Assembly (NCBI GenBank): GCA_049999805.1
Contig: JBNGIO010006373.1
Coordinates: forward strand, 217,172-281,171
DNA: 64,000 bases
Reading direction: 5' to 3'
DNA from: Folioceros fuciformis
Taxonomy: Eukaryota
Shown: piece by piece, positions 1-64,000 of the stretch
Layout of the letters: each line of letters starts with the position of its first letter
Numbering within the stretch: the first letter of the stretch is position 1
The notes under the pieces: generated by a model
What the model was told of the DNA's origin: nothing
Databases searched by the model: none
Seen by the model: only the letters and a program-made list of their open reading frames with translations
Made by a program: the position numbers and the translations under genes

Positions 1-687
1 CCGAAATGGCGGAATATGACCGTTTGGGTTAGACAGGGATCTATCACTTATAGTCTCACTCTTATGTGTGGTTAAAATTATGCTCTCTCTGCATCAAGAT
101 AGTAAGTAGGCCATGGATCAAACAAGTGTGTGAGAGCAGAAGGTTCTGTCACACTAGAACCCTGGTGTTTCATGCATATGGTCTGGGAAGGATGTTTTGT
201 TGAGGACATGTTGTGAAAGAAATAAAATTCTAAATCGCAACGAAATAATGCATGCCAGAATCTTTAAAAGGAGATGCAAACTCCCTCAAGCTTAGAGTCA
301 AAAAAATCAATCAAGTCAACTCATTTTCGTACAACATGCTTTCCAGACGAAGCAATGTCATTCTTGGTTTTACTTTAGAACTTCAATATAGGAGGACTTC
401 AAGAAGGCTTTACCAGCGAGAGACAGACAAGAGCTCCTATGATAATAAATTGTGCTATGATTGTCTACCGTTCCCTTTTTGAGTTGTTATATTTCTCAAT
501 TATAGAGTAAACCATAATTATTGTTGTTGATGCATAGATTCATATTAGGCTCATTAGAAAAATTAGAACTAACTACCATCATTTTATTTATTGTTGTGAA
601 GAAACAGGATACGCAAAAGTAGGAGCATGTACTATCAAATTATTTCCATGTGAAGAAGTTGAGTTGGTGAAAGTATTTGGATCACAA

Positions 688-3600
688 CTATCTATGTGTT
701 GGACTTATATCAACATGTTGTGAAAGAAATGAGTTACAAATTGCATTTGGATCATGATCACTTGTCAACGAGTCATCAACTTTCATAAAACTAGTTTGTT
801 GATGAAGAATTGGCTCGGGATCGGTAACTATAGTTGGATCATAAGAATTTACTTCATTTTCATCATCTCTAATTGAGTGATCATGTTGAGGTAGAAGAGG
901 GTCTAAAGCCTCTGAATCTGATGGCATAGGAGTCTCACTCTTTGCTCTCTCTTGGGCTATCTCATTCTTCTGTGTCCCATCTTGAACTAGTTCTTTCTGA
1001 TGCAAGAAGAAAGTTAGCAATAGACATAAAGTGTTCCCTAACATACCTCAATCCATTTGCTAGGAACCTCACACTTGCTTGTGATGCTTGTTGATCTAGG
1101 CGGTGGGCATCAAGCTCTCTTTGGGTTACCCATAGGCTTTGTGCAGCTTGATGCAAGCTTCCACGTTGCACAAAGTAGAGCACAATAGAGAAACAAAATA
1201 GACTACCCCATACTATTGGACTTCCTATCCAACGTAATACGAACCATAATTGTAGTGGGGCATTCTGCAATGGAAATTAAAGATGATTAATTTATAGCCA
1301 TGACTTTAAGATTACAGAAAACAAACGCTCTAAAGTTCTCATCGCTCACCTCTATGTACCCAACGATGGAGCCCAACATTGATTTGCTAGGAACGGGGCC
1401 ACATGCTTCCGTTGTGTTACCAAGAAATGAAGACACAGGAATTGTGCACAAGAGTAGGGCAACTGTCAAAAGACCATAAGTAACATTCGAAGTTCGAGAT
1501 ACACTGTATTTCCTTCCAGAAGGGTCACAAGTTTGCAGCATTGTCATCTACCAAACAGAAGGACAATTTTAGTGCCTTACTTGTCACTAGCCTTTGAGTT
1601 TGTGTTCAAGTGATTGTTATCCTACAATTGATTAACATCTTTTCCTAAAGGCAGTTTAATTAGCCTACGATTACCTTTTCACAGTAGAATGTGAAAGCAA
1701 TGCATATGAGCCCCAAGAAAGGGGCTGCTGGGGAGAAGCACGATCCCACCCAAATCAATGCTTGGTTATACACAACTCTTATAGCAAGATCTTCTATATC
1801 CATGACTCTCTTCCTCTTCAACATGAAACACCTGTATTAGATGAGCTAGAAGTGACAATACATGACTTATGAAATAAAATAATATACATAATTACTTTTA
1901 AAAAATAAATGGTGACAAAACCCAATAATATTCCTATCGCATTTTGGATGAGCGTATTTGTCAATAATAATCTTAGCAATTGCTTGCCTATTGCATTCTC
2001 CATGCACGATGGTATGCATGCTCCTATCTGCAAGAGCCCAAAGAATTATGGTATTTATTGATTAAAAATCATTTTTATAAACCTTGTTTAAGGATGTATT
2101 AGTATATAATATAAGCTTAAAAGAACATCCTAAAGGCTTAGAGCCTTAACAACATCAAGAATGGTATGAGTAGAACATTTTTTCTTCATGTTATGTGTGT
2201 AAACCTGACTTGTATTACAATAGTGTGTTGTTAAAGTTGATGTCAATTGTTTAACATCTGTCGGCCATAATAATGTGGTATTTGAATCGGAACAACAAAC
2301 ATAACCATTAATGGCACATTGATTTTTATAGTCGCAATTATCATAAGGTACTTCTCCAGAGTAACGAAGATGAGCATCGGTTATTAACTTGTAAAGCCTG
2401 GTTATTGAATGTTAACTTGATTATTAAGTGTTAGCTATATCTTATATACTATGTAAGCTTCAATGTGGATGATACCTAAAAAATAAGGCTGACATAAATC
2501 CTACTCGCAATGCGAATAACTTCCATACTAATATGTGCTCTGCCATTCGAGGTTTCCAGTCCGAAATTTTCACGAGATATTTTGTTAAAAGTGATCCAAG
2601 TATGTGAACTACACTTAGAATGACTGATTGTGCTAAATCAGAACCTACACAAACACCAAAATGTCAATGCCCGAAAATCCTAAAGGTTATGGAAGATTAC
2701 CATCTGTCTTCTTAAAGGAGAGAAGAAAATCCACAAAGAAAAGGAAATCACATGACCTAGTTTCCTATTAACTTCAGCGTCCTTCAATGCGAGCACAATT
2801 GTTACACTTATGGTAGTGCCAAGAACAATGGGCCAGAACACTAAGACTGCCAAGAATCTCTACAACACACACATTTGTAGTAAGTCCTTTGTGTGAAAGC
2901 GATCACAATTTGTTGATAGGGAAGAAATCTATACCTTACGGGTTTTGAAGATGGTGTGCACAACATCAGCTGGGGGGTTCACAAGATCGGATAATAGTTG
3001 ACGCATTTCCATTCGTATCCCACGCCGAAGGATCGTTGCTGTCTGTTCATCACAAAGATTAGAGGCATATAGAACTATGAAGAATGGAAACCAACAATGA
3101 AAAATGGAAGCCAACAATGAAAAATGGAAGCTAGAAAAATAGGGTTTTCCAAGCTCCAATCCCTAACCAACCGCCTTAGGGTGGATGAAGAAGTAGGTCA
3201 AGTGGTAGTACGTCGTGGGATGTTATGTGGAAATCCCAAGAAGTGAAGGAGATGGTTGCGAATGCGTAACCACTGGTTGTTTTGTAAGCGCTTTCAAAAG
3301 AACCTAGTTGCATGTTTCTCACCATCCTGCAAAATGTGAACCAAGTACCTTTGATTCCCTTAGGTTGTTAGCAGCTTGCAGCAAGTTTTCCATGACTTGC
3401 CATAACAACAAAGGTACCTGTAGGAAACAGCCACGAGGCTGGTCATGAAGGTGGAGAACACTGCAAGTGGATACATCCAGCCAACGCGGTACCAATTCTT
3501 TTGCTCGTCTCCGTAGGTGTAACCACCGTAGAGAAGGAATGTCAGATCGACCCCATTGGTCTGAGAGATAGAAATAATAGGTGAGCAAATGACTTTTATT

Positions 3601-6600
3601 ACTATTATTTTAAGAAGTGAAAGGAGATGAAGAAGAAAGGAGAGGGAAAACAATTCCTGCGAACCGAACAAAAAGCATGCGTCCATGGCGCATACATTCC
3701 ATGTCCTGTTCGGATGTGAAGAAGAGATAATGGAATTTTCACACACCTGAAGTATACCCAGAATTCCTGCACGTCTGAAGATACTCCAGCTGAAAATGCG
3801 AGGAGGTGCAATCCAAAATGGGATGATTATAAGCACAAGCCACAGAAAGGCGAGGAGGCAATTCAGAAGGAATACCCATCGCAGGAATTCGAAAGTCAGC
3901 ATGATAGCAGAACCAAAGTGGCCTTCGATAATTCGGAGATGCTCCACCCACAGACCAGAACTCTCGTGGGTTGCCTGAGGGAGAACATTCAGCTTTAGAC
4001 AACACACATTTTAGGTGCCAGATGTGCAACAAGCTCAAAGGAGTCGAGTATGGACCCCTATCGTATCTCGATAACGTTGCGACACACGCTGGAGCCAGTG
4101 ATTGAGACGGGAAGCAATGCCGGCCTTTTCTACTTCCTTCTTCCCCTCATTCTCCTCTTTTAGACGGCTCTGAAGAATCTGAATCCTTTCTTTGGCCTTC
4201 TGGATAGGAACCAATGCCTGGGGATGAAACCAGAATCCGTCATCACCACCCACCCAGAGAACTTGGACATTGCAAGCCAGCACCATGGTGTTGAGAGTGT
4301 GACTAGCAGAAGGCTATTACTCAACGAAATGGTCTACAGAAAAGGTGTTTTCTTTCAGCTGACGTTGCATACACATCCATGCCTTTATGCGGAGTTTGTC
4401 CAAAGATTGCTCCGAAAGCTTGCATTGTATCCTCTGCAGTTCAGGATACTCTGCGTAATTTGTTGGCCTCCATCTCCTCAGATCCTTCACGGCATATGGG
4501 TCAGATAATTGCCTATCATAGGTAATGGGATGTTCATCACTGATGCGTTCTTTGTCTTCCTCACCTCGCAGCTTGCCAACCTCTGACGTACTTAGGAGTT
4601 GCTGGCCAAGCGGCCAAAGACTGCTGGTTTCGGCCGTAGCGTCAGAGATCGGAACATCGCCCACGTTGTCTCGAGGTGGCCACGACTGTAGATTAGCACC
4701 CTCGTTGCTTGGAAGCAAACTTGAATGTCTCGGACTTGAGTGCAGTCCGCTTGCTTCCGGTCGTAAGTATCCCATCGTCCTGGAGTCGGGTTGGTCTGGG
4801 GGTTCAGTTTCGTTCAAAGGAGCATCACCCAGTTTACCACCTGGTGACCATGATGAGAAACGACTATCCACTCTATCTAAGAGCAAACTTGAGTGACGCG
4901 GAATTTGTCCTGAGAAATGCAGCGCGCTTTGTTCTGCCCCCAGGTGGCTCATGTTCTCGAAGTCAGGTTGGGTCGTGGAGGAATCTCGATCCAGAGGAGC
5001 ATCACCCAACTCGTCTCCATGTGACCACAATTGTGAACCATCACCCAGACTGCTGGGGAACAATCTTAACTGTTCAGCACTTTGCCTTGGAAAATGTCGA
5101 GTCCTTTGGACATTGGGATTGTCAAAGCCATGAAAATCAAGAGTTGGAGAGCCTTGCTCGGAATCGATCTGTGTTGGTGAAGGGACCCTACCAACAAAAT
5201 CTTGAGAGGACGAGGCGGAAGTGAGTCGAAAGGCTTTCTCAGGAACAAAAGGAGGCGGAGTGTGGGTGCCGTTAGCACCGTGGTCAAGTGATGCAGGAAC
5301 ACGGGACGAAGCTCTATGTGGAACTGTTTGGGATAGGCGGAAAGAAAGGGAAGAAGGACTGATGGAAGCATGGTCAGTACTCTGCGAGGCAAGGCCAGGT
5401 GAAGTAGGAGAAAGTGGAGAACCTCTCGCTGAACCTGTTTGTGATGGTCGAAACGAAGTTGTTGAGAAACTGATGTGAGCATGGTGAGTACCTTGCGAGG
5501 CAAGGCCAGGTGAAACAGGGGAAAGTGAAGAACCTCTTGCTGAACCTGTTTGGGATGGTCGAAAGGAAGCTGTTGAGAAACTGATGGGAGCATGGTCAGT
5601 ACCGTGAGAGGCAAGACCAGGTGAAGTAGGGGAAAGTGAAGAACCTCTCGGTGAACCTGTTTGGGATGGTCGAAAGGAAGCTGCTGAGAAGCTTATGGGA
5701 GCATTGTCGGTACCCTGCCAGGTAAGGCCTGGTGAATAAGGAGCATGTGAAGAACCTCTTGGTGAACCTGTTTGGGACGGTCCAAAGGAAGCTGTTGAGA
5801 AATTGACGGGAGCCTGGTCAGTGTCGTGGCATCTCTGAAATGAAGCAGCAAGTTGAGGAGGTCGAAACCCTTGCTGAGATGAAGGATTAACAGCTGCAGT
5901 AGGCGGCTGGTATACTCGGAAAGAGCGGAACCCTTGCTGGAAGGGAGAGTTTCCGGACTGATCAATTCCATCAGCTTGACACTGTTGGGGAGGTCGGAAT
6001 CCTGGTTCGGGAGGGGAGGTCGAAGAGTGAGTTATCCCAGCAGCTGGTTGAAATGCCTGGCGTGGTCGGACCCCTCCTCCTTGCAAGGAAGACTTTGCAG
6101 ACAAACTAGTACCAGCAACTGCTTGAACTTGTTGAGAAGGGCGGAACCCTAGGTGGAAGGGAGAAGTTGTGGACCGGCTGTTTAAATCTCCAGGAGCTCC
6201 TGAAAATTGTTGGGATGGGCAGAATCCTTCTTGGAAGGGAGAGTCTTCAGTCTGTGTCGATGCAGCAGCACCTTCAACCTGTTGGGATAGGCGAAACCCT
6301 ACTTGGAAGCGAGAGCTGTTAGTCTGCGTGGTTCCACCAACCGCTTGAAACTGTTGGGGTGGGCGAAACCCTCCTTCAATCTGGGCAGGACTATCCAAAG
6401 AATTGGCTTCCTCCAAAGACTCTGCAGAGCTCTTATGATCAAAAGCCGGCGGAAATAAATCCTGTCCTACTGAAACCCTGTGCCGGAGACTTGCAAGATC
6501 CAATGGCATTGGCCTGGGTGGCTCCATGGGAATCCATCTGGGTACCACCTTCTCAATCTGGATCTTTGTAGGGCGCCTTCTGCCTCCGTCACCGCCTGTT

Positions 6601-6611
6601 GACAAGGCCAT
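688..6611 (-). CDS. TMC: Transmembrane channel-like (TMC) family protein, multi-exon, with a long repetitive low-complexity N-terminus; 3' end approximate
   Basis: Minus-strand exon peptides match TMC family motifs: WVEHLRIIEGHFGSAIMLTFEFLRWVFLLN (~3860-3955), LLYGGY...YPLAV (~3450-3540), FTSWDFHI (~3215-3250), CMENAIGKQLLRLLLTN (~1955-2010), VVYNQALIWVGSCFSPAAPFL (~1710-1780), CGP (~1395). The large first coding exon lies in ORF 4317-6629; ATG at 6611 follows a tgcag acceptor-like site. Confidence 0.8.
5330..5830 (-). repeat. Coding tandem repeat, 111-bp (37-aa) unit, about 4.5 copies, within the TMC N-terminal exon
   Basis: gcgaggcaaggccaggtgaa-like motif at 5384, 5495, 5606 and 5717 (spacing 111); peptide unit TDHAPISFSTASFRPSQTGSxRGSSLSPxSPGLASQG. 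Confidence 0.9.
5850..6375 (-). repeat. Degenerate coding repeat GFRPxQQ, about 24-aa spacing, about 8 copies
   Basis: GFRPPQQ, GFRLSQQ, GFCPSQQ, GFRPSQQ, GVRPRQA, GFRPPQQ, GFRSFRV and GFRPPQL occur successively in ORF 4317-6629. Confidence 0.8.
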
Positions 6612-6859
6612 CCTCCAATGCCTGCACATGCATAATTGGCACCACCATCTATATGCATCACCACAGAATTGTCATTCTGTGGGCACATTCTCTGTGGCAA
6701 TCGGCCTTCCCACCAACAGAGACCTTCCCTTCCAAGGGAATGGCATATCAAGTAGCAAGTAGCTGATGTGAAATACTCCAGACTTTGCTGGCCGAGAAGC
6801 CCAAGCCTCACGCATGGCACCTCCTTACACATTCACCAAACTTCAAGAAAAGCAAGACT

Positions 6860-6925
6860 TCTTTATAAATTATATCCTGATATATAATGTATTTATATAA
6901 AATTAAATATAAATTAGAACATATA
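6860..6925. promoter_or_regulatory. AT-rich TATA-like core between divergent TMC and PPR gene 1 (putative bidirectional promoter)
   Basis: tttataaattatatcctgatatataatgtatttatataaaattaaatataaa lies between divergent ATGs at 6611 (-) and 6990 (+). Confidence 0.45.
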
Positions 6926-6989
6926 CCTGGTAAGGATGTGCACGAGCTGGGCATCCAGCCATGCATGGGCTCTCGTTGGAGGGTGAACG

Positions 6990-9900
6990 ATGGCCACAGC
7001 ATGGCAGCCAGACCAGTTGTGGGTCCAAGAAACTGCTGTGTGTGCAGGGATTCTGCGAGGAGCTCCTGCCCTCCTCGTCTTGGGAAGTGAACTGCTACCA
7101 AATCGAGCCTCCAGGTTCAGGAGTGTAAGGATCCCAGCACTTCCACCTTTGACAAAGTTTGTGGGTGGGGACGGGCTCTGCACAGATGGTGGCTGCCAGG
7201 AGCAGTTGTGGCAACAGCCCACCGTGTGGTGGGGCAGCAGACGAGATGAGGAGGGCTCGCCGGGGAAGGGGTCCTGGGAGGTGGGGCTCTGGGTCAAGCC
7301 AGAGTCGGGTGATGAGAAGGTCGTTTCTTTGGATATGCACATGGGTCGTGGTGCCTCTCCTTGCGAGTCCTTTTCTGGGGGTGAGACCGGATCCGGGAGG
7401 GGTGAGGAGTCGGAAGTGGGGGACAAGTGGAGTAGTGTGAGGAGCCCGGTGCTTGCAGTTCCGGGGAAATGTGTGGGCGGGGACGGGGTTTCTGACGATG
7501 GCCGTCGCCTCAAACAGCAGGAACAGGAGCAGATGTGGGAGCAGTTTTTCCTGGATCCTTCAATGTGGTGGGACAGGAGAGGAGGTAAGAAGAGCTCCCG
7601 GTCGCCTGATTTCCGGCGCAAGGGGTCCGGAGAGGTCCTGTGGTTAAACAGCATGTTCAAGCCAGCGTGGGTTGATGAGAAACTTGTTTCTTTGGATTTT
7701 CGGATGGGTGGTCATGGGGTGTCTCCTTCCAAGGCGAGCTCTCCGGGTGACTGGGGAGGTGGCAGGCGTGCAGGATCGGAAATGGGTGTCGTGACGGCTG
7801 TGAATGTGATGGCGTTTTGTCAGCAGGGGAGGCTGGTTGAGGCCGTTGGAGCCCTGGAATGTCTTGCGCACACGGACTTTTCTGTTTCTCAGTCTCTGTT
7901 CTACACTGTGCTGAAATTGTGTACGGCTAAGAAGGATTTGGTTATGGGGCGACGAGTTCATGACCTCACTGTGAAAGTAGGGTACGAGTCGGATGCATAC
8001 TTGGGGAACCATATCTTGCGCATGTATGCATGTGGAGGTAGTCTGCAAGAGGCCATGGGCGTGTTCTCCAGGGTGGCCAAACCAACTGCCTTCATGTGGT
8101 CCTCCATTATCTCCGCATATGCTAAGCATGGGAAGCCTAAGGAGGCCATACAACTCTACCATGAGATGCGCAGGTCAGGGGTGAAGGCGGATGCTCACGT
8201 CTTTGTAGCTGCCCTTCAAGCTTGTGCATTTGCCTTCGATTTGGAATCTGGCAGAGAAGTGCACAGTGACGTGTTGCACAGCGGAATTCCTGCTAACTTG
8301 TTCGTTGCCAACTGCCTGGTGGACATGTATGCAAAATGTGGCAAACTGGAAGATGCACGCCAGGTTTTTGACAGCATGGCCTCGAAGGATGTGGTGACAT
8401 GGAATGCCCTGATAGCTGGGTATGCGCAGCAAGGGTTGGGACACGAGACACTGCTTGTGTATGGACAAATGGAGCAGGAGGGCCCGCTTTTGGCCAACCA
8501 TGTTACTTTTGCTTCCCTCCTGAAGGCCTGTGCGAGCGTAGGTGCCTTACAGAAGGGCAGGGAGCTGCACTCACAGATTGTGGAAAGAGGACTGCTGGAT
8601 GACGTAGTGTTGGGCAACTGCCTGGTGGACATGTATGCAAAATGTGGTGAACTGGATAATGCGCGCCAGGTTTTTGACAGCATGGCCACAAGGGATGTGG
8701 TGACGTGTAACGCCCTGATTGCTGGGTATGCCCAGCAAGGGCTCGGACATGAGGCACTTGTTGTGTACGAACAAATGGAGCAGGAGGGCCTGCTTTTGGC
8801 TGACGATGTTACTTTTGCTTGCCTTCTCAAGGCCTGTGCGGGCACTGGTGCGTTACAGAAGGGCAGGGAGCTGCACTCACAGATTGTCAAAAGAGGATGG
8901 GTGGATGACGTAGTGTTGGGGAATTGCCTGGTGGACATGTATGCAAAATGTGGTGAATTGGGAGAAGCACACCAGGTTTTTGACAGCTTGGCCACCAAGG
9001 ATGTGGTGACATGGACTGCGCTGATTGCTGGGTATGCACAGCAAGGGCTTGGACATGAGGCACTTGTGTTGTACGGGCAAATGGAGCAGGAGGGCCTGCT
9101 GTCGGCTAATCACGTTACTTTTGCTTGCCTTCTGAAGGCCTGTGCAAGCACTGGTGCCTTACAAAAGGGCAGGCAGCTGCACTCACTGATTGCTAGAAGA
9201 GGACTGCTGGATAATGTAGTAGTGGGCACCTGCCTGGTGGACATGTACGCAAAGTGTGGTGAACTGGAAGATGCACGACAGGTTTTTGACAGTTTGGCTA
9301 CAAAGAATGTGGTGACATGGAATGCCCTGATTGCTGGGTATGCACAGCAAGGATACGGCCAAGAGGCACTTGTCGTGTATGCACAAATGGAGGAGGCAGG
9401 CCTCATCTTGGCCGATGGTGTTACGTTTGCGTGCCTTCTGAAGGCCTGTGGAATCGCTGGTGCCTTACAGAAGGGCAGGCAGCTGCACTCACTGATAGTC
9501 GAAAGAGGACTGCTGGATGACGGAATGGTGGGTACCTGCCTGGTGGACATGTATGCAAAGTGTGGCGAACTGGAAGATGCACGCCAGGTTTTTGACAGCT
9601 TGGGCACAAAGAATTTGGTGACGTGGACCTCCTTGATCGCTGGATATGTACAGCAAGGACTCGGCCTAGAAGCGCTTGTTGTGTATGGACAAATGCAGGA
9701 GGCGGGCCTCATTTTGGCTGATGAGGTGACTTTTGCCTGTCTCCTGAAGGCCTGTGCGAGCACTAGAGCTTTACAGGAGGGCAGGCAGCTGCACTTGCAG
9801 ATTGTCGACAGAGGACTCCTGGATGACGTTGTGGTGGGCACCTGCCTGGTGGACATGTATGCAAAATGCGGTGAACTGGAAGATGCACGCCAGGTTTTCG

Positions 9901-11141
9901 ACAGCTTGGCCACGAAGAATGTCGTGACATGGAATGCCCTGATTGCTGGGTATGCTCAGCAAGGACTCAGCCTCGAGGCGCTTGTAGTGTATGGAGAAAT
10001 GGAGGAGTCGGGCCTCATTTTGGCTGACGATGTTACTTTTGCTTGCATTCTGAAGGCCTGTGGAAGCAGTGGTGCCTTGCAGAAGGGCAGACAGCTGCAC
10101 TCAGAGATCGTCGAAAGAGGACTGCTGGATAACGTAGTGTTGGGCACCTGCGTGGTGGACATGTATGCAAAATGTGGTGAACTGGAAAAGGCTCGCCAGG
10201 TTTTTGACAGCATGAACACAAAGAATGTGGTGACATGGACCGCCCTGATATCTGGCTATGGTACCTGTGATGAAGGTCGCAAAGCACTAGCTTGTTTTGA
10301 GGAGATGTTAGTAGTCGGTATTCAGCCTCACGAGGCCACTTTTACCTGCCTCTTAGCAGCATGCAGTCACGAGGGCCTGGTCTCCGAAGGTCGCAAGCAC
10401 TTCGATTCCATGGCCGAACAGCATGGTATCAAACCTACTCTTGAGCATCACAATTGCATGATTGATCTTCTTGGTCGTGCAGGCCATTTGGATGAGGCTG
10501 AGAAGATGCTATTGTCGTGTGAGGACCAACGTAATGTGGTGGGCTTGACAACTCTGTTGAATGCCTGCAAAAGTCACGGGGATATAGAGAGGGCCGTGTG
10601 GTGTTTTGAAAGAATTGTTAGGCTGGACCCCCACAGGGCGTCTGCGTATGTGCTCATGGCCAATGCCTACGCAGATGCAGGTCGGTGGAGCGACGTAGAC
10701 AGAATTGAAACACAGAGAATTTTAGCAGGGGCTCACAAGAAGCCTGCAGTTGCGACCATTGAGGTGAACAAGCAGGTAGAGAGGTTTCTGGTGGGAGAAA
10801 GGAGAGAGGATATTGCGTCGAAGGCAGAGAGCACGAACGCGCGTCTGAAGCAGGAAGGAGGCCACGTACCTCACACAAAGCTGGTGTTGAAGCCACTGGG
10901 CGAGAAGGAAAAGGAAGATGCGCTTTGTGGACATGCTGAGAAACTGGCTCTTGCGTATGGCCTCTTGAACACTCCGAGTGGGACACCTCTGGTGGTAACG
11001 AAGAATCTACGAATGTGCAGTGACTGCCACAGCTCCACGGAGATCATGTCAAGGCTTGAGCGGAGAGACATCGTTGTCAGGGATGGGTACCGGGTCCATC
11101 GATTCGCGGCTGGTTGTTGCAGCTGTAAGGGTCGACCGTAA
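6990..11141 (+). CDS. PLS-class PPR protein with E1-E2 and DYW:KP (GRP-ending) deaminase-type domain; candidate U-to-C organellar RNA editing factor; N-terminal OSB-PDF-like module
   Basis: Intronless 1383-aa ORF with repeated P (VVTWNALIAGYAQQG), L (VTFACLLKAC) and S (CLVDMYAKCG) motifs, then P2-L2-S2, E1 and E2. C-terminal domain has KKPAVATIEV, HAEKLA, KNLRMCSDCH and ends CSCKGRP. Confidence 0.95.
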   Translation: MATAWQPDQLWVQETAVCAGILRGAPALLVLGSELLPNRASRFRSVRIPALPPLTKFVGGDGLCTDGGCQEQLWQQPTVWWGSRRDEEGSPGKGSWEVGLWVKPESGDEKVVSLDMHMGRGASPCESFSGGETGSGRGEESEVGDKWSSVRSPVLAVPGKCVGGDGVSDDGRRLKQQEQEQMWEQFFLDPSMWWDRRGGKKSSRSPDFRRKGSGEVLWLNSMFKPAWVDEKLVSLDFRMGGHGVSPSKASSPGDWGGGRRAGSEMGVVTAVNVMAFCQQGRLVEAVGALECLAHTDFSVSQSLFYTVLKLCTAKKDLVMGRRVHDLTVKVGYESDAYLGNHILRMYACGGSLQEAMGVFSRVAKPTAFMWSSIISAYAKHGKPKEAIQLYHEMRRSGVKADAHVFVAALQACAFAFDLESGREVHSDVLHSGIPANLFVANCLVDMYAKCGKLEDARQVFDSMASKDVVTWNALIAGYAQQGLGHETLLVYGQMEQEGPLLANHVTFASLLKACASVGALQKGRELHSQIVERGLLDDVVLGNCLVDMYAKCGELDNARQVFDSMATRDVVTCNALIAGYAQQGLGHEALVVYEQMEQEGLLLADDVTFACLLKACAGTGALQKGRELHSQIVKRGWVDDVVLGNCLVDMYAKCGELGEAHQVFDSLATKDVVTWTALIAGYAQQGLGHEALVLYGQMEQEGLLSANHVTFACLLKACASTGALQKGRQLHSLIARRGLLDNVVVGTCLVDMYAKCGELEDARQVFDSLATKNVVTWNALIAGYAQQGYGQEALVVYAQMEEAGLILADGVTFACLLKACGIAGALQKGRQLHSLIVERGLLDDGMVGTCLVDMYAKCGELEDARQVFDSLGTKNLVTWTSLIAGYVQQGLGLEALVVYGQMQEAGLILADEVTFACLLKACASTRALQEGRQLHLQIVDRGLLDDVVVGTCLVDMYAKCGELEDARQVFDSLATKNVVTWNALIAGYAQQGLSLEALVVYGEMEESGLILADDVTFACILKACGSSGALQKGRQLHSEIVERGLLDNVVLGTCVVDMYAKCGELEKARQVFDSMNTKNVVTWTALISGYGTCDEGRKALACFEEMLVVGIQPHEATFTCLLAACSHEGLVSEGRKHFDSMAEQHGIKPTLEHHNCMIDLLGRAGHLDEAEKMLLSCEDQRNVVGLTTLLNACKSHGDIERAVWCFERIVRLDPHRASAYVLMANAYADAGRWSDVDRIETQRILAGAHKKPAVATIEVNKQVERFLVGERREDIASKAESTNARLKQEGGHVPHTKLVLKPLGEKEKEDALCGHAEKLALAYGLLNTPSGTPLVVTKNLRMCSDCHSSTEIMSRLERRDIVVRDGYRVHRFAAGCCSCKGRP
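8290..10240 (+). repeat. Highly similar 306-bp (102-aa P-L-S triplet) tandem units in PPR gene 1
   Basis: gtggacatgtatgcaaaatgtgg-like motif recurs every 306 bp (about 8318, 8624, 8930 and onward). Confidence 0.9.
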
Positions 11142-11784
11142 TAAGAACAAGCCTATTCTCAAGTCTCTGTACGCCAGAGATTTGCTTCTTCCTTGCAGCC
11201 GAGTTTGCTTGCCTGATTTGCATCCCTGTCCAATTTGATCGCATACTCTGGTGTCTGGACCCTTCCATCCAGTTGCGGGACTTGGTACCAGCATGGAACA
11301 GTTCGGTGATCATGGCCGAAGCTTCTTGCTGAGGGAAAGCACATCCTCAGAAGATCAGGGTCAGGACGTCGAATTTGTTTCGTAAGCGATCACGATCACA
11401 ATAGCTAGCACATGCATCAGACTGGGGGTTAGACACTGCCTTGTCCGTTAACTTTCTGCATTGATATGCCACTACCACAACGTGATGATTTCCTCGCCGT
11501 TGGAGGTCTGATGCTCCTAGGTAGACAAGTAGGAGCCGCAACTCATGAAAAGACTGCATGTTATAGATTTGTAAACTACGTATTCTTTTGAGACGAGAGA
11601 TGGGGTGAGCCCGTGTACCGACATGTCCTTCGCAAGACTGGCTCTAACTCAGCTAAAACAAAACAAAACGAGACTCGTGAAGGACTCCGCCAGATGTTCA
11701 GTCCACAAGAAGCAGTACCAGCTATCTACCAGAGTTCTTAGAACACAATTCCGACCCGTATTTATTCCGGGAACGAGAAGCTTA

Positions 11785-13803
11785 CTACCTTCGTTCTGTC
11801 TTGCCTGTTGACCGCTTGCCAGAAAACAGATGTTTCGGTTTGGGGTTGTACACGACTCTATCACCTTCACCCTTCCTGGCATCCTTGTTTCTCTGCTTGT
11901 GAGCCTTCCTGGCCAGCTTTATGGCCTTGGTCTTCTGAGCAGTGTCCTTGAAGCCCTCTCCAGGCTGGGCCTCAAAAACAGGACGTGAGCGAGATCTGGA
12001 CCTTGTCTTCAGTCTCTTGCTAGGCTGATCGATGTCCATGGCATCCACATCCTCGGTAGCCGTACTCACTGACCTATCTCTCTTCCTTCCTCTCCTGGAG
12101 ACAGACCTACTTCGAGCTCTCTCAATGGCCGCACTTGGATCTAAGCCTAGGGAGCGAAGGTGTCTCCCCATTTTGTCAGTGGACAACAGACCATCTCGAT
12201 CTGCTGTCCTTGGCAGTACAGGCCTGCTGTGACCTACAGTTTTCTTTGATCTATGCTCCAATAGCAACTGCTTCTTCCTCCTCCGAATCGCTGCAAGAGC
12301 CTTCTTCTCCTCTTCGGTGAGTTCTTCTCCATCTTCCATGTCCTCATCTTCACCCTCAGCTGCCTCACGGGCAGCCTCTTCCCGCTCCAACTCATCGAGC
12401 CTCTGCAGGATGTCAGCATCCACAAAGTCTGCAATGTTATGACCATCAACGATCTCAGGCACGATGTCATCCTTCCAGCTGTCATCCAGCAGCAAGTAGT
12501 GCTTGTGGAGATTGGCAGAATACACTCCAGCACCACCATGCTTGTTCTCCAGGTCCCTTTCGAGTACTCTGCCTTGAGATACAGATACACCTTTAGCCTG
12601 TGCGTCCAGCACAGCCTGCGGAATGCAAGGTGGTCGATCCTTCGCATCTCTCGCCTTTGGCATTGCCACATGGATCCTATTCAAACAATCATTCATTTTC
12701 TTCGATTTCATCTTCACCTCCACTCTTTGCTGAAGCAAACGCTCACATGCTGCATTTTTTACTGCTATCACCCCCTCCTCTGTCAGGGTGCTCATGGTCA
12801 TCAAACAACCCTCCTCGTCCAGAGAGCTAGAGTCAGCAAACACCCCTGCCGAACACCTAGCAGCCTCCCTCCTCATGTCACCAAGAAGCTGCCTCTCATC
12901 CTCAGACAGCATCTCCAAGGGCTGCAAGTCGATCTTGTTGCAGGCAACCAACACAGGTTTGTTGGCAAACAAGGGCTTGATGCTGTGGAACAGAGCAGCC
13001 TGCTGTGCTAGAGAATATCCACATGCCCCAGACAGATCACAAACAAAAAGCACAGCCGCACGGAGATGGGCAAGTGCAGTCACACTCAGCATTTCGATGG
13101 TATTACGGTCCTCCAGCGGATGATCCAGAATGCCAGGGGTATCAATCACCTGCCATCTCAGATATTTATAATCCGTGTGACCTACAAACAGGGATTTAGT
13201 GGTAAATGCATACGGCTGCACATCAACATCGGCCCTCGTTATCTTGTTGATGAAGGAACTCTTCCCCACGTTCGGATATCCACATATGAGAATAGTCCTC
13301 GTGTTAGGGTCAATGGAAGGGAGCCGTGACATATGCTGCCTAACCTGCTCCAGGTAGGCCAGACTAGGGCCAATCCTCTTCATCAGCGTGCACATCCTTC
13401 CCAACGCTGCCTTCTTCAGCTGCTTGCACCGGTACAACGAATCTCCATACTTCAGCAGGCGGACATAATCCTTGGCAATCTTCTCCACCAAATTCCGAGC
13501 AGTGTTCACTTGCGCCAGAGCAAGCTTATAGTGATCTTTATCATACAAGACGTTCAACAGATCACCATAGAAAGGATGGATGTCATCAAGGCGGGGGAAG
13601 TCGTCTATGATGGTGCTCAGCTTGTCATGAAAGGTCTGCTGAGTGAACTTCACCTTGCGCATGTAGAATTGACGGATGCGATTGATCGCGTAACCTTTGT
13701 GCACCACCGTTGGTGTCTGCCGCTGGGTCCGGGAGAGCACGATGTCCACAAAATCCTTGCCCGTGGGTACCACCGTGATCTTCTTGAAGTTGTAGAGCAC
13801 CAT
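11785..13803 (-). CDS. NOG1: Nucleolar GTP-binding protein 1 (NOG1/GTPBP4), intronless
   Basis: 672-aa ORF starting MVLYNFKKITVVP; LSRTQRQTPTVVHKGY; G1 GYPNVGKSS, G2 QPYAFTT, G3 DTPG, G4 NKID; C-terminal NOGCT-type end PKHLFSGKRSTGKTERR. Confidence 0.97.
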   Translation of the reverse strand: MVLYNFKKITVVPTGKDFVDIVLSRTQRQTPTVVHKGYAINRIRQFYMRKVKFTQQTFHDKLSTIIDDFPRLDDIHPFYGDLLNVLYDKDHYKLALAQVNTARNLVEKIAKDYVRLLKYGDSLYRCKQLKKAALGRMCTLMKRIGPSLAYLEQVRQHMSRLPSIDPNTRTILICGYPNVGKSSFINKITRADVDVQPYAFTTKSLFVGHTDYKYLRWQVIDTPGILDHPLEDRNTIEMLSVTALAHLRAAVLFVCDLSGACGYSLAQQAALFHSIKPLFANKPVLVACNKIDLQPLEMLSEDERQLLGDMRREAARCSAGVFADSSSLDEEGCLMTMSTLTEEGVIAVKNAACERLLQQRVEVKMKSKKMNDCLNRIHVAMPKARDAKDRPPCIPQAVLDAQAKGVSVSQGRVLERDLENKHGGAGVYSANLHKHYLLLDDSWKDDIVPEIVDGHNIADFVDADILQRLDELEREEAAREAAEGEDEDMEDGEELTEEEKKALAAIRRRKKQLLLEHRSKKTVGHSRPVLPRTADRDGLLSTDKMGRHLRSLGLDPSAAIERARSRSVSRRGRKRDRSVSTATEDVDAMDIDQPSKRLKTRSRSRSRPVFEAQPGEGFKDTAQKTKAIKLARKAHKQRNKDARKGEGDRVVYNPKPKHLFSGKRSTGKTERR

Positions 13804-14337
13804 CGCGCTCCAACTTTTCTCCCCCTAGCCTGCGGGAGTAGTCAATCTCCCAGAGGCGGTAGGCTGCCCCAGCCTACCGTGTTGCTCCGACACATCAATA
13901 TATATAGTCTCCTCTACACAGAACCCTATCATATTTTCAAAATAAAATAAAAATAATTAGCAGTTGCCCCTGAGATAGAATCCAGTACCCCCTTCCTTTT
14001 CGACCCTTTGCAGCAGTGTGGAAATAGCAACGATATCCTTAATGTTCTCAAGGTTGATGAATCCTTGCTGCGTCCGTCTAATCTCGGCCAGGGGCTCGGC
14101 AGCTGGGAAGGGTATGGTGCGGCGGTGTAATTCTCAGGGCTAAGCAACAAGCAGAGGTGACAACGGTGAAGGTCTGAACAGCAGCAGGGTTCTTGTCACT
14201 TGCAAGCTCCACGGAGCGCAATCTCACCCAAGGTGGTGGCGATGTCCGGGTTCCTCAAAGAGAAGTGCGACAGCAGTTTGGAGATGATATTACCCTTGCA
14301 CTGACAATTTGCAGTTGCAGCTCCACGATAGCTTACA

Positions 14338-17300
14338 ATGGAAACTATATGGCAACCGGATCCGTTGTCTATCCAACAAATTCCGTGTACTGGGATGCTA
14401 GGACGAGCTCCCGCTCACCTTGCCGTGTATTGTCAGCCGTTGGGAAGTCACCAAGCGTCCAGGTGCAGCAGTGTAAGGAATGTGGAGCGATTTTCCAGCG
14501 ATTCTGACCCCCAGTCTCAAGCCCTGGAGGAGGAGCTACTGTGGCGACAGTTTTTTCTGGACCCTGCCATGTGGTGGGATAACAGGCGAGGTAAGGATAG
14601 CTCGTCTTCGCCGCACTTCCGGCGGAAGGGGTCCCGCCAGGTCCTCTGGGTAAACAGCATTTTCAAGCCAGCTTGGGTGGAGGAACAGCTCGTTTCTTTG
14701 GATATGCACATGAGTCATACTGCCTCTCTTTCGAAGTCCAGCTCTCCGGACTATGGTAGGCTTGCAGGGTCGTCGGAAGTCGGGGTGGTAACGCCTGTAA
14801 CCGTGAGCAATTTTTGTCAACAGGAGAACCTTGCTGAGGCCGTGGGAGCGCTGGAGTCTCTTGCGCACACCAATTGTCATGTTTCTCAGTCTCTCTTGTA
14901 TACTGTCGTAAGGCTATGTGCGGCGAAGAAGGATCTGGTGGCGGGGCGACGAGTGCATCATCTCGTAGTTAAACTTGGGCGCGAGTCCGATGCGTACTTG
15001 GGGAACAATATCTTGCGCATGTATGCGGGTGGAGGGAGGCTCGATGAGGCGATGGATGTGTTCACCAGAGTGGGGAAGCCGAATGCCTTCATCTGGTGTT
15101 CCATAATCTCCGCCCATGCTAAACATGGGAAACCTAAGGAGGCCATACAACTGTACCATGAGATGCGTCGCTCAGGTGTGAAGGCGGATGCTCACGTGTT
15201 TGTAGCAGCCCTTCAGGCCTGTGCTTTTGCTGCCGACTTGGAATCCGGCAGAAAAGTGCACTATGATGTGGTGCACAACGGCGTCCCTCCTAACTTGTTT
15301 GTTGGCAACTGCCTGGTGGACATGTACGCGAAATGTGGCGAACTGAAAGATGCACGCAGGGTTTTTGACAGCTTGGCCACAAAGGATGTGGTGACATGGA
15401 CGTCCCTGATTGCTGGGTATGCAAATCATGGGNNNNNNNNNNATGTGGTGACATGGACGTCCCTGATTGCTGGGTATGCAAATCATGGGCTTGGCCACGA
15501 GGCGCTTGTCCTGTACGACCAAATGGAACAGGACGGCTTCATTGTGGGTAATCATATCACTTATGCTTGCCTCCTGAAGGCCTGTGCAAGCACTGGTGCG
15601 TTGCAGAAGGGCAGGGAGTTGCACTCACAGGTTGCAGCAAGAGGACTTTTAGATAGCATGCTTGTGGGCAACTGCCTGGTGGACATGTATGCAAAGTGTG
15701 GTGAAGTGGAAGATGCGCGCACGGTTTTTGACAACTTGGCCACGAAGGACGTGGTGACTTGGAATGCCTTGATTGCTGGGTATGCACAACAAGGGCTTGG
15801 CCAAGAGGCGCTTTCTCTGTATGGGCAAATGCAGAAGGAAGGCCTAGTTGTGGAGAGCTGTGTTACTTTTGCTTGCCTTCTGAAGGCTTGTGCAAGTGCT
15901 GGTGCCTTACAAAAGGGGAGACAACTGCATTCTCATATTGTGGAGAGAGGGCAGCTAGACAACATTATCGTGGGCAACTCCCTGGTGGACATGTATGCAA
16001 AATGTGGCGAACTAGAAGCCGCACGCCAGGTTTTTGACAGTTTGACCACAAAGGATGTTGTGACATGGAATACTCTGATTGCAGGGTACGCACAGCTAGG
16101 GCTGGACCAGCAGGCGCTTCTTTTGTATGACCAGATGCAGCAGGAGGGCCTGGTTGCGGGTAACCATGTTACCTTTGCTTGCCTTCTGAAGGCTATTGCA
16201 AGTGCTGGTGCCATACGGAAGGGGAGGCAACTTCATTCTCACATTGTTGAAAGAGGACAGCAGGATAACATACTTGTGGGGAACTGCCTTGTGGATATGT
16301 ATGTAAAATGTGGCCAAATGGAAGATGCACGCCAGGTTTTTGACCACTTGGGGACAAGGGATGTAGTGACATGGACCGCCATGATTGCTGGGTATGCAAG
16401 TCATGGACTTGGCCAAGAGGCGCTTCTCCTTTATGCTCAAATGGAGCAGGAAGGCTTTGTTGTGGGTAACCATGTCACTTTCGCTTGCCTTCTGAAGGCG
16501 TGTGCAAGCGCTGGTGCATTACAGATGGGCAGGCAGCTGCACTTACAGATCGTGGCAAGGGGAGGACAACTAGATGACATTCTCGTAGGCAATTGCCTTG
16601 TGGACATGTATGCAAAGTGTGGTGAAGTTGAAGAGGCACGTCGGGTCTTTGATAGCTTGGCCACAAAGGACGTGGTGACATGGAATTCCATGATTTCTGG
16701 ATATGTACAACAAGGTTTGGGCCAAGAGGCGCTTTTTCTGAGTGAGCAAATGGAGCAGGAGGGCCAGATTGTGGGGAACGACTTTACTTTTGCTTGCCTT
16801 CTGAAGGCCTGTGCAAGCTCAGGTTCCTTACAGATGGGCAAGCAGCTGCACTCAAGGATTGTGGAAAGAGGACAGTTAGATAACGTAATTGTGGGCAACT
16901 GCCTGGTGGACATGTATGCAAAATGTGGCGAACTGGAAGATGCACGCCGGGTTTTTGACAGTTTGACAACAAAGGATGTGGTGACATGGAATGCCCTGAT
17001 CGCCGGGTGTGGTACTTGTGATGAAGGTGATCACGCTTTAGCTTGTTTTGAGGAAATGTTGAACGCAGGTATTCAGCCCAGTGATGCTACTTTTACTTGC
17101 CTCTTGGCAGCATGCAGTCACTCGGGACTGGTGAATGAGGGTCGAAAGCACTTTGATTCTATGGTGGAGCGTGGCATTAGACCTACTATTGAGCATTACA
17201 ATTGTATGATTGATCTTTTTGGGCGTGCAGGCTATTTGGATGAAGCAGAGAACATGTTATTATTATGTGAGAGCCAAGGCAATGTTGTTGGGTTGACGTC

Positions 17301-17889
17301 TTTACTGAATTCCTGCAGAAGGCATGGGGATGTATTGAGGGCGACTCGGTGTTTTGAGAGTCTGATTAGACTGGAGCCTCAGGATGCATCTGCATATGTG
17401 CTGATGGCCCATGCCTATGCAGATGCAGGTAGGTGGACCGATGCAGGGAGGATTGAAAAACAGAGAATGGTAGTAGGGGCCATAAAAAAACCTGCCGTGG
17501 CAGGTATTGAGGTGGAGAAGCAGGTACACACTTTTGTGGTGGGAGAAAACAGAGGTGATATTGCATTCAAGGTAGAGAGCGTGAATGCACGACTGACGCA
17601 GGAAGGGGGTCACGTACCACACACAAAGTTGGTCCTGAAGCCTCTCTCTGAGAAGGAAAAAGAAGATGCACTTTGTGGGCACGCCGAGAAGCTAGCTCTA
17701 GCTTTTGGTCTCTTGAACACTCCGAGTGGTACTCCTCTGGTGGTAACGAAGAATCTACGCATGTGCAGCGACTGCCACAGCTCTACTGCGATATTGTCAA
17801 GGGTTGAACAGAGAGACATTGTTGTAAGAGATGGGTTCCGGGTCCATCGATTTGCAGCTGGATCTTGCAGTTGTAAGGGTCGACCGTGA
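14338..17889 (+). CDS. Second PLS-class PPR DYW:KP (GRP-ending) protein, paralog of 6990-11141; spans a 10-N gap
   Basis: 1183-aa ORF with PLS triplets, P2-L2-S2-E1-E2, KKPAVAGIEV, HAEKLA, CSDCH and ending CSCKGRP. N-terminus has WRQFFLDPAMWWDNRRGKDSSSSPHFRRKGSRQVLWV. Confidence 0.93.
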   Translation: METIWQPDPLSIQQIPCTGMLGRAPAHLAVYCQPLGSHQASRCSSVRNVERFSSDSDPQSQALEEELLWRQFFLDPAMWWDNRRGKDSSSSPHFRRKGSRQVLWVNSIFKPAWVEEQLVSLDMHMSHTASLSKSSSPDYGRLAGSSEVGVVTPVTVSNFCQQENLAEAVGALESLAHTNCHVSQSLLYTVVRLCAAKKDLVAGRRVHHLVVKLGRESDAYLGNNILRMYAGGGRLDEAMDVFTRVGKPNAFIWCSIISAHAKHGKPKEAIQLYHEMRRSGVKADAHVFVAALQACAFAADLESGRKVHYDVVHNGVPPNLFVGNCLVDMYAKCGELKDARRVFDSLATKDVVTWTSLIAGYANHGXXXXVVTWTSLIAGYANHGLGHEALVLYDQMEQDGFIVGNHITYACLLKACASTGALQKGRELHSQVAARGLLDSMLVGNCLVDMYAKCGEVEDARTVFDNLATKDVVTWNALIAGYAQQGLGQEALSLYGQMQKEGLVVESCVTFACLLKACASAGALQKGRQLHSHIVERGQLDNIIVGNSLVDMYAKCGELEAARQVFDSLTTKDVVTWNTLIAGYAQLGLDQQALLLYDQMQQEGLVAGNHVTFACLLKAIASAGAIRKGRQLHSHIVERGQQDNILVGNCLVDMYVKCGQMEDARQVFDHLGTRDVVTWTAMIAGYASHGLGQEALLLYAQMEQEGFVVGNHVTFACLLKACASAGALQMGRQLHLQIVARGGQLDDILVGNCLVDMYAKCGEVEEARRVFDSLATKDVVTWNSMISGYVQQGLGQEALFLSEQMEQEGQIVGNDFTFACLLKACASSGSLQMGKQLHSRIVERGQLDNVIVGNCLVDMYAKCGELEDARRVFDSLTTKDVVTWNALIAGCGTCDEGDHALACFEEMLNAGIQPSDATFTCLLAACSHSGLVNEGRKHFDSMVERGIRPTIEHYNCMIDLFGRAGYLDEAENMLLLCESQGNVVGLTSLLNSCRRHGDVLRATRCFESLIRLEPQDASAYVLMAHAYADAGRWTDAGRIEKQRMVVGAIKKPAVAGIEVEKQVHTFVVGENRGDIAFKVESVNARLTQEGGHVPHTKLVLKPLSEKEKEDALCGHAEKLALAFGLLNTPSGTPLVVTKNLRMCSDCHSSTAILSRVEQRDIVVRDGFRVHRFAAGSCSCKGRP
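15433..15442. other. Assembly gap (10 N) flanked by an identical 47-bp duplication
   Basis: atgtggtgacatggacgtccctgattgctgggtatgcaaatcatggg occurs at 15386-15432 and again at 15443-15489. Confidence 0.95.
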
Positions 17890-18309
17890 GAATGACAACG
17901 AACTGTCAGCCAGTATTCCCTGCATGCAATGTAGTGGACTCTAGAGAAGGCTAGTAGCTTGGTCTCTCCAAGCCCGACAGGCAGATCATGGCCGGAGTTT
18001 GCTGTGGCACGACTCAGATCCTGCCTGCCCTTCCTCCTTCTCCTCCTCCTCCGCCGGGTCTGTAATGGCTTGTGCTACAGTGAGTTAGCCCAAAGGCTTG
18101 GCACTCAGTCGAAGATTCAAGGCACAGGGCTCCTAGCTCTCATGCATAGGGGCTTTATCTCGCCCCTTTTGGATAGATACTAGGTAGATGGGAACTTCTC
18201 TTAAGTAAAGGAGACTCCTAACTTTGTTACTTCATATGCTTTTCCTAATATGTACACAAATAAGAAAGGAAATGAAGAAAAAGGAAAGAGTCAAATTGAT
18301 TATCTTGAG

Positions 18310-18392
18310 CCCTAAACCCTGAACCCGGCCCCTAGAAGTCCGCCAGATCCCTTCACAGGGCTGTGAACCGTGGGTTAGTCTACTCAAGCCCA
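18310..18392 (+). promoter_or_regulatory. Telo-box-like (ccctaaaccctgaaccc) and site II-like (agccca) motifs upstream of MDN1
   Basis: Motifs at 18310-18326 and 18387-18392, 30-110 bp upstream of the MDN1 ATG. Telo-box/site II pairs are typical of plant ribosome-biogenesis gene promoters. Confidence 0.35.
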
Positions 18393-18420
18393 TTGCTGGG
18401 CTGCTGTCCGGGTGGTGGAG

Positions 18421-21400
18421 ATGGAGGAATCGTTGAAGACGTTTGATGTTCACGACGCTGTGAGGAGACTGGGGGCACGCCATCCCGCTCTTCTCACCTG
18501 NNNNNNNNNNNNNNNNNNNNNNNNNNNNNNNNNNNNNNNNNNNNNNNNNNNNNNNNNNNNNNNNNNNNNNNNNNNNNNNNNNNNNNNNNNNNNNNNNNNN
18601 TTTGATTCTCTAGTACGTGGTTGCAGGGAGGGGCAGGGGGTCGAGGAGCCTCGACTGGTTGCAGTTCTGGAACGCTTGCTGCTAGACCCGCAATTCACAG
18701 TCGCTGTGGTGGGCTGTTTCCGGCCAATTGTTCCGAGGATTGTGGATGAGCTCATACGGTCTCTGGACGACGGACGAAGGGAAGGGCAAGCTGAGTTCGC
18801 CACCCATGCCACCTCTAGTTCGCCAAATGGGTCGACGTGGGGCTTAAGTCGCCATGAGTATGCGGTCATGGCTTTGAGCCGGACTTTGGAGCTGGCTCCG
18901 CATGTGCTGAGGTGAGCCGTGGGAATTCGGTGGGAATTGGGTGACAGGCGGTCCGAGGATTACTGATTTAGTTGGGGGGATTTTTGGCAGTGCGGTGTTG
19001 CAGTACTTTCAGTTTTCCCCTCCTCCTTTTGAACGTCTTCTGCGTGGGGGTGCCCCTGGGAGTCCCGTCTCAGGAGCTTGTTCGGATGCAATGGTAGGCT
19101 CCATGACGGGGATGGCTGTGTTGAGGCTAATTCTTCTTCGTATGCGGACTGCCTGACCCTGTGCCGGATGGTGTTCAGGAAGCACCGCCTCTACTGGACG
19201 TCCTTCGTGCGTCGTACCGGTTGCTGCTCTTGGAGCCCTGCATTTTCCGTGACAAGTGGGACTGGAGCTCCTTTCTGGAGCTCTTGCACTGGGATGGAGG
19301 CGACAGTCAGCTTCGAGCGGATGTTCGGTGGTGTGCCACGCAAGTGGTGTCCATTGTGCTGAGGATGAGCGATATTGCAAGGCAGAAATTATGCGTTCAG
19401 ATCGCCGAGCTGGATGAAGAGACGGCTGTTGCATGTTTGTTCAGGTTCGTTGTTGATTGGTGTGGCGGGAAATGGTGGTGCAGCTGATTACTGTATATGG
19501 GGAGTGGCCGTTAGTATCGATATCTGTTTGTGGTACGTATCACAGAAAAGCACAGCCATCTCAATCTGTCGCCTTTGTGTTCTGAATTGGGCAGGTGGGA
19601 AGAATATTGTCAAGATGTAGCTGTTGAGAAGGCTGGGATGTACATGGAGCGTGACCTTGTACAAGGTGTCCGAAAAGTCAGTTTGCAAGATGAACCCACG
19701 AAGGTGGGACTGACAGCAAAGTTTAGGGATGGAAACTTCTCGAAAGTTGAAATTTGTGGCATTGAGCTCCCAAGGAAGCAGTGTTCAAGTTTGGGGTAAA
19801 GCTTCAATGGAGAACCAACTTGTAGTAGTGTCAATTGTCACCGGGCTGAGTTTTGTTCATTGGTGGAGGCTTACTCGTTGACCATTGCACGCAGGGTAGA
19901 GCCTCAAAACGGCTTGTTTGTTATGACTTCAACAGCCAGGAGTAGCCTGGAAGCTGTTGTACTGGCATTGAGCCAAAAGTTGCCAATTCTTCTGGAGGGA
20001 CCAGTGGGCGCTGGAAAGTCGTCACTGGTCCAGGAGGTGGCTCGCCTTACAGGCAATTTAGGTTTCTTACTAAAACTTCACTCACTGTAAGCTTGTCCTG
20101 TTCAAGTCCAGGATAACTTAGAGAGTCTCCATTAAGCATTCACACGTTTGCATGCTGTTAATTAGATATATTATTCATCCATTTGGATGATCAGATGGAT
20201 AGCAAGACCTTGCTGGGGAGCTATATGTGCACAGACACTCCCGGCGAGTTCCAGTGGCAGCCAGGCGCCCTGACGCAAGTATGATTCTATCCCTGGTTGT
20301 GAAGATCCCTTAATGGGGAGTCGAAAACCAGCTTTTTTGTGTCCGCTTCTGACCAACTGGCATGACAGGCTGTCACCAGAGGATTGTGGGTCGTGTTCGA
20401 GAACATTGACAGAGCTCCTTCTGAGATCTTGTCTGCACTGACACCATTATTAGAGGATGGGAAACTGTACATTGCAGGAAGAGGAGAGGTACGCTGGTTA
20501 CATCTCGTTGCTGCCCATTTGGCTGCTGCCCTGCAGGTCTTGTGCAGTGGTGTATCTATGCGGTATCCGAAGAGCTGAGAATTGTATCTCCCGCCGATGC
20601 AGGTTATCCAGGCTGTTGAGAATTTTAGGCTCTTTTCAACAGTGACAAGTTTGGATTCTGCTCAAAGATTAAGTTGGGGAGGTACATGCATGTTTCTTGT
20701 AGTTTATCAGGATGGTTGTGCTATCATGAATCATCTCATATGTTCAATGTGTCGTGGTGCAGGTGGCCACATGTTGAGTAGTCTGTGGCGAAGAGTGGTT
20801 CTTGACTCGCCGAAAGATGAAGAGCTGGCCCTGATTCTTGAAGGACGCTTTCCAAGACTGGGGCTCTTGGTCACCAGGCTGAAAGGTCTGTAGGTGGACG
20901 CATTTCAGGTTCCAGCATTGGCCTGAACTGCACGCACTTTCCTGTGGCTTCTGTTAACCTCTCTAGGTGGCATCTTAGGTACTATGGAGAAGTTGCAGTC
21001 AGCAGATAAGTTAAGTGGAAGGCCAATACACTTTGGTCATCCATTTTCAACCAGGTAATGGCATTTGTGTACCTTTCTCTTGGTGGCAGATTTGTTTCCA
21101 TGCATAGAGGGTTGATTGTTGAAACTTTACAGCGATGTCTGTATTGGCGACTGATCATATCTGTATTGTAACAGGGATCTCATTAAGTGGTGTTATAGGT
21201 TGTCTTCTTTTGTGCCTGAAACTCCTGCCAGTCTCTGCTTGCCCGAGTCTTTGCTGGAACGTGTTTATGTGGAGGTACACGCTTCTGCTACTTGTGCAAC
21301 AATTGTGATTGGAGTGTAGGTGCCTTGACAAAGCGTTGGTTCTATACACAGTTTGTTCGTCGATTTTCAATGCCTCATGGTCGCCCTTGTCTCTTATTTG

Positions 21401-24400
21401 CTGGTGCAGGCTGTCGACGTCTTCGCTTCTGCAATTCCAAATGGAGCTGATAGGCACCGTGTGCTGGGGACTCTTGCTGCTCAATGGGACATTTCGCCTG
21501 AGAAAGTTAAGTTCTACAGTCAGTTGAACAAGCCCAAGCAGCAGGTATGTTGCATGACTTGTGGCCTCTTCTTGCACTATCCAGTAGTAAGTATTTTTTG
21601 GCCCTGACAAAGGACTGTGGGGTTCAGATCTCACTGCAAGCTTTCACTGTTGGCAGGGCTACTGTACGAGCTCGTTCAAAGCAGGTTTCTGAGGTCTCGT
21701 CTTGTTGTATTAAGCTCCCTAGAACATCACGCGTTTGTCCACTTCCTGCTGTGTTAGCTGGCTATTTTCTTACGTGTAGACGTGGTTGCAGAGAAAGGCG
21801 ACAGCAGGTCGTGTTTTTGCTAACACAGGCCATGCCATGCGGATGCTTGAGTCCATAGCAGCATGCGTGCAGCATGGAGAACCTGTGTTGTTGGTCGGTG
21901 AGACTGGTACTGGGAAGACAACCCTAGTGCAGCACTTAGCCCGTCAAATCTCTATGCCTTTGGTTGTTCTTGTAAGTTGTCCTTCCTTTGATCGGCTGAC
22001 ATTACGGAAAATTTTGCTCCCTTTCAAGCTGTTCATATCGTCCTGGTCCTGTCCGCAGAACATGAGTCAGCAAAGCGACAGCACAGATTTCTTAGGAGGA
22101 TTCAAGCCAGTGGATGCTCAAAGGATATGTGCCCCACTCTTTGAGATGTTCAATCATTTATTCCAGCTGACGTACTCAGCAAAGGTCCGTCTCCTTCAAT
22201 TGCTGATTGTTCTCTTGTGCCCACCCTTGGTTTGTGCTGATGGTCTTTGAACCCCAGGAAAATTTCGCCTTTTTGAGACGTGTAAGGCGGAATGTTGAGC
22301 ACAAGCAGTGGGACGAACTTTTGGAAGCCTTTCGTCGTACAGCTGAGAAAATTTTGTCTGGGCCCCCGTGTCCTGCTGGACATGTGGATAGTGCTCAGCT
22401 AGCAAAGCGAAAGAGGCCTGTTAGTGACAAGCTTGTTCGTGAGTGGGGTGCATTTGCAGTCAAAGTGCAGAAGGCAGAGAAGCAAGTTCTAGCTGCAAAA
22501 GCTGGTTTTGCCTTTGACTTTGTTGAGGGAGCTCTGGTGACAGCCCTCAAAGAGGGGCAGTGGCTACTCCTTGATGAAATTAATCTCGCGGCTGCTGATA
22601 CTCTGGAAAGACTTACTGGTGTATTGGACCAGAAGACCGGAACCCTCTCTCTTCCTGAGCGGGGTGATGTCGAGATCATTCCAAGGCATCCAGATTTTCA
22701 GATTTTCGCATGCATGAATCCAGCTACCGATGTGGGGAAGAGAGATCTACCTGTGGCTCTGAGAAGCCGGTTCACAGAGTTTTTTGTGGACGAGATGACA
22801 TCTAGGGAAGATCTGGAGGCTCTTGTATTTCAATATTTGGAAGGTGCTCTACCCTCTCCACCAGTGGGTGATGTTGTTGATTTCTACTTGAATGCCCGTG
22901 AAGAAGCTGATTGTCGATTATTGGATGGAGCTGGGCAGAAGCCGCAGTATAGCTTGCGCTCTCTTTCACGGGCGTTAGAGTACACTATAGCAGCTCTACC
23001 CATCTATGGTTTCAAGCGTGCATTGTATGATGGACTCTGCACGTCGTTTTTGACACTTTTGGATCAGAAAAGTACTGTGTTAATGGCCAATTTGATTGGG
23101 ATAGCTGCTTTCGGGCGGGCCAATAGCAGTTCATTGGGCCAGTTCCTTCTCAAGGTTCCACCCCAGCCAACTCCAGGTCATGTTTTATTTGAGCAGTTCT
23201 GGGTGGAACAAGGGGACACCAACCTCTCTGATGTTTCGCAGGATTTGCAAGGTCGATATGTGCTGACTAGAACCATACGTGAGCACCTAAAGAACTTGGC
23301 AAGAGCTGTGTTTGTCAGGAAGTACCCGGTCTTGTTGCAAGGTCCAACGTCAAGTGGGAAGACAAGTTTAGTCGAGTATCTTGCAGCAGTTACAGGGCAT
23401 CGGTTTGTGCGGATCAATAATCATGAGCATACTGATTTGCAGGAGTATCTAGGGACTTATGTCACAAGTCCAGCAGGCCAGTTAGTTTTCCAGGAGGGGA
23501 TCCTAGTAAAAGCTGTTCGACAAGGTCATTGGGTTGTGTTGGATGAGCTGAATCTGGCGCCCTCTGATGTGTTGGAGGCGTTGAACCGCCTGCTTGATGA
23601 TAACAGGGAGTTGTTTGTACCAGAGATTCAAGCAACGATCAAAGCACACCCTCAGTTTATGCTGTTTGCAACTCAGAATCCCCCTGGTATTTACAGTGGT
23701 CGCAAAATACTGTCCAGAGCATTTCGCAACAGATTCCTCGAGCTGCATGTTGATGATATACCAGATGATGAACTACAAGTGATACTGGAGAAAAGGTGCG
23801 CAATTCCTAGGAGCTACGCTGAGAAAATGGTCAACGTGATGAAGGACCTACAGAGGCATAGACAAAGCAGTCAAGTATTTGCTGGAAAGCATGGCTTTAT
23901 TACAGCTCGAGATCTGTTTAGATGGGCAGAAAGGTATGCAAGTGGCTATGAAGAGTTGGCCACCAATGGCTATATGCTTCTTGCGGAGCGTCTTCGGGAT
24001 GAGAGTGAGAAGGCTGTTGTTCAGGGTGCCTTAGAAAAGCACATGCGAGTGAGAATTGATGTTGAACATCTGCACGAGGTTGGGACCATCTTCCATTGTG
24101 CTTCCACAGGTTTTGGTGTTGCTCACTTCACTGGACAGAGTGATATAGCCTGTTTGTGTCCTGCTTTTCAGCTGACAAGCTCAGATGCATTCCAAGAGCT
24201 TCGACTGCACCTGGAGGCACCTGAGTCGGAAGCTCGTCTTGGGAAGTAAGTGATAAATTAACTAGAAGGGGTCATGCAAGAATGTGTTGTTTGATTGGCA
24301 TGCTTAGCTACATTGTTGTTGGTTGCTTTCCAGAATTGTATGGACAAATAGCATGAAGAGACTCTTTAATCTTGTGGAACGTGGCATACATCATGGCGAA

Positions 24401-27400
24401 CCCATTTTGCTAGTTGGTGAAACAGGCTGTGGTAAGACCACAGTCTGTCAGCTGATGGCATTGCTGACTCAACCAAGACGTAAAGGACCTCGGCGTCTAC
24501 ATATACTAAACTGCCATCAACACACTGAGACGTCAGATTTTTTGGGTGTAAGTAGCTCGAATGTATTTTCTGTCTTTGCTTGTTGGTATGAGGAAATCCT
24601 CTGAAACAGAAGAGCGTCTTCAGGGTTTTCGTCCAGCCCGGGACAAGGATGCCTTGACCGTTAAGTTTGCAGCTGTTGTTGCTGAAGTACGTGCTCTTGC
24701 CACGGTCAGAGAACTATGCAAGACAGAGGTAAGCGTGTTTTTCAGTATCAGCACTGTTTCTGATTATGGTGACAGGTTAGTTCTTTGGAATCCTTTAACG
24801 TGCCACATCGGTTTTGCTGACCTTACTTATTCTGTGCTAGGTCCAATCAAGCATTCAATCGTCTGCGCGGGTGCTTGATATCCTAAATCTTGTTCTTGAA
24901 GAACTTAAAGAAGAACCAACATCTCAAAGGGTGGCACACATTGGCCAGGCCCAACTGAAAGCGGAGATACGGTTTCTGGAAAATGCAAGAGAAACACTGC
25001 TCGTACTTCAAAAAGACTGGCAACAGCTCTTTGTATGGAGGGATGGACCGCTTGTGGAGGCCATGCGAGAGGGAGATTTGTTTCTGATTGATGAGATTTC
25101 TCTTGCTGAGGATAGTGTCCTTGAACGATTGAACAGTGTTTTGGAGCCGAAGCGTCTCTTGGTAATGTCAACCACCACTGGTGACATTAATATCTCAAAC
25201 GTGTGACATATTTGCCTGTACTAAGGCTCTGATCTTGGCCGCAGGTTCTTGCAGAGAAAGGCGGGTCAAGTGTGGAAGAACTGGTGGCCCATCCAGATTT
25301 CAGAATCATGGCTACAATGAATCCAGGAGGGGACTTCGGGAAAAAGGAGCTTTCTCCTGCTCTCCGCAATAGGTTCACTGAAATATGGGTTCCCCCAGTT
25401 GTGGACTTGGATGATCTCAGGAGGATTCTGCTGGAAAGGTATGTGCGGTCGATCAGCATTTGTTTCAGCACTTGGTGAAAGTCATGACGTCTTGTTTTCG
25501 GTAACCAAACATTCGCTGTCTGTTGTCTGTGGGCTATGTCAGGCTTTCAAGCCCGAAGCTCTTCTCCCTCGTTGAACCATTACTCCAATTTTGGCAGGTA
25601 CCTCTCTATTCTTGTTGCCCACCTGGGTTCCTGCATGCCCTTTTGGTTATTCAATTCGTTTCCATCCCTAAACCCATTCTTTCTGTGACAGTGGTTCCAA
25701 CATCATTATGGCAGTGGAAGGCTGCTGTCAGTCAGAGATCTTTTGTCTTGGATAGCCTTCATCAACAACGCAGTAGAAAATATTGGGATTTCTGGAGCAT
25801 TTGTTCATGGTGCTTTTCTGGTGCTCCTTGATGGGATAGGTGTCGGTAAGGGTTTGTCATTGGCTAGGCTGTTGTGTGGTCGTTGTATTTCCAAATGAAT
25901 TCTCAACTACATGAGCTGGACGCACATTTGTCCTTTTTGTCTATGCAGCTCATTACCTTCTGATGTCATTGATAGGACTGGGAATGTCAAGCTCAGCAGC
26001 TTCTAAGATGAGAAACGAGTGCTTGGAGCATTTACAGCGTTTGGTACCTGGAGTAGGTCTCCTGCACTTCCCTTGATGATTTCAAGGCTTACTCCGGTTC
26101 GGTCACTTCATTCTGACACTGTTCGTACTTCCTTCTTCTCGTTGCAGAATGGGACAGATCCTGCCACTGTTTGTGTCAACCCTTCGGTGTTCAAAGGTCT
26201 TGCATTGGGAGAGGCTCAAGGGCTTCCCGCCAGTGATGAAATGTTTGGTCTTGCCCCATTCTTTATTCCTAGAGGTATGAAAACACTGTAAGCTGGGATA
26301 GCTTGTTTTCTGTCAATGATGCTGGGGCACAACAATGGCTATGAGTAGCCAGCCTCTTACTCTGGTCATCTTTTGCAGGCGCTCGTGGTGATGATGACAA
26401 GTCGTTCAAGTTGGACGCCCCAACAACAAATCAAAATGCTTTCAGGATTCTGCGGGCAATGCAACTCCAGAGGCCAGGTTCAGTCGTCCAAATGCTAATG
26501 CCTCCTGAGTATGGAGTTTCAATGCCGAATCTGTCATTTCTTGGTATTTGTTTCTGAGCAGGCTATTGTTTCCTTACAGTGCTCTTGGAAGGAAGCCCTG
26601 GTGTTGGGAAGACCAGTTTGGTTACTGCGTTAGCGTCTTATTCTGGTCATTCCCTTGTGAGGATTAACCTTTCTGAACAGGTACAGAAAGCAATGGGTCT
26701 GATCTTTGGACGAGTTAGAGTAAAGAATCCTTTTCAAGCATGTTTCCTGCTTTTTGTAGACGGATATGATGGATTTGCTTGGATCGGATCTACCTGTGGA
26801 AGGGGGAACTGGTGGCGAGTTCCGCTGGTCAGATGGTGTCTTCTTGCAAGTAATGTAACACCGATCCTCTTGATTACGTTAGGATCTTTTCTAATTGTTC
26901 CATGCTTACTGACAGCTCTGAGGCTGTCTGTCCAGGCGCTAAAGGCAGGTGACTGGGTTCTCCTGGATGAGCTGAACCTTGCTTCCCAGTCTGTGCTCGA
27001 GGTATGGGCTGAAATAAGTGCCACCTTGGGATAGTTGTGATTGCAAAACTACCTCTGCACTGATATCAAATGTGTGATGCAGGGATTAAATGCGTGCCTT
27101 GATCATCGTGCAGAAGTGTTTGTGCCAGAACTAAATGAACGTTTCAAATGTCCAGCCAGTTTTCGAGTTTTTGCTTGCCAAAATCCCACACAACAAGGAG
27201 GTGGCCGGAAGGGCCTCCCGAAGTCGTTTTTGAACCGGTTCACAAAGGTTTGTGCAAGTGTCTTCTGTACCATGTGTAAAGGGGTATTCAGTGAGTGCTG
27301 ACCACTGTTTATGGACAGGTTTACGTGGATGCTTTGTCAGAGGATGATTACGTATTCATCGCATCTGCTGTACATCCGTCCATTCCCAAGCCTCTGTTGA

Positions 27401-30400
27401 GAAAGATGATACAGTTCAACGCTAAGATGTATGAAGATATCCAGATCAGACATTTGTATGGTCAAGCTGGGTCTCCATGGGAATTTAATTTGAGGGACAT
27501 TCTACGCTGGTGTGAGCTTGTCGAAGGTTTGTGCTTCTTCATGAAGTATGTCCTGACATGTAATGTAATGCTTTCCTTCAACCTAACTGTGCCATTGTTT
27601 CATGACAGGAAGCTCCTCAATGTTGTACAATCCGGAAGAAAGTGCAAACTACTTTCTTGATGTCTTATACCTGCAGAGGATGAGATCTTTGCAAGATCGA
27701 CGGCAGGTTCGCGACCTCTTTCAAGAGGTTTTTGGCACAGCTGCGGATCTTAACCTCCATCCAAATGTTATCGTCTCTCAGGAGCATGTACATGTAGGAT
27801 TAGCCAGCATCAAGCGTCAACCTGGGCTGCAACCAGATTCGGGAACCTCAAAGAGGCTCTCCATACTTACAGGCTTCGGAAACCAGTTGGAGTCCTTCCT
27901 CCATTGTGTACAGAAGGGGTGGATGTGCATCCTGGTAGGACCGCAAGCCTCTGGCAAAACTTCCCTAGTCCGTCTTGTAGCTCAGCTAACAGGGAACAGG
28001 CTCCATGAGTATACCCTCACTACTGCAACTGATACAACGGATTTATTAGGAAGCTATGAGCAACATGATTTATACCGCCACTGGCAAGATCTTGTGAAAC
28101 GTGCAGAGAAATCAATTTTGGTTCTTTCACAAAGTTTCCTAACAGAATCAAGCATTGAGCTGCCATCCACCAGAAAGATAAATCTAGTGAAGGGTGTGCT
28201 TGGATCTTGGGACACTTTTCGCAAGGTTACATCTGCTGATGTTCTGACAACCTTTGCAGATGGTGGAAATGCTCCACAGGGCATAAGTGGCCAATCTGTT
28301 CACATGTTAGTACAGACCATTGAACAGCTGGTGAGCTGGGTTGCCACTTGTAAGGTTTCAAAGTGGGTACCTGAGGTTGACCCAAATTTGGTCTTGTCAG
28401 AACTTAGAGCCTTAGTCACAAGTCTGGGAGTCAAGAGAAGCACAGGGCAGTTTGAATGGGTGGATGGTGGCCTGCTAAAGGCTTTGAGGTCTGGGGACTG
28501 GGTCGTCCTTGAAAATGCCAATCTCTGCAACCCAACGGTATGTTTTTGGTAATATAGATCCTTGCATATTGTTTTGTTGTCATTTCCTATCTCGTTTACG
28601 ATGTTTCCATTCTCAGGTGCTGGACAGACTCAACCCATTGCTGGAGCCCGGTGGTACAATCTTGATCAATGAGCGGGGGCTTGTACGTGGCGAGCCTTTA
28701 GTGGTCCGGGCCCATCCCAATTTCCGGCTGTTTTTAACCCTAGATCCGACTCATGGGGAGGTGTCCAGGGCGATGAGGAATCGTGGAATAGAAATTTTCA
28801 TGATGCAGACAACTGAGCAACACACTGTTGGCAATCTCAGTACAGACCAAGATGACAGGCAGGTTGTCGTAGCAGCTGGTGTAGCTGGTTCTTCCCTCAC
28901 AGAAGGAATGGCTCTTGCACACTTAAGGTTCAAGGCTTTTATGAAGACCTCTCACGATATTCATCGAGTGTCACGTCGGGAATTGTTCCAGTGGGTTAGC
29001 TTATTTCAGGAGCTGCTTCTTAGAGGAGTAAGTGTTTCGAGGGCCTTGTTCTGCAGCTGGGACCAAACGTATGTGCAGCGTTTGAAGACCGTGTCGGGAA
29101 AGGCTGCAGCTGTGGACATACTCTTGTCAGTGCTGACAGACGTAGTTGCTAAGGACACAATTAAGTGGAATAGTATGTCTTTATACCTACCAGGTGGTTG
29201 GCCGACGCCGTTGACTCTTGACAAATATGTTATGGATGCTAAAGTATCTGCAGTTAGGCGTGACTCCATGCTGATCGAGTTCCTAGCAATTCAATTCCTA
29301 TCTTGGATGCTAGCTCTGGATTGGCAGATCGCTGGGAAGGTTGCCAACCTTTTGGAGTGGGAAAAGGATAAGATGCATATTCTGCCTGCTTTACCTGGTC
29401 ACGTTCTTTGGTGCCATTTAAGTCCGCTTGCTATCGAGTTGGAGCAATCTATAGACGTCCCTGTTCCTTCTGTCAGCATAGTTGAGGTGGAGCAAATGTT
29501 GAAGCATGCTGCACTCTGGATGTTCAGGCAGGCAAACTTCTCTGATGCGAAGCTTCGTATTCAGTGGCTGAAAAGAATCTCTGGCAACATGGGTAGGTAC
29601 AACCATATTTTGGAAAGCATTGTTTGTGCGTTGGAGCAAGAGCTGGAGCACCACCTGTTCAAGGAACTGTGGAATGCGTGGCAAAACCTGAGTTCAGACG
29701 CCCATTTTCAAGATTTACCCTTTGTCCTTGGACATGTGAAAGCTGGGGCTCGAGCCGACAGTGTTGATGTGGTTGCCTCCCTGAGTTCGAAGTTAATTGC
29801 CCTTAGGCGAAGCCTCCTGCAGTGGCAGCTAGAGGAAAAAGCATGTAAGAATGCACAAAGTCTTGGACCTGGTCGATATCGTGCTGCCTGGAACACAGTA
29901 TCAGCTGGACATCTTTCTTTGTATTCTAGTGAACAGACTCTGGCTGATGTCCTCGAGACATTAATAAATTGGAAGCACCGCCTGCTATCCTCAGTGCAAA
30001 AGTTAGAGGACAATCTACTCAAGTCATGCACAGCCGAGTGCTGGGATGGGTTGTCCACCAACTTCGCCGATTTCCAAGAGTGGCATGAAGCTTTGTGGAA
30101 AACTCTGCTACAACCGGGGCTGAATACTGATGACTATCTCCTTTGTTGGTCATTTTTCAAAAGAAGCCTGAAGGAACTTTGCGACGTCCCAGTCCCTCCA
30201 GCTGATCAGAAGGTAAAGTAAATGCCTGCAGTTTCTGACATGACGCATGGTAGCCTGCTGGGGTGTCAGTATGTGAAACCCTTCGTTACTGTGGCAGTTT
30301 ATCTGTTTGACTGTTTGAACTCAAAGTTTGTGTACCTGTTGTGTTGCAGTGTGTCACAGAGCTCCGCAACATTGTGGAGACGATTGATGATGAACTAAGG

Positions 30401-33400
30401 TTGGGTAGGGGCTATTCCTCTCATGCATTATTGTGGAAAAATGGAGGACACCCCTGGTTGGCTACTTCCAAGGATTTATTAGAGCTGGAATCGAAGATTT
30501 TGTCGTTCGTTGAAGGTTGGAGTTCAGATGTCTCTATGGACTATTTGCTTGAACGTTCAATCCCTTTTTCCTCTCTAAAGATCACCTTCGGTACAATTTC
30601 CTGAGTTTCCTTGCTGCTTTTGTAGAACGTGATGAGCCTGTGGTTCTTGACAAGACAAGCAAGTTCCTCTTTGTGGAAGGTAATGATGTCAGTCTGGGAT
30701 TGTATTTTGATCATTCATCCATGCGACAGGAGTTGATAACTCATCAAGTTTTTTTATGTTCACCTTGTAGGACTCTCTATTGTGAAGTGGCTGGGGACTG
30801 GAAACATGAGCAAGAAGCCTAATACTGCAATTGTCCCGGATAGCTTGAAATGGTCTACTGACACGTGTGTCATGGAATCCCGGAATATTGCCGAGGTCAG
30901 TTGATGATGTTTACTGCGCTAGTCGCAACAACTCAACCTAATCAGTTCTCTTAACCTTTTTTCTTTGGTGCCAGATTCTTGCAAGCAGAGTGGAGCCACT
31001 ATGTTGTACTACGTTGAAAAGGGATGGCCAACCGTTCAGTGTGTCCTGCTCGGGGACAGGTGCATGTAAATGTGTTCCTCCTCACTTGTCAGATATCACG
31101 GTTTTGCAGCAGTGGTCTTCTGCTGGGCACCTACTGGCGACTACCCTTCCATTATTGAACCACATAAGTCTCTGTCTTGATGCTGATGCACTGAGCAAGG
31201 CAACTGCACTTGTGAGACATCCTCGAGAACAGATTGGAGATCTTGAAATCCAGCAGGTTGAGGTTCCAGTTGTGAGTTGGGAAAAATAAAAAAAATCCCT
31301 TGCCTATAGCTGGGCTTGGGTGTCTGTAAGGAGAACTCTTCACTGACAGTTTCTCAATGATCCTATGCAGGGCATTTCGGCCACTTTTGTCAAGACGCTG
31401 GTTGATTTCTCGTTGGCGTGCTCTTCAAGATCGCTGACAGATTTTGTTCCACACCAGCACCTGCTATGGTTAAGGGAGGGGGTTACTCCTAAGAATAGTG
31501 GTAAGTACAGAAAGACACCCCAAAGGTCGAACTGTAAGTTGCCATTGCGATGATACTGGTAAAACACAGACCGATTTCACTTATGCCTGGCTGAATGCAG
31601 AGTTGTCTACCGTTCTCCAGAACGTGGTTCATGAGTTTTGGTTCAACTGGCATCAGTCTCTTTGGAAAAGAGAGAGTATGGAGGTAGCGGTAACAAAACC
31701 GTAACACTTCTGTTAAAAAACTGTTGGAGTGGATTATCTTTTTTTGGAAATGATGGTTGGCACCAACTTTAACGCAGAGCACACGCGCCAACGCTTGGGA
31801 ATCAACTGCTGGTCCATCGCGACTGTTCTTGGCTTCTCAAACAGCATGTTTGGGCTCTGGATGGTGGGTCCCTGCTATGAATCTGTCTTAGTTATTGGTT
31901 TCAGTACGTGACCTTATCACAACCCCTTCTCTGATATCTTGAACAGGTTGCAAACAGGCGCTGTAAGAGACTACCGTGGAAAGATATATCAGTTGCGGCT
32001 TGTATTTCATGGTCTTCAGACTTATTCAGAGCTGGGCTCTCCCCTGGTCTGGACTTCCAATCTGAACTCGATAGGGCTTCTTTTGCAACAGGTGAGATAA
32101 GGCTGCTCTGATGTGTTGGATGTGTTGCCCTGGCGTACAGAGTAGTGGGTTGAGCTTGTACTGGATGACAGAGAAGTGGGTTGATCTTTTAGTGTCTTAT
32201 AGAGTCCTGGGTTGACCTTGCAGATCATCCTTGCTCACAAGAAGTCGTTCCGGACTGAAGACATCAATTCCATCTCTTCTTTACTGTCTTCCATTGTGGA
32301 GTTTCCAATGCAGGTAAGTGGAATGGTTGTTCAATCTAATCTGCTCATAAGTGTAAGATAAGTTGGATATCACTTGTCTGTGTCAGAGTTTATGTGTACT
32401 CCTCCTAATTGGATAAGTTCCTTGTTGCAGGGTGAAGATCAGACTTTGTCCTTGCAGAAGCTCGGCACCCTGCTATATTCTGCTCAGCATGCAAACTTTG
32501 CTTCTTTGATCGAACCTCTTTTGTTGCCTTGCTTGAAATTGTTAGAGAACTGCCACAGAACTGGGCAGACATCAGGTACAACTGATTGTCGATTGAAAAC
32601 ATTGGATTTCAATTTGTGTTGCAGTGTCTACCACTCGCTCGTAATGAGTGCGGGCGTCTGCATGTTTGGGTAAAGGGCATCTAATACCATGGTGATTACA
32701 GATGGCCTGATGCAGCTGGGGAAATTGTGGATCAACATAGGAGCATTACGGCTCCATTTGCTTCTTCCTGCGGATGGTTGTGACCCTGTTGCAAAGTATG
32801 CGTTTAAATATGCTCATATTAAAGATAGGCATCACGATTTGGAACTTCAGCTGAAGGTATTCCTTCTTCATACCCATCTTGCCCTTGGAAATGTTTCTTG
32901 TTCGTGCATGATACACTTTCAAGGTGTTCGCTGAACATCAGCTGCTTTCTGTAGTTAGATTTTCAAGCATTGTCAGCCTCTTGCTTTTGTTCCTTGCGAC
33001 CAGATGAAAAATCGAAAAATGGGAATTCATCAGCATATTTGATCTTACCTGTGGTGAATAGGTGAAGCAAGAAAGCGAGCTAGTTGTTCGAGGTGGCACA
33101 CCTGCTGGAGAATTGAGCCGGGAAACTGCTGCGCTCAGGGTTCTGGAAGATGAACTTCGTGCCCTCAGTTCCAAGGTAACTGCGGTTCAGGCGCTCATGA
33201 GTGATGGTCTTTCTGTTGCACGTTGATTGCAGAACCTCTGACGTAAGGCAAAATGCTGTAGATCATTCCCCGCCCAAATCCTCCAACCTTCCGAAGACTG
33301 TACCTGGACGTTCAGAGGTACAAAGATATGCAAGCAAACCATCAAAAGCTGCATCAGCTGTTCTCTTCCCTGGATGGTGGGGCTGGCAAATTGAATGAGG

Positions 33401-36400
33401 CTGTTGTAAATCAGCTCAAGACATGGCAGGTTTGTCTCAATTCAGTCAGAGTGCCACCAAAACGGAACATGAAGCCTGAAGGTTCGAGACTGACATTTTG
33501 TTTCCTCTGCATGGTAGGAAACAGCAGGAAAATTTATCCAGCGTTTGTCTGAGGACTATCCTCTGTACCGGGATTTTGTGCAACCCGTCCAGCTTGCTGT
33601 TTATGAGCTCAAGTTTGGCTTTTCGCTTTCTATGGCTGGTTGGTTGCAAACAAATATGTTTGAAGGATTGGGCAGCGATTCATCAGCGGCCTTCAGTGTG
33701 AGTTCCCTATTTCATCAAATTTCTGTTGGTGGTCGATGACCTGAAGGGTCAACTGAATCTAATGGATTTTGTGTGGAACTATTTCTCCAGAAGTTAGTAG
33801 TCCGATTGATGCAGTTTCCAGCCAGAGTACATCACTTGCCAATTTTGTCGCCTTCTTCATCAATATCTGACTGCCTAGGCCATCAACCTGGATACCTTTA
33901 TGTGCAAGAGTTGGTAGTGGACGATGTGCAAAAAATTGTGTCCAAATGTGGTGATATCTGGAAAGACAGCTCTTGTCTCAAGCAGGTCAGATAATCCTCT
34001 GACCGTCTATCGGCCTTAGCTCTGGAATTGAAAAGTAGGCTCTTTGCCACAGTTAGTAAGATGATGTTGGCCGGTGGATGATCCAGGATACGTGTTTCAA
34101 GTTGCGCATGGATGTTTTGAGGGTTGCTTTGTTGCGACTTAGCCAGGAGATCCATGTTTCTGGACTGCTGAGAAGGGGAGCACTGGAGGTAAGTTCTTGA
34201 AAATTTTCATTTGCAGTCTGGGTGGGTGTAGTTGTGTCCTGACCTATTCTGATGTTCATTGTGTTCTCACCGTCTGCTGACTGGAAATATGGGGACAGAT
34301 TGTTGGTATGATTTTTGAGTCATTTGTGGCACTCTGGGAAAGAAATCAAGAGATACGGGAACAGAATATAGCATCGACAGATTTTGTGCGCTTTACCAAG
34401 CGTGTACATAGTATGGAGTCTGAGGACAGAGAAGATGAAAAATCATTTCAAGCCACATTTCCAAACTATTCAGGGGACTTTGGAGAACATGAAGATATGG
34501 ACTTCATTGACGCAATTGTGGATGATGTAGGGTTCCAAATTACTGGCTTGTTGCTAACTGTCTTGATACCGTTCTGGTGGCAAAGCACGTCAAGCACCGC
34601 TAACACCTTCTGTGTGACTGGACAGAAGCGGGCACTGGGAGTGGAGAAAATTGAAGAAAATGACCTAATTTTATTGGAACAAGACCCTGTGCTGAAGGAT
34701 ATTGTGCAAGTTCACACTGACATTTTCGGATCCCTTGGTCGCTTACAGAAGGTGAGGATCTGTTAGCGTGTCAGTGAAAAGTCACATGGTCACTCTGCTC
34801 ACTCTTTTGTTTTGCAGAACGTTTCTACTCGAGCTATCAAAGATATGTTTATTATAGCATATGATTCAGGCAAACAACTTTTAGAAGGTACAGACTTTGT
34901 TCCCAGTGTTCTTTGTAGCTTCTTCTTGTAAGGATTGGTTGCACAGGCAACGGGGCTCTATGTCTTCGGCTGCATTTCCAGCTGATGGGGTTTTAGAGTT
35001 GACTGAAGCTGACAGTACAACTATTTTGTCTGTAGCTGTGGAATGGATGGTACCTGCGACTTTGGACGAGCACTTGCTCTCTGCAAACGTCTTGAGGGTA
35101 GGACTTGAACTGGAAAGGCTCCAAAGTCCTGTATATGGTGAAGGCGAGCTTTATTGGAATTTTTATAAGGCGAGTCATTCTGGATTTCATCAGTTACTGT
35201 TAAGCTACTGCAGAAGCTAGTGGAACATCTTGAAATTCAAATCAAGTCATTCTAAGCTCTAGAATCATTGTTCAGGACCCAAATCAGCGTGAAATTGCGC
35301 TCATGCTTGATCCCATGTCTACCCTGGTGAATCGGCTCGGTGTGCTCTTGGAGGACTGGCCAGAACATCCCATATTACAGCAGCTGCTTCGGCTCTCCAA
35401 GTCCTTGCTTTCGACATCTTTAGAGTCTCCGGTTATGAAGGTTGGACTGAAACATAGAGGGGGGTTGTTGTATTGATGTTTTTCTGCTTCCATTATTCCC
35501 TACTGTGCATGTCACTGTTGCTACCCCGGACCACATCGTCATTTTCTGGACTAGCTGTCCACTGCCTGTACTGTACTAATTGTAAGCACTTGCCTGACTC
35601 TTACTTTCCTCAGGCTTTAACTGGATTGGAGCTGTTACTCTCAAAAGCTCAGCAATGGGAAGAGACTGCTGCAAAGCATGTCTCCGTGGCTGGTGGATTT
35701 TCTGAAAGCCTGTCCCATGTTAACACGTTGCCTTTTTCCTCCAATGGATGTAATTTGATGTGTAGTTAATTAATGTTGATCTCAGGTGAGCTGGAAAGTC
35801 TTTCACGCTTAGTTACTCGATGGCGGAACCTAGAGTTAAGATGTTGGCCCGGGTTGCTTGACAGCAAGAAGGTGGAGCATGAAGCTCAAGACATGAAGGT
35901 GCATATACTTAGTGGAGTCGTGAAGACGATTTCATTTGTGCGTCCTGGCATGATACTGACAAATTTATGTTCCATCATTTGCAGTTCTGGCTTTCCCTAT
36001 ACAGCATTTTGAATCGTGATGTTGAAGGAGATTCTGCTTCCTACGCTAGAGAAGCCACCAAAAGGTGTGTTCTGTGAGGGGCTCTCAAAATTTCTTTGTG
36101 TGCCAGTTCACAAACCTGTCATTGTAAGTTTATTGATTTTAACCAGTTAGCTGTGGACCTTGTGGTGCAGCCTGGAAGACTTCATGCAAACTTCCACTAT
36201 TGGGCAGTTCGGCCAACGGCTGCAATTGGTTCGGGCCTTTTATGGTCAGCTCGCACTCCAGACTGGTCCCTCAGGTGGAGCTGAAGGAAGAACGAGGTGA
36301 TTTCTATGGTCAGCAGAGAATGGGGATGGTTTTTTGCTTGTCAAACATGATCCCCTAATGTTCTTAAATATTCCCTTGGATCCAGGGACATTGCTGAAAG

Positions 36401-39400
36401 GCTAGCAGACATTCTGTACAACATCTGGAGATACTACTCGCAATTTCAACAGACGTAAGATCCATCACGAGGCGTGGAATCTCGTTATTTCTGCAGAAGT
36501 CTACTTGCATATGTTGACATGTGATGCTTGTACGCAGGGTTGTTGTGAAACTTGGTGAAGGGAAAGAGCCAATTGTGAAGGAGCTTGGAGATTTAGTCCG
36601 GCTTTGCAAGTGGGATGACCGCAGCCACTACAGACTAGCAGCATCTGCAGAGAAGACTCACCGGAAGCTACATAAGCTTATTCGGAGATACGATGTGAAG
36701 CCTTAACCTGCTGACCTCTCTTGCAGTTCTTGGGTGCTGGCAGCGGTGCGAGGCTCTTTCTGTTGTAGCTAAATGATGTGCTCACTCGAAATCTATCGTG
36801 ATCAATCAGGATGTTTTAAAGCGGCCAGTTTTCCAGCTTCTTTGCGAAGAGTCCTTGCAGATGGGAACAAACAACTGGGCAGAAGCTGGACAACAGCAGA
36901 GACGTGCACCAACAAGTACATCTGGCCATGACGAGCCATCAGCCAAATATCTGGAGTATGCACTTGTGTCAAGATGTGATGCGGTTGAATGTGTAGCATA
37001 TTTTCATCCTTTCAGTGCCTGATTATTGCTGACCATTAGATGCAGAAGCAAGCACTGGAACCAAATAGCTTTGTCCCGGATGAACTATGTGACCATCTTA
37101 AGTGCCCACGTGGAACGAGGTACGGACAAAGAACTGGCTCAGCAACTCTCTATCTGAACACGCCGTTCTGTATTCTTACGGTTTTATTGGTGTTGTATAC
37201 TGGTTTTGAAGTATGAGTTATGGTTTGTGCTTGTGGATGTAGATATCCCACACCAAAAAGGACTCTCTAAATGGGCGCCCAAGATCTACGACATGCTGGG
37301 TTCCGCTGTTTTTTCAGAAGCTGGCTTTACCATTCGTAGAGAGGGGACTTGGGCACTGGAAGATCTGGGTAACACAATTATCTCTCGTGCCTCTGAGCTA
37401 CGCCTAGCAGAGAAGAAACGCCATGTGAAGAAGAAGGCACTGGTGGATTTGTTGAAGACTCTGGGACGGCTGGGTGTATCTCGTCATAAATCAGCTGTGC
37501 CCAAGGTACCTTAAATGTGTATGAGTCACAATTGTGTGGATTTGAAAACAAAACCTGCTTGTATTGTATTGCTCATGGCGACCTGTCTTTGACAGCACGT
37601 GAGGAACCCAGGAGACTGGTTTCAGCAGCCACCATCAGAAGTTGGAGATATTCTGTCAGAGTGGAAGGATAGGTACATGGAGCTGGAGCAACAAACAGGT
37701 GGCCAGGATTTCCTTGAATCAAGCACCTTTGAAGGGATGTACAAGTTGTGGCAAGGAGCAAGTGGTTATTTTTTTCAAAACATGGCACTTATCCAGCAGC
37801 TCCATCTCAATGCCCAAAATCCAAATAAGGATCTAAGCCTTCAGGAGGTGAGATGTATTTTCTAGAAGGTTGGCATGTAACGCATACAGTTAAGGTTAAT
37901 AGGGTGTTCTTTTGCTCTGACAGATAGAGACATCCACCAGATACGTCGAGCATATTCTTTATTTACAGAGGCAGCAGCGGGACAGAGCGTATGTCTACAG
38001 TTTGCAGTTATTTAAATTGCAAACATACACAAGCTTAGTAAATGACGTCTGTAAGTGGCAACATCCTCCTCGTGCTAGCCTAATGGAGACACTGGTTTTG
38101 AGGCGTCGACTGCACTTGTTGTTCTTCCAATTTAACTTCTGAGCTAGTCAGGTGAGAATTAGTTTTGGGATTTTGTTGGTGAGGAGTGATCGCATGCTGG
38201 TTGGAAATGAACAGGTGCAACTGCAACTGCTGGAACATCCCTTCCTCAACAAGGTCCCACGCGCAGCTGGATGTGGCAGCAAAAGGTGTGCATCCCGTTT
38301 AATTCTCATTCCATCTTAGCCGAGCTGTATGTGTCAAGGTTTCTAGTTTCAAGGGGAAGATGCACTCATCACCATCTTGTTCTTACAACACTTTTATTTG
38401 GCATGCAGAGTTTGCTTGACTTGTTGCTTGGTACTATAGTGGAGCTCAAACTGTTTTTCCAAACAGCTCAGTCAGCAACGACTTGCCCCTGTGAATTGTC
38501 AAGTGACTCGGGCTTCGGGGGAGTTGCTGAGGCTCTTACAAAAGCCTTGTTTGCATTGGAGTCCTGCAAGGTACGTTTCAGCAGAGGACTTCGCTTTTTT
38601 GCTGGAATTTGTCGAATTCAAATGCTAATATCTTTTGTCTGCAGAAGCGGCTTGATGGTTACATGATCCCTGGACGACTTATGATGACATCCAAAAATCT
38701 GGAAAGGTCATGGCCCGTCCTCATAACTGTGGAGATGAAAGAAGCAGTGTCTGCCAATTTCGTAATCCTCAGAGAGATTGCAGTTGCCATGACGCAAGTG
38801 CCACACCAATCCACTTACAGCCGCATAGTGGGTTGGACGTTCTTGAAGGACATTCTGAATGAGGTGGGTAATACTTCAAATCAGGGCCCTCAGGTGCAAG
38901 GGATGAATTGTTGTTTCTCATCCGTTTGGGAAACTGTGCAGTGTGTACGCCTATCAGAGGAGTTCGATTCCCCACGAGTGATTACGTGTGGTGTTTCCGC
39001 CGAGGAGCAGATAAGAATGTTTAATGAATTGGTTGTGGAGGTGAAACTGGCAGTTCAGTCCCTCAGGGAAACAAAGGCTGCAGCAGACCAACGGGACAAT
39101 TTTGGCCCCCAAGATTCTGATTCTGTTGGGGAAGTTGCTGGGATCCCCATTGCTCAAACCCTCCATCTGTATGAGTCAAATCTTGTGCAGCAGATCTCTA
39201 CTCTACGGCTGGATCGCATTTATCAATCCTTGGCCAACTTTGCATCAGTAGATGTGAGTTAACCATTCAGAGGGGAATGTAGTGTACTTGCTTTCCGTTA
39301 TTGGGTGCAAGTATGATTTTGGTGGATGTTTGAATGATGGTGGTTTCTCGGCAGGTCGCTGGTGATGACAAGGCACTGGCCACATTTGGGAGGTTACTAG

Positions 39401-42400
39401 GCTGTGTTGCTGTGCCTCTGAGTATGGTTCAAACTGCGGGGATGCAAATTCTCAATGATTATATTTTGCTGCACAGGACGGTACGTGCTTTTGCCATCAG
39501 CTCTCCCGCGGATGCCTTTGCGCTCCACCCAGATAGGGACTGAAGCTGGCGGTCTTTTTGAGAAAGATTAGGTCGTGGAGATCTCAGAATGTGACGCTCA
39601 ATTGTTTTTCTTCCAGGTTACAAAGTTGGGGTACATATTGGGCAATCTGTTCAACGCGTTGTACAAAGAAGGTTACTGCAGAAGCCCCGAGGAAGAAGAG
39701 TCTCCAGACGGATCCACGAAATTCGACGAGGCAACAGGAACTGGCATGGGCGACGGCGAGGGTAAGAAGGACGTCAGTGATCAAATTGAAGATGAAGAGC
39801 AGCTTCTGGGCAGTGAAAATAAGGTACTTCCCTTTAACCAGATTTCGATGGATAGCAGGAGAGCGATGGAAATGTGTAGTTTGGATTTGGTTTTGGGCTG
39901 ACTCATTGTCATCCAGGAGCACGATACATCCAAGAAGGAACAAACAGACGGAAAGGAGGAGAAGGGTGTGGAGATGAACCAGGATTTTGAAGGGGAGCTG
40001 GAAAATCTAAGTGAGGATGTATCTGAAGACGGCGACGATGCTAGTGAAGAGGGTGCTGATGAACAGCTTGAGTCAAAGATGGGACAGACTGATGATGAGG
40101 GTCAGGTCGTTGACGAAAAGCTTTGGAATGATGAAGAGGACGTGGATAACCAGGGTGAGGAGGAGAAGTATGAGAAGGATGCGCCTGTGTCTGGAGCAGG
40201 AAAAGACGACCTCGAAATGCGAGCCAAGGAAACTGAGGAGGAAGAGGTTCCGAACAAGGATGGGAGTCCGGGAGATGACCTGCGATCCAACAAGTCCGAG
40301 GATACAGGCGAGGAGAAACCTGCTGATACTGAAGGTGAGAGCAATGGGAACAATCAGGCAGAAGCATATGAGGATCCAACTGGCTTGGCCCCATCGATGG
40401 AGGAAGATTTTGCAGAAGATATGGAAATTGATGGTGAAGAACTGGGTGATGAGGGAGACGAAGCAGAACCTGATATGGCAAAGGAGGTGGAATTGGACAA
40501 CCCAAACTCAGAGGGAGAGCTAAATGGTCAGGAAAGCACGGGGCCTTCTGAGCAGGAAGGAGAAGCAGCGGAGCAGCAAGATACACAAGGTGTAGAAGCA
40601 GAGGCTGAAGTCTCTACTGAGGAGGTGGAGAACGCAAGGGACGGAGAAAGTACGAATCATGCTGAAGCGACTGTTGCTCACCCACTACCGGCGTTGCAGG
40701 AACAAAATGATGTCGAACCTCAGGCGGAACCCGATGCGTTGAATGCAGATACTAAAGCTTCTGGAGGTGATCAAGCTGCGGGCATGTATTCGGGCCTCCA
40801 AGGAAATCCGATGTCAGTAGGCCGTGATGAAAGCAAAGGAGAGCGAAACGACCAGGATGATGCAGCCTCTGAAAAAAACCCTGAAGCACAAGCTTCAGGG
40901 AAGCTGGACTCAGCAACACCTCAAGGTGATAAAGGGACCACCTCAGGGAAACCATCAAATTTGTCTGAAGAAAGAAGGGTGCATGAGAAATCGGATGCAC
41001 AACCGTTCCGTAGCCTTGGCGATGTCTTGAAAGAATGGAAAGACAGGGTACGGATAATGAGTGATGTTAGTGAGTCGGGAAATTTACAGGATACTGAAAT
41101 GGAAGAAGCCCATACTGACGAGCAAGAGCAGGGTGATCAATATCAGTATGTGGCAGAAGAGGTAGATAGCAGTTTACAAGCATTGGGATCAGCAACGGAA
41201 GATCAGGCAGAGCAGCAACACCTTAAGGAAGCAGTTCAGTTAGAGGAAGAGACAGATGATCGACCACAGCCAATGTTGGTTGATGATGAGGAAGAAGAAG
41301 CAGAGGAGGTCCGCGTCACAGATATGAAACAAAGACTGGACCTGCATCCAAGGAGGGGAGAAAGATCTGAATTGGGAAAGACAGGCCGTTGTCCAGAAGA
41401 AGAGCCAGCAGCGGATAAAGAAGCACTCAGTGCGGAGGAGGATCTGGAAGAAAGACAGAGGGTTGAAAGCAAGATCTATGTTGCACCCGGAGCTCTTGCT
41501 AATTCGGAGCCTTCGGATTTTCTTGACAGCCAGCAGTTGAATGACAGAGAGTTGAGTGAGGCAAGGAAAGAGGTCGAGTTGAAATTACAGGAGGGTGACA
41601 GTAGCATGGAGAATGCACGGGCGTTGTGGCAGAGGTATGACCAGCTAACAGCACGCCTGTCTCAAGAATTAGCTGAGCAGCTGCGGCTAATTCTAGAACC
41701 AACGTTGGCCGCCAAGCTTGAGGGTGACTACCGAACGGGGAAACGGATAAACATGAAGAAGGTACGCAGTTTTGCTTGAAATTCGTGCTGGGAAACCCCG
41801 AGCCCCGTCCTTTAACTTTTCTTTCCACTTGGCAGGTTATTCCTTATGTTGCTAGTGAGTTTAAGAAGGACAAAATTTGGCTGCGGCGTACCAAAGCAAG
41901 CAAGCGACAGTATCAGGTTGTCATTGCAATAGATGACTCCAGAAGCATGTCTGAGAGCCATTGCGGGCATATGGCTTTGGAGGCCTTGATTACGACCTGT
42001 CGAGCCATGTCGCAGCTGGAAATTGGTCAAATGGCTGTAGCCAGTTTCGGGGAGAAGGGGAATGTTCGCCTTCTCCATGATTTTGATCACCCATTTTCAA
42101 ATGAGGCGGGGACCAGCGTAAGAACCAGTTCCCTTGCTGCATGTATTGTGAGATGTTTGGGCCTGCCCAGAATCAATCACTCACACGGGGGAGAAGAGTT
42201 TTGCTAACAAGGATTGCATGTGGTCACAGATATTGTCTCAATTCTCGTTCCGGCAAGATAACACCATAGCCGACGAGCCTATGGTAGACCTGCTTCGATT
42301 CCTCAATCAAATGTTGCACAACGCTGCGTTCAATGCCGTGTTGCCCTCTGGAAGGGATGCTCTTCAGCAACTTGTTCTCATCATCGCCGATGGCCGTTTG

Positions 42401-42943
42401 CATGAAAAGGTTCGTACCTGCTGTCATGTTCACCTGCTTTCTAGCACCACGCCTTGTAGTCCACTCTCTGAATCCAGCCTGCGTAACGTCCTCCCTGTCG
42501 AACCTGCGCAGGAAAGTCTCCAAAGGTGTGTTCGGGAAGGAATGAGCCGAAACCGGCTGGTCGCCTTCATTGTGCTTGATAATCCCCGTGAATCTATACT
42601 GGAATGGCAGGTGAGCAACGCTGCGAAAGATGCCATCGTATAGAAAGTCATGCTGCTGATCTCCTGTGGGGACCTTTCTGACAACCTGAAATATTTGCTG
42701 CATACAGACTCCATCCTTCTCCAACGGCCGTGTATCCTTCTCCAAATACATGGACACCTTCCCCTTCCCTTACTACACGATCGTGAGGCACATCGAGGAC
42801 CTTCCGAGAACAATCGGAGGTCTCCTCCGACAGGTAACGCATCTTCTAACCTTTGCAGGGTCCGGCAGATGAAGAAAAATCTAAACTCTAGTGGTCACTT
42901 CTGCATGCAGTGGTTCGAGCTCATGCAACGAACATCGTCCTAG
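18421..42943 (+). CDS. MDN1: Midasin (MDN1/Rea1) AAA+ ATPase, many short introns
   Basis: Six Walker A motifs in order: GPVGAGKS, GETGTGKT, GPTSSGKT, GETGCGKT, GSPGVGKT, GPQASGKT, with LDELNLA-type Walker B motifs. Long linker, D/E-rich region (ORF 39968-41779), DYRTGKRINMKK-VIPYVAS...WLRRTK and MIDAS motif AIDDSRSM. Ends QWFELMQRTSS* at 42943. Confidence 0.97.
18501..18600. other. Assembly gap (100 N) within the 5' part of MDN1
   Basis: Run of 100 N. Confidence 0.99.
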
Positions 42944-43521
42944 CTCCAGCACCGGCAATTCACACTGTGCTTCTTCCAGAAGAATTCCAGGACGAGATCG
43001 GATGCTTCGAGACCAGACCCTTCAAATCCCGCTTGTATCGGCAATAGACTGTATTATGAAATCGAGTTCTCCGTAATTACACTTGGGAAAAGTTTTGCGC
43101 ACCATCGATTGCTTGGATGCCATACTCACAGCAGGGACGGTGAGCCACATGATGAGGATTTCCTGACTCTCCGCCGCAATTGAAAGGCTTTGGATGAACT
43201 CCTCACTCGTCAGGCATCGTCCTTGACCCAGTCGCACTGGTCTGCAACTGATGGCATCACCGCACAGCCCTGAACTCAGGGAAGCTGATTCCCGAGCTGC
43301 ACGTGCGTATTGATGGGCTGGAGCACCAATAATTGAACTTGCGCTCCAATTGGTGACCAATTCAATAATGCAGTCTACTCCAACCAACACCGACGTGGGG
43401 AAACAGAGCCCAATCGCATTCCTTCTTTCTCCGCTCTCTTCTCTTCGATGCTAACTAGATCATCGCTGGCCTGTATTGTACTTGGCCTGGTTCGAAGCGC
43501 ATTGCGTGGTTGCTTGGGGCG

Positions 43522-45265
43522 ATGGCGGGAGGCGGCCGTGGTCTGGATCTGAATGGCAGGGTCAGGGCTCTGGGTCAAAAGTTCCGTGACCCAGGCAGCC
43601 TGCTCACAGTGCACGTTGTGCTGCTGGTAGCGCAGATTCTCTCTGGAATTTACTATGTCATCACCGCCATTGCCCTTACTGGGGGCATGAACAAGATTGT
43701 CCTCAGCTTGTACCGGGACGTTGTGGCCCTCGTCTTCCTCCTTCCCGCGGCCTACTTCGTGGACAAGTGAGCAGTTTGGTCGTGTCGGACTTCGTTCAGT
43801 GTGGAGTTCCTGGAGCCTTGGTTCGCTGACTGGTGTATGTGTGTTTGTTGCAACAGGGGAACCAGGCCTGAACTGAGCTTCGAGATCGTCGGGCATTTCT
43901 TCTTGCTCGGACTGACTGGGTGTGTTGGCCTATTCCGCTGTGGCGGTGTGGATGGTGCCGGTTTTCTTTCTCTCAGCTGGCTGAGAAAAGAATGTTTGGT
44001 GGCTGCAGGATATATGGAAGCCAGATTCTGCTGTTCATCGGCATTCAGTACACGTCCGCCGGGTTTTCAGCTGCTATGCAGCCTTCGGTGCCGGTGTTCA
44101 CGGCTATCATCGCCATCGTGTTCGGGTGAGCAGGATGAGGAGCTTGTTTGCGTTGCCCGCGGCATTGCTGCTTGGAACGGTTCGGCCATTCTGATGCGCC
44201 CGCCTGTTGCAGGGTGGAGATTGTGCATTGGTACAGACGCGATGGGCAGGCAAAGGTGGCGGGAATTGTCATCTGCTGTGCCGGGTCTATCATTATGACT
44301 TTCTACCAGGGCCCCATTGTGGCAGGCACCGGCCTGTCGAGCGTTCTGAAGTGGACCGGCCTTGCAGCTGGATCAGCTGTACAGGATGTTCCAGCTGCCG
44401 TGTTGGGGCCTGTGAAGTTGCTGGGACTGGAGTTCGGAGCTCTCCAGTTCGGAGCTCTTTGTCTCATCGGAAACTGTCTGTGTATGGCGACATTCATCAA
44501 CCTTCAGGTGATAATGGCTGCATTGCTTTTGTAGCACACGTAGTAGCGCCGGGCGGGATGTATTGATTCCCGTGCTGACGGTGTTGCAGGCACCCCTGTT
44601 GCGGAAGTTCCCTGCCCCCACGTCCGTTACTGCTTTCTCTTACCTTTGTGGAGCAGTTCTTATGGCCATCACCGGTATCTTTGCTGTAAATGACTCGGGG
44701 GCCTGGAATCTAGATACTGGCATCAAAATCGGAGCTGTCATCTACAATGTGAGTTTCTCACAATAAGCACTCCAAACGCTAATGTCCAAGTCCGTGCCTC
44801 TCTAATGCCATGTACTACAGGGTGCCATTGCTTCAGCATTCAACTTCGGGGTCATGACATGGAGTTTGACAAGGGTTGGGCCGCTGTTTGTGGCTAGCTA
44901 TATACCCGTCCAGCCAATCTGCTCAGCCCTCATGGGTCTCATATTTCTAGGAAGTGCCCTGTACCTCGGCAGGTCTGTTCCCAACCTCCCCATCTCTCTC
45001 GGTCGTTCGTCACGTACATCCTTGAGGTGCTGATTCCTTCTCATTGCCTTTATGCAGCATCTTTGGGACAATTTGTATCATTATTGGGCTGCTGTTGGTC
45101 TCATGGGCTCGTGAGGAGTCTGTTCGACTACGTGCCCTATCTGCGGAGATCGAGGGAGGGAATCATGCACACCACGATCATCGTTCCCACCTTGACCATC
45201 ATCCCGCCGGAATTAAGGAGCCCCTCCTCCAGGTCTTTGTAAAACCTTGCTCACTCCCTTCTTAA
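43522..45265 (+). CDS. WAT1-related / UMAMIT (EamA, nodulin MtN21) transporter, multi-exon
   Basis: [140 protein letters not shown]. Confidence 0.9.
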
Positions 45266-45687
45266 GCTCTCTGCTGATCATTCCTCCTACTAAAGCATGC
45301 CGTTTTGCCAACATACTAATATGATATCTCTGTTTTGTGAATCAGGCTCCTAACTAGAGACGGATTTGTCTCCTCTCTGGTTATCGTGGTAGCCAAGGAA
45401 TTTTTGTACCAATTACCTTGTTCGTCGGTAGTTTCATTCGCATAGCAGCGTAGGCGTGGGATGAGTCTCAATATGGCATTGTCGTTTAAGTGATTCTTTT
45501 CCGATTTCCCTAGATCTGTACTATGGTCTTTTGGAACGGAACACCAGTGGTTTAGTAGATGTGTAGTTTTGCGTTGAATCGGAGTTCGTGCCGCGTTTAT
45601 TGACGGATTCTGAACGATCTTGAAATTTTGCATCAATGGCATGATATCTGTCTAACCATGATATAGAAGAAAGCGGGAAATTCGCTT

Positions 45688-47563
45688 CTAAATCAAGTTT
45701 CTAATCAGCATACCCTCCATAGTAATACCCGGTCCAAATGCCATGAGCAGACCCCACTCTGGATCGTGCTTGCTGAACTCGTCCACAGGCAGCGGGAGAC
45801 CCGCGGCGAGCACCTTCGCCCTTTTCAAATGTGCCTCCCGCATGTATTCGAGCACGTAGAGGATGGTGTTGGAATTGACATTCCCGAAATCTCTCAGCAC
45901 ATCTCTGCTGGCTTTGAGCTTCCCCGCCTCCAGCTCCAGCCTCCTTTCCACCGCATTCAGAATTGCAGGACCCCCGGGATGCACAGCCCAAAAGACGTCA
46001 TTGAACTTGGGGCGGTCCAATGGCGCCGTCCCCGATCCGTTCACACGGTGGCTCACCCCGCTGCTCTTGATCTCTGCTGTGCCTGCGCGCGGGAAGACAC
46101 TTGTGAGGAAACGCAGCTCTGTAATCAGCTTCTGGAATTGGGCGTCATGGCCATATACCTTCGGGCTGTTCCCCCTGCAGCTCTGCGATCTTGGCGAAGA
46201 AGCGCTCGCTGAAGGCCTCGATGTTGTTCTCGATGACCTGCGGAAGGTCGCGGCCTAGACGGAACAGCAATCCTGTGTCCGTCAGAGTTCCGTCGACGGT
46301 CTTGGAGGTCCCCGGCACGAATCTCTGGCTCGCGAACCTCAGCTCGAAACTGGGGACCTCTCCAGCGACCGGGTCGGCGCCAACGATCGCCGCGCCCGCG
46401 CCGTCGCCAAACAGGGCGGCGCCAACCAGGTCGTACGGCCGATCGGGGTTCGGCGGTCGCCATCCGATGAGCGTTGTCTCGCTCGACACGATCAGCACAC
46501 GTGCCTGCTTAGTGTTCTCCGCCAGATCCTTGGCCACCCGCAGCGCTGTGGCGCCTCCGTAGCATCCCAGCATGTACAGCATGACGCGGTTAACGTCCGG
46601 GCTCAGCCCTAGGGCTTGCGCGACCAGCAGATCTCCCCCTGGCAGCCGCACCTGAGAGCAGAAGAATCATGGAGATAGGAACGTCATCAGAATCGGAATT
46701 TCCTCAAGACAGGAACGAGATTGTGGTGTTGAATTGTGGACATAAGGGAAGAGAGCATGGCCGGCATCGGTGCAGCAACAGATGCGTCGAGCATTGCGGA
46801 GGGTTGAATTCAGCGTGCATGGTATCGATCAGTAGGCTCATCCAGGCCTGGATGGATCGGGATCGGATCAAGAAGCAGCCGGAACTGCGAACTTGAAGCG
46901 AGAGCTTCATTTTTACCTCGCTGGAGGATACGTATATGAGGTGCGTAATGCTGGAGCGATCGCGTCCCCACTCGGCTAAGCAACTATTGGCTGCTTCCAT
47001 CCCAAGCTTCTCCAGCTCTTCCCCGCACACTTGCAGCTTCTGCCCTATACTGGGGATTTTTTCGTCCATGAACTCCGGGTGCGCTTCCAAGATCCCCTTG
47101 TTCATCACCATGTACCTCGTCTTCACAGTGGTGTTCCTGCCTGCTCGCATGCGCAGCGATCAAGGTTAGCAGTGTTCAAAACTCTAAATGCTGCGCCACG
47201 TGCATGCCACTGTTGAACGTTCCCGAGTTTCTTCTAGGCATCAAAGTTCAAGATTCAACGTCCCGAAAATGTTATTCAGGGCTTACAGATGCGCTCCAGC
47301 TTGGCTTGCAGCGGGGGATTATCAATGCCGGTTCTCTTGAAGAATCCAGCGGCCACATGGTCCTGATGGATGACAGTGCTCGGCAGGGCGCGGCCAAGGG
47401 CCAGCACCGTGGCCACTCCAGCCGCCGGCTCCCTCCTGGAACTACGCACACTGTCATGTAGCGCTGGCACTGGAGCCTCCGCATGGGGGTTATCGATGGA
47501 CGTATTGATCGTGGGGTTCGGAACGGAGGATACCGATGCTGAGTCCTTCTGGAAGGGCGCCAT
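45688..47563 (-). CDS. ASCL: Type III polyketide synthase, anther/sporophyte-specific chalcone-synthase-like clade (ASCL; LAP5/LAP6-like), 4 exons
   Basis: Exons about 47563-47287, 47140-46917, 46651-46159 and 46082-45688. Catalytic triad in GCYGG, HPGG and GNVNSNT; ASCL signature GWRPPNPDRPYDLVGAALFGDGA; conserved first intron splits a Cys codon; C-terminal AFGPGITMEG. Confidence 0.9.
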
Positions 47564-48169
47564 GGTCCTGGCTCCTGCTGCAAGTGGGAGCAGACGGGAG
47601 AGCGCAGTGACTGGCAGCCTTGCTAGCCTGTGTGTAGGGAAGTAAATTGATCAGCCAGATGTACTGAGGAATCCAGAGCTCGTGGCTTCATCTTTAATTG
47701 AAGCTGCACGTTAGGGTCGTGCTGTGTCGCTAGCCCACAGTTAGGAAGATCGAGACGTTCTTCAGAGACAAGCGGGTGGAGAACTGGTGAGGGACGCGTT
47801 GTGTGTGCTCGTCATGATCAGCGGTAAGCACGTGCACATCCGGCGTCCAACCGTCGTTTCTTTCGTTACTCCTCTCCTTTTCTCTGGAAAGTCTTCTCAG
47901 GAACTTTTCGTTGTGCAGATACAGACGAGTATCGTGATTTACATATCCGGGGGGCATCGACACGGCAGAGCTCATGGTGAGCTCTTCACGTCCTTACATC
48001 CTGACTTGAAGTCACACAATGCACGCAGATCTCCTGTACAAAAAGGATTCTTTCAATTGAATTAAATTCGGAATCGTGTAATTATCCGGTAATTAAACCT
48101 GTAGTTGTTGTTGATGGCCTTCTCCAGGAGGTGGAAAGGATGTGACAAACGGCAAGAAGAACATGTTAC

Positions 48170-49900
48170 ACCTGCGAGCGGGGTGCACTAACGACGCTTT
48201 CGTAGTTCGGTTTGGGAAGAGGGCTCACCGGCACACCGAACATGACTGTCTTCAGTCCACAGATTGATTCCGCAAGCTTGTTGTTGGGAGTTTTCTGGCA
48301 TGGTTCTTGCGCTCGATCGGGTGTTGCCAAGATGGTGATGAATATCAGGGGTTTGACTGGCCCAGCAGACCAGACCAGTTGGAGTAGCTCTGCCCTTCAA
48401 TTGGATGGAGCCTCATCATGAAACCGGCTGAGGGCTCCCAGACGGCGTTGTCTTCATGGAAAACGGAGAAGCGACATCGTGACTTCAACTGAGAAGCTTA
48501 GGTCCAATGGAGTTGAAGCTTTGAGTTTGCCTGGCTGGAGGCTGTTGAAGGCCGGAGCCGTTAAGTAGCTTCGGCCGGTTACCCGCCAATCACAGCTTCC
48601 ATCATGAGGCCAGTCGATCCTCTTCTCTCTTGTTGTCATTTGTTTTTTTTTTTGTCTCTGCGGAAGGAAGCTCCGGCTCCAGACGACATACCACATTATC
48701 CTTTTGTCCTGCGCCAGTCAGTGCCTGCAACGTTGTGACTGTGGATTTTGGAGAGTAGACTGTGTGTCATTACCTACCTACAACTGTCCAGTAGTCCATT
48801 TACTTTTCTTGGTGGAAATTGTTGGAAACGTTGCCGGGCACCAACAACCGCGTCCCTGACAAGCCGCATGGGGTCTTCTGACCGGATTTCATGCAGCAGG
48901 CCAAGATTCAGGAACCTTTTTTGTGGGAATGAAGGACTTACACTCTCTTGGAGCCCCATTGGTGCAGGAGGCTCTGGATGCTGGGACAGAAGCACCTGGG
49001 ACTCTGTGGCAGGCATAGGACTCGTTGCTGTTACGGGTCGGGGGCAAAGGAAATCAGTCTGAGGTCTTAGAAATGTGTGTGGTCTTCCTCCAGCCCAGCC
49101 CCCTCGTTGGGTAGATTGTCGAGCAGGCCTAGGGTCTTGTGGAGAGCCGGGTGGATTATATTCGGCCAATCAAGCTTGATGTTGTGGATCCTGAGCAGCA
49201 GAGCAGGGCTAGCATAGTCGATGAAGTTATGTTCATGTTGATCGTAAGGGCCATGACGTCCGGAGGATGTGTAGCCAGATCTGAGTCCGGATGAGCGAGA
49301 GAAATCCGCGCACAGTGATCCGGCATCGCTGCCGTTCAAATTAGAAACAACGCTTAGCTCCTCTTCCTCTTCCTTTCCTTTCTCACATATGTACAAGTGG
49401 GCGCCTCCAGTAGTTCCAGCCTGAGCACGGTTTCAAAACTCCACGTCGCCCTAGCCATATCCTCTTGAATTTCTAAGGTCAGAGGTTCAAGAAAGACCTC
49501 AATCACACATCGTCGTTTTCGCCCACACCTGACAGTCGGATCCTCTCTGCCTCGTCTCGAAGGTCCGCACGCTCTAGGATATCGATCATGCACTTCCACA
49601 TGAACATAGCAACTGAAGTCTTATTAGAAGCACTCTAACACAGCAGCAAACTTTTGTGACAGCTCGATGACCGCAAACCCTAATTAGACGAGCACACATC
49701 CCAAGCCAAGAAGGGTTAACGGAAATATATGTACGAACTCCAGCTACAGAGCAGCTCTGCAGACGTTGCTACTCACCCTGCGGTGCGGCCTGGTCTTCTC
49801 CATGCACCTCCCACAGCAGGTTTTGAACAATGGCGATAGCCCAGGCTGAAGCTTCGTTCCTTCTCTTTGCAGTACATTGGCTTTCAGGCGGGCTTCCATT
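48170..49900 (-). pseudogene. Possible degenerate gene of unknown family (staggered, frame-shifted ORF pieces)
   Basis: Overlapping minus-strand ORFs 49354-49599, 49067-49396, 48774-49169 and 48454-48696 in different frames, with coding-like composition and a donor-like agg|gtgagt near 49775. No family recognised. Confidence 0.25.
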
Positions 49901-49902
49901 GA

Positions 49903-50480
49903 TCCCGTTCGCCTGACCTCAGGCGTGGGGGATCCCGCAAGGTTATCTGGCTAGACAACTTGTTTAAGCCAGCTTGGATTGATGAGCAGCTCATTTCCTT
50001 GTAGTCCGACACGCAGATGGACCATGGTGCCTCTCCTTCCGAGTCCAGCTCCCCGGATAAGCTTGGATCTGGCAGGTGAGCTGGATCTGCACGCCAGGTT
50101 TTTCACAGCTTAGCCGCGAAGGACCTGGTTACATGGACAGTCCTGTTCGCTGGGTACGCACCGCAAGTTTGCTTCCCTTCTGAAGGCCTGTGCATGCAAT
50201 GGTTCCTGCGCCTCACAAAAGGGCAGGCAGCTGCACTCACAAATTATTGAAAGACGACTGCTGGATTACGCAGTGATGGCCTCTGTCTGGTGGACATGTA
50301 TGCGAAATGTGTTGAACTTGAAGATGCACGCAAGGTTTTTGACAGCATGGCGAAAAAAGGAAGTGGTCACATGGAATGCCCTGATTGCTGGCTATCCACA
50401 GCAAGGATTCGGCCGAGAGGCGCTTGTTGCGTATGGACAACTGGAGGAGGCGGGTCTCATTTCGGCTGACCGGATCACGC
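49903..50480 (+). pseudogene. Truncated, internally deleted pseudogene of the PDF-module PLS-PPR family
   Basis: Reads SRSPDLRRGGSRKVIWLDNLFKPAWIDEQLISL* (stop at 50002-50004), homologous to gene 1 at 7595-7695. It then jumps to PPR fragments (gcacgccaggtttttcacagc, gtggacatgtatgcgaaatg, WNALIAGYPQQG) with frameshifts; no DYW domain. Confidence 0.85.
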
Positions 50481-51327
50481 TTGCTTGTGGAGCCTCAGCC
50501 GAGGCTCCACAAGCAAGCGGCCTTACCTGTGGAGCCAATTAGCAGACCAGAGAATGGCGGCCAGGTTATCTCCGATAACAATACGTGAGAGGATGACAGG
50601 GCACTTGCAAAGTTACAGGATGCTTACCGGTATAGCGATGAGGAGGCCTCCTCGTCAGCTGTCCACACTAGCCGATACGCTGCTTCATGGATAGTGACTA
50701 TGACTGCGCAAGCTAGAAAAATAATTCACAGTCGAATGAGTCTCTAGTTTTATGTTTCAATCACATGCATACTTTTCTTTTTTTCGTGGAAGGAAGTTAA
50801 AAAGGAGCAAGCACAAGACGCTCCCTTGAGAAACACACACTAGCGCAATCGTATTATTACTTGATTGCCCTTCTAGGGCTGGAAAGTGAGAGGAACCTCA
50901 ATTTGGCAAGGGACTCAACAAGGAATAGAGCTATCCTTTCTAAGGGCACGAATGATTCCATCTCATTTTTTTTCCCATGGCAAGGAAACCGGCACGTTCC
51001 TACTCCCTCTACTTGAACTTCCTTGGAGATGCTAATTTCTGTCCTATGTAGCAATTAAAATTTGTTCCCAAATCTTCCAGATAAGGGCCTTCACTAGTAG
51101 TGATTCTTTCCCAAAGTAAATCACTGTTGTCCATTTAAGCTATAAGCCCACGCGGCATGAGCTAACCTATAGGTCCCACCAATGGAACCGAAAGAGGAGC
51201 TTACAAAAAAATTCCCCCAAGACCAAAGAGAGTTGTCTGTTCTACAGTTACATTCGCTGCCGGAAAGAGGCACCACAATCATTTGCCAGCCTCCCTCCAG
51301 ACCCCTTGCGCATAGTCACACTGAAAA

Positions 51328-51440
51328 AGTAGGTGCTAACTTTTGTTTGCACATGTTGCACAGCAGTAGGTGCTAACTTTTGTTTGCGCATGTTGCACAG
51401 CAGTAGGTGCTAACTTTTGTTTGCGCATGTTGCACAGCAG
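51328..51440. repeat. Tandem repeat, 37-bp unit x3
   Basis: agtaggtgctaacttttgtttgc(a/g)catgttgcacagc starts at 51328, 51365 and 51402. Confidence 0.95.
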
Positions 51441-51444
51441 CCAC

Positions 51445-52370
51445 ATAGCTGAATGCCTACCTAGCCATAAATTGACCTTGGCCTATGACCAAGAGTAAGG
51501 CTACAAGAAGGGCTAGGTCTACCTAAGAGAGCGGGCCAGGGCCGCAAACAGGTAAAATCAACCAAATAGTTGAATGCCTACCTAGCCACAAATTGTCCTT
51601 AGCCTATGACCAAGAGTAAGTCTATAAGAAGGGCTGGGCCTACCTAAGAGAAGCCAGCCTAGGGCCGCAAACAGGTAAAATCAAGATGGCAAGGCAACAG
51701 ACCACGAGAACCTCCAAGAGACGAAGACACGGCACGGACGAAGTATGGCTATCTATTAGAACAAGACAAACATCAACAATCCGAGAATCCATGGCTGGGT
51801 AGCCCACACATATAGGCAAAATCCCCAAGAACTCTGGATGAAGTGCCTCCTCACACTGATGGTAGGCACTTTATAATCCTACTTCTTCTTGGCCTTTGGT
51901 CTCTTACCAAATAATAACCAACTAAACACCTTACTTCATCCTTTTCTTATTTTATCATTTTCATATTTGTTTTGGAATATCTCCGCAACGGTTCATATCT
52001 GTGGTGGCGTTGTTCCTCACATGCATCCAACACACATGGTTCACATCCACCATGACACATACATCCTCTCTCTAAACATGTCACATGCATCCACATGCAT
52101 ACATGGCACACACCCAGGCATACATGTCATGTGCAGGTCCTCCATGGGTCATGTACATGGGCATCATCAAGCAGTTCATGATGTTCTGTTAGTATTCAAT
52201 CATAGAGTTTCGAGTGCTCTATTCTTCATATAGCAACAACATGACAGCTGTCCCATAGCAGCCGCATAGTTGCATGCCTACCTAGACACAAATTGTCCTT
52301 GGCCTATGACCAAGAGCAAGGCTACAAGAAGGGTTGGGTCTACCTAAGAGAGGTAGGCCCTGGGCGGTGA
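51445..52370. repeat. About 120-bp direct repeat, three copies (about 51445, 51566, 52266); likely TE/LTR-derived
   Basis: atgcctacctag...aaattgtccttggcctatgaccaagag.aaggctacaagaaggg...tacctaagaga is present three times. Confidence 0.85.
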
Positions 52371-53499
52371 ACAGCCCCCGTGAGAAACTTGGGGGCTTAG
52401 CCACTAGGTTTCCCACAAAATTGTTTAGACAACCTTGCCTACAAAACACAACACCTGCTTACCACGCCCCCACCATCAAAAACGTAATGGTACTACAGTG
52501 CACTTGAACAAAGTTGAATTGTCAACCAAGTTTGAAGTGCGCCTTATATCAATGTTCACTTTCCTCATGAAAAGTAAGTTTACAAATTCAGGTAGCAACA
52601 GTCGTCGGCCTTCTCAAATTCCCGACCAGCATAACAGGGCATTTTTGGAGGGTAATGCGATGCCATACGGCTGGAGTAAAAAGCAAAAGAAGGGTTTTTG
52701 GACAAACCTGATTTATTTCATATGGCGTTAATGTGCCCCCCAGATCACCTCCCAAAGGCCTCCATGGCTAAGAGGCTAGTGCTCCCAAAGGCAATTGACA
52801 AGGAAGCCTACTCCCAAACTAAGTCACCAAAATTAATTTGAAAGGTGTTAGAATCTATTATATCCCCAAGTGCCTACATAACTGATTGTCAAAATTCCTA
52901 AGGCTCGTTAGAAAACCTAGAGAAGAGCAATAGACTTTGTGAGGTAATCTAGCACTGGCACAAAGAAGCAGAAAGAATACGAAATGCAACGTGCAACCCG
53001 AGAGTCTCCAACTGATGAGAGGTCACTCATGTAAGCCAAGTCTTTTTCCAATGCCACATCCACAAACCCAAATTGACGAAATCAAGAGGTCCAGTTGGAA
53101 TCCCCAAACATGTCATGCCAACCTTGCAATAATCCTAACTCTCTTCCCTTTCACTATATCCAACCATGACATATTGTTGTAGGTATTCATGGGGCTAGTA
53201 TTCTTGGGGGCTAGTCCACTTTTTTTTTTCTTCTTTCACTCCTCAAGTCTCTTTCGGCTCTTGTTTGAGATAGGATAAGATCTCCAATCTATTTTAAATA
53301 AAATATACAAAAAAAAAGAAGTTCTTCTTCACATTCTGTAAGATTGCGTCAATCAATGTATCTATCAATAAAAACATCACTCTAAAAGTAGTGACTGAAT
53401 GATCGAACCTAAATATGGTCCATCCTTTTATAAATATTTACGATCGGAACTTTCAATTGGAAAAGTCTGTATATGTCTTGACAGAGATGGCAAAAGCTC

Positions 53500-54096
53500 A
53501 TGAGAGATGAGCCTTTTCTAGGAGGTAGTATCTTGGTTTATTATATGCTGAGTTAACAGAGTGGTGATTGTTATATTTGTATATTCTTTGTCTTATTAAT
53601 AGAAAGTTTTATATTAATGTACTGACTATGTATTGTCTCTTGTGTTTTTTGTGTGATGAGTAGATTCCAATTTCCTACAACACATGCCAATGAAGAAGAG
53701 AGATAATTTTCAAGTTAACCTTGCTTTGCTCTCAGAAACCAGGCCATCTTCGCAGGACATAAAAGATGTGAAAGACAACTCAGAATGGACACCTTTACCA
53801 TGTGTGGGATATGATGATCCCTTCTATGGTAGCCAGGACTACATTAAGGATGATCCTTTCACCACGATGTTGACAAATCTTCTTTATGAAGCTAATCTGC
53901 CTTCTCCTTTGGAAGAATGCAATTCAGATTGTGAATTTGTTCGTGCTCTTCAGGTACTTTGCAAGATGTGTCTTCCTTGGGTTGCTACTTATTAGAGTGT
54001 ATGGATATAGAAATCGTGAACTATATTTCTTTGCAGGGCATGAAAACATCGAGAAGACCTTCAGCATCCCGGAAGAGGAAGAGAAAGAAGACGTAG
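53500..54096 (+). CDS. Small hypothetical spliced protein (possibly the 3' part of a longer gene) with a basic NLS-like C-terminus
   Basis: GT-AG joins 53500-53524, 53664-53953 and 54037-54096 keep frame: MRDEPFLGDSNFLQHMPMKK...PLPCVGYDDPFYGSQDY...ECNSDCEFVRALQGMKTSRRPSASRKRKRKKT*. Confidence 0.45.
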
Positions 54097-54340
54097 CTGG
54101 CTGAGGGCTCTGAAACCCACTGGTGGTTTGGAAGTCAGGAACCTCCAGAGGAGGCAGTCCTTGGTTTGGCCTTTACGAAGTTTTGTTTATGAGTGAATCT
54201 AGTTATGAAATGTAGGTCATTTGCTCACAGCTGAAAAGAAAATCACGATCACAGTCCAGAGTGTTGTAACTCGACCTTAATACATTTCACTCGATCTGTG
54301 CTCCTGGCACACTTCTTGAGCTGGTTCGTGTGTTGCCGAG

Positions 54341-56801
54341 ATGGATGATGCGCATCAGATTGTCCTGGTTGGTTTGGAGCAGGCGGGAGTAGTCCTACCC
54401 TCCAATGTGGTGGGGGCTCAAGATATAGGTCAAGCAGATCTGGTGGCCATCTGCTCTCAGGCTGTCTCGCTCGTGAGAAATGTAGGCGCGGCATCGAAGG
54501 TTCTGCCAACGGTGTTGCCCAGTGCTCTGGCGGAGAAATTTCGCGTTTGCACCGACCTGGCTGGAGCCATCAAGCAGCTTGGATATTCGACCGATCTCAG
54601 CTTCCATCAGGCCTGCGCTCTTCTCCTCGCTCTTTGGTTGCTGCTCCAGTCTTGATGTTCTACGGGTTTCCCCCCCTGCGAACTGTTGCACCCATGTGGA
54701 ATGTGAAAGAGATGTAGTGTGGCAATTATGCAGGACTGGATGGTGAAGCCGTGAAGGAGTAGAATGTGACACTTCAGGTGCTGCTACTGCATGCAGTTCC
54801 TGTATCCTTCGAAGGCAGACACGCATCGGTTGCTGCGGTTTTTGCTGGACAAGCTTTCCAAGACTTCCGCGTCCGGGCGGAACCGTGGGAGCCGCAAGGG
54901 CCGGGGTGGCCTTGGAAGGAGAAGAAACAGCGATGAGGAAATTGGTGGATCCAGTGTCGGAGCAGCTGTACGACAGAGCTTGTCTCAATGGCGGGATGCG
55001 ATCAACTGGAGTGAAGGGAAAGATGCGGGGAGCAGGGCCGTAAGGGAGTGGAGGAGAGAGGAGCCGTTGGAAGTTGGCAGTGTGAGGAGACCAGCAGCTA
55101 CCTTCTCAGCCTTCTTAACTGCCAGAGCAGAGTCTCGGGACGTCCTGGTTCCTTTCGTGTTGGAGCTGAACGCGCAGAGGGCTTTGAAAGCTACGTCGTA
55201 CAGTGAAAGCCGGTTTGTCCATGATGCAGCTGATGGAGAGCTAGGGAAGGAGGATCAGGGCTTAACGTTAGAGAGGCGAAATGCACCCGAAGCCACACCA
55301 GATAAGCGAGCAGGAGTTGGGAGTAGCTTCTTGAGATCTGTGAAGTTCACAGATGGAAGGGAGTGGAGCCCTGTTTGGAGCCGTGATCTTGAGAGTAAGG
55401 TTCCTGCTAAAGCAACTAAGGTTCCTAACCGGGAAGGGGGTCCTGCAGCGGCTCCAGGAGAAGCCGGAGCCTTCGAGCTGGAACAGAAGTTCTCTGGGCT
55501 TAGCATACAAGCAGAGAAGGTTGACACCGAGCTTACCGCGTTGGGGTTTTGCATTGTCGACATCTTGCTGTTTCTTACAACTTTTGCATGTACTGGTGCT
55601 AGATCGAAGAAGTGATAAGGAATCTGCAACACAACGTGGAGACAACGCTTGTAGACAACAAAGTTGCAACTGATACTGCACGCTTGCGAGACGAGAATGT
55701 CCAGCTGCTGGAAAGGGCTGTGAATCTAGCCTTGCACAGTAGAGACCCGCCTGAGGCATCAATATGGGCATTGGAGTCCAACATCAGAGAGAAGGAGGTG
55801 CACATTGCAGGCATGGAGGCAGAATGGTTAGTGCCAAGTCGTAAGGTGCTTGCAGAGGTTCTGTAGCATTGCTCTTTATACTTACCCTGAAGCCCGGACC
55901 GGGGCTGGTACTGGTACCTCAGGGGAATGGTGCGATCTGCTCTTGAAAACGAGAAGGCTGAACTGGAAAAATCAGCATACTCCAACAAGGATGCGTTTCA
56001 CTCCAAGCTAAAGGTCATGAAGGAAATCCGTCAGGAGATGAAGCGAGTCTCTCTAAAGATTCACTCTCGGTGAGTTGAAATTCTAAGAAATTCTGTCATT
56101 AGCAAGTTTCCTTTGTTTCTTAACTGTGAAGCCTGGATCTATTCGTCGTTTTGAGTGGCAACCATGTCAGCATTAGGAGTTTTGCCGCCTCTTGATGCGT
56201 GTAAGTGCGAACCCACGTGTGATGATCCTGGAGCATGCAGGGAGCAGGAGCAGAGTGCCATGACATCAGAACTCAAGGCCCTGAAGGGTGCAGCCAGAAG
56301 CACGTATGTGAGGCGGATCTCCGAACTCATAAGAAACAGCAAAAAGCAAGATGCAGACATCACCCGCATCATTAACGACACCCGTGACCTACAACGAGAT
56401 AGCAACGCAGCCCAGGATCGCCTTCGCCGAAGTCACGCCCTTGTGGACGAGCTTGTTTTCAGGTAAGTCTCAGGCTGCATGTCAGCCCTCTGCCTTTCCC
56501 TTTCAAGCACTCCCTCCACTGCTGCTTAGACCAACTGTTTCCCCGACGATTGCTTCCTGGCAGGGATGCAAAGCATGATGCAGTATGCAGGCAAGCGTAC
56601 ATGCTTCTCAGCACCGTCCACATGAACTTCGCGGACATTGTAGACAAGGTGTACGAAATGGACAAAACTGGGCGGGAGGTGACCGAGCTACAAGCCATCC
56701 TGGAAGATCTGGAGAAAAGATCTCTGGACGCCAGCAGTGTCCAAGCAGATCTGAATGCTGTGGTCAGTGAGAATAAGACGCTAGAGACGTTAGTGGCTTG
56801 A
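54341..56801 (+). CDS. CCDC22: Coiled-coil domain-containing protein 22 (CCC/Commander complex)
   Basis: N-terminal MDDAHQIVLVGLEQAGV...KFRVCTDLAGAIKQLGYSTDLSFHQ-FLYPSKADTHRLLRFLLDKL; C-terminal coiled coil RSTYVRRISELIRNSKKQDADITRIINDTRDLQ...DELVFRDAKHD. Confidence 0.88.
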
Positions 56802-57386
56802 ATTCCCAGCTGTGTGGCCGGTGGGGTATATTATGTTAACTCAAGAGAGAATCTAGCCACCGGCCACAGCTCGGGTAGATGGACACGGACAGTGTAGCAG
56901 ACACGAACTGGGTGGAGGGTGATGTCATACACCCACCGTGGCCAGCCAAGTTCCAGCGGGCTTTATGTTGAACTGGTGACAGAAGGCCCCACCTCGGGCA
57001 GTGCCCGAATCCTTATCGTGAGGCATGGCTGTCCTGGCACCTGGACGCGTGTCCCAGAATTAAGGTCTCCGTGGCGGTGGGACCCCTGTCAAATAATGTC
57101 GCATGGTTTGGGTTGATCACGCTGGGAACGGTCCGCTGTTTGAAATCAGCGGCACTAATTTAAAAAAGCGTCCCGCTTATCTATATTGATCGCCTCTAAG
57201 GGGGAACTTCTGGCGTGGAGACCGCGTAATAAATTCAACCTCTTCGAATCGATAGTTTACCAGCCCTAGGCAGACCGAGCGAGCGGGATCGAAGGCGAAG
57301 GATTTCTGCACGTCTTCCGCAACGGATCTGCGTGTCCTCGTCGGGAGTGGAGTCGAGATCGAGCGGGTACTCACGGGCGCTGAGCC

Positions 57387-58698
57387 ATGGGAATATGGGA
57401 GACCTTTCTCAATTGGCTGCGCAGGTATCCCGCTTTGTCATGGCCTTCGTTTGAGTGATTTGTATGCATGCTTGTGTACTCGGGTCGTGGCTGGTAAGGT
57501 AAGCATTCGGATCGTGCAAACACCCGGCACTGCTGGCCTTGCGGATGTGGGAGCTTGGAACTCACCTCAGCCAATTCTCATTTGGAGATCGTTGCACGCT
57601 GGGCTGCGCCCGGATGCGGCAGGAGTACTGGAAATATGGGAGTCTGGCTTGTCGGGAGGAGATGGAAGTTGAAATTCGCTTTCGTGTCATTTGTGTTGGT
57701 TGTCACGTCCGATTTTTCACCGGTTTTTGCAGCCTATTTTTCAAGCAGGAGATGGAGTTGTCGTTGATAGGGCTTCAGAATGCTGGCAAAACCTCGCTTG
57801 TCAACGTCATTGCGGTAAAAACAAAGCGGATTTCGTTCTTCGCTTTCTGTTTCACCTCCCCTGCTGGAGCTCGTCTGCTTCCGGTTGTGTTCGCTCATTT
57901 TTGTGGTTTTGGCTACAGACTGGGGGCTACAATGAGGACATGATACCCACGGTGAGTATAGTCCGTTCACTTTTTGGCTTGGCAGAGCGGAATTCGTTGG
58001 GCCCGCTGTTTCCATATCCCTTCATTGGATTAGGAGCGTGCCTGTGAGGGGGCTGTGTCATTAGCTCATTTGCAAAGGTCTCGTGATTGGGAACCTCAGG
58101 TAGGCTTCAACATGAAGAAGGTCTCCAAGGGCAACGTCACGATCAAACTCTGGGACCTTGGAGGCCAACCTCGTTTCCGCAGCATGTGGGAACGATATTG
58201 CCGTGGGGTGTCAGCGATTGTGTAAGGACTTTCATGTGATGGAGTTCAGATTATAACGTCCAGGACACAGTTGTCTGTTCGCCGTAGTAGACCTTGTTCT
58301 CACTGGTGTGAGCTTGTTTGCAGATATGTGGTGGATGCTGCGGACAAGGATAATATTCCTATATCCAGAAATGAGCTTCACGACCTACTGAGCAAGGCCT
58401 CTTTGAGTGGGATCCCCTTATTGGTCCTGGGAAACAAGACCGACAAACCCGAAGCCCTCTCCAGGCAGTCGTTGATTGATCAGATGTGAGTTTTGATGTA
58501 ACGTCGGTTTCAGTTTCTGGGCGCTTAGATGAGTTCTACAGAAAAACATTTCACTATTCTTCGTCTGCTCGTACCTGCAGGGGCCTTGCAGGGCTGGCCG
58601 ACAGGGAGGTTTGCTGTTACACTATTTCCTGCAAAAATTCTACCAATATTGACATCGTCATCGATTGGCTAGTTAAACATTCAAAAACCAAGAGTTGA
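57387..58698 (+). CDS. ARL8: ADP-ribosylation factor-like GTPase 8, 6 exons
   Basis: Spliced product [100 protein letters not shown]...VLGNKTD...[12 protein letters not shown]. Confidence 0.96.
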
Positions 58699-59298
58699 CG
58701 TTCGTTTTGACGGGAAGATTTCCTGACGAGTTGAACGTGCTGTAGAGGGTGGGTAACTGGGAGAAGTTACATTGCAGTACGAATGAATGTGCTTTACTTC
58801 CAACGATTGTGTCACCTTAGCCACTCATGTAAACGCATCATGTATCTCAGGCAGGATGACACTTTGACTTCTGTTTTGCAAAGAAGCTTTGTAACATATA
58901 GCGGGATTTATTTTCTTTCTTCAATCGAGTCATGTATAAGTGACTGAAATGATTAAATGTGCTTCCCTCGGATCAAATATTGTGGTGCGCTTCGAAACGA
59001 AGTGCACAAAGAATTTAAACAAGCATGGTGCATGAATAATAATATTCGTCCTGCATCTGTAATGTTTTCCTCGAAAGTACAGTCCAGCTCTTGAGTGAGT
59101 TACCTCAAACCTGGGCCCTGTACATTATCAGTATCAGACAAAGCAAGGTTCCTACCGAGATGAACACAACAACCTTCACAACGTGCAGTTGTCGCAGGAA
59201 GGACTAACGTAATGGAAAGTACCTTTCTCATACCACTAATCGGACGTGGGAAAGTCACGGGCTCCAAGTTCAGGCTCAAGTTATGGCTCAACTCCCAT

Positions 59299-62200
59299 TC
59301 AACAAATTCCCGGATGTGCTACTAGAATAGTCCGCCTCAACGATTGTAATGAACTCTCCAAAGTCTTCTGGCCTTCGACAGCTGGAAGCAAGTTGGCAAC
59401 CCCAACCCAAAACAGTGAGAGACAACATTGCAGAGCTTACCAACAGCGAACAAACCAAGCAAACGATCTCACAAAAAAGTCTAATGCCGCTTACCAGTAA
59501 GCAGAGCCTTGAACTCTCTAGAGAAGTCATCGGAACGAAGTGGAAGAGGGGTTACATTACAGGTTCGCCATAGGCAAATTTCCAAACACAAAGACTTCTC
59601 CAAAATGCTGAGGAGTATACAGCAGAAGTCTTGCACGTGTCCCTCCGTTGCTCTCCCAGCCTTGTTAGTAAATACATCAATAACCACAGACATGGCCTGA
59701 TCCTGAGAACAAAACATCACCAGCACTGTCAATGAAGAGCAATTTGTCCTTTCATACATATGAATATACCTTGCGAAGAACCACAGCCGTACTAACTGGA
59801 AGGTCACTCACTTGCAGGTTGTGCAGAATATCTGGAGCTGGTAGTTCTGGAAAGTGAACTACATCAAGGGGTCCACCGGACGACACTCTTGAAACAGCCT
59901 GCTGCACTTGCTTGCACAAGAACCTAAGCAACAAAGCTGCTAATTTATATACCTCCATGGCAACCAGATCCGAATACTCCGAACATGGCACCTGGATGCC
60001 GCCAGAACTATAACTCTTTGCTAGGATCCCTGAAGATGATGGGCTGCATGACAATCGAAGCGGTGAAGACGTTTTTGAAGGCGATGGGCTGCGAGAGCCA
60101 GAAGCACGAGAAGGAGTCTCACTTACTACAGAACCTCTTGCAGCAACTGCAAACCAGGCACAGCTGCTACCTATAATGGATGGTCTGCTCTGAGCAACTT
60201 TTTCTTCCTTAAGCACAGGGCAGCAACTGACACTTGCATCCCCTCGATGAATTCCAGGCCTGGTGAAACCTTCCTTTGCAATAAATGCTAAAAGATGAAT
60301 GGTCACCTCCCCGTACTGCGACAGTGAGTCCTGAGAGAAATGAAACCACAGTGACTGATGATTTGAAAGTTCACAAAGTAGGGAAACCACTCTCTGGGTC
60401 TCTTCCAGTGCACGAAGACTAGTATGTGGGTGTTGAACTTTGGCCTTCTTCCTGCCCTGTGCATCCATAGAAGATATTGGAGAGCAGAGTGCAGACAACA
60501 TATTGTCCTTCTCATATCCTAAATATGTCAAAGCTCGCTCTGCAATGTCCTCACTAGCACATGACCGCATTAATGCCGTCACTACTGATACACTCAAACC
60601 CCAGAGTCCTTCCTGACCTCTCTTCTGTTTATGCCACACAGCAAAGGGACCCTCTATGTATGTGCTGGAAGCAGCACTGACTCGTAGTTGCTCACTCAGA
60701 TGCATAAGATATGAGAAAATGCCTGACGATACCAGCAGCTCTCCACCAGGCCTTGTGTAAGAGAACGATAAGCAGGTGTTCAGCATCAACTTCAAGTATT
60801 CCGGGCCCTTGTCCAGCCGCATTCGAGACAAGGCAAGTTGCACAGGGAAATTGTTTTGCACAATAGGAAGCCATCGTGGCGGTGCCAGGAAACCTTTAAT
60901 GAGCAGATTAACCCCAGCTAGTGCGATGCTCACATAGTCTTCATTCTCAACTGCAGCGCATAACAGAGGTAAGAACCCTAGGCCCACAAGCGTGACATCT
61001 GCAAAGGTGTCGCCTATTGATTCAGCTCCTTGCGATTCCTGCTTCTCTGGTTCTTCAGTGCTAGACATATAAATCCTATTCAATGCCAGTACAAAACTAC
61101 TGCACAAGCTGATCACGAGCCCTTTGGTCAGCTGGGACAAAGTCTGAACCCCTAGCACGAGCTTCAGGCATGCTACAACTGTCCGGATGACCCTAGCACA
61201 GAGACCCAGGTGCTTCCTCGACATAGACGAAGCACCCGCATTGCGATTGCAAAGCCATCGAACTAACTCTAGAAGTAGTTCCGCTTGTGCAGAGATGAAG
61301 CTTGGCATATAACCTGTTTGATCCCCCAAAGGTACTACACCTACCACTGCGACTTCTATGTCTTTACAAAGAGTGTCAATGCCAGATTCCACATCAGATT
61401 CACTCCACGTCTGATTTCTTATCGTAGATCCACCATGGATCTGCACAACCACAGCTTTCACTGTCATTCAAGAACTTATAGCACCGGAAAACTTTATCCT
61501 CTAATAAACAGCACAAGATGACAGACATCCAAGACGCCAGACGAAGTTCCAGAATGAAGTTGTAAGTACCAATTGCTTGTCAAAAATGGTGACAGTGAGT
61601 AACATTGAGAATGCCCTCAAAGCAGCCAGCTGTGCATCACCCAATGCAGCCATTTCATTAGCGTGCCTCATGGAGCGCAATGTATTCTCTGCCTCAGATG
61701 GTGGCAGAACTTGGGGGCCGTCCGATTGGGGCCACCACTCATACCCCAACTCACTCTCTAAAGCGAAGGTATTGTACAGAAAGCTGTCCCCATATGCAGG
61801 ATATAAATATGCCATTCGTTGCTCTGAATTCGGGTTCAGTAAAATATCAAACTCATTGTTCCTCAAATAATCTGCAATCTGTCGGAATGGCCCTGCTGGT
61901 ATTGGTCGTCTCACAAGGTCACCTTGAAGGTGATGATACAGGTCACTCATGAGCATAGTTTGCAGTTGCTCACCATAGCTGAGAACAAACAATAGAGGAA
62001 CTTCAGTGATGGACAGAAGCTCCCGACATTTTCCTTTCTGAACTTCAAATGTTTAGCAATGTAAGTAAAAACCTGTTGAAGGACAATACCTATATCCTCG
62101 AGCAGAATACTGGCCTAAAAGTTCAACAAAAGGGGGAAGCTGGAAGACCTATGAGAAACAACACGAACTTATGTCAGATCCTTGAAAACTGTCAACAAGC

Positions 62201-64000
62201 CTTCAGAACATGTTCAGCCAAGTAACGCATACCTGCATCGCTGCCTGTCTTATCCTCCCAGCCAGGGAGGAACTTAGTCCCCTGTCAGTACCAGATAGAA
62301 TTTTACTCATTAATCCCACAACCATGACTCTTGTATCATCCTGCATACAGCAGAAAACAAGTAGCACACACCCCTGATTGTTAGCACAGGCAAGTCACGT
62401 GGACAGGACGTCACTAAATAGGCAACAAGGGCCAGTACATCCCGACAGCATATAATGAGCGAGTTTTAGTACCTTAGCATGTTGGATAGCATCTTTATCA
62501 AACAAAGTACCCGAATAGACATGCAACATGTTTCTGGTCTCCAAAAGGCCACGCCATTGTTTAATAACATCCACAGCACCAGACTCCTTGCTGACAAAGG
62601 GTTTATTGTTGGTCTTGTTCTTCTCCTGACTCTCATCGGCCGTTTTTTCACTTTTGGAATCAGCGAGATACAGAAGGTGCTGCTGTAAGAAAATATCGTG
62701 CGCCAAAAGGTTAAATACAGTAGCCTCACACCGATAAAGGTGAGCATAGGAGAATGTTTCCTGGTTACTCATGCAGGCCCTAAAGGGCTCCCCGGAATCT
62801 ATTCCGACAATGAGGTTGGACAAGGGTGTGTTTGAGCAACTGGACGAAACACAGCCAGCCAGAATCTTCCAGAATCCTTCACGAGTCCTAAGATTCTCTA
62901 TCACATGGAAATACTCCATGCCACCTTGCCAAAATGAGGCCATCAAGTGGAGTACATGGGCTAATATCTTGGGGCGGCTGCAAGCACGCAGAGTATCCAG
63001 GCTATTAACCGCAACAAAAGCACCATGATAACAAACATCAAAATGCAGACTAATGCGACATACCTATGTAACAGAGTCGCAGCTTTCGCCAGGTAGCCCC
63101 ATAGCACATGAAGAACCTCACAATTGTCAAGAGAAAACTGCATATTGGATTTCAGATCCCTTTGGGAAGACAGCAGGGGTCCTTGCACCCCAGCAGAACC
63201 TGATCTGTCCTTCGAAGGCTCTGAAGGGAAGATCAAGAACTCCACCAGTGCAGGCTGAACAAGTGGAATTATAAGTGAAGAACGGTACACTAAATTCCTA
63301 TCATGAATCGGCTTGCGGGCTGAAAATTCACTTCAAAGATTCTCAACTATGATAAGCGAGGACTTCCAGTCATATTCTCAACTACCTCAAATACTGGGTA
63401 AAATACCTGAAATCTTATAGCGGTCGCAACCAAATCAGAAACAGCTTCAAACAGTGGATAGTTAGAGTATGCGTTTTCCTCAGCCAACAATTTGGCAACC
63501 ATAAACCTAAGCGGTTTCCGCTGCAAAAGACAAACTAGTCATATCAGAAAAGCAGAATATTATGTGCTGGTGAAAGGTGAAGATCGGGGGTAATCAAATT
63601 GCCAGTTCGACCAAGTAATTGCAAACCTGTTCAGCCAGTATGTAGGTTGCTATACTTATGGGATGAGGGCGTGCCATGTGAGACGACATACAGAGGCTAG
63701 TCAATGCCTTTGCACTGGCCAATTGAAGGTCCTGTCACCACCATACATGCTAAAGTCAGAGAGCCCCGAAGATCAGGTCACCAGTTGCTCTAGAAAGGTA
63801 ATTATTGCTTCTCAATTGCTCACCACATTGCGAGGGAAGTCTAAGTATGACGCTATGACTGCCACAACAGGCATCGGACCAGCAGCACGGCGAAAGAGCG
63901 TATGCCACAACATCGACAAGCCCGGATGATCCTAGATTCCAAAACAGAACGTTGTTCAAACATTCAAACTACAGACTACTAGCAGAAGATAGCTGCTCCA
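59299..64000 (-). CDS. NUP188: Nucleoporin NUP188-like protein, 3' portion (gene starts beyond the window)
   Basis: Large alpha-solenoid-like exons (ORFs 62395-62946, 61501-61992, 59752-61467): YGEQLQTMLMSDLYHHLQG, HFPELPAPDILHNLQ-DQAM, LEKSLCLEICL. Last exon AVEGQKTLESSLQSLRRTILVAHPGIC* resembles the plant NUP188 C-terminus as recalled. Confidence 0.75.

Follow-up and report, generated by a model that had tools for sequence, protein, structure and literature searches.

An OSB-type PDF module, probably a single-strand binder, N-terminal to the PPR array of a putative DYW:KP editing factor from Folioceros fuciformis

Two tandem PDF-PPR genes and the remnant of a third

The window analysed here is the whole 64,000-nucleotide stretch of Folioceros fuciformis DNA at positions 217,172 to 281,171 of contig JBNGIO010006373.1. 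It contains the following features, all on the forward strand.

6990-11141, +: gene 1, an uninterrupted, intronless open reading frame (ORF) of 1383 aa with a stop codon immediately 5' of its first ATG
6990-7130, +: leader of gene 1 (aa 1-47), presumed to be an organelle-targeting presequence
7197-7370, +: copy A, a decayed PDF duplicate 5' of the intact module in gene 1
7515-7709, +: intact PDF module of gene 1 (aa 176-240), supported by an OSB-only HMM, alignment, AlphaFold2 and dN/dS
7815-10739, +: PLS-type PPR array and E motif of gene 1 (Pfam; approximate bounds)
10740-11138, +: DYW:KP deaminase domain of gene 1 (aa 1251-1383, 133 aa)
14338-17889, +: gene 2, a tandem paralogue that shares the architecture of gene 1 and has a single PDF module
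14518-14715, +: PDF module of gene 2, which scored 63.5 bits with the OSB-only HMM
49903-50001, +: remains of a third member of the family (17.7 bits; within-window E = 1.6e-4)

In the gene 1 protein the leader is followed by the PDF module, then by the PLS-PPR array and the E motif, and last by a DYW:KP domain ending in GRP. Pfam searches detected 18 PPR stretches (E = 2e-134), an E_motif at aa 1196-1258 (E = 1.2e-13) and a DYW_deaminase domain (PF14432, E = 5.3e-32), which displays the signatures KKPAVATIEV (KP for PG), GHAEKLA (HAE for HSE), CSDCH and a C-terminal CSCKGRP. When counted from KP, the DYW domain is 133 aa long and has a lysine at residue 88 in both gene 1 and gene 2. The original prediction that a PDF module precedes the PLS-PPR array of a DYW:KP protein is borne out by this single ORF, with its KP, HAE and GRP signatures, 133-aa domain and Lys88. 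Internal ATG codons are present in gene 1, for example at 7533.

The 287-aa N-terminus of gene 1 matched no Pfam family, and an OB/SSB-like domain was detected by Pfam neither in this region nor in the complete gene 1 protein. Without such a domain the gene 1 product is not an OSB, and the PDF module alone is common to both. The leader of gene 1, presumed to target the protein to an organelle, starts much as that of gene 2 in the alignment (MATAWQPDQL in gene 1, METIWQPDPL in gene 2). Copy A has suffered three in-frame deletions (12, 15 and 12 nt), which removed its FFLD, SPDFR and NSMF parts, and its score against the OSB-only PDF HMM (-1.1 bits) was not significant.

The PPR array, E motif and DYW deaminase domain were likewise found by Pfam in gene 2, the PPR array of which holds a 10-N assembly gap at 15433-15442. 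The gene 2 module reads PHF in place of the name-giving PDF. The remnant at 49903-50001 consists of the latter half of a PDF module, SRSPDLRRGGSRKVIWLDNLFKPAWIDEQLISL, up to a stop codon, followed by decayed PPR-like sequence. The contigs of four sequencing runs, carrying three organism labels and compared at 80% likeness, were mostly paralogous PPR contigs, and each run yielded 6-10 distinct motif-like contigs, including some with another letter at 7544/7550.

Homology of the module to the PDF motif of OSB proteins

To locate the module in gene 1, the segment at 7533-7690 (+) was translated. It gives MWEQFFLDPSMWWDRRGGKKSSRSPDFRRKGSGEVLWLNSMFKPAWVDEKLV, aa 182-233 of the gene 1 ORF, which matches exactly the peptide originally quoted for this segment and lies in frame within 6990-11141. 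The conserved module is slightly longer, extending over about aa 176-240 (nt 7515-7709).

An HMM was built from 154 PDF stretches of 67 proteins with OSB architecture. Gene 1 scored 73.8 bits against this OSB-only HMM, aligning to positions 2-64 of its 65 positions, with an E-value of 5e-22 among 1342 ORF pieces from the six-frame translation of the window; the score is somewhat inflated, since the proteins behind the HMM were first gathered by the window's own profile. In the reverse direction, a profile made from both window copies was run with HMMER against 1.84 billion proteins, which returned 596 proteins at E<=1e-3, 146 of them at E<=1e-10. Among the best 150 of the 596, 67 had the architecture of OSB proteins, in which an OB/SSB-like domain precedes the PDF stretches, here 1-11 in number. 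The Pfam SSB family exceeded its cut-off in four of the ten OSB-type matches scanned, and the C-terminal PDF regions of OSB-type matches were covered by no Pfam family. Two source names point to the same family: P0114 is named 'OSB1, mitochondrial-like' (E = 4e-12), and the P0108 cluster includes P0215, named 'protein osb1 mitochondrial'. Some proteins carry long tandem PDF arrays of up to 13 stretches.

Column-by-column alignment of the motif with 24 PPR-linked copies and 24 displayed OSB-linked copies was collinear throughout. The OSB-derived HMM, the alignment and the reverse search thus all agree that the segment is a homologue of the OSB PDF motif, as had been proposed. Word-indexed protein searches gave no matches, either for the N-terminal region or for the motif when compared with longer proteins; these blanks reflect a limit of sensitivity, since the exhaustive HMMER search did find matches. 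The ESM Atlas returned no usable match.

Chance similarity is ruled out by the E-value of the gene 1 module, 6.9e-16 at a database size (Z) of 1.84 billion. That the resemblance arose by chance, or that the segment is untranslated and the true start codon lies downstream, is in our view extremely improbable. The internal ATG codons, such as that at 7533, would permit a downstream start; against this, the reading frame is in frame and free of stops from 6990, gene 2 retains both the start and the module, with mainly synonymous substitutions, and the Pteridium transcript ORFs P0081 and P0091 join the motif and PPR repeats in one frame.

Selection, predicted fold and probable function

We compared gene 1 with gene 2 to examine selection on each part of the protein. 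The PDF module had a dN/dS of 0.16-0.21, a value based on this one gene pair and 53-64 codons, and the other parts gave 0.40 (leader), 0.40 (linker), 0.20-0.24 (PPR array) and 0.18 (E+DYW). Structure prediction with AlphaFold2 yielded a confident fold for the isolated module of 67 aa (pLDDT 91.7, pTM 0.76). In a 321-aa model of gene 2, residues 1-53 were disordered (leader pLDDT about 40), residues 58-128 were folded (pLDDT 85-96), residues 129-152 formed a low-confidence linker and the PPR helices started at residue 153. The PDB contained neither a fold match nor a sequence match to the module. The net charge of both window modules is near zero (11 K+R against 10 D+E, and 9 against 9).

These results bear on the alternative that the module is without function once the protein is mature, being a relic of the leader that is removed with the targeting presequence or acts only within it. 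The module does sit N-terminally, where presequences occur, it is absent from many relatives, and a decayed copy in gene 1 and a pseudogene remnant in the window would fit such a relic. However, its dN/dS of 0.16 is as low as in the catalytic domain and far lower than the 0.40 of the leader, it is predicted to be folded (pLDDT >90) whereas the leader is disordered, and the fusion has been kept across the hornwort-type protein, ferns, lycophytes and Sphagnum. Moreover, the gene 1 module begins only at aa 176, far past the usual presequence lengths. We therefore consider a leader relic improbable; the module evolves like the catalytic domain and unlike the leader, which speaks against its removal with the transit peptide.

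The segment at 7515-7709 is thus probably a genuine, autonomously folding PDF domain that is kept in the mature PLS-PPR DYW:KP editor and likely binds single strands. In this layout a disordered leader precedes the PDF module, which a flexible linker of about 25 aa joins to the PPR array, E motif and DYW:KP domain. Nucleic-acid binding by the PPR-linked module is proposed here by analogy with OSB1, as the PDF motif of AtOSB1 is reported to be sufficient for ssDNA binding (PMC6963530, PMC6451138 and PMC4166229, citing Zaegel 2006); its ligand, whether RNA or ssDNA, and its effect on editing are likewise inferred. AtOSB1 and AtOSB2 are reported to favour ssDNA over RNA (PMC4166229), so a role of the module on RNA should not be taken as the default. 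Among relatives the module is optional, a decayed copy is tolerated in gene 1 and gene 2 reads PHF, all of which are points against a conserved single-strand binder.

In the mechanism that we propose, the module would give the N-terminal end of the PPR tract an additional affinity for single-stranded nucleic acid that does not depend on sequence, with the PPR array giving specificity and the DYW:KP domain catalysis. PPR proteins bind RNA in parallel mode, so the module would be placed at the 5' side of the RNA footprint. It may help to capture the transcript or keep it unfolded; alternatively, it may hold the editor on ssDNA or nascent RNA at the nucleoid.

A different role, which we regard as possible although rather unlikely, is that of a protein-protein or localisation module that docks on OSB, on PDF-bearing or on nucleoid proteins, or self-associates, without contacting the substrate RNA. 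The module is predicted to be compact and aromatic-rich on a flexible linker, its near-zero net charge is atypical of a purely electrostatic nucleic-acid binder, and tandem PDF arrays of up to 13 stretches resemble scaffolding repeats; OSB2 tetramers have also been reported (PMC6963530). On the other hand, ssDNA binding is the sole function given for the motif in the excerpts of reviews citing Zaegel 2006, and the conserved W, FF, WWD-R, K, PDF-K/R-x-K and LW residues would also suit base stacking on single strands.

The common picture of a PPR editing factor is a PPR array between a targeting peptide and a C-terminal E/DYW part, and synthetic editors, both C-to-U and U-to-C, have been designed accordingly. 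If the PDF domain functions as a single-strand binder, PDF-PPR proteins would be a class of natural editing factors that has escaped notice in non-seed plants for want of a Pfam model of the PDF motif, and the RNA-editing machinery would be tied to a domain so far known solely from organelle DNA-maintenance proteins. The module of about 60 aa, a small domain without a solved structural relative, would also be a candidate enhancer of affinity or processivity for designer PPR editors. If it does nothing, it would be a curiosity of domain shuffling.

Distribution of the architecture and comparison with known systems

Of the best 150 of the 596 matches, 16 were PPR proteins that carry the motif N-terminally. 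The named carriers come from Ceratopteris, Adiantum, Pteridium (transcript ORFs), Diphasiastrum, Selaginella and Sphagnum; the Pteridium transcript ORFs P0081 and P0091 contain the motif and PPR repeats in a single reading frame. Their C-terminal ends vary, as Sphagnum P0142 has a canonical DYW end, and PDF-PPR proteins of Diphasiastrum, Ceratopteris and Selaginella have E-only or PPR-only ends. The proposed PDF-PPR-DYW:KP architecture is therefore present at this locus, but a restriction of the fusion to DYW:KP proteins did not hold: the module in the canonical-DYW protein P0142, together with the E-only ends, argues against it. Among relatives sampled by their DYW domain, the module was present in two of 18 HAE-type, none of 13 HSE-type and none of three other proteins, which are small numbers. 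Five of the HAE-type ORFs begin at the PPR array and may be truncated, and at least five module-less HAE-type relatives have leaders of 60-94 aa without the motif.

Phylogenetic analysis of the PDF copies placed 14 of the 24 PPR-linked copies in one clade (SH-aLRT 96). The PPR-link label required six changes on the tree, compared with 22.8 in shuffles, and none of 500 shuffles was as low. A tree constrained to hold all 24 PPR-linked copies as one clade was not rejected (AU p 0.87) and was 48.7 lnL better. Since the PPR-linked copies cluster apart from the OSB copies, a single old origin of PPR-linked PDF is not rejected, and the gene 1 module appears on sequence grounds to belong to an old PPR-linked PDF lineage, whatever the C-terminal domain. 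A search of the searchable literature found no description of PDF-PPR proteins; an earlier mention in Zaegel 2006, Gerke 2020, Gutmann 2020 or supplementary files is possible.

More speculatively, and with considerable doubt on our part, PDF-PPR could be an ancient land-plant editor architecture in which the OSB-derived module couples editing to the nucleoid, ssDNA or nascent transcripts and renders it co-transcriptional, an architecture kept in hornworts, Sphagnum, lycophytes and ferns and unseen in seed plants. If so, it would supply a missing accessory-factor principle in heavily editing lineages, with a role comparable to that of the seed-plant MORF/RIP proteins.

OSB proteins, the PDF motif of which goes back to the 2006 work cited in PMC6963530, PMC4166229 and PMC13393729, share with gene 1 a module of about 60 aa with the pattern LW..FF.(N/D)P..WWD.R..K....PDF(K/R)(H/R)K....LW(L/I/V)..S..P.WV. 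The motif lies C-terminal to the OB/SSB-like domain in OSB proteins, whereas in gene 1 it lies N-terminal to the PPR array; PPR-linked copies tend to read KPxWVD and OSB copies NPxWVK.

The closest counterpart of the remainder of the protein is the GRP subgroup of hornwort PPR-DYW:KP proteins (Gerke 2020 and Gutmann 2020, as cited in PMC9478123), with which gene 1 has in common the PLS-PPR array, E motif, 133-aa DYW domain, KP box, HAE, CxDCH, Lys88 and GRP. KP for PG, HAE for HSE and a non-DYW C-terminal triplet (GRP) are the criteria given for this subgroup (PMC9478123), and DYW:KP domains are reported to be 132-133 aa long with a conserved lysine at position 88 (PMC11845758). Gene 1 thus appears, judging by these signatures, to encode a PLS-PPR DYW:KP editing factor of the GRP subgroup with putative U-to-C editing activity, an activity that the excerpts of PMC9478123 report for designer consensus KP proteins only. 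The excerpts of PMC9478123, PMC11845758 and PMC13386178 mention no accessory domain at the N-terminus of KP proteins, whereas gene 1 has a PDF module, which only some of its natural KP relatives share. In the designer proteins KP2 and KP3, unlike in gene 1, the PPR motifs start behind an artificial tag (PMC9478123).

Fusions of editing factors with other domains, namely RRM-PPR, MORF-PPR and RanBP2-Znf, are surveyed in PMC13386178, in which the terms 'OSB' and 'PDF' are both absent. While these fusions use Pfam-defined domains and the PDF motif is without a Pfam model, they resemble gene 1 in placing an extra nucleic-acid-binding or interaction domain on a PPR editor.

The PDF module of gene 1 and its OSB relatives

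Translation of the window at 7533-7690 (+) yielded MWEQFFLDPSMWWDRRGGKKSSRSPDFRRKGSGEVLWLNSMFKPAWVDEKLV, an exact match to the peptide quoted in the original prediction. This stretch corresponds to aa 182-233 within one unbroken ORF (gene 1, 6990-11141; P0001, 1383 aa), the first ATG of which is immediately preceded by a stop codon. A Pfam scan of P0001 detected 18 PPR stretches, zero families in the first 287 aa, and the following C-terminal features:

P0001 aa 1196-1258: E motif (Pfam)
P0001 aa 1291-1381: DYW_deaminase domain (Pfam, E 5.3e-32)

In the available text of four papers, all citing Zaegel 2006, the PDF motif is described as a stretch of ~50 aa that follows the OB-like domain of OSB proteins once or several times, and OSB ssDNA binding is attributed to it (PMC6963530, PMC4166229, PMC6451138, PMC13393729). 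Pfam contains no model for the motif. A profile built from the two window copies (A3) was compared with 1.84 billion representative proteins: 596 matched at E<=1e-3, of which 146 reached E<=1e-10 and 17 reached E<=1e-30. Among the best 150 of the 596, the OSB architecture, in which 1-11 motif stretches follow an OB/SSB-like domain, was found in 67 and PPR repeats in 16; the other 67 (fragments, multi-repeat proteins and others) were left unclassified. Counts of the OB/SSB-like domain come from a local HMM with five seeds. Four of these scored above the Pfam SSB cut-off, and the fifth (P0046) reached 22.4 bits against a cut-off of 26. One match, P0114 from Drosera capensis, is named 'OSB1, mitochondrial-like' at its source, and the cluster of another, P0108, includes P0215, named 'protein osb1 mitochondrial'. 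The OSB set behind the OSB-only HMM had itself been collected with the A3 profile, and its scores are therefore somewhat flattering; the score margin is far too large for this bias to matter. The reading of the segment as an OSB PDF motif is supported, its homology is established, and chance resemblance is excluded. The gene 1 protein is not itself an OSB, because Pfam detected no OB-like domain in it.

Among the A3 matches, P0007 (Kingdonia uniflora, 1160 aa) has 11-13 PDF stretches in tandem, with an OB/SSB-like domain (aa 935-1027) close to the C-terminus; this protein model is either an extreme repeat expansion or a fused gene model. P0008 and its cluster members P0157-P0163, annotated as the dinoflagellate Effrenium voratum, contain up to nine PDF-like stretches (E 3.5e-56). 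The motif is described as conserved only in green plants in the available text of PMC4166229, and these proteins could represent spread beyond green plants or assembly contamination.

Paralogous copies, constraint and predicted fold

Scanning the window in six-frame translation for the motif identified a second ORF with the PDF pattern at 14338-17889 (gene 2, P0003), a tandem paralogue that Pfam shows to be alike in architecture. The two proteins share N-terminal residues (MATAWQPDQL in gene 1, METIWQPDPL in gene 2) and the PDF module; compared with gene 2, gene 1 carries an insertion of ~120 aa that separates the conserved N-terminus from the module. Further, incomplete copies were found:

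7197-7370, within the gene 1 insertion: decayed duplicate of the PDF module
49903-50001 (+), PPR-like part to ~50300: half a PDF module, then a stop, then decayed PPR-like sequence

The decayed duplicate has lost its FFLD, SPDFR and NSMF parts through three in-frame deletions and retains no score against the PDF model. At 49903-50001 the second half of the module is kept, and the PPR-like sequence behind it (e.g. VTWTVLFAGYAP, QKGRQLHSQIIE) has shifted or broken frames; judged by these features, the 49903-50300 element is a pseudogene remnant of the PDF-PPR family. All four sequencing runs yielded contigs in which 7370 is followed directly by 7760 and the 389 bases between them are missing, as expected if single-module paralogues or alleles exist beside the duplicated form of gene 1.

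The window contains two N runs, 15433-15442 and 18501-18600. The first, of 10 N, lies within the gene 2 PPR array and is flanked by a duplicated peptide, VVTWTSLIAGYANHG, which points to an assembly join within a repeat, and the repeat count of gene 2 is therefore uncertain. Between the two PPR genes lies an intronless-looking ORF for the nucleolar GTP-binding protein NOG1 (11785-13803 (-), 672 aa; Pfam NOG1_N, E 1e-60, NOG1 and NOGCT). A midasin-like AAA ATPase with large exons (22207-24249 (+); Pfam AAA_5 and midasin AAA lid domains) probably extends to about 41779, and a long acidic ORF without a Pfam match at 39902-41779 may be its D/E-rich region. Divergent from gene 1 is an ORF of 770 aa (4317-6629 (-)), which is Ser/Pro/Gln-rich with internal repeats (...SFRPSQTGS.RGSS...) and matches no Pfam family.

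Nei-Gojobori dN/dS was calculated by segment between genes 1 and 2, a single gene pair with few codons.

Table. dN/dS between gene 1 and gene 2
Leader: 0.40
PDF motif core (53 codons): 0.16
PDF motif with extension: 0.21
Linker behind the motif: 0.40
PPR array: 0.20-0.24
E+DYW: 0.18

These values, from one gene pair, indicate that the module is constrained like the catalytic domain and unlike a presequence. AlphaFold2 modeling of the isolated 67-aa module (39-row alignment) gave a mean pLDDT of 91.7 and a pTM of 0.76, with a helix at 2-14, short strands at 19-21 and 34-36, and a helix at 53-66. The N-terminus of gene 2 (321 aa, 18-row alignment) was modeled as a disordered stretch (residues 1-53, pLDDT ~40), the same fold as in the isolated module (58-128, pLDDT 85-96), a low-confidence linker (129-152) and PPR helices from residue 153 (pLDDT 93-98); at a pTM of 0.56, the relative placement of the domains is not fixed by this model. 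Solved structures resembling the module numbered zero by sequence and zero by Foldseek at E<=0.001 (best E 4.6). These results show a folded PDF domain under constraint, which a flexible linker joins to a long PLS-PPR array at the N-terminal end of the array.

Distribution and origin of the PDF-PPR architecture

In all 16 PPR proteins among the best 150 of 596 A3 matches the motif is N-terminal, in some with two or three copies. Their sources include the ferns Ceratopteris richardii, Adiantum capillus-veneris and Pteridium aquilinum (transcript-derived ORFs), the lycophytes Diphasiastrum complanatum and Selaginella moellendorffii (RefSeq 'At3g09040-like' PPR) and the moss Sphagnum compactum, and no seed plant is among those named. 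The architecture is, on these matches, conserved across non-seed land plants.

The C-termini of these proteins vary: P0074 is of the HAE/GRP type; Sphagnum P0142 combines a PG box and HSE with a DYW end; Diphasiastrum P0133 stops after the E motif; in Ceratopteris P0075 the E motif is weak; and Selaginella P0092 contains PPR repeats only. Relatives were also sampled by the DYW domain alone (34 proteins, 760-2421 aa), and the PDF motif was detected in two of 18 HAE-type proteins (P0180 with a GRP end, P0186 with a DRH end), in none of 13 HSE-type and in none of three others. Of the 18 HAE-type ORFs, five start directly with the PPR array and are possibly truncated. In at least five others a leader of 60-94 aa is present but lacks the motif; one of these, P0184, has a degenerate trace (DPSQWWYNR). 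The varied C-termini and these counts indicate that KP-family proteins can lack the module and that it also occurs outside this family. The link between the fusion and reverse editing implied by the original prediction is thus unsupported, given the canonical-DYW (P0142), E-only and PPR-only ends and the occurrence in only 2/18 HAE-type proteins.

A quick IQ-TREE tree was constructed from 172 motif copies (24 PPR-linked, 148 OSB-linked; 61 columns), with P0007 excluded. One clade (SH-aLRT 96) takes in 14 of the 24 PPR-linked copies, namely hornwort-type copies (both window copies, P0180, P0186 and P0074) and fern copies. The PPR label changes 6 times on the tree, against a mean of 22.8 after shuffling, with 0/500 shuffles as low; the starred branches force only one change. 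A single clade of all 24 copies was not rejected by the AU test (p 0.87), and the tree so constrained surpassed the free quick tree by 48.7 log-likelihood units. Within the limits of few columns, the tree shows clustering of the PPR-linked copies and is compatible with, and no proof of, one old capture of the module by a PLS-PPR gene. It is unlikely that the module is a relic cleaved off together with the presequence, as its dN/dS constraint, predicted fold, wide taxonomic spread and clustering on the tree all argue against it.

Possible function and comparison with known systems

PPR arrays bind RNA in the parallel orientation, and the editing domain sits at the 3' end of the bound stretch. 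We infer, as a testable function, that the module would contact single-stranded nucleic acid on the 5' side of the PPR footprint, or nearby single-stranded DNA. Such contact would increase local concentration or affinity, prevent folding of the target, or retain the factor at the nucleoid. In the available text of the OSB literature, the motif mediates ssDNA binding in OSB1 (PMC6963530, PMC4166229, PMC6451138), and OSB1 and OSB2 prefer ssDNA over dsDNA and RNA (PMC4166229). The main rival to nucleic acid contact is a protein-protein or localization role, which is kept plausible by the near-neutral net charge of the module and by the long tandem PDF arrays in other proteins.

In the searchable literature, no paper links the PDF motif or domain, or OSB, to PPR (an earlier remark in the original OSB or KP papers or their supplements is possible), those on the PDF motif, some of which concern OSB, do not mention PPR, and none combines 'organellar single-stranded DNA' with 'DYW'. 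Neither 'OSB' nor 'PDF' occurs in a kingdom-wide 2026 survey of domain fusions on editing factors (PMC13386178), and a 2026 OSB family study does not contain 'PPR' (PMC13393729). As far as this literature can be searched, two known modules are joined here in an architecture without a prior description.

The DYW domain of gene 1 has KKPAVATIEV in place of the PG box, HAE in place of HSE at the zinc site, CSDCH and the C-terminal triplet GRP. According to the available text of PMC9478123, the KP box and HAE are KP-type marks and GRP is one of the two hornwort DYW:KP variants. Gene 1 carries these marks, which suggests that the window derives from a hornwort. The length of the domain, 133 aa counted from KP, and the Lys at its residue 88 likewise agree with the account of DYW:KP domains in the available text of PMC11845758.

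Follow-up and report, generated by a model that had tools for sequence, protein, structure and literature searches.

An intact PPR gene with a DYW:KP domain assigned to the hornwort GRP type, a candidate U-to-C RNA editing factor

Introduction

To our knowledge, U-to-C RNA editing is the only pyrimidine transition that still lacks a biochemically characterised native enzyme. In the window studied here (the whole stretch of DNA that was analysed, 64,000 nucleotides), an earlier note had pointed to a variant DYW domain in a gene, named gene 1 below, as a candidate for such an enzyme. The locus raises the question of which class of DYW domain gene 1 encodes and in which direction its protein would edit RNA.

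The KP subclass of DYW domains carries Lys-Pro instead of Pro-Gly in the N-terminal box (accessible text of PMC11845758 and PMC9478123), and most, but not all, of the KP domains described in the available literature extracts are 132-133 residues long and lack xHP. GRP and DRH are two hornwort DYW:KP subgroups, and the published GRP proteins are restricted to hornworts according to the accessible text of PMC9478123. In the literature searched, as far as its accessible text goes, knowledge of U-to-C editing was obtained from consensus designer proteins, which stall at a crosslinked intermediate in bacteria; only such proteins had been assayed there, and no assay of a native DYW:KP protein was found.

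Results

Gene 1 encodes a PLS-class PPR protein

Gene 1 was uninterrupted in a stop-to-stop frame from 6987 to 11141, in which the first ATG lies at 6990 (Table 1). As to the start, gene 2, a paralogue on the same strand, was homologous to gene 1 from its own first methionine onward. The PPR array was matched as a whole by Pfam PPR, PPR_1 and PPR_2 together with E_motif. The motifs were framed by hand against the PPR motif consensus, and they alternated as P (35-36 residues), L (35-36) and S (31-32), followed by E1 and E2, which is the arrangement of the PLS class. The last six P1-L1-S1 triplets were 102-residue (306-base) units, and the DNA identity between units was 80-86%. Open frames were also present on the minus strand over gene 1, for example 6914-7711 and 8216-9109; openness within G+C-rich repeats is all that speaks for them.

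Table 1. Positions of gene 1, its parts and gene 2 in the window
Feature	Position	Strand	Basis or remark
Gene 1 CDS	6990..11141	+	Complete, intronless, 1383 codons and TAA stop (11139-11141)
N-terminal region without PPR motifs, aa 1-266	6990..7787	+	Putative organelle targeting peptide presumed inside
"WW...(PDF)...LW" module, degenerate copy	~7200-7430	+	Gene 1 N-terminal region
"WW...(PDF)...LW" module, better copy	~7527-7730	+	Gene 1 N-terminal region
First P-L-S triplet, degenerate, aa 267-366	7788..8087	+	Motif framing
Seven P1-L1-S1 triplets	8088..10226	+	Pfam PPR, E 3.9e-137
P2-L2-S2 motifs	10227..10535	+	Motif framing
E1 and E2 motifs	10536..10739	+	Pfam E_motif, E 5.9e-14, and framing
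DYW:KP deaminase-like domain, assigned to GRP subgroup, 133 residues	10740..11138	+	Pfam, alignment, tree, model
K-P-A replacing x-P-G of the PG box	10740..10748	+	Translation, row counts by tree side
Point at which four residues of PG domains are missing, between R and E of "GERR/ED"	10803..10808	+	HMMER alignments
H-A-E: zinc-binding His, Ala for the Ser of PG domains, catalytic Glu	10932..10940	+	Translation
Active-site Lys (K of TKNLRMC), equal to Lys88 of designer KP proteins and K915 of OTP86	11001..11003	+	
M-C-S-D-C-H: CxxC zinc ligands, next His, and KP-typical Met before the first Cys	11013..11030	+	Translation
C-terminal G-R-P replacing D-Y-W, then TAA	11130..11141	+	Translation
Gene 2, PPR-DYW:KP paralogue, also ending KGRP	14338..17889	+	3 kb downstream of gene 1

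The C-terminal domain retains the deaminase residues

The Pfam family DYW_deaminase (PF14432) matched the C-terminal domain far beyond chance (E 1.1e-33, 115 bits, cut-off 24). The translation of 10737-11138 reads KKPAVATIEV...FLVGERREDIASK...CGHAEKLA...KNLRMCSDCH...CSCKGRP, in which the replacement of the PG box by KKPAVATIEV (10737-10766), the HAEKLA zinc site, the intact CSDCH and the GRP end can all be read as the earlier note had claimed. A DYW:KP domain does lie where that note had placed it, but its start is shifted by one residue: in the usual motif framing the first K (10737-10739) still belongs to E2, which it closes, and the domain proper occupies 10740-11138. In HMMER alignments with the solved PG-type domains 9kfx (synthetic PPR-DYW) and 7o4e (OTP86), a four-residue gap follows "GERR" at xHP. 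The gating insertion given in the accessible text of the OTP86 paper, H837-G891, begins at the His of xHP, so the gating region of gene 1 is shortened and without HP, in agreement with the earlier description.

The residues H66, E68, K89, C94, C97, H98, H121 and C130 were invariant in the 49 aligned KP-type proteins and all of them are present in gene 1; the catalytic and zinc-binding residues of its domain are thus all intact. The active-site Lys was invariant in 153/153 rows of the tree below as well as in 49/49 KP rows, and because PG domains share it, this Lys is necessary but does not discriminate the KP class. The AlphaFold2 model of the domain had a mean pLDDT of 87.9. Its best match among solved structures was the DYW domain of the RNA-bound synthetic PPR-DYW protein 9kfx_A (TM 0.92, rmsd 1.4 Å), followed by OTP86, and bacterial deaminases were matched more weakly than the DYW crystal structures. 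A deaminase-like fold was predicted with confidence from the model, and with its H-x-E...C-x-x-C motifs it would be of the zinc-dependent kind.

Phylogeny places the domain in the GRP clade of the KP side

A total of 153 DYW domains, from 219 domain matches in 195 proteins, were used for tree construction after the rows that did not span query positions 5-128 had been dropped. Two trees were made by quick searches with SH-aLRT as the only support measure, one from 137 columns (full) and one from the 112 columns left after removal of the signature columns (PG-box, deletion, HxE-middle, K103-equivalent and C-terminal). A KP side of 59 rows was separated from a PG side of 94 rows with a support of 100 in the full tree and 98 without the signature columns. 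Gene 1 was located on the KP side in both; clustering with DYW:PG domains, which the earlier note had named among the outcomes that would count against its reading, was looked for and did not appear. All six GRP-ending rows, including genes 1 and 2, formed one clade (support 98 in the full tree and 92 without the signature columns), within which the grouping of gene 1 with gene 2 had a support of 97 in the full tree.

The two sides of the tree differed in their signature residues. In the PG-box triplet, K was found in 47/59, P in 49/59 and A in 46/59 rows of the KP side, while the third position was G in 87/94 rows of the PG side. The segment with the deletion had 7 residues in 27/59 KP-side rows and 11 residues in 91/94 PG-side rows. 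The H and E of HxE were invariant in all 153 rows, with a middle residue of A (37/59) or C (13/59), the two substitutes for Ser that characterise DYW:KP domains, on the KP side and S (93/94) on the PG side, and the residue before the first Cys of CxxC was M in 48/59 KP-side rows and V (62/94) or I (17/94) on the PG side. At each of the signature positions that were counted, gene 1 carries the residue prevailing on the KP side (K, P, A, C, G, A, M); it also has the deletion, and it shows none of the four hallmarks of canonical DYW:PG domains (PG box, xHP, HSE and DYW terminus). The K103-equivalent of gene 1 is Glu (STEIMS) and its position -3 is Gly; none of the six GRP rows has Lys at the K103-equivalent. 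For GRP proteins, the accessible text of PMC9478123 describes the Asp(-3)/Lys103 pair as lost, with Glu in the place of Lys. The assignment of gene 1 to the GRP type of DYW:KP proteins is supported by motif, length and phylogeny.

The neighbouring NOG1 protein was 75-77% identical to lycophyte, moss, liverwort and fern proteins, about equidistant from them and closer to none. These identities fit a non-seed land plant that is absent from the named records. The assignment to hornworts comes from the published confinement of GRP proteins to that group.

Gene 2, selection and family size

Gene 2 is interrupted by a 10-N assembly gap (15433-15442), and sequence is duplicated on both sides of the gap. 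The DYW domains of genes 1 and 2 were 86% identical. The dN/dS between the two genes was 0.12 in the DYW domain (dS 0.75) and 0.27 in S2-E1-E2, and the former value at this dS shows that the DYW domain has been under long-term purifying selection ever since the two genes duplicated.

The segment 10150-11800 (1.65 kb) was compared with four sequencing runs, X1 being guessed as RNA and X2 as DNA in kind. In two runs of the same organism, 1713 and 2211 contigs matched at a likeness of at least 85%, and the coding part of the segment was swamped by paralogous contigs. One X1 contig and one X2 contig matched 11030-11800 without a difference; the former has 2854 letters and would extend into NOG1. 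These exact matches establish the presence of the sequence in the organism and are uninformative on transcription.

An N-terminal module is shared by several PPR-DYW proteins

The two copies of the N-terminal module of gene 1 were 43% identical over 75 columns (E 2e-9, as a single comparison). One copy of the module, LW..FF.DP..WWD.R...PDF+.K...LW, is present in gene 2. The nearest GRP relative has the module as well, and so do two further PPR-DYW proteins, of which at least one is PG-type. No Pfam family matched the module at E up to 10, no match better than E 0.1 was obtained among PDB sequences, and none of the 16 candidates from a word-based search of longer proteins reached E 0.01. In the protein atlas, no usable match was found for the gene 1 module, and only PPR clusters at 0.75-0.76, below the lead level, for the P0097 module. 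An accessory element that binds single-stranded nucleic acid, with kinship to the PDF motif found in OSB proteins of plant organelles, is a doubtful proposal for this module; the likeness is drawn from the P-D-F signature and from the prose description of the OSB motif in the accessible text of PMC6963530. If it held, a subset of native editing factors would possess a second RNA-contacting part that is absent from every designer protein, and this part could matter for site selection, or for release of the crosslinked intermediate at which consensus KP proteins stall.

Predicted function and RNA target of gene 1

Gene 1 probably encodes a nuclear PLS-class PPR protein of the hornwort GRP subgroup of DYW:KP that acts as a site-specific U-to-C editor of an organelle transcript, the host being a hornwort-like land plant; by analogy with the designer KP proteins, we put the probability of this reading at about 0.8. 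The protein would be imported into the chloroplast or the mitochondrion, where its ~27 PPR-type motifs would bind one RNA sequence in register. Reading the P and S motifs with the PPR code, and aligning S2 to position -4, gives the putative target 5'-G n U Y n U U n U A n A U n A G n A U n A ? n Y n n n [U]-3', which specifies 16 of the 27 positions, since L, E1 and E2 are non-predictive and the P2 code pair is unusual (T/H). A low-complexity or repetitive target, as might be imagined from the near-identical triplets, was considered and rejected: the specificity positions (5 and last) vary from triplet to triplet, and the prediction is non-repetitive.

The E1, E2 and DYW:KP parts would then set the uridine four nucleotides downstream in the zinc-containing deaminase-like site (His, Glu, Cys-x-x-Cys). 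There, the active-site Lys is expected to attack C4 of the uridine on the way to cytidine, giving a covalent RNA-protein intermediate as published for designer KP proteins, and in plants this intermediate would next have to be resolved to free cytidine. Designer KP proteins need Lys88 for U-to-C editing (accessible text of PMC11845758). A current proposal in the available literature extracts makes this lysine the donor of the nitrogen, by way of an RNA-protein crosslink; the amination chemistry, called poorly defined in the earlier note, is less undefined than that. That synthetic DYW:KP proteins edit U-to-C, as the same note stated, is borne out by the GRP-based KP2 and KP3, for which U-to-C conversions of ~26% and ~22% and no detected C-to-U were reported in E. 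coli (accessible text of PMC9478123). The occurrence of this variant class in hornworts, ferns and some lycophytes with U-to-C editing, also stated in the note, is likewise in print. The word "candidate" chosen for gene 1 is apt, U-to-C editing being predicted.

Discussion

Hornwort GRP-type PPR-DYW:KP proteins were reportedly described for Anthoceros by Gerke et al. in 2020. The class and its GRP subgroup are already published, and gene 1 is one more member of a very large described family. It resembles the hornwort GRP type in the KP box, the 133-residue domain without xHP, the HAE, the GRP end and the clade, and in lacking the Lys partner of the DYW Asp, Glu being found instead. Its closest database relative shared only 73% identity with it across E2-DYW and 77% across the DYW domain. 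Gene 1, like gene 2, ends in K-G-R-P, while the remaining four GRP rows end in G-G-R-P. Hornwort GRP-type proteins served as the basis for the designer consensus proteins KP2 and KP3 (accessible text of PMC9478123), whereas gene 1 is a native single gene and not a consensus design. The hornwort DRH type, the basis of KP1, shares the KP signatures and the deletion, and both trees place it as sister to the GRP clade (support of the joint 19-row set, 91 and 97); unlike the GRP rows, the DRH rows keep Asp at -3 and mostly keep Lys at the K103-equivalent.

Fern and lycophyte DYW:KP proteins, the basis of KP5 and KP6, likewise fall on the KP side; their HxE reads HAE or HCE and their ends are other than DYW. 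Differently from gene 1, they form a separate subclade in which many keep the longer segment of 11 residues, some with HP (25/59 KP-side rows). The fern/lycophyte-based KP6 is the best-studied U-to-C editor in the available literature extracts and has dual activity. The DYW:PG factors OTP86 (7o4e, 7o4f), 9kfx and DYW1 (7w86) share the fold of the gene 1 model (TM 0.78-0.92), and the zinc and catalytic residues, the active-site Lys and the PLS-E1-E2-DYW architecture are common to both. However, these factors carry PG, xHP, HSE, Val or Ile before CxxC and the DYW end, edit C-to-U and lie across a branch with a support of 100.

The outcome of the reaction is not fixed by domain class alone, because KP6 also edits C-to-U and the designer proteins stall in crosslinked form in bacteria. 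It is unlikely that the gene 1 protein deaminates cytidine at its native site, alone or beside U-to-C editing. Gene 1 retains every residue of the hydrolytic deaminase set (His, Glu, Cys, Cys), which would permit this; in the available literature extracts, KP6 is active as a C-to-U editor both in human cells and in vitro, and a few substitutions, or mutation of Lys88, switch KP2, KP3 and KP6 to C-to-U. Against this, gene 1 possesses Lys88, agrees with the KP-side majority at the counted signature positions and carries the deletion, and in the E. coli data cited above its GRP-based counterparts KP2 and KP3 edited in the U-to-C direction only.

There is a small chance that gene 1 is a silent or redundant paralogue, with an intact frame but little expressed or without a site of its own, as the huge family (1713 and 2211 contigs in two runs) and a paralogue only 3 kb downstream might suggest. 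A frame open across 1383 codons, the purifying selection on the DYW domain and the variation of specificity positions among otherwise similar triplets argue against it. KP2, KP3 and KP6 remain crosslinked to RNA in bacteria, and suicide enzymes were raised as a possibility by their authors in the available literature extracts. A gene 1 protein for which the lysine adduct is the end point, acting as a stoichiometric RNA crosslinker or translation regulator, or as a single-use reactant, is nevertheless highly improbable: the same kind of extracts record native U-to-C edited RNAs of the fern Ceratopteris as not crosslinked, and editing sites as lying mainly within coding sequences that need translation. 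The reading of gene 1 as a site-specific U-to-C editor is the one preferred here.

Gene 1 is one among a great many such genes, and the current picture of U-to-C editing is unchanged by its existence. It is a native GRP-type gene that is intact and under purifying selection; its PPR code can be read, and a close paralogue is there to compare it with. Gene 1 would be a reasonable construct for asking whether natural sequences finish the reaction.

Anatomy of gene 1 and of its DYW domain

The region 10737-11141, in which the earlier note had described a DYW:KP/GRP deaminase domain, was the 3' end of the long open frame of gene 1. All the motifs listed for it were found in the translation, and the frame ended with ...KKPAVATIEVNKQVERFLVGERREDIASK...CGHAEKLA...TKNLRMCSDCH...CSCKGRP, then TAA. 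The 134 residues alone as query matched Pfam DYW_deaminase (E 1.1e-33), and the gene 1 protein read from 7770 matched PPR (E 3.9e-137), PPR_2 (E 4.3e-129) and E_motif (E 5.9e-14). The domain was confirmed as real rather than a chance pattern.

Manual framing against the PLS consensus gave an N-terminal region of 266 residues that carries no PPR motif, then one degenerate P-L-S triplet, seven P1-L1-S1 triplets and P2-L2-S2, followed by E1 and E2, and a DYW domain of 133 residues starting at K-P. The last six triplets were 102-residue units (80-86% identity in DNA, 73-82% in protein), and despite this likeness they differed at the two positions that set specificity, 5 and last. Among their 102 codon columns, 28 varied synonymously only and 48 varied with amino-acid change; the four specificity columns of P1 and S1 were all among the varying ones, as was the last L1 residue, and L1 position 5 was Ala in 6/6 units.

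Features in the window
Feature	Position	Strand	Remark
Ser/Pro/Gln-rich frame	4317-6671	-	784 residues, repeated 'FRPSQTGS(P/A)RGSS' units
Gene 1 open frame	6987-11141	+	stop to stop; first ATG 6990; 1383 codons
N-terminal module, gene 1	7200-7430, 7527-7730		two copies
PLS triplet units, gene 1	8391-10226		six successive, 306 bases each
DYW domain, gene 1	10740-11138	+	C-terminal GRP
Lys88-equivalent lysine, gene 1	11001-11003
NOG1 GTPase gene	11785-13824	-	intronless
Gene 2	14338-17889	+	paralogue of gene 1, also ends KGRP
N-terminal module, gene 2	14533-14740
10-N run in gene 2	15433-15442
100-base N run	18501-18600		another assembly gap
Long open frames, AAA-ATPase-like	22207-24249, 27587-30221	+
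Strongly acidic frame	39902-41779

The N-terminal module had the form LW..FF.DP..WWD.R......P[DH]F.RKGS..VLW.....KP.WV.E.LVSLD, and its two copies in gene 1 shared 43% identity over 75 columns. When 194 collected PPR-DYW proteins were searched by regular expression, the module was also found in P0002, P0097 and P0115; a fourth match, P0014, looks unrelated. The PDF motif of plant OSB proteins is described in PMC6963530 as a 50-residue motif that binds ssDNA and is named for Pro-Asp-Phe, a signature that the module carries; a relation between the two was confirmed by no tool.

Placement of the DYW domain on the KP side

HMMER alignments with solved PG-type domains, namely the synthetic PPR-DYW protein 9kfx (E 5.3e-35), OTP86 (7o4e, E 3.8e-29) and DYW1 (7w86), revealed a four-residue gap after GERR in gene 1, where the xHP residues of PG domains fall; these residues open the gating insertion (H837-G891) of OTP86 as described in the literature. 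A word-based search with 626 candidates detected 48 homologues whose E value was 0.001 or better, and the best 25 of the 48 (P0002-P0026, 46-73% identity over E2-DYW) all read HAE and none ended in DYW, their ends being, for example, GGRP and GDRH. When 1.84 billion representatives were searched exhaustively without a profile, 2389 proteins reached E 0.001 or better; the best 150 of these were used further. From the resulting 195 proteins phmmer yielded 219 domain matches, of which the 153 spanning query positions 5 to 128 were kept and the partial ones were dropped.

Both trees were quick IQ-TREE searches under the LG+C20 model with SH-aLRT support. In the all-column tree (137 columns), the KP side (59 rows) was separated from the PG side (94 rows) with support of 100, gene 1 and gene 2 were joined at 97, and a six-row GRP clade was recovered at 98. 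This tree was partly circular because the row labels were drawn from the same sequences, and it was therefore repeated after the columns of the PG box, deletion segment, HxE middle residue and K103 equivalent, and the last four columns, had been taken out; the respective supports over the remaining 112 columns were 98, 97 and 92. The GRP clade adjoined rows ending in DRH. The domain phylogeny, proposed in the earlier note as a check, thus placed gene 1 on the KP side in both trees, and since this placement persisted without the signature columns, gene 1 does not cluster with PG domains, the outcome that the earlier note had named as refuting its reading.

Invariant across the 153 rows of both sides, and present in gene 1, were the HxE residues His and Glu, the KNLRxC lysine, the two CxxC cysteines with the next His, the xVHxF His and the last CxC Cys. 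At the positions separating the two sides, gene 1 had the KP-side majority state every time. In PG domains a Lys forms a pair with the Asp of DYW; 0/6 GRP rows had this Lys, and gene 1 had Glu in its place, in agreement with the description of GRP proteins in PMC9478123.

States at positions separating the KP and PG sides
Position	Gene 1	KP side	PG side
First box residue	K	K 47/59	mixed, commonest E 21/94
Third box residue	A	A 46/59	G 87/94
HxE middle	A	A 37/59, C 13/59	S 93/94
Residue before CxxC	M	M 48/59	V 62/94, I 17/94
Gating-start segment	7 residues	7 residues in 27/59	11 residues in 91/94

An AlphaFold2 model of the domain, built with 49 KP-type sequences, had a mean pLDDT of 87.9 and a pTM of 0.81. 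As modelled, the predicted fold superposes on the DYW domains of the RNA-bound synthetic PPR-DYW protein (9kfx_A; TM 0.92, rmsd 1.4 A) and OTP86 (TM 0.78-0.81); sequence and fold searches of the PDB returned no solved structure labelled KP-type.

Paralogue and neighbouring genes

Gene 2 was 64% identical to gene 1 overall and 86% in the DYW domain. The dN/dS between them was 0.12 in the DYW domain (dS 0.75) and 0.27 in S2-E1-E2, which points to long-standing purifying selection acting on each copy. The frame of gene 2 was interrupted only by its 10-N run, with the same 15 residues (VVTWTSLIAGYANHG) on each side, and the gap looks like an assembly join within the repeat array rather than a true lesion. 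In two runs labelled as coming from the same organism, 1713 and 2211 contigs matched the 1.65-kb stretch 10150-11800 at a likeness of at least 85%, in keeping with a paralogous family of very large size.

Between the two genes lies the gene for the nucleolar GTPase NOG1, convergent with gene 1 (stop codons about 640 bases apart), with a frame of 679 residues carrying Pfam NOG1_N, NOG1 and NOGCT. Its best named relatives were from a lycophyte (77%), Sphagnum mosses (76-77%), a liverwort (76%) and ferns (75%), and a transcriptome record matched at 83%. Judged by this likeness, the window comes from the nuclear genome of a non-seed land plant. The two AAA-ATPase-like frames presumably resemble midasin (MDN1) exons, a candidate identity, and we take the acidic frame to suit the linker of the same candidate gene.

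Proposed function

Gene 1 has all the sequence-level features that define the DYW:KP class and its GRP subgroup, and lacks those of DYW:PG, the canonical C-to-U class. These motifs, together with the KP-side placement, support the proposal of the earlier note that gene 1 is a candidate U-to-C editing factor, to which we give a probability of roughly 0.8. If gene 1 works like the designer proteins that have been assayed, its PPR array would bind one organelle RNA, and the DYW:KP domain would convert to cytidine the uridine that lies four nucleotides beyond the base bound by S2; we infer the direction of the reaction, its target, import and turnover on the same basis. The P and S motifs were decoded with the PPR code, S2 being set opposite -4, which predicts as target 5'-G n U Y n U U n U A n A U n A G n A U n A ? 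n Y n n n [U]-3', in which ? marks the unusual P2 code pair T/H.

According to PMC9478123, GRP and DRH are the two hornwort subgroups of DYW:KP, which makes a hornwort the likely source of the window. In the same paper KP2 and KP3, two consensus designer proteins based on GRP proteins, gave about 26% and 22% U-to-C editing in E. coli with no C-to-U editing reported there. Editing by KP2, KP3 and KP6 is described as accompanied by RNA-protein crosslinking with a mass shift of about 319 Da, modelled as attack of a lysine on uridine C4. In the published account native fern editing sites carry no crosslink, so plants must resolve the intermediate. The active-site Lys88 is given as essential in PMC11845758, where its change makes all three proteins C-to-U editors.

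The DYW:KP class and the GRP subgroup are already known, and gene 1 adds a member, not set apart from its many paralogues save perhaps by its N-terminus. The literature search turned up no native DYW:KP protein that had been assayed, and native genes like gene 1 therefore stay useful test objects.
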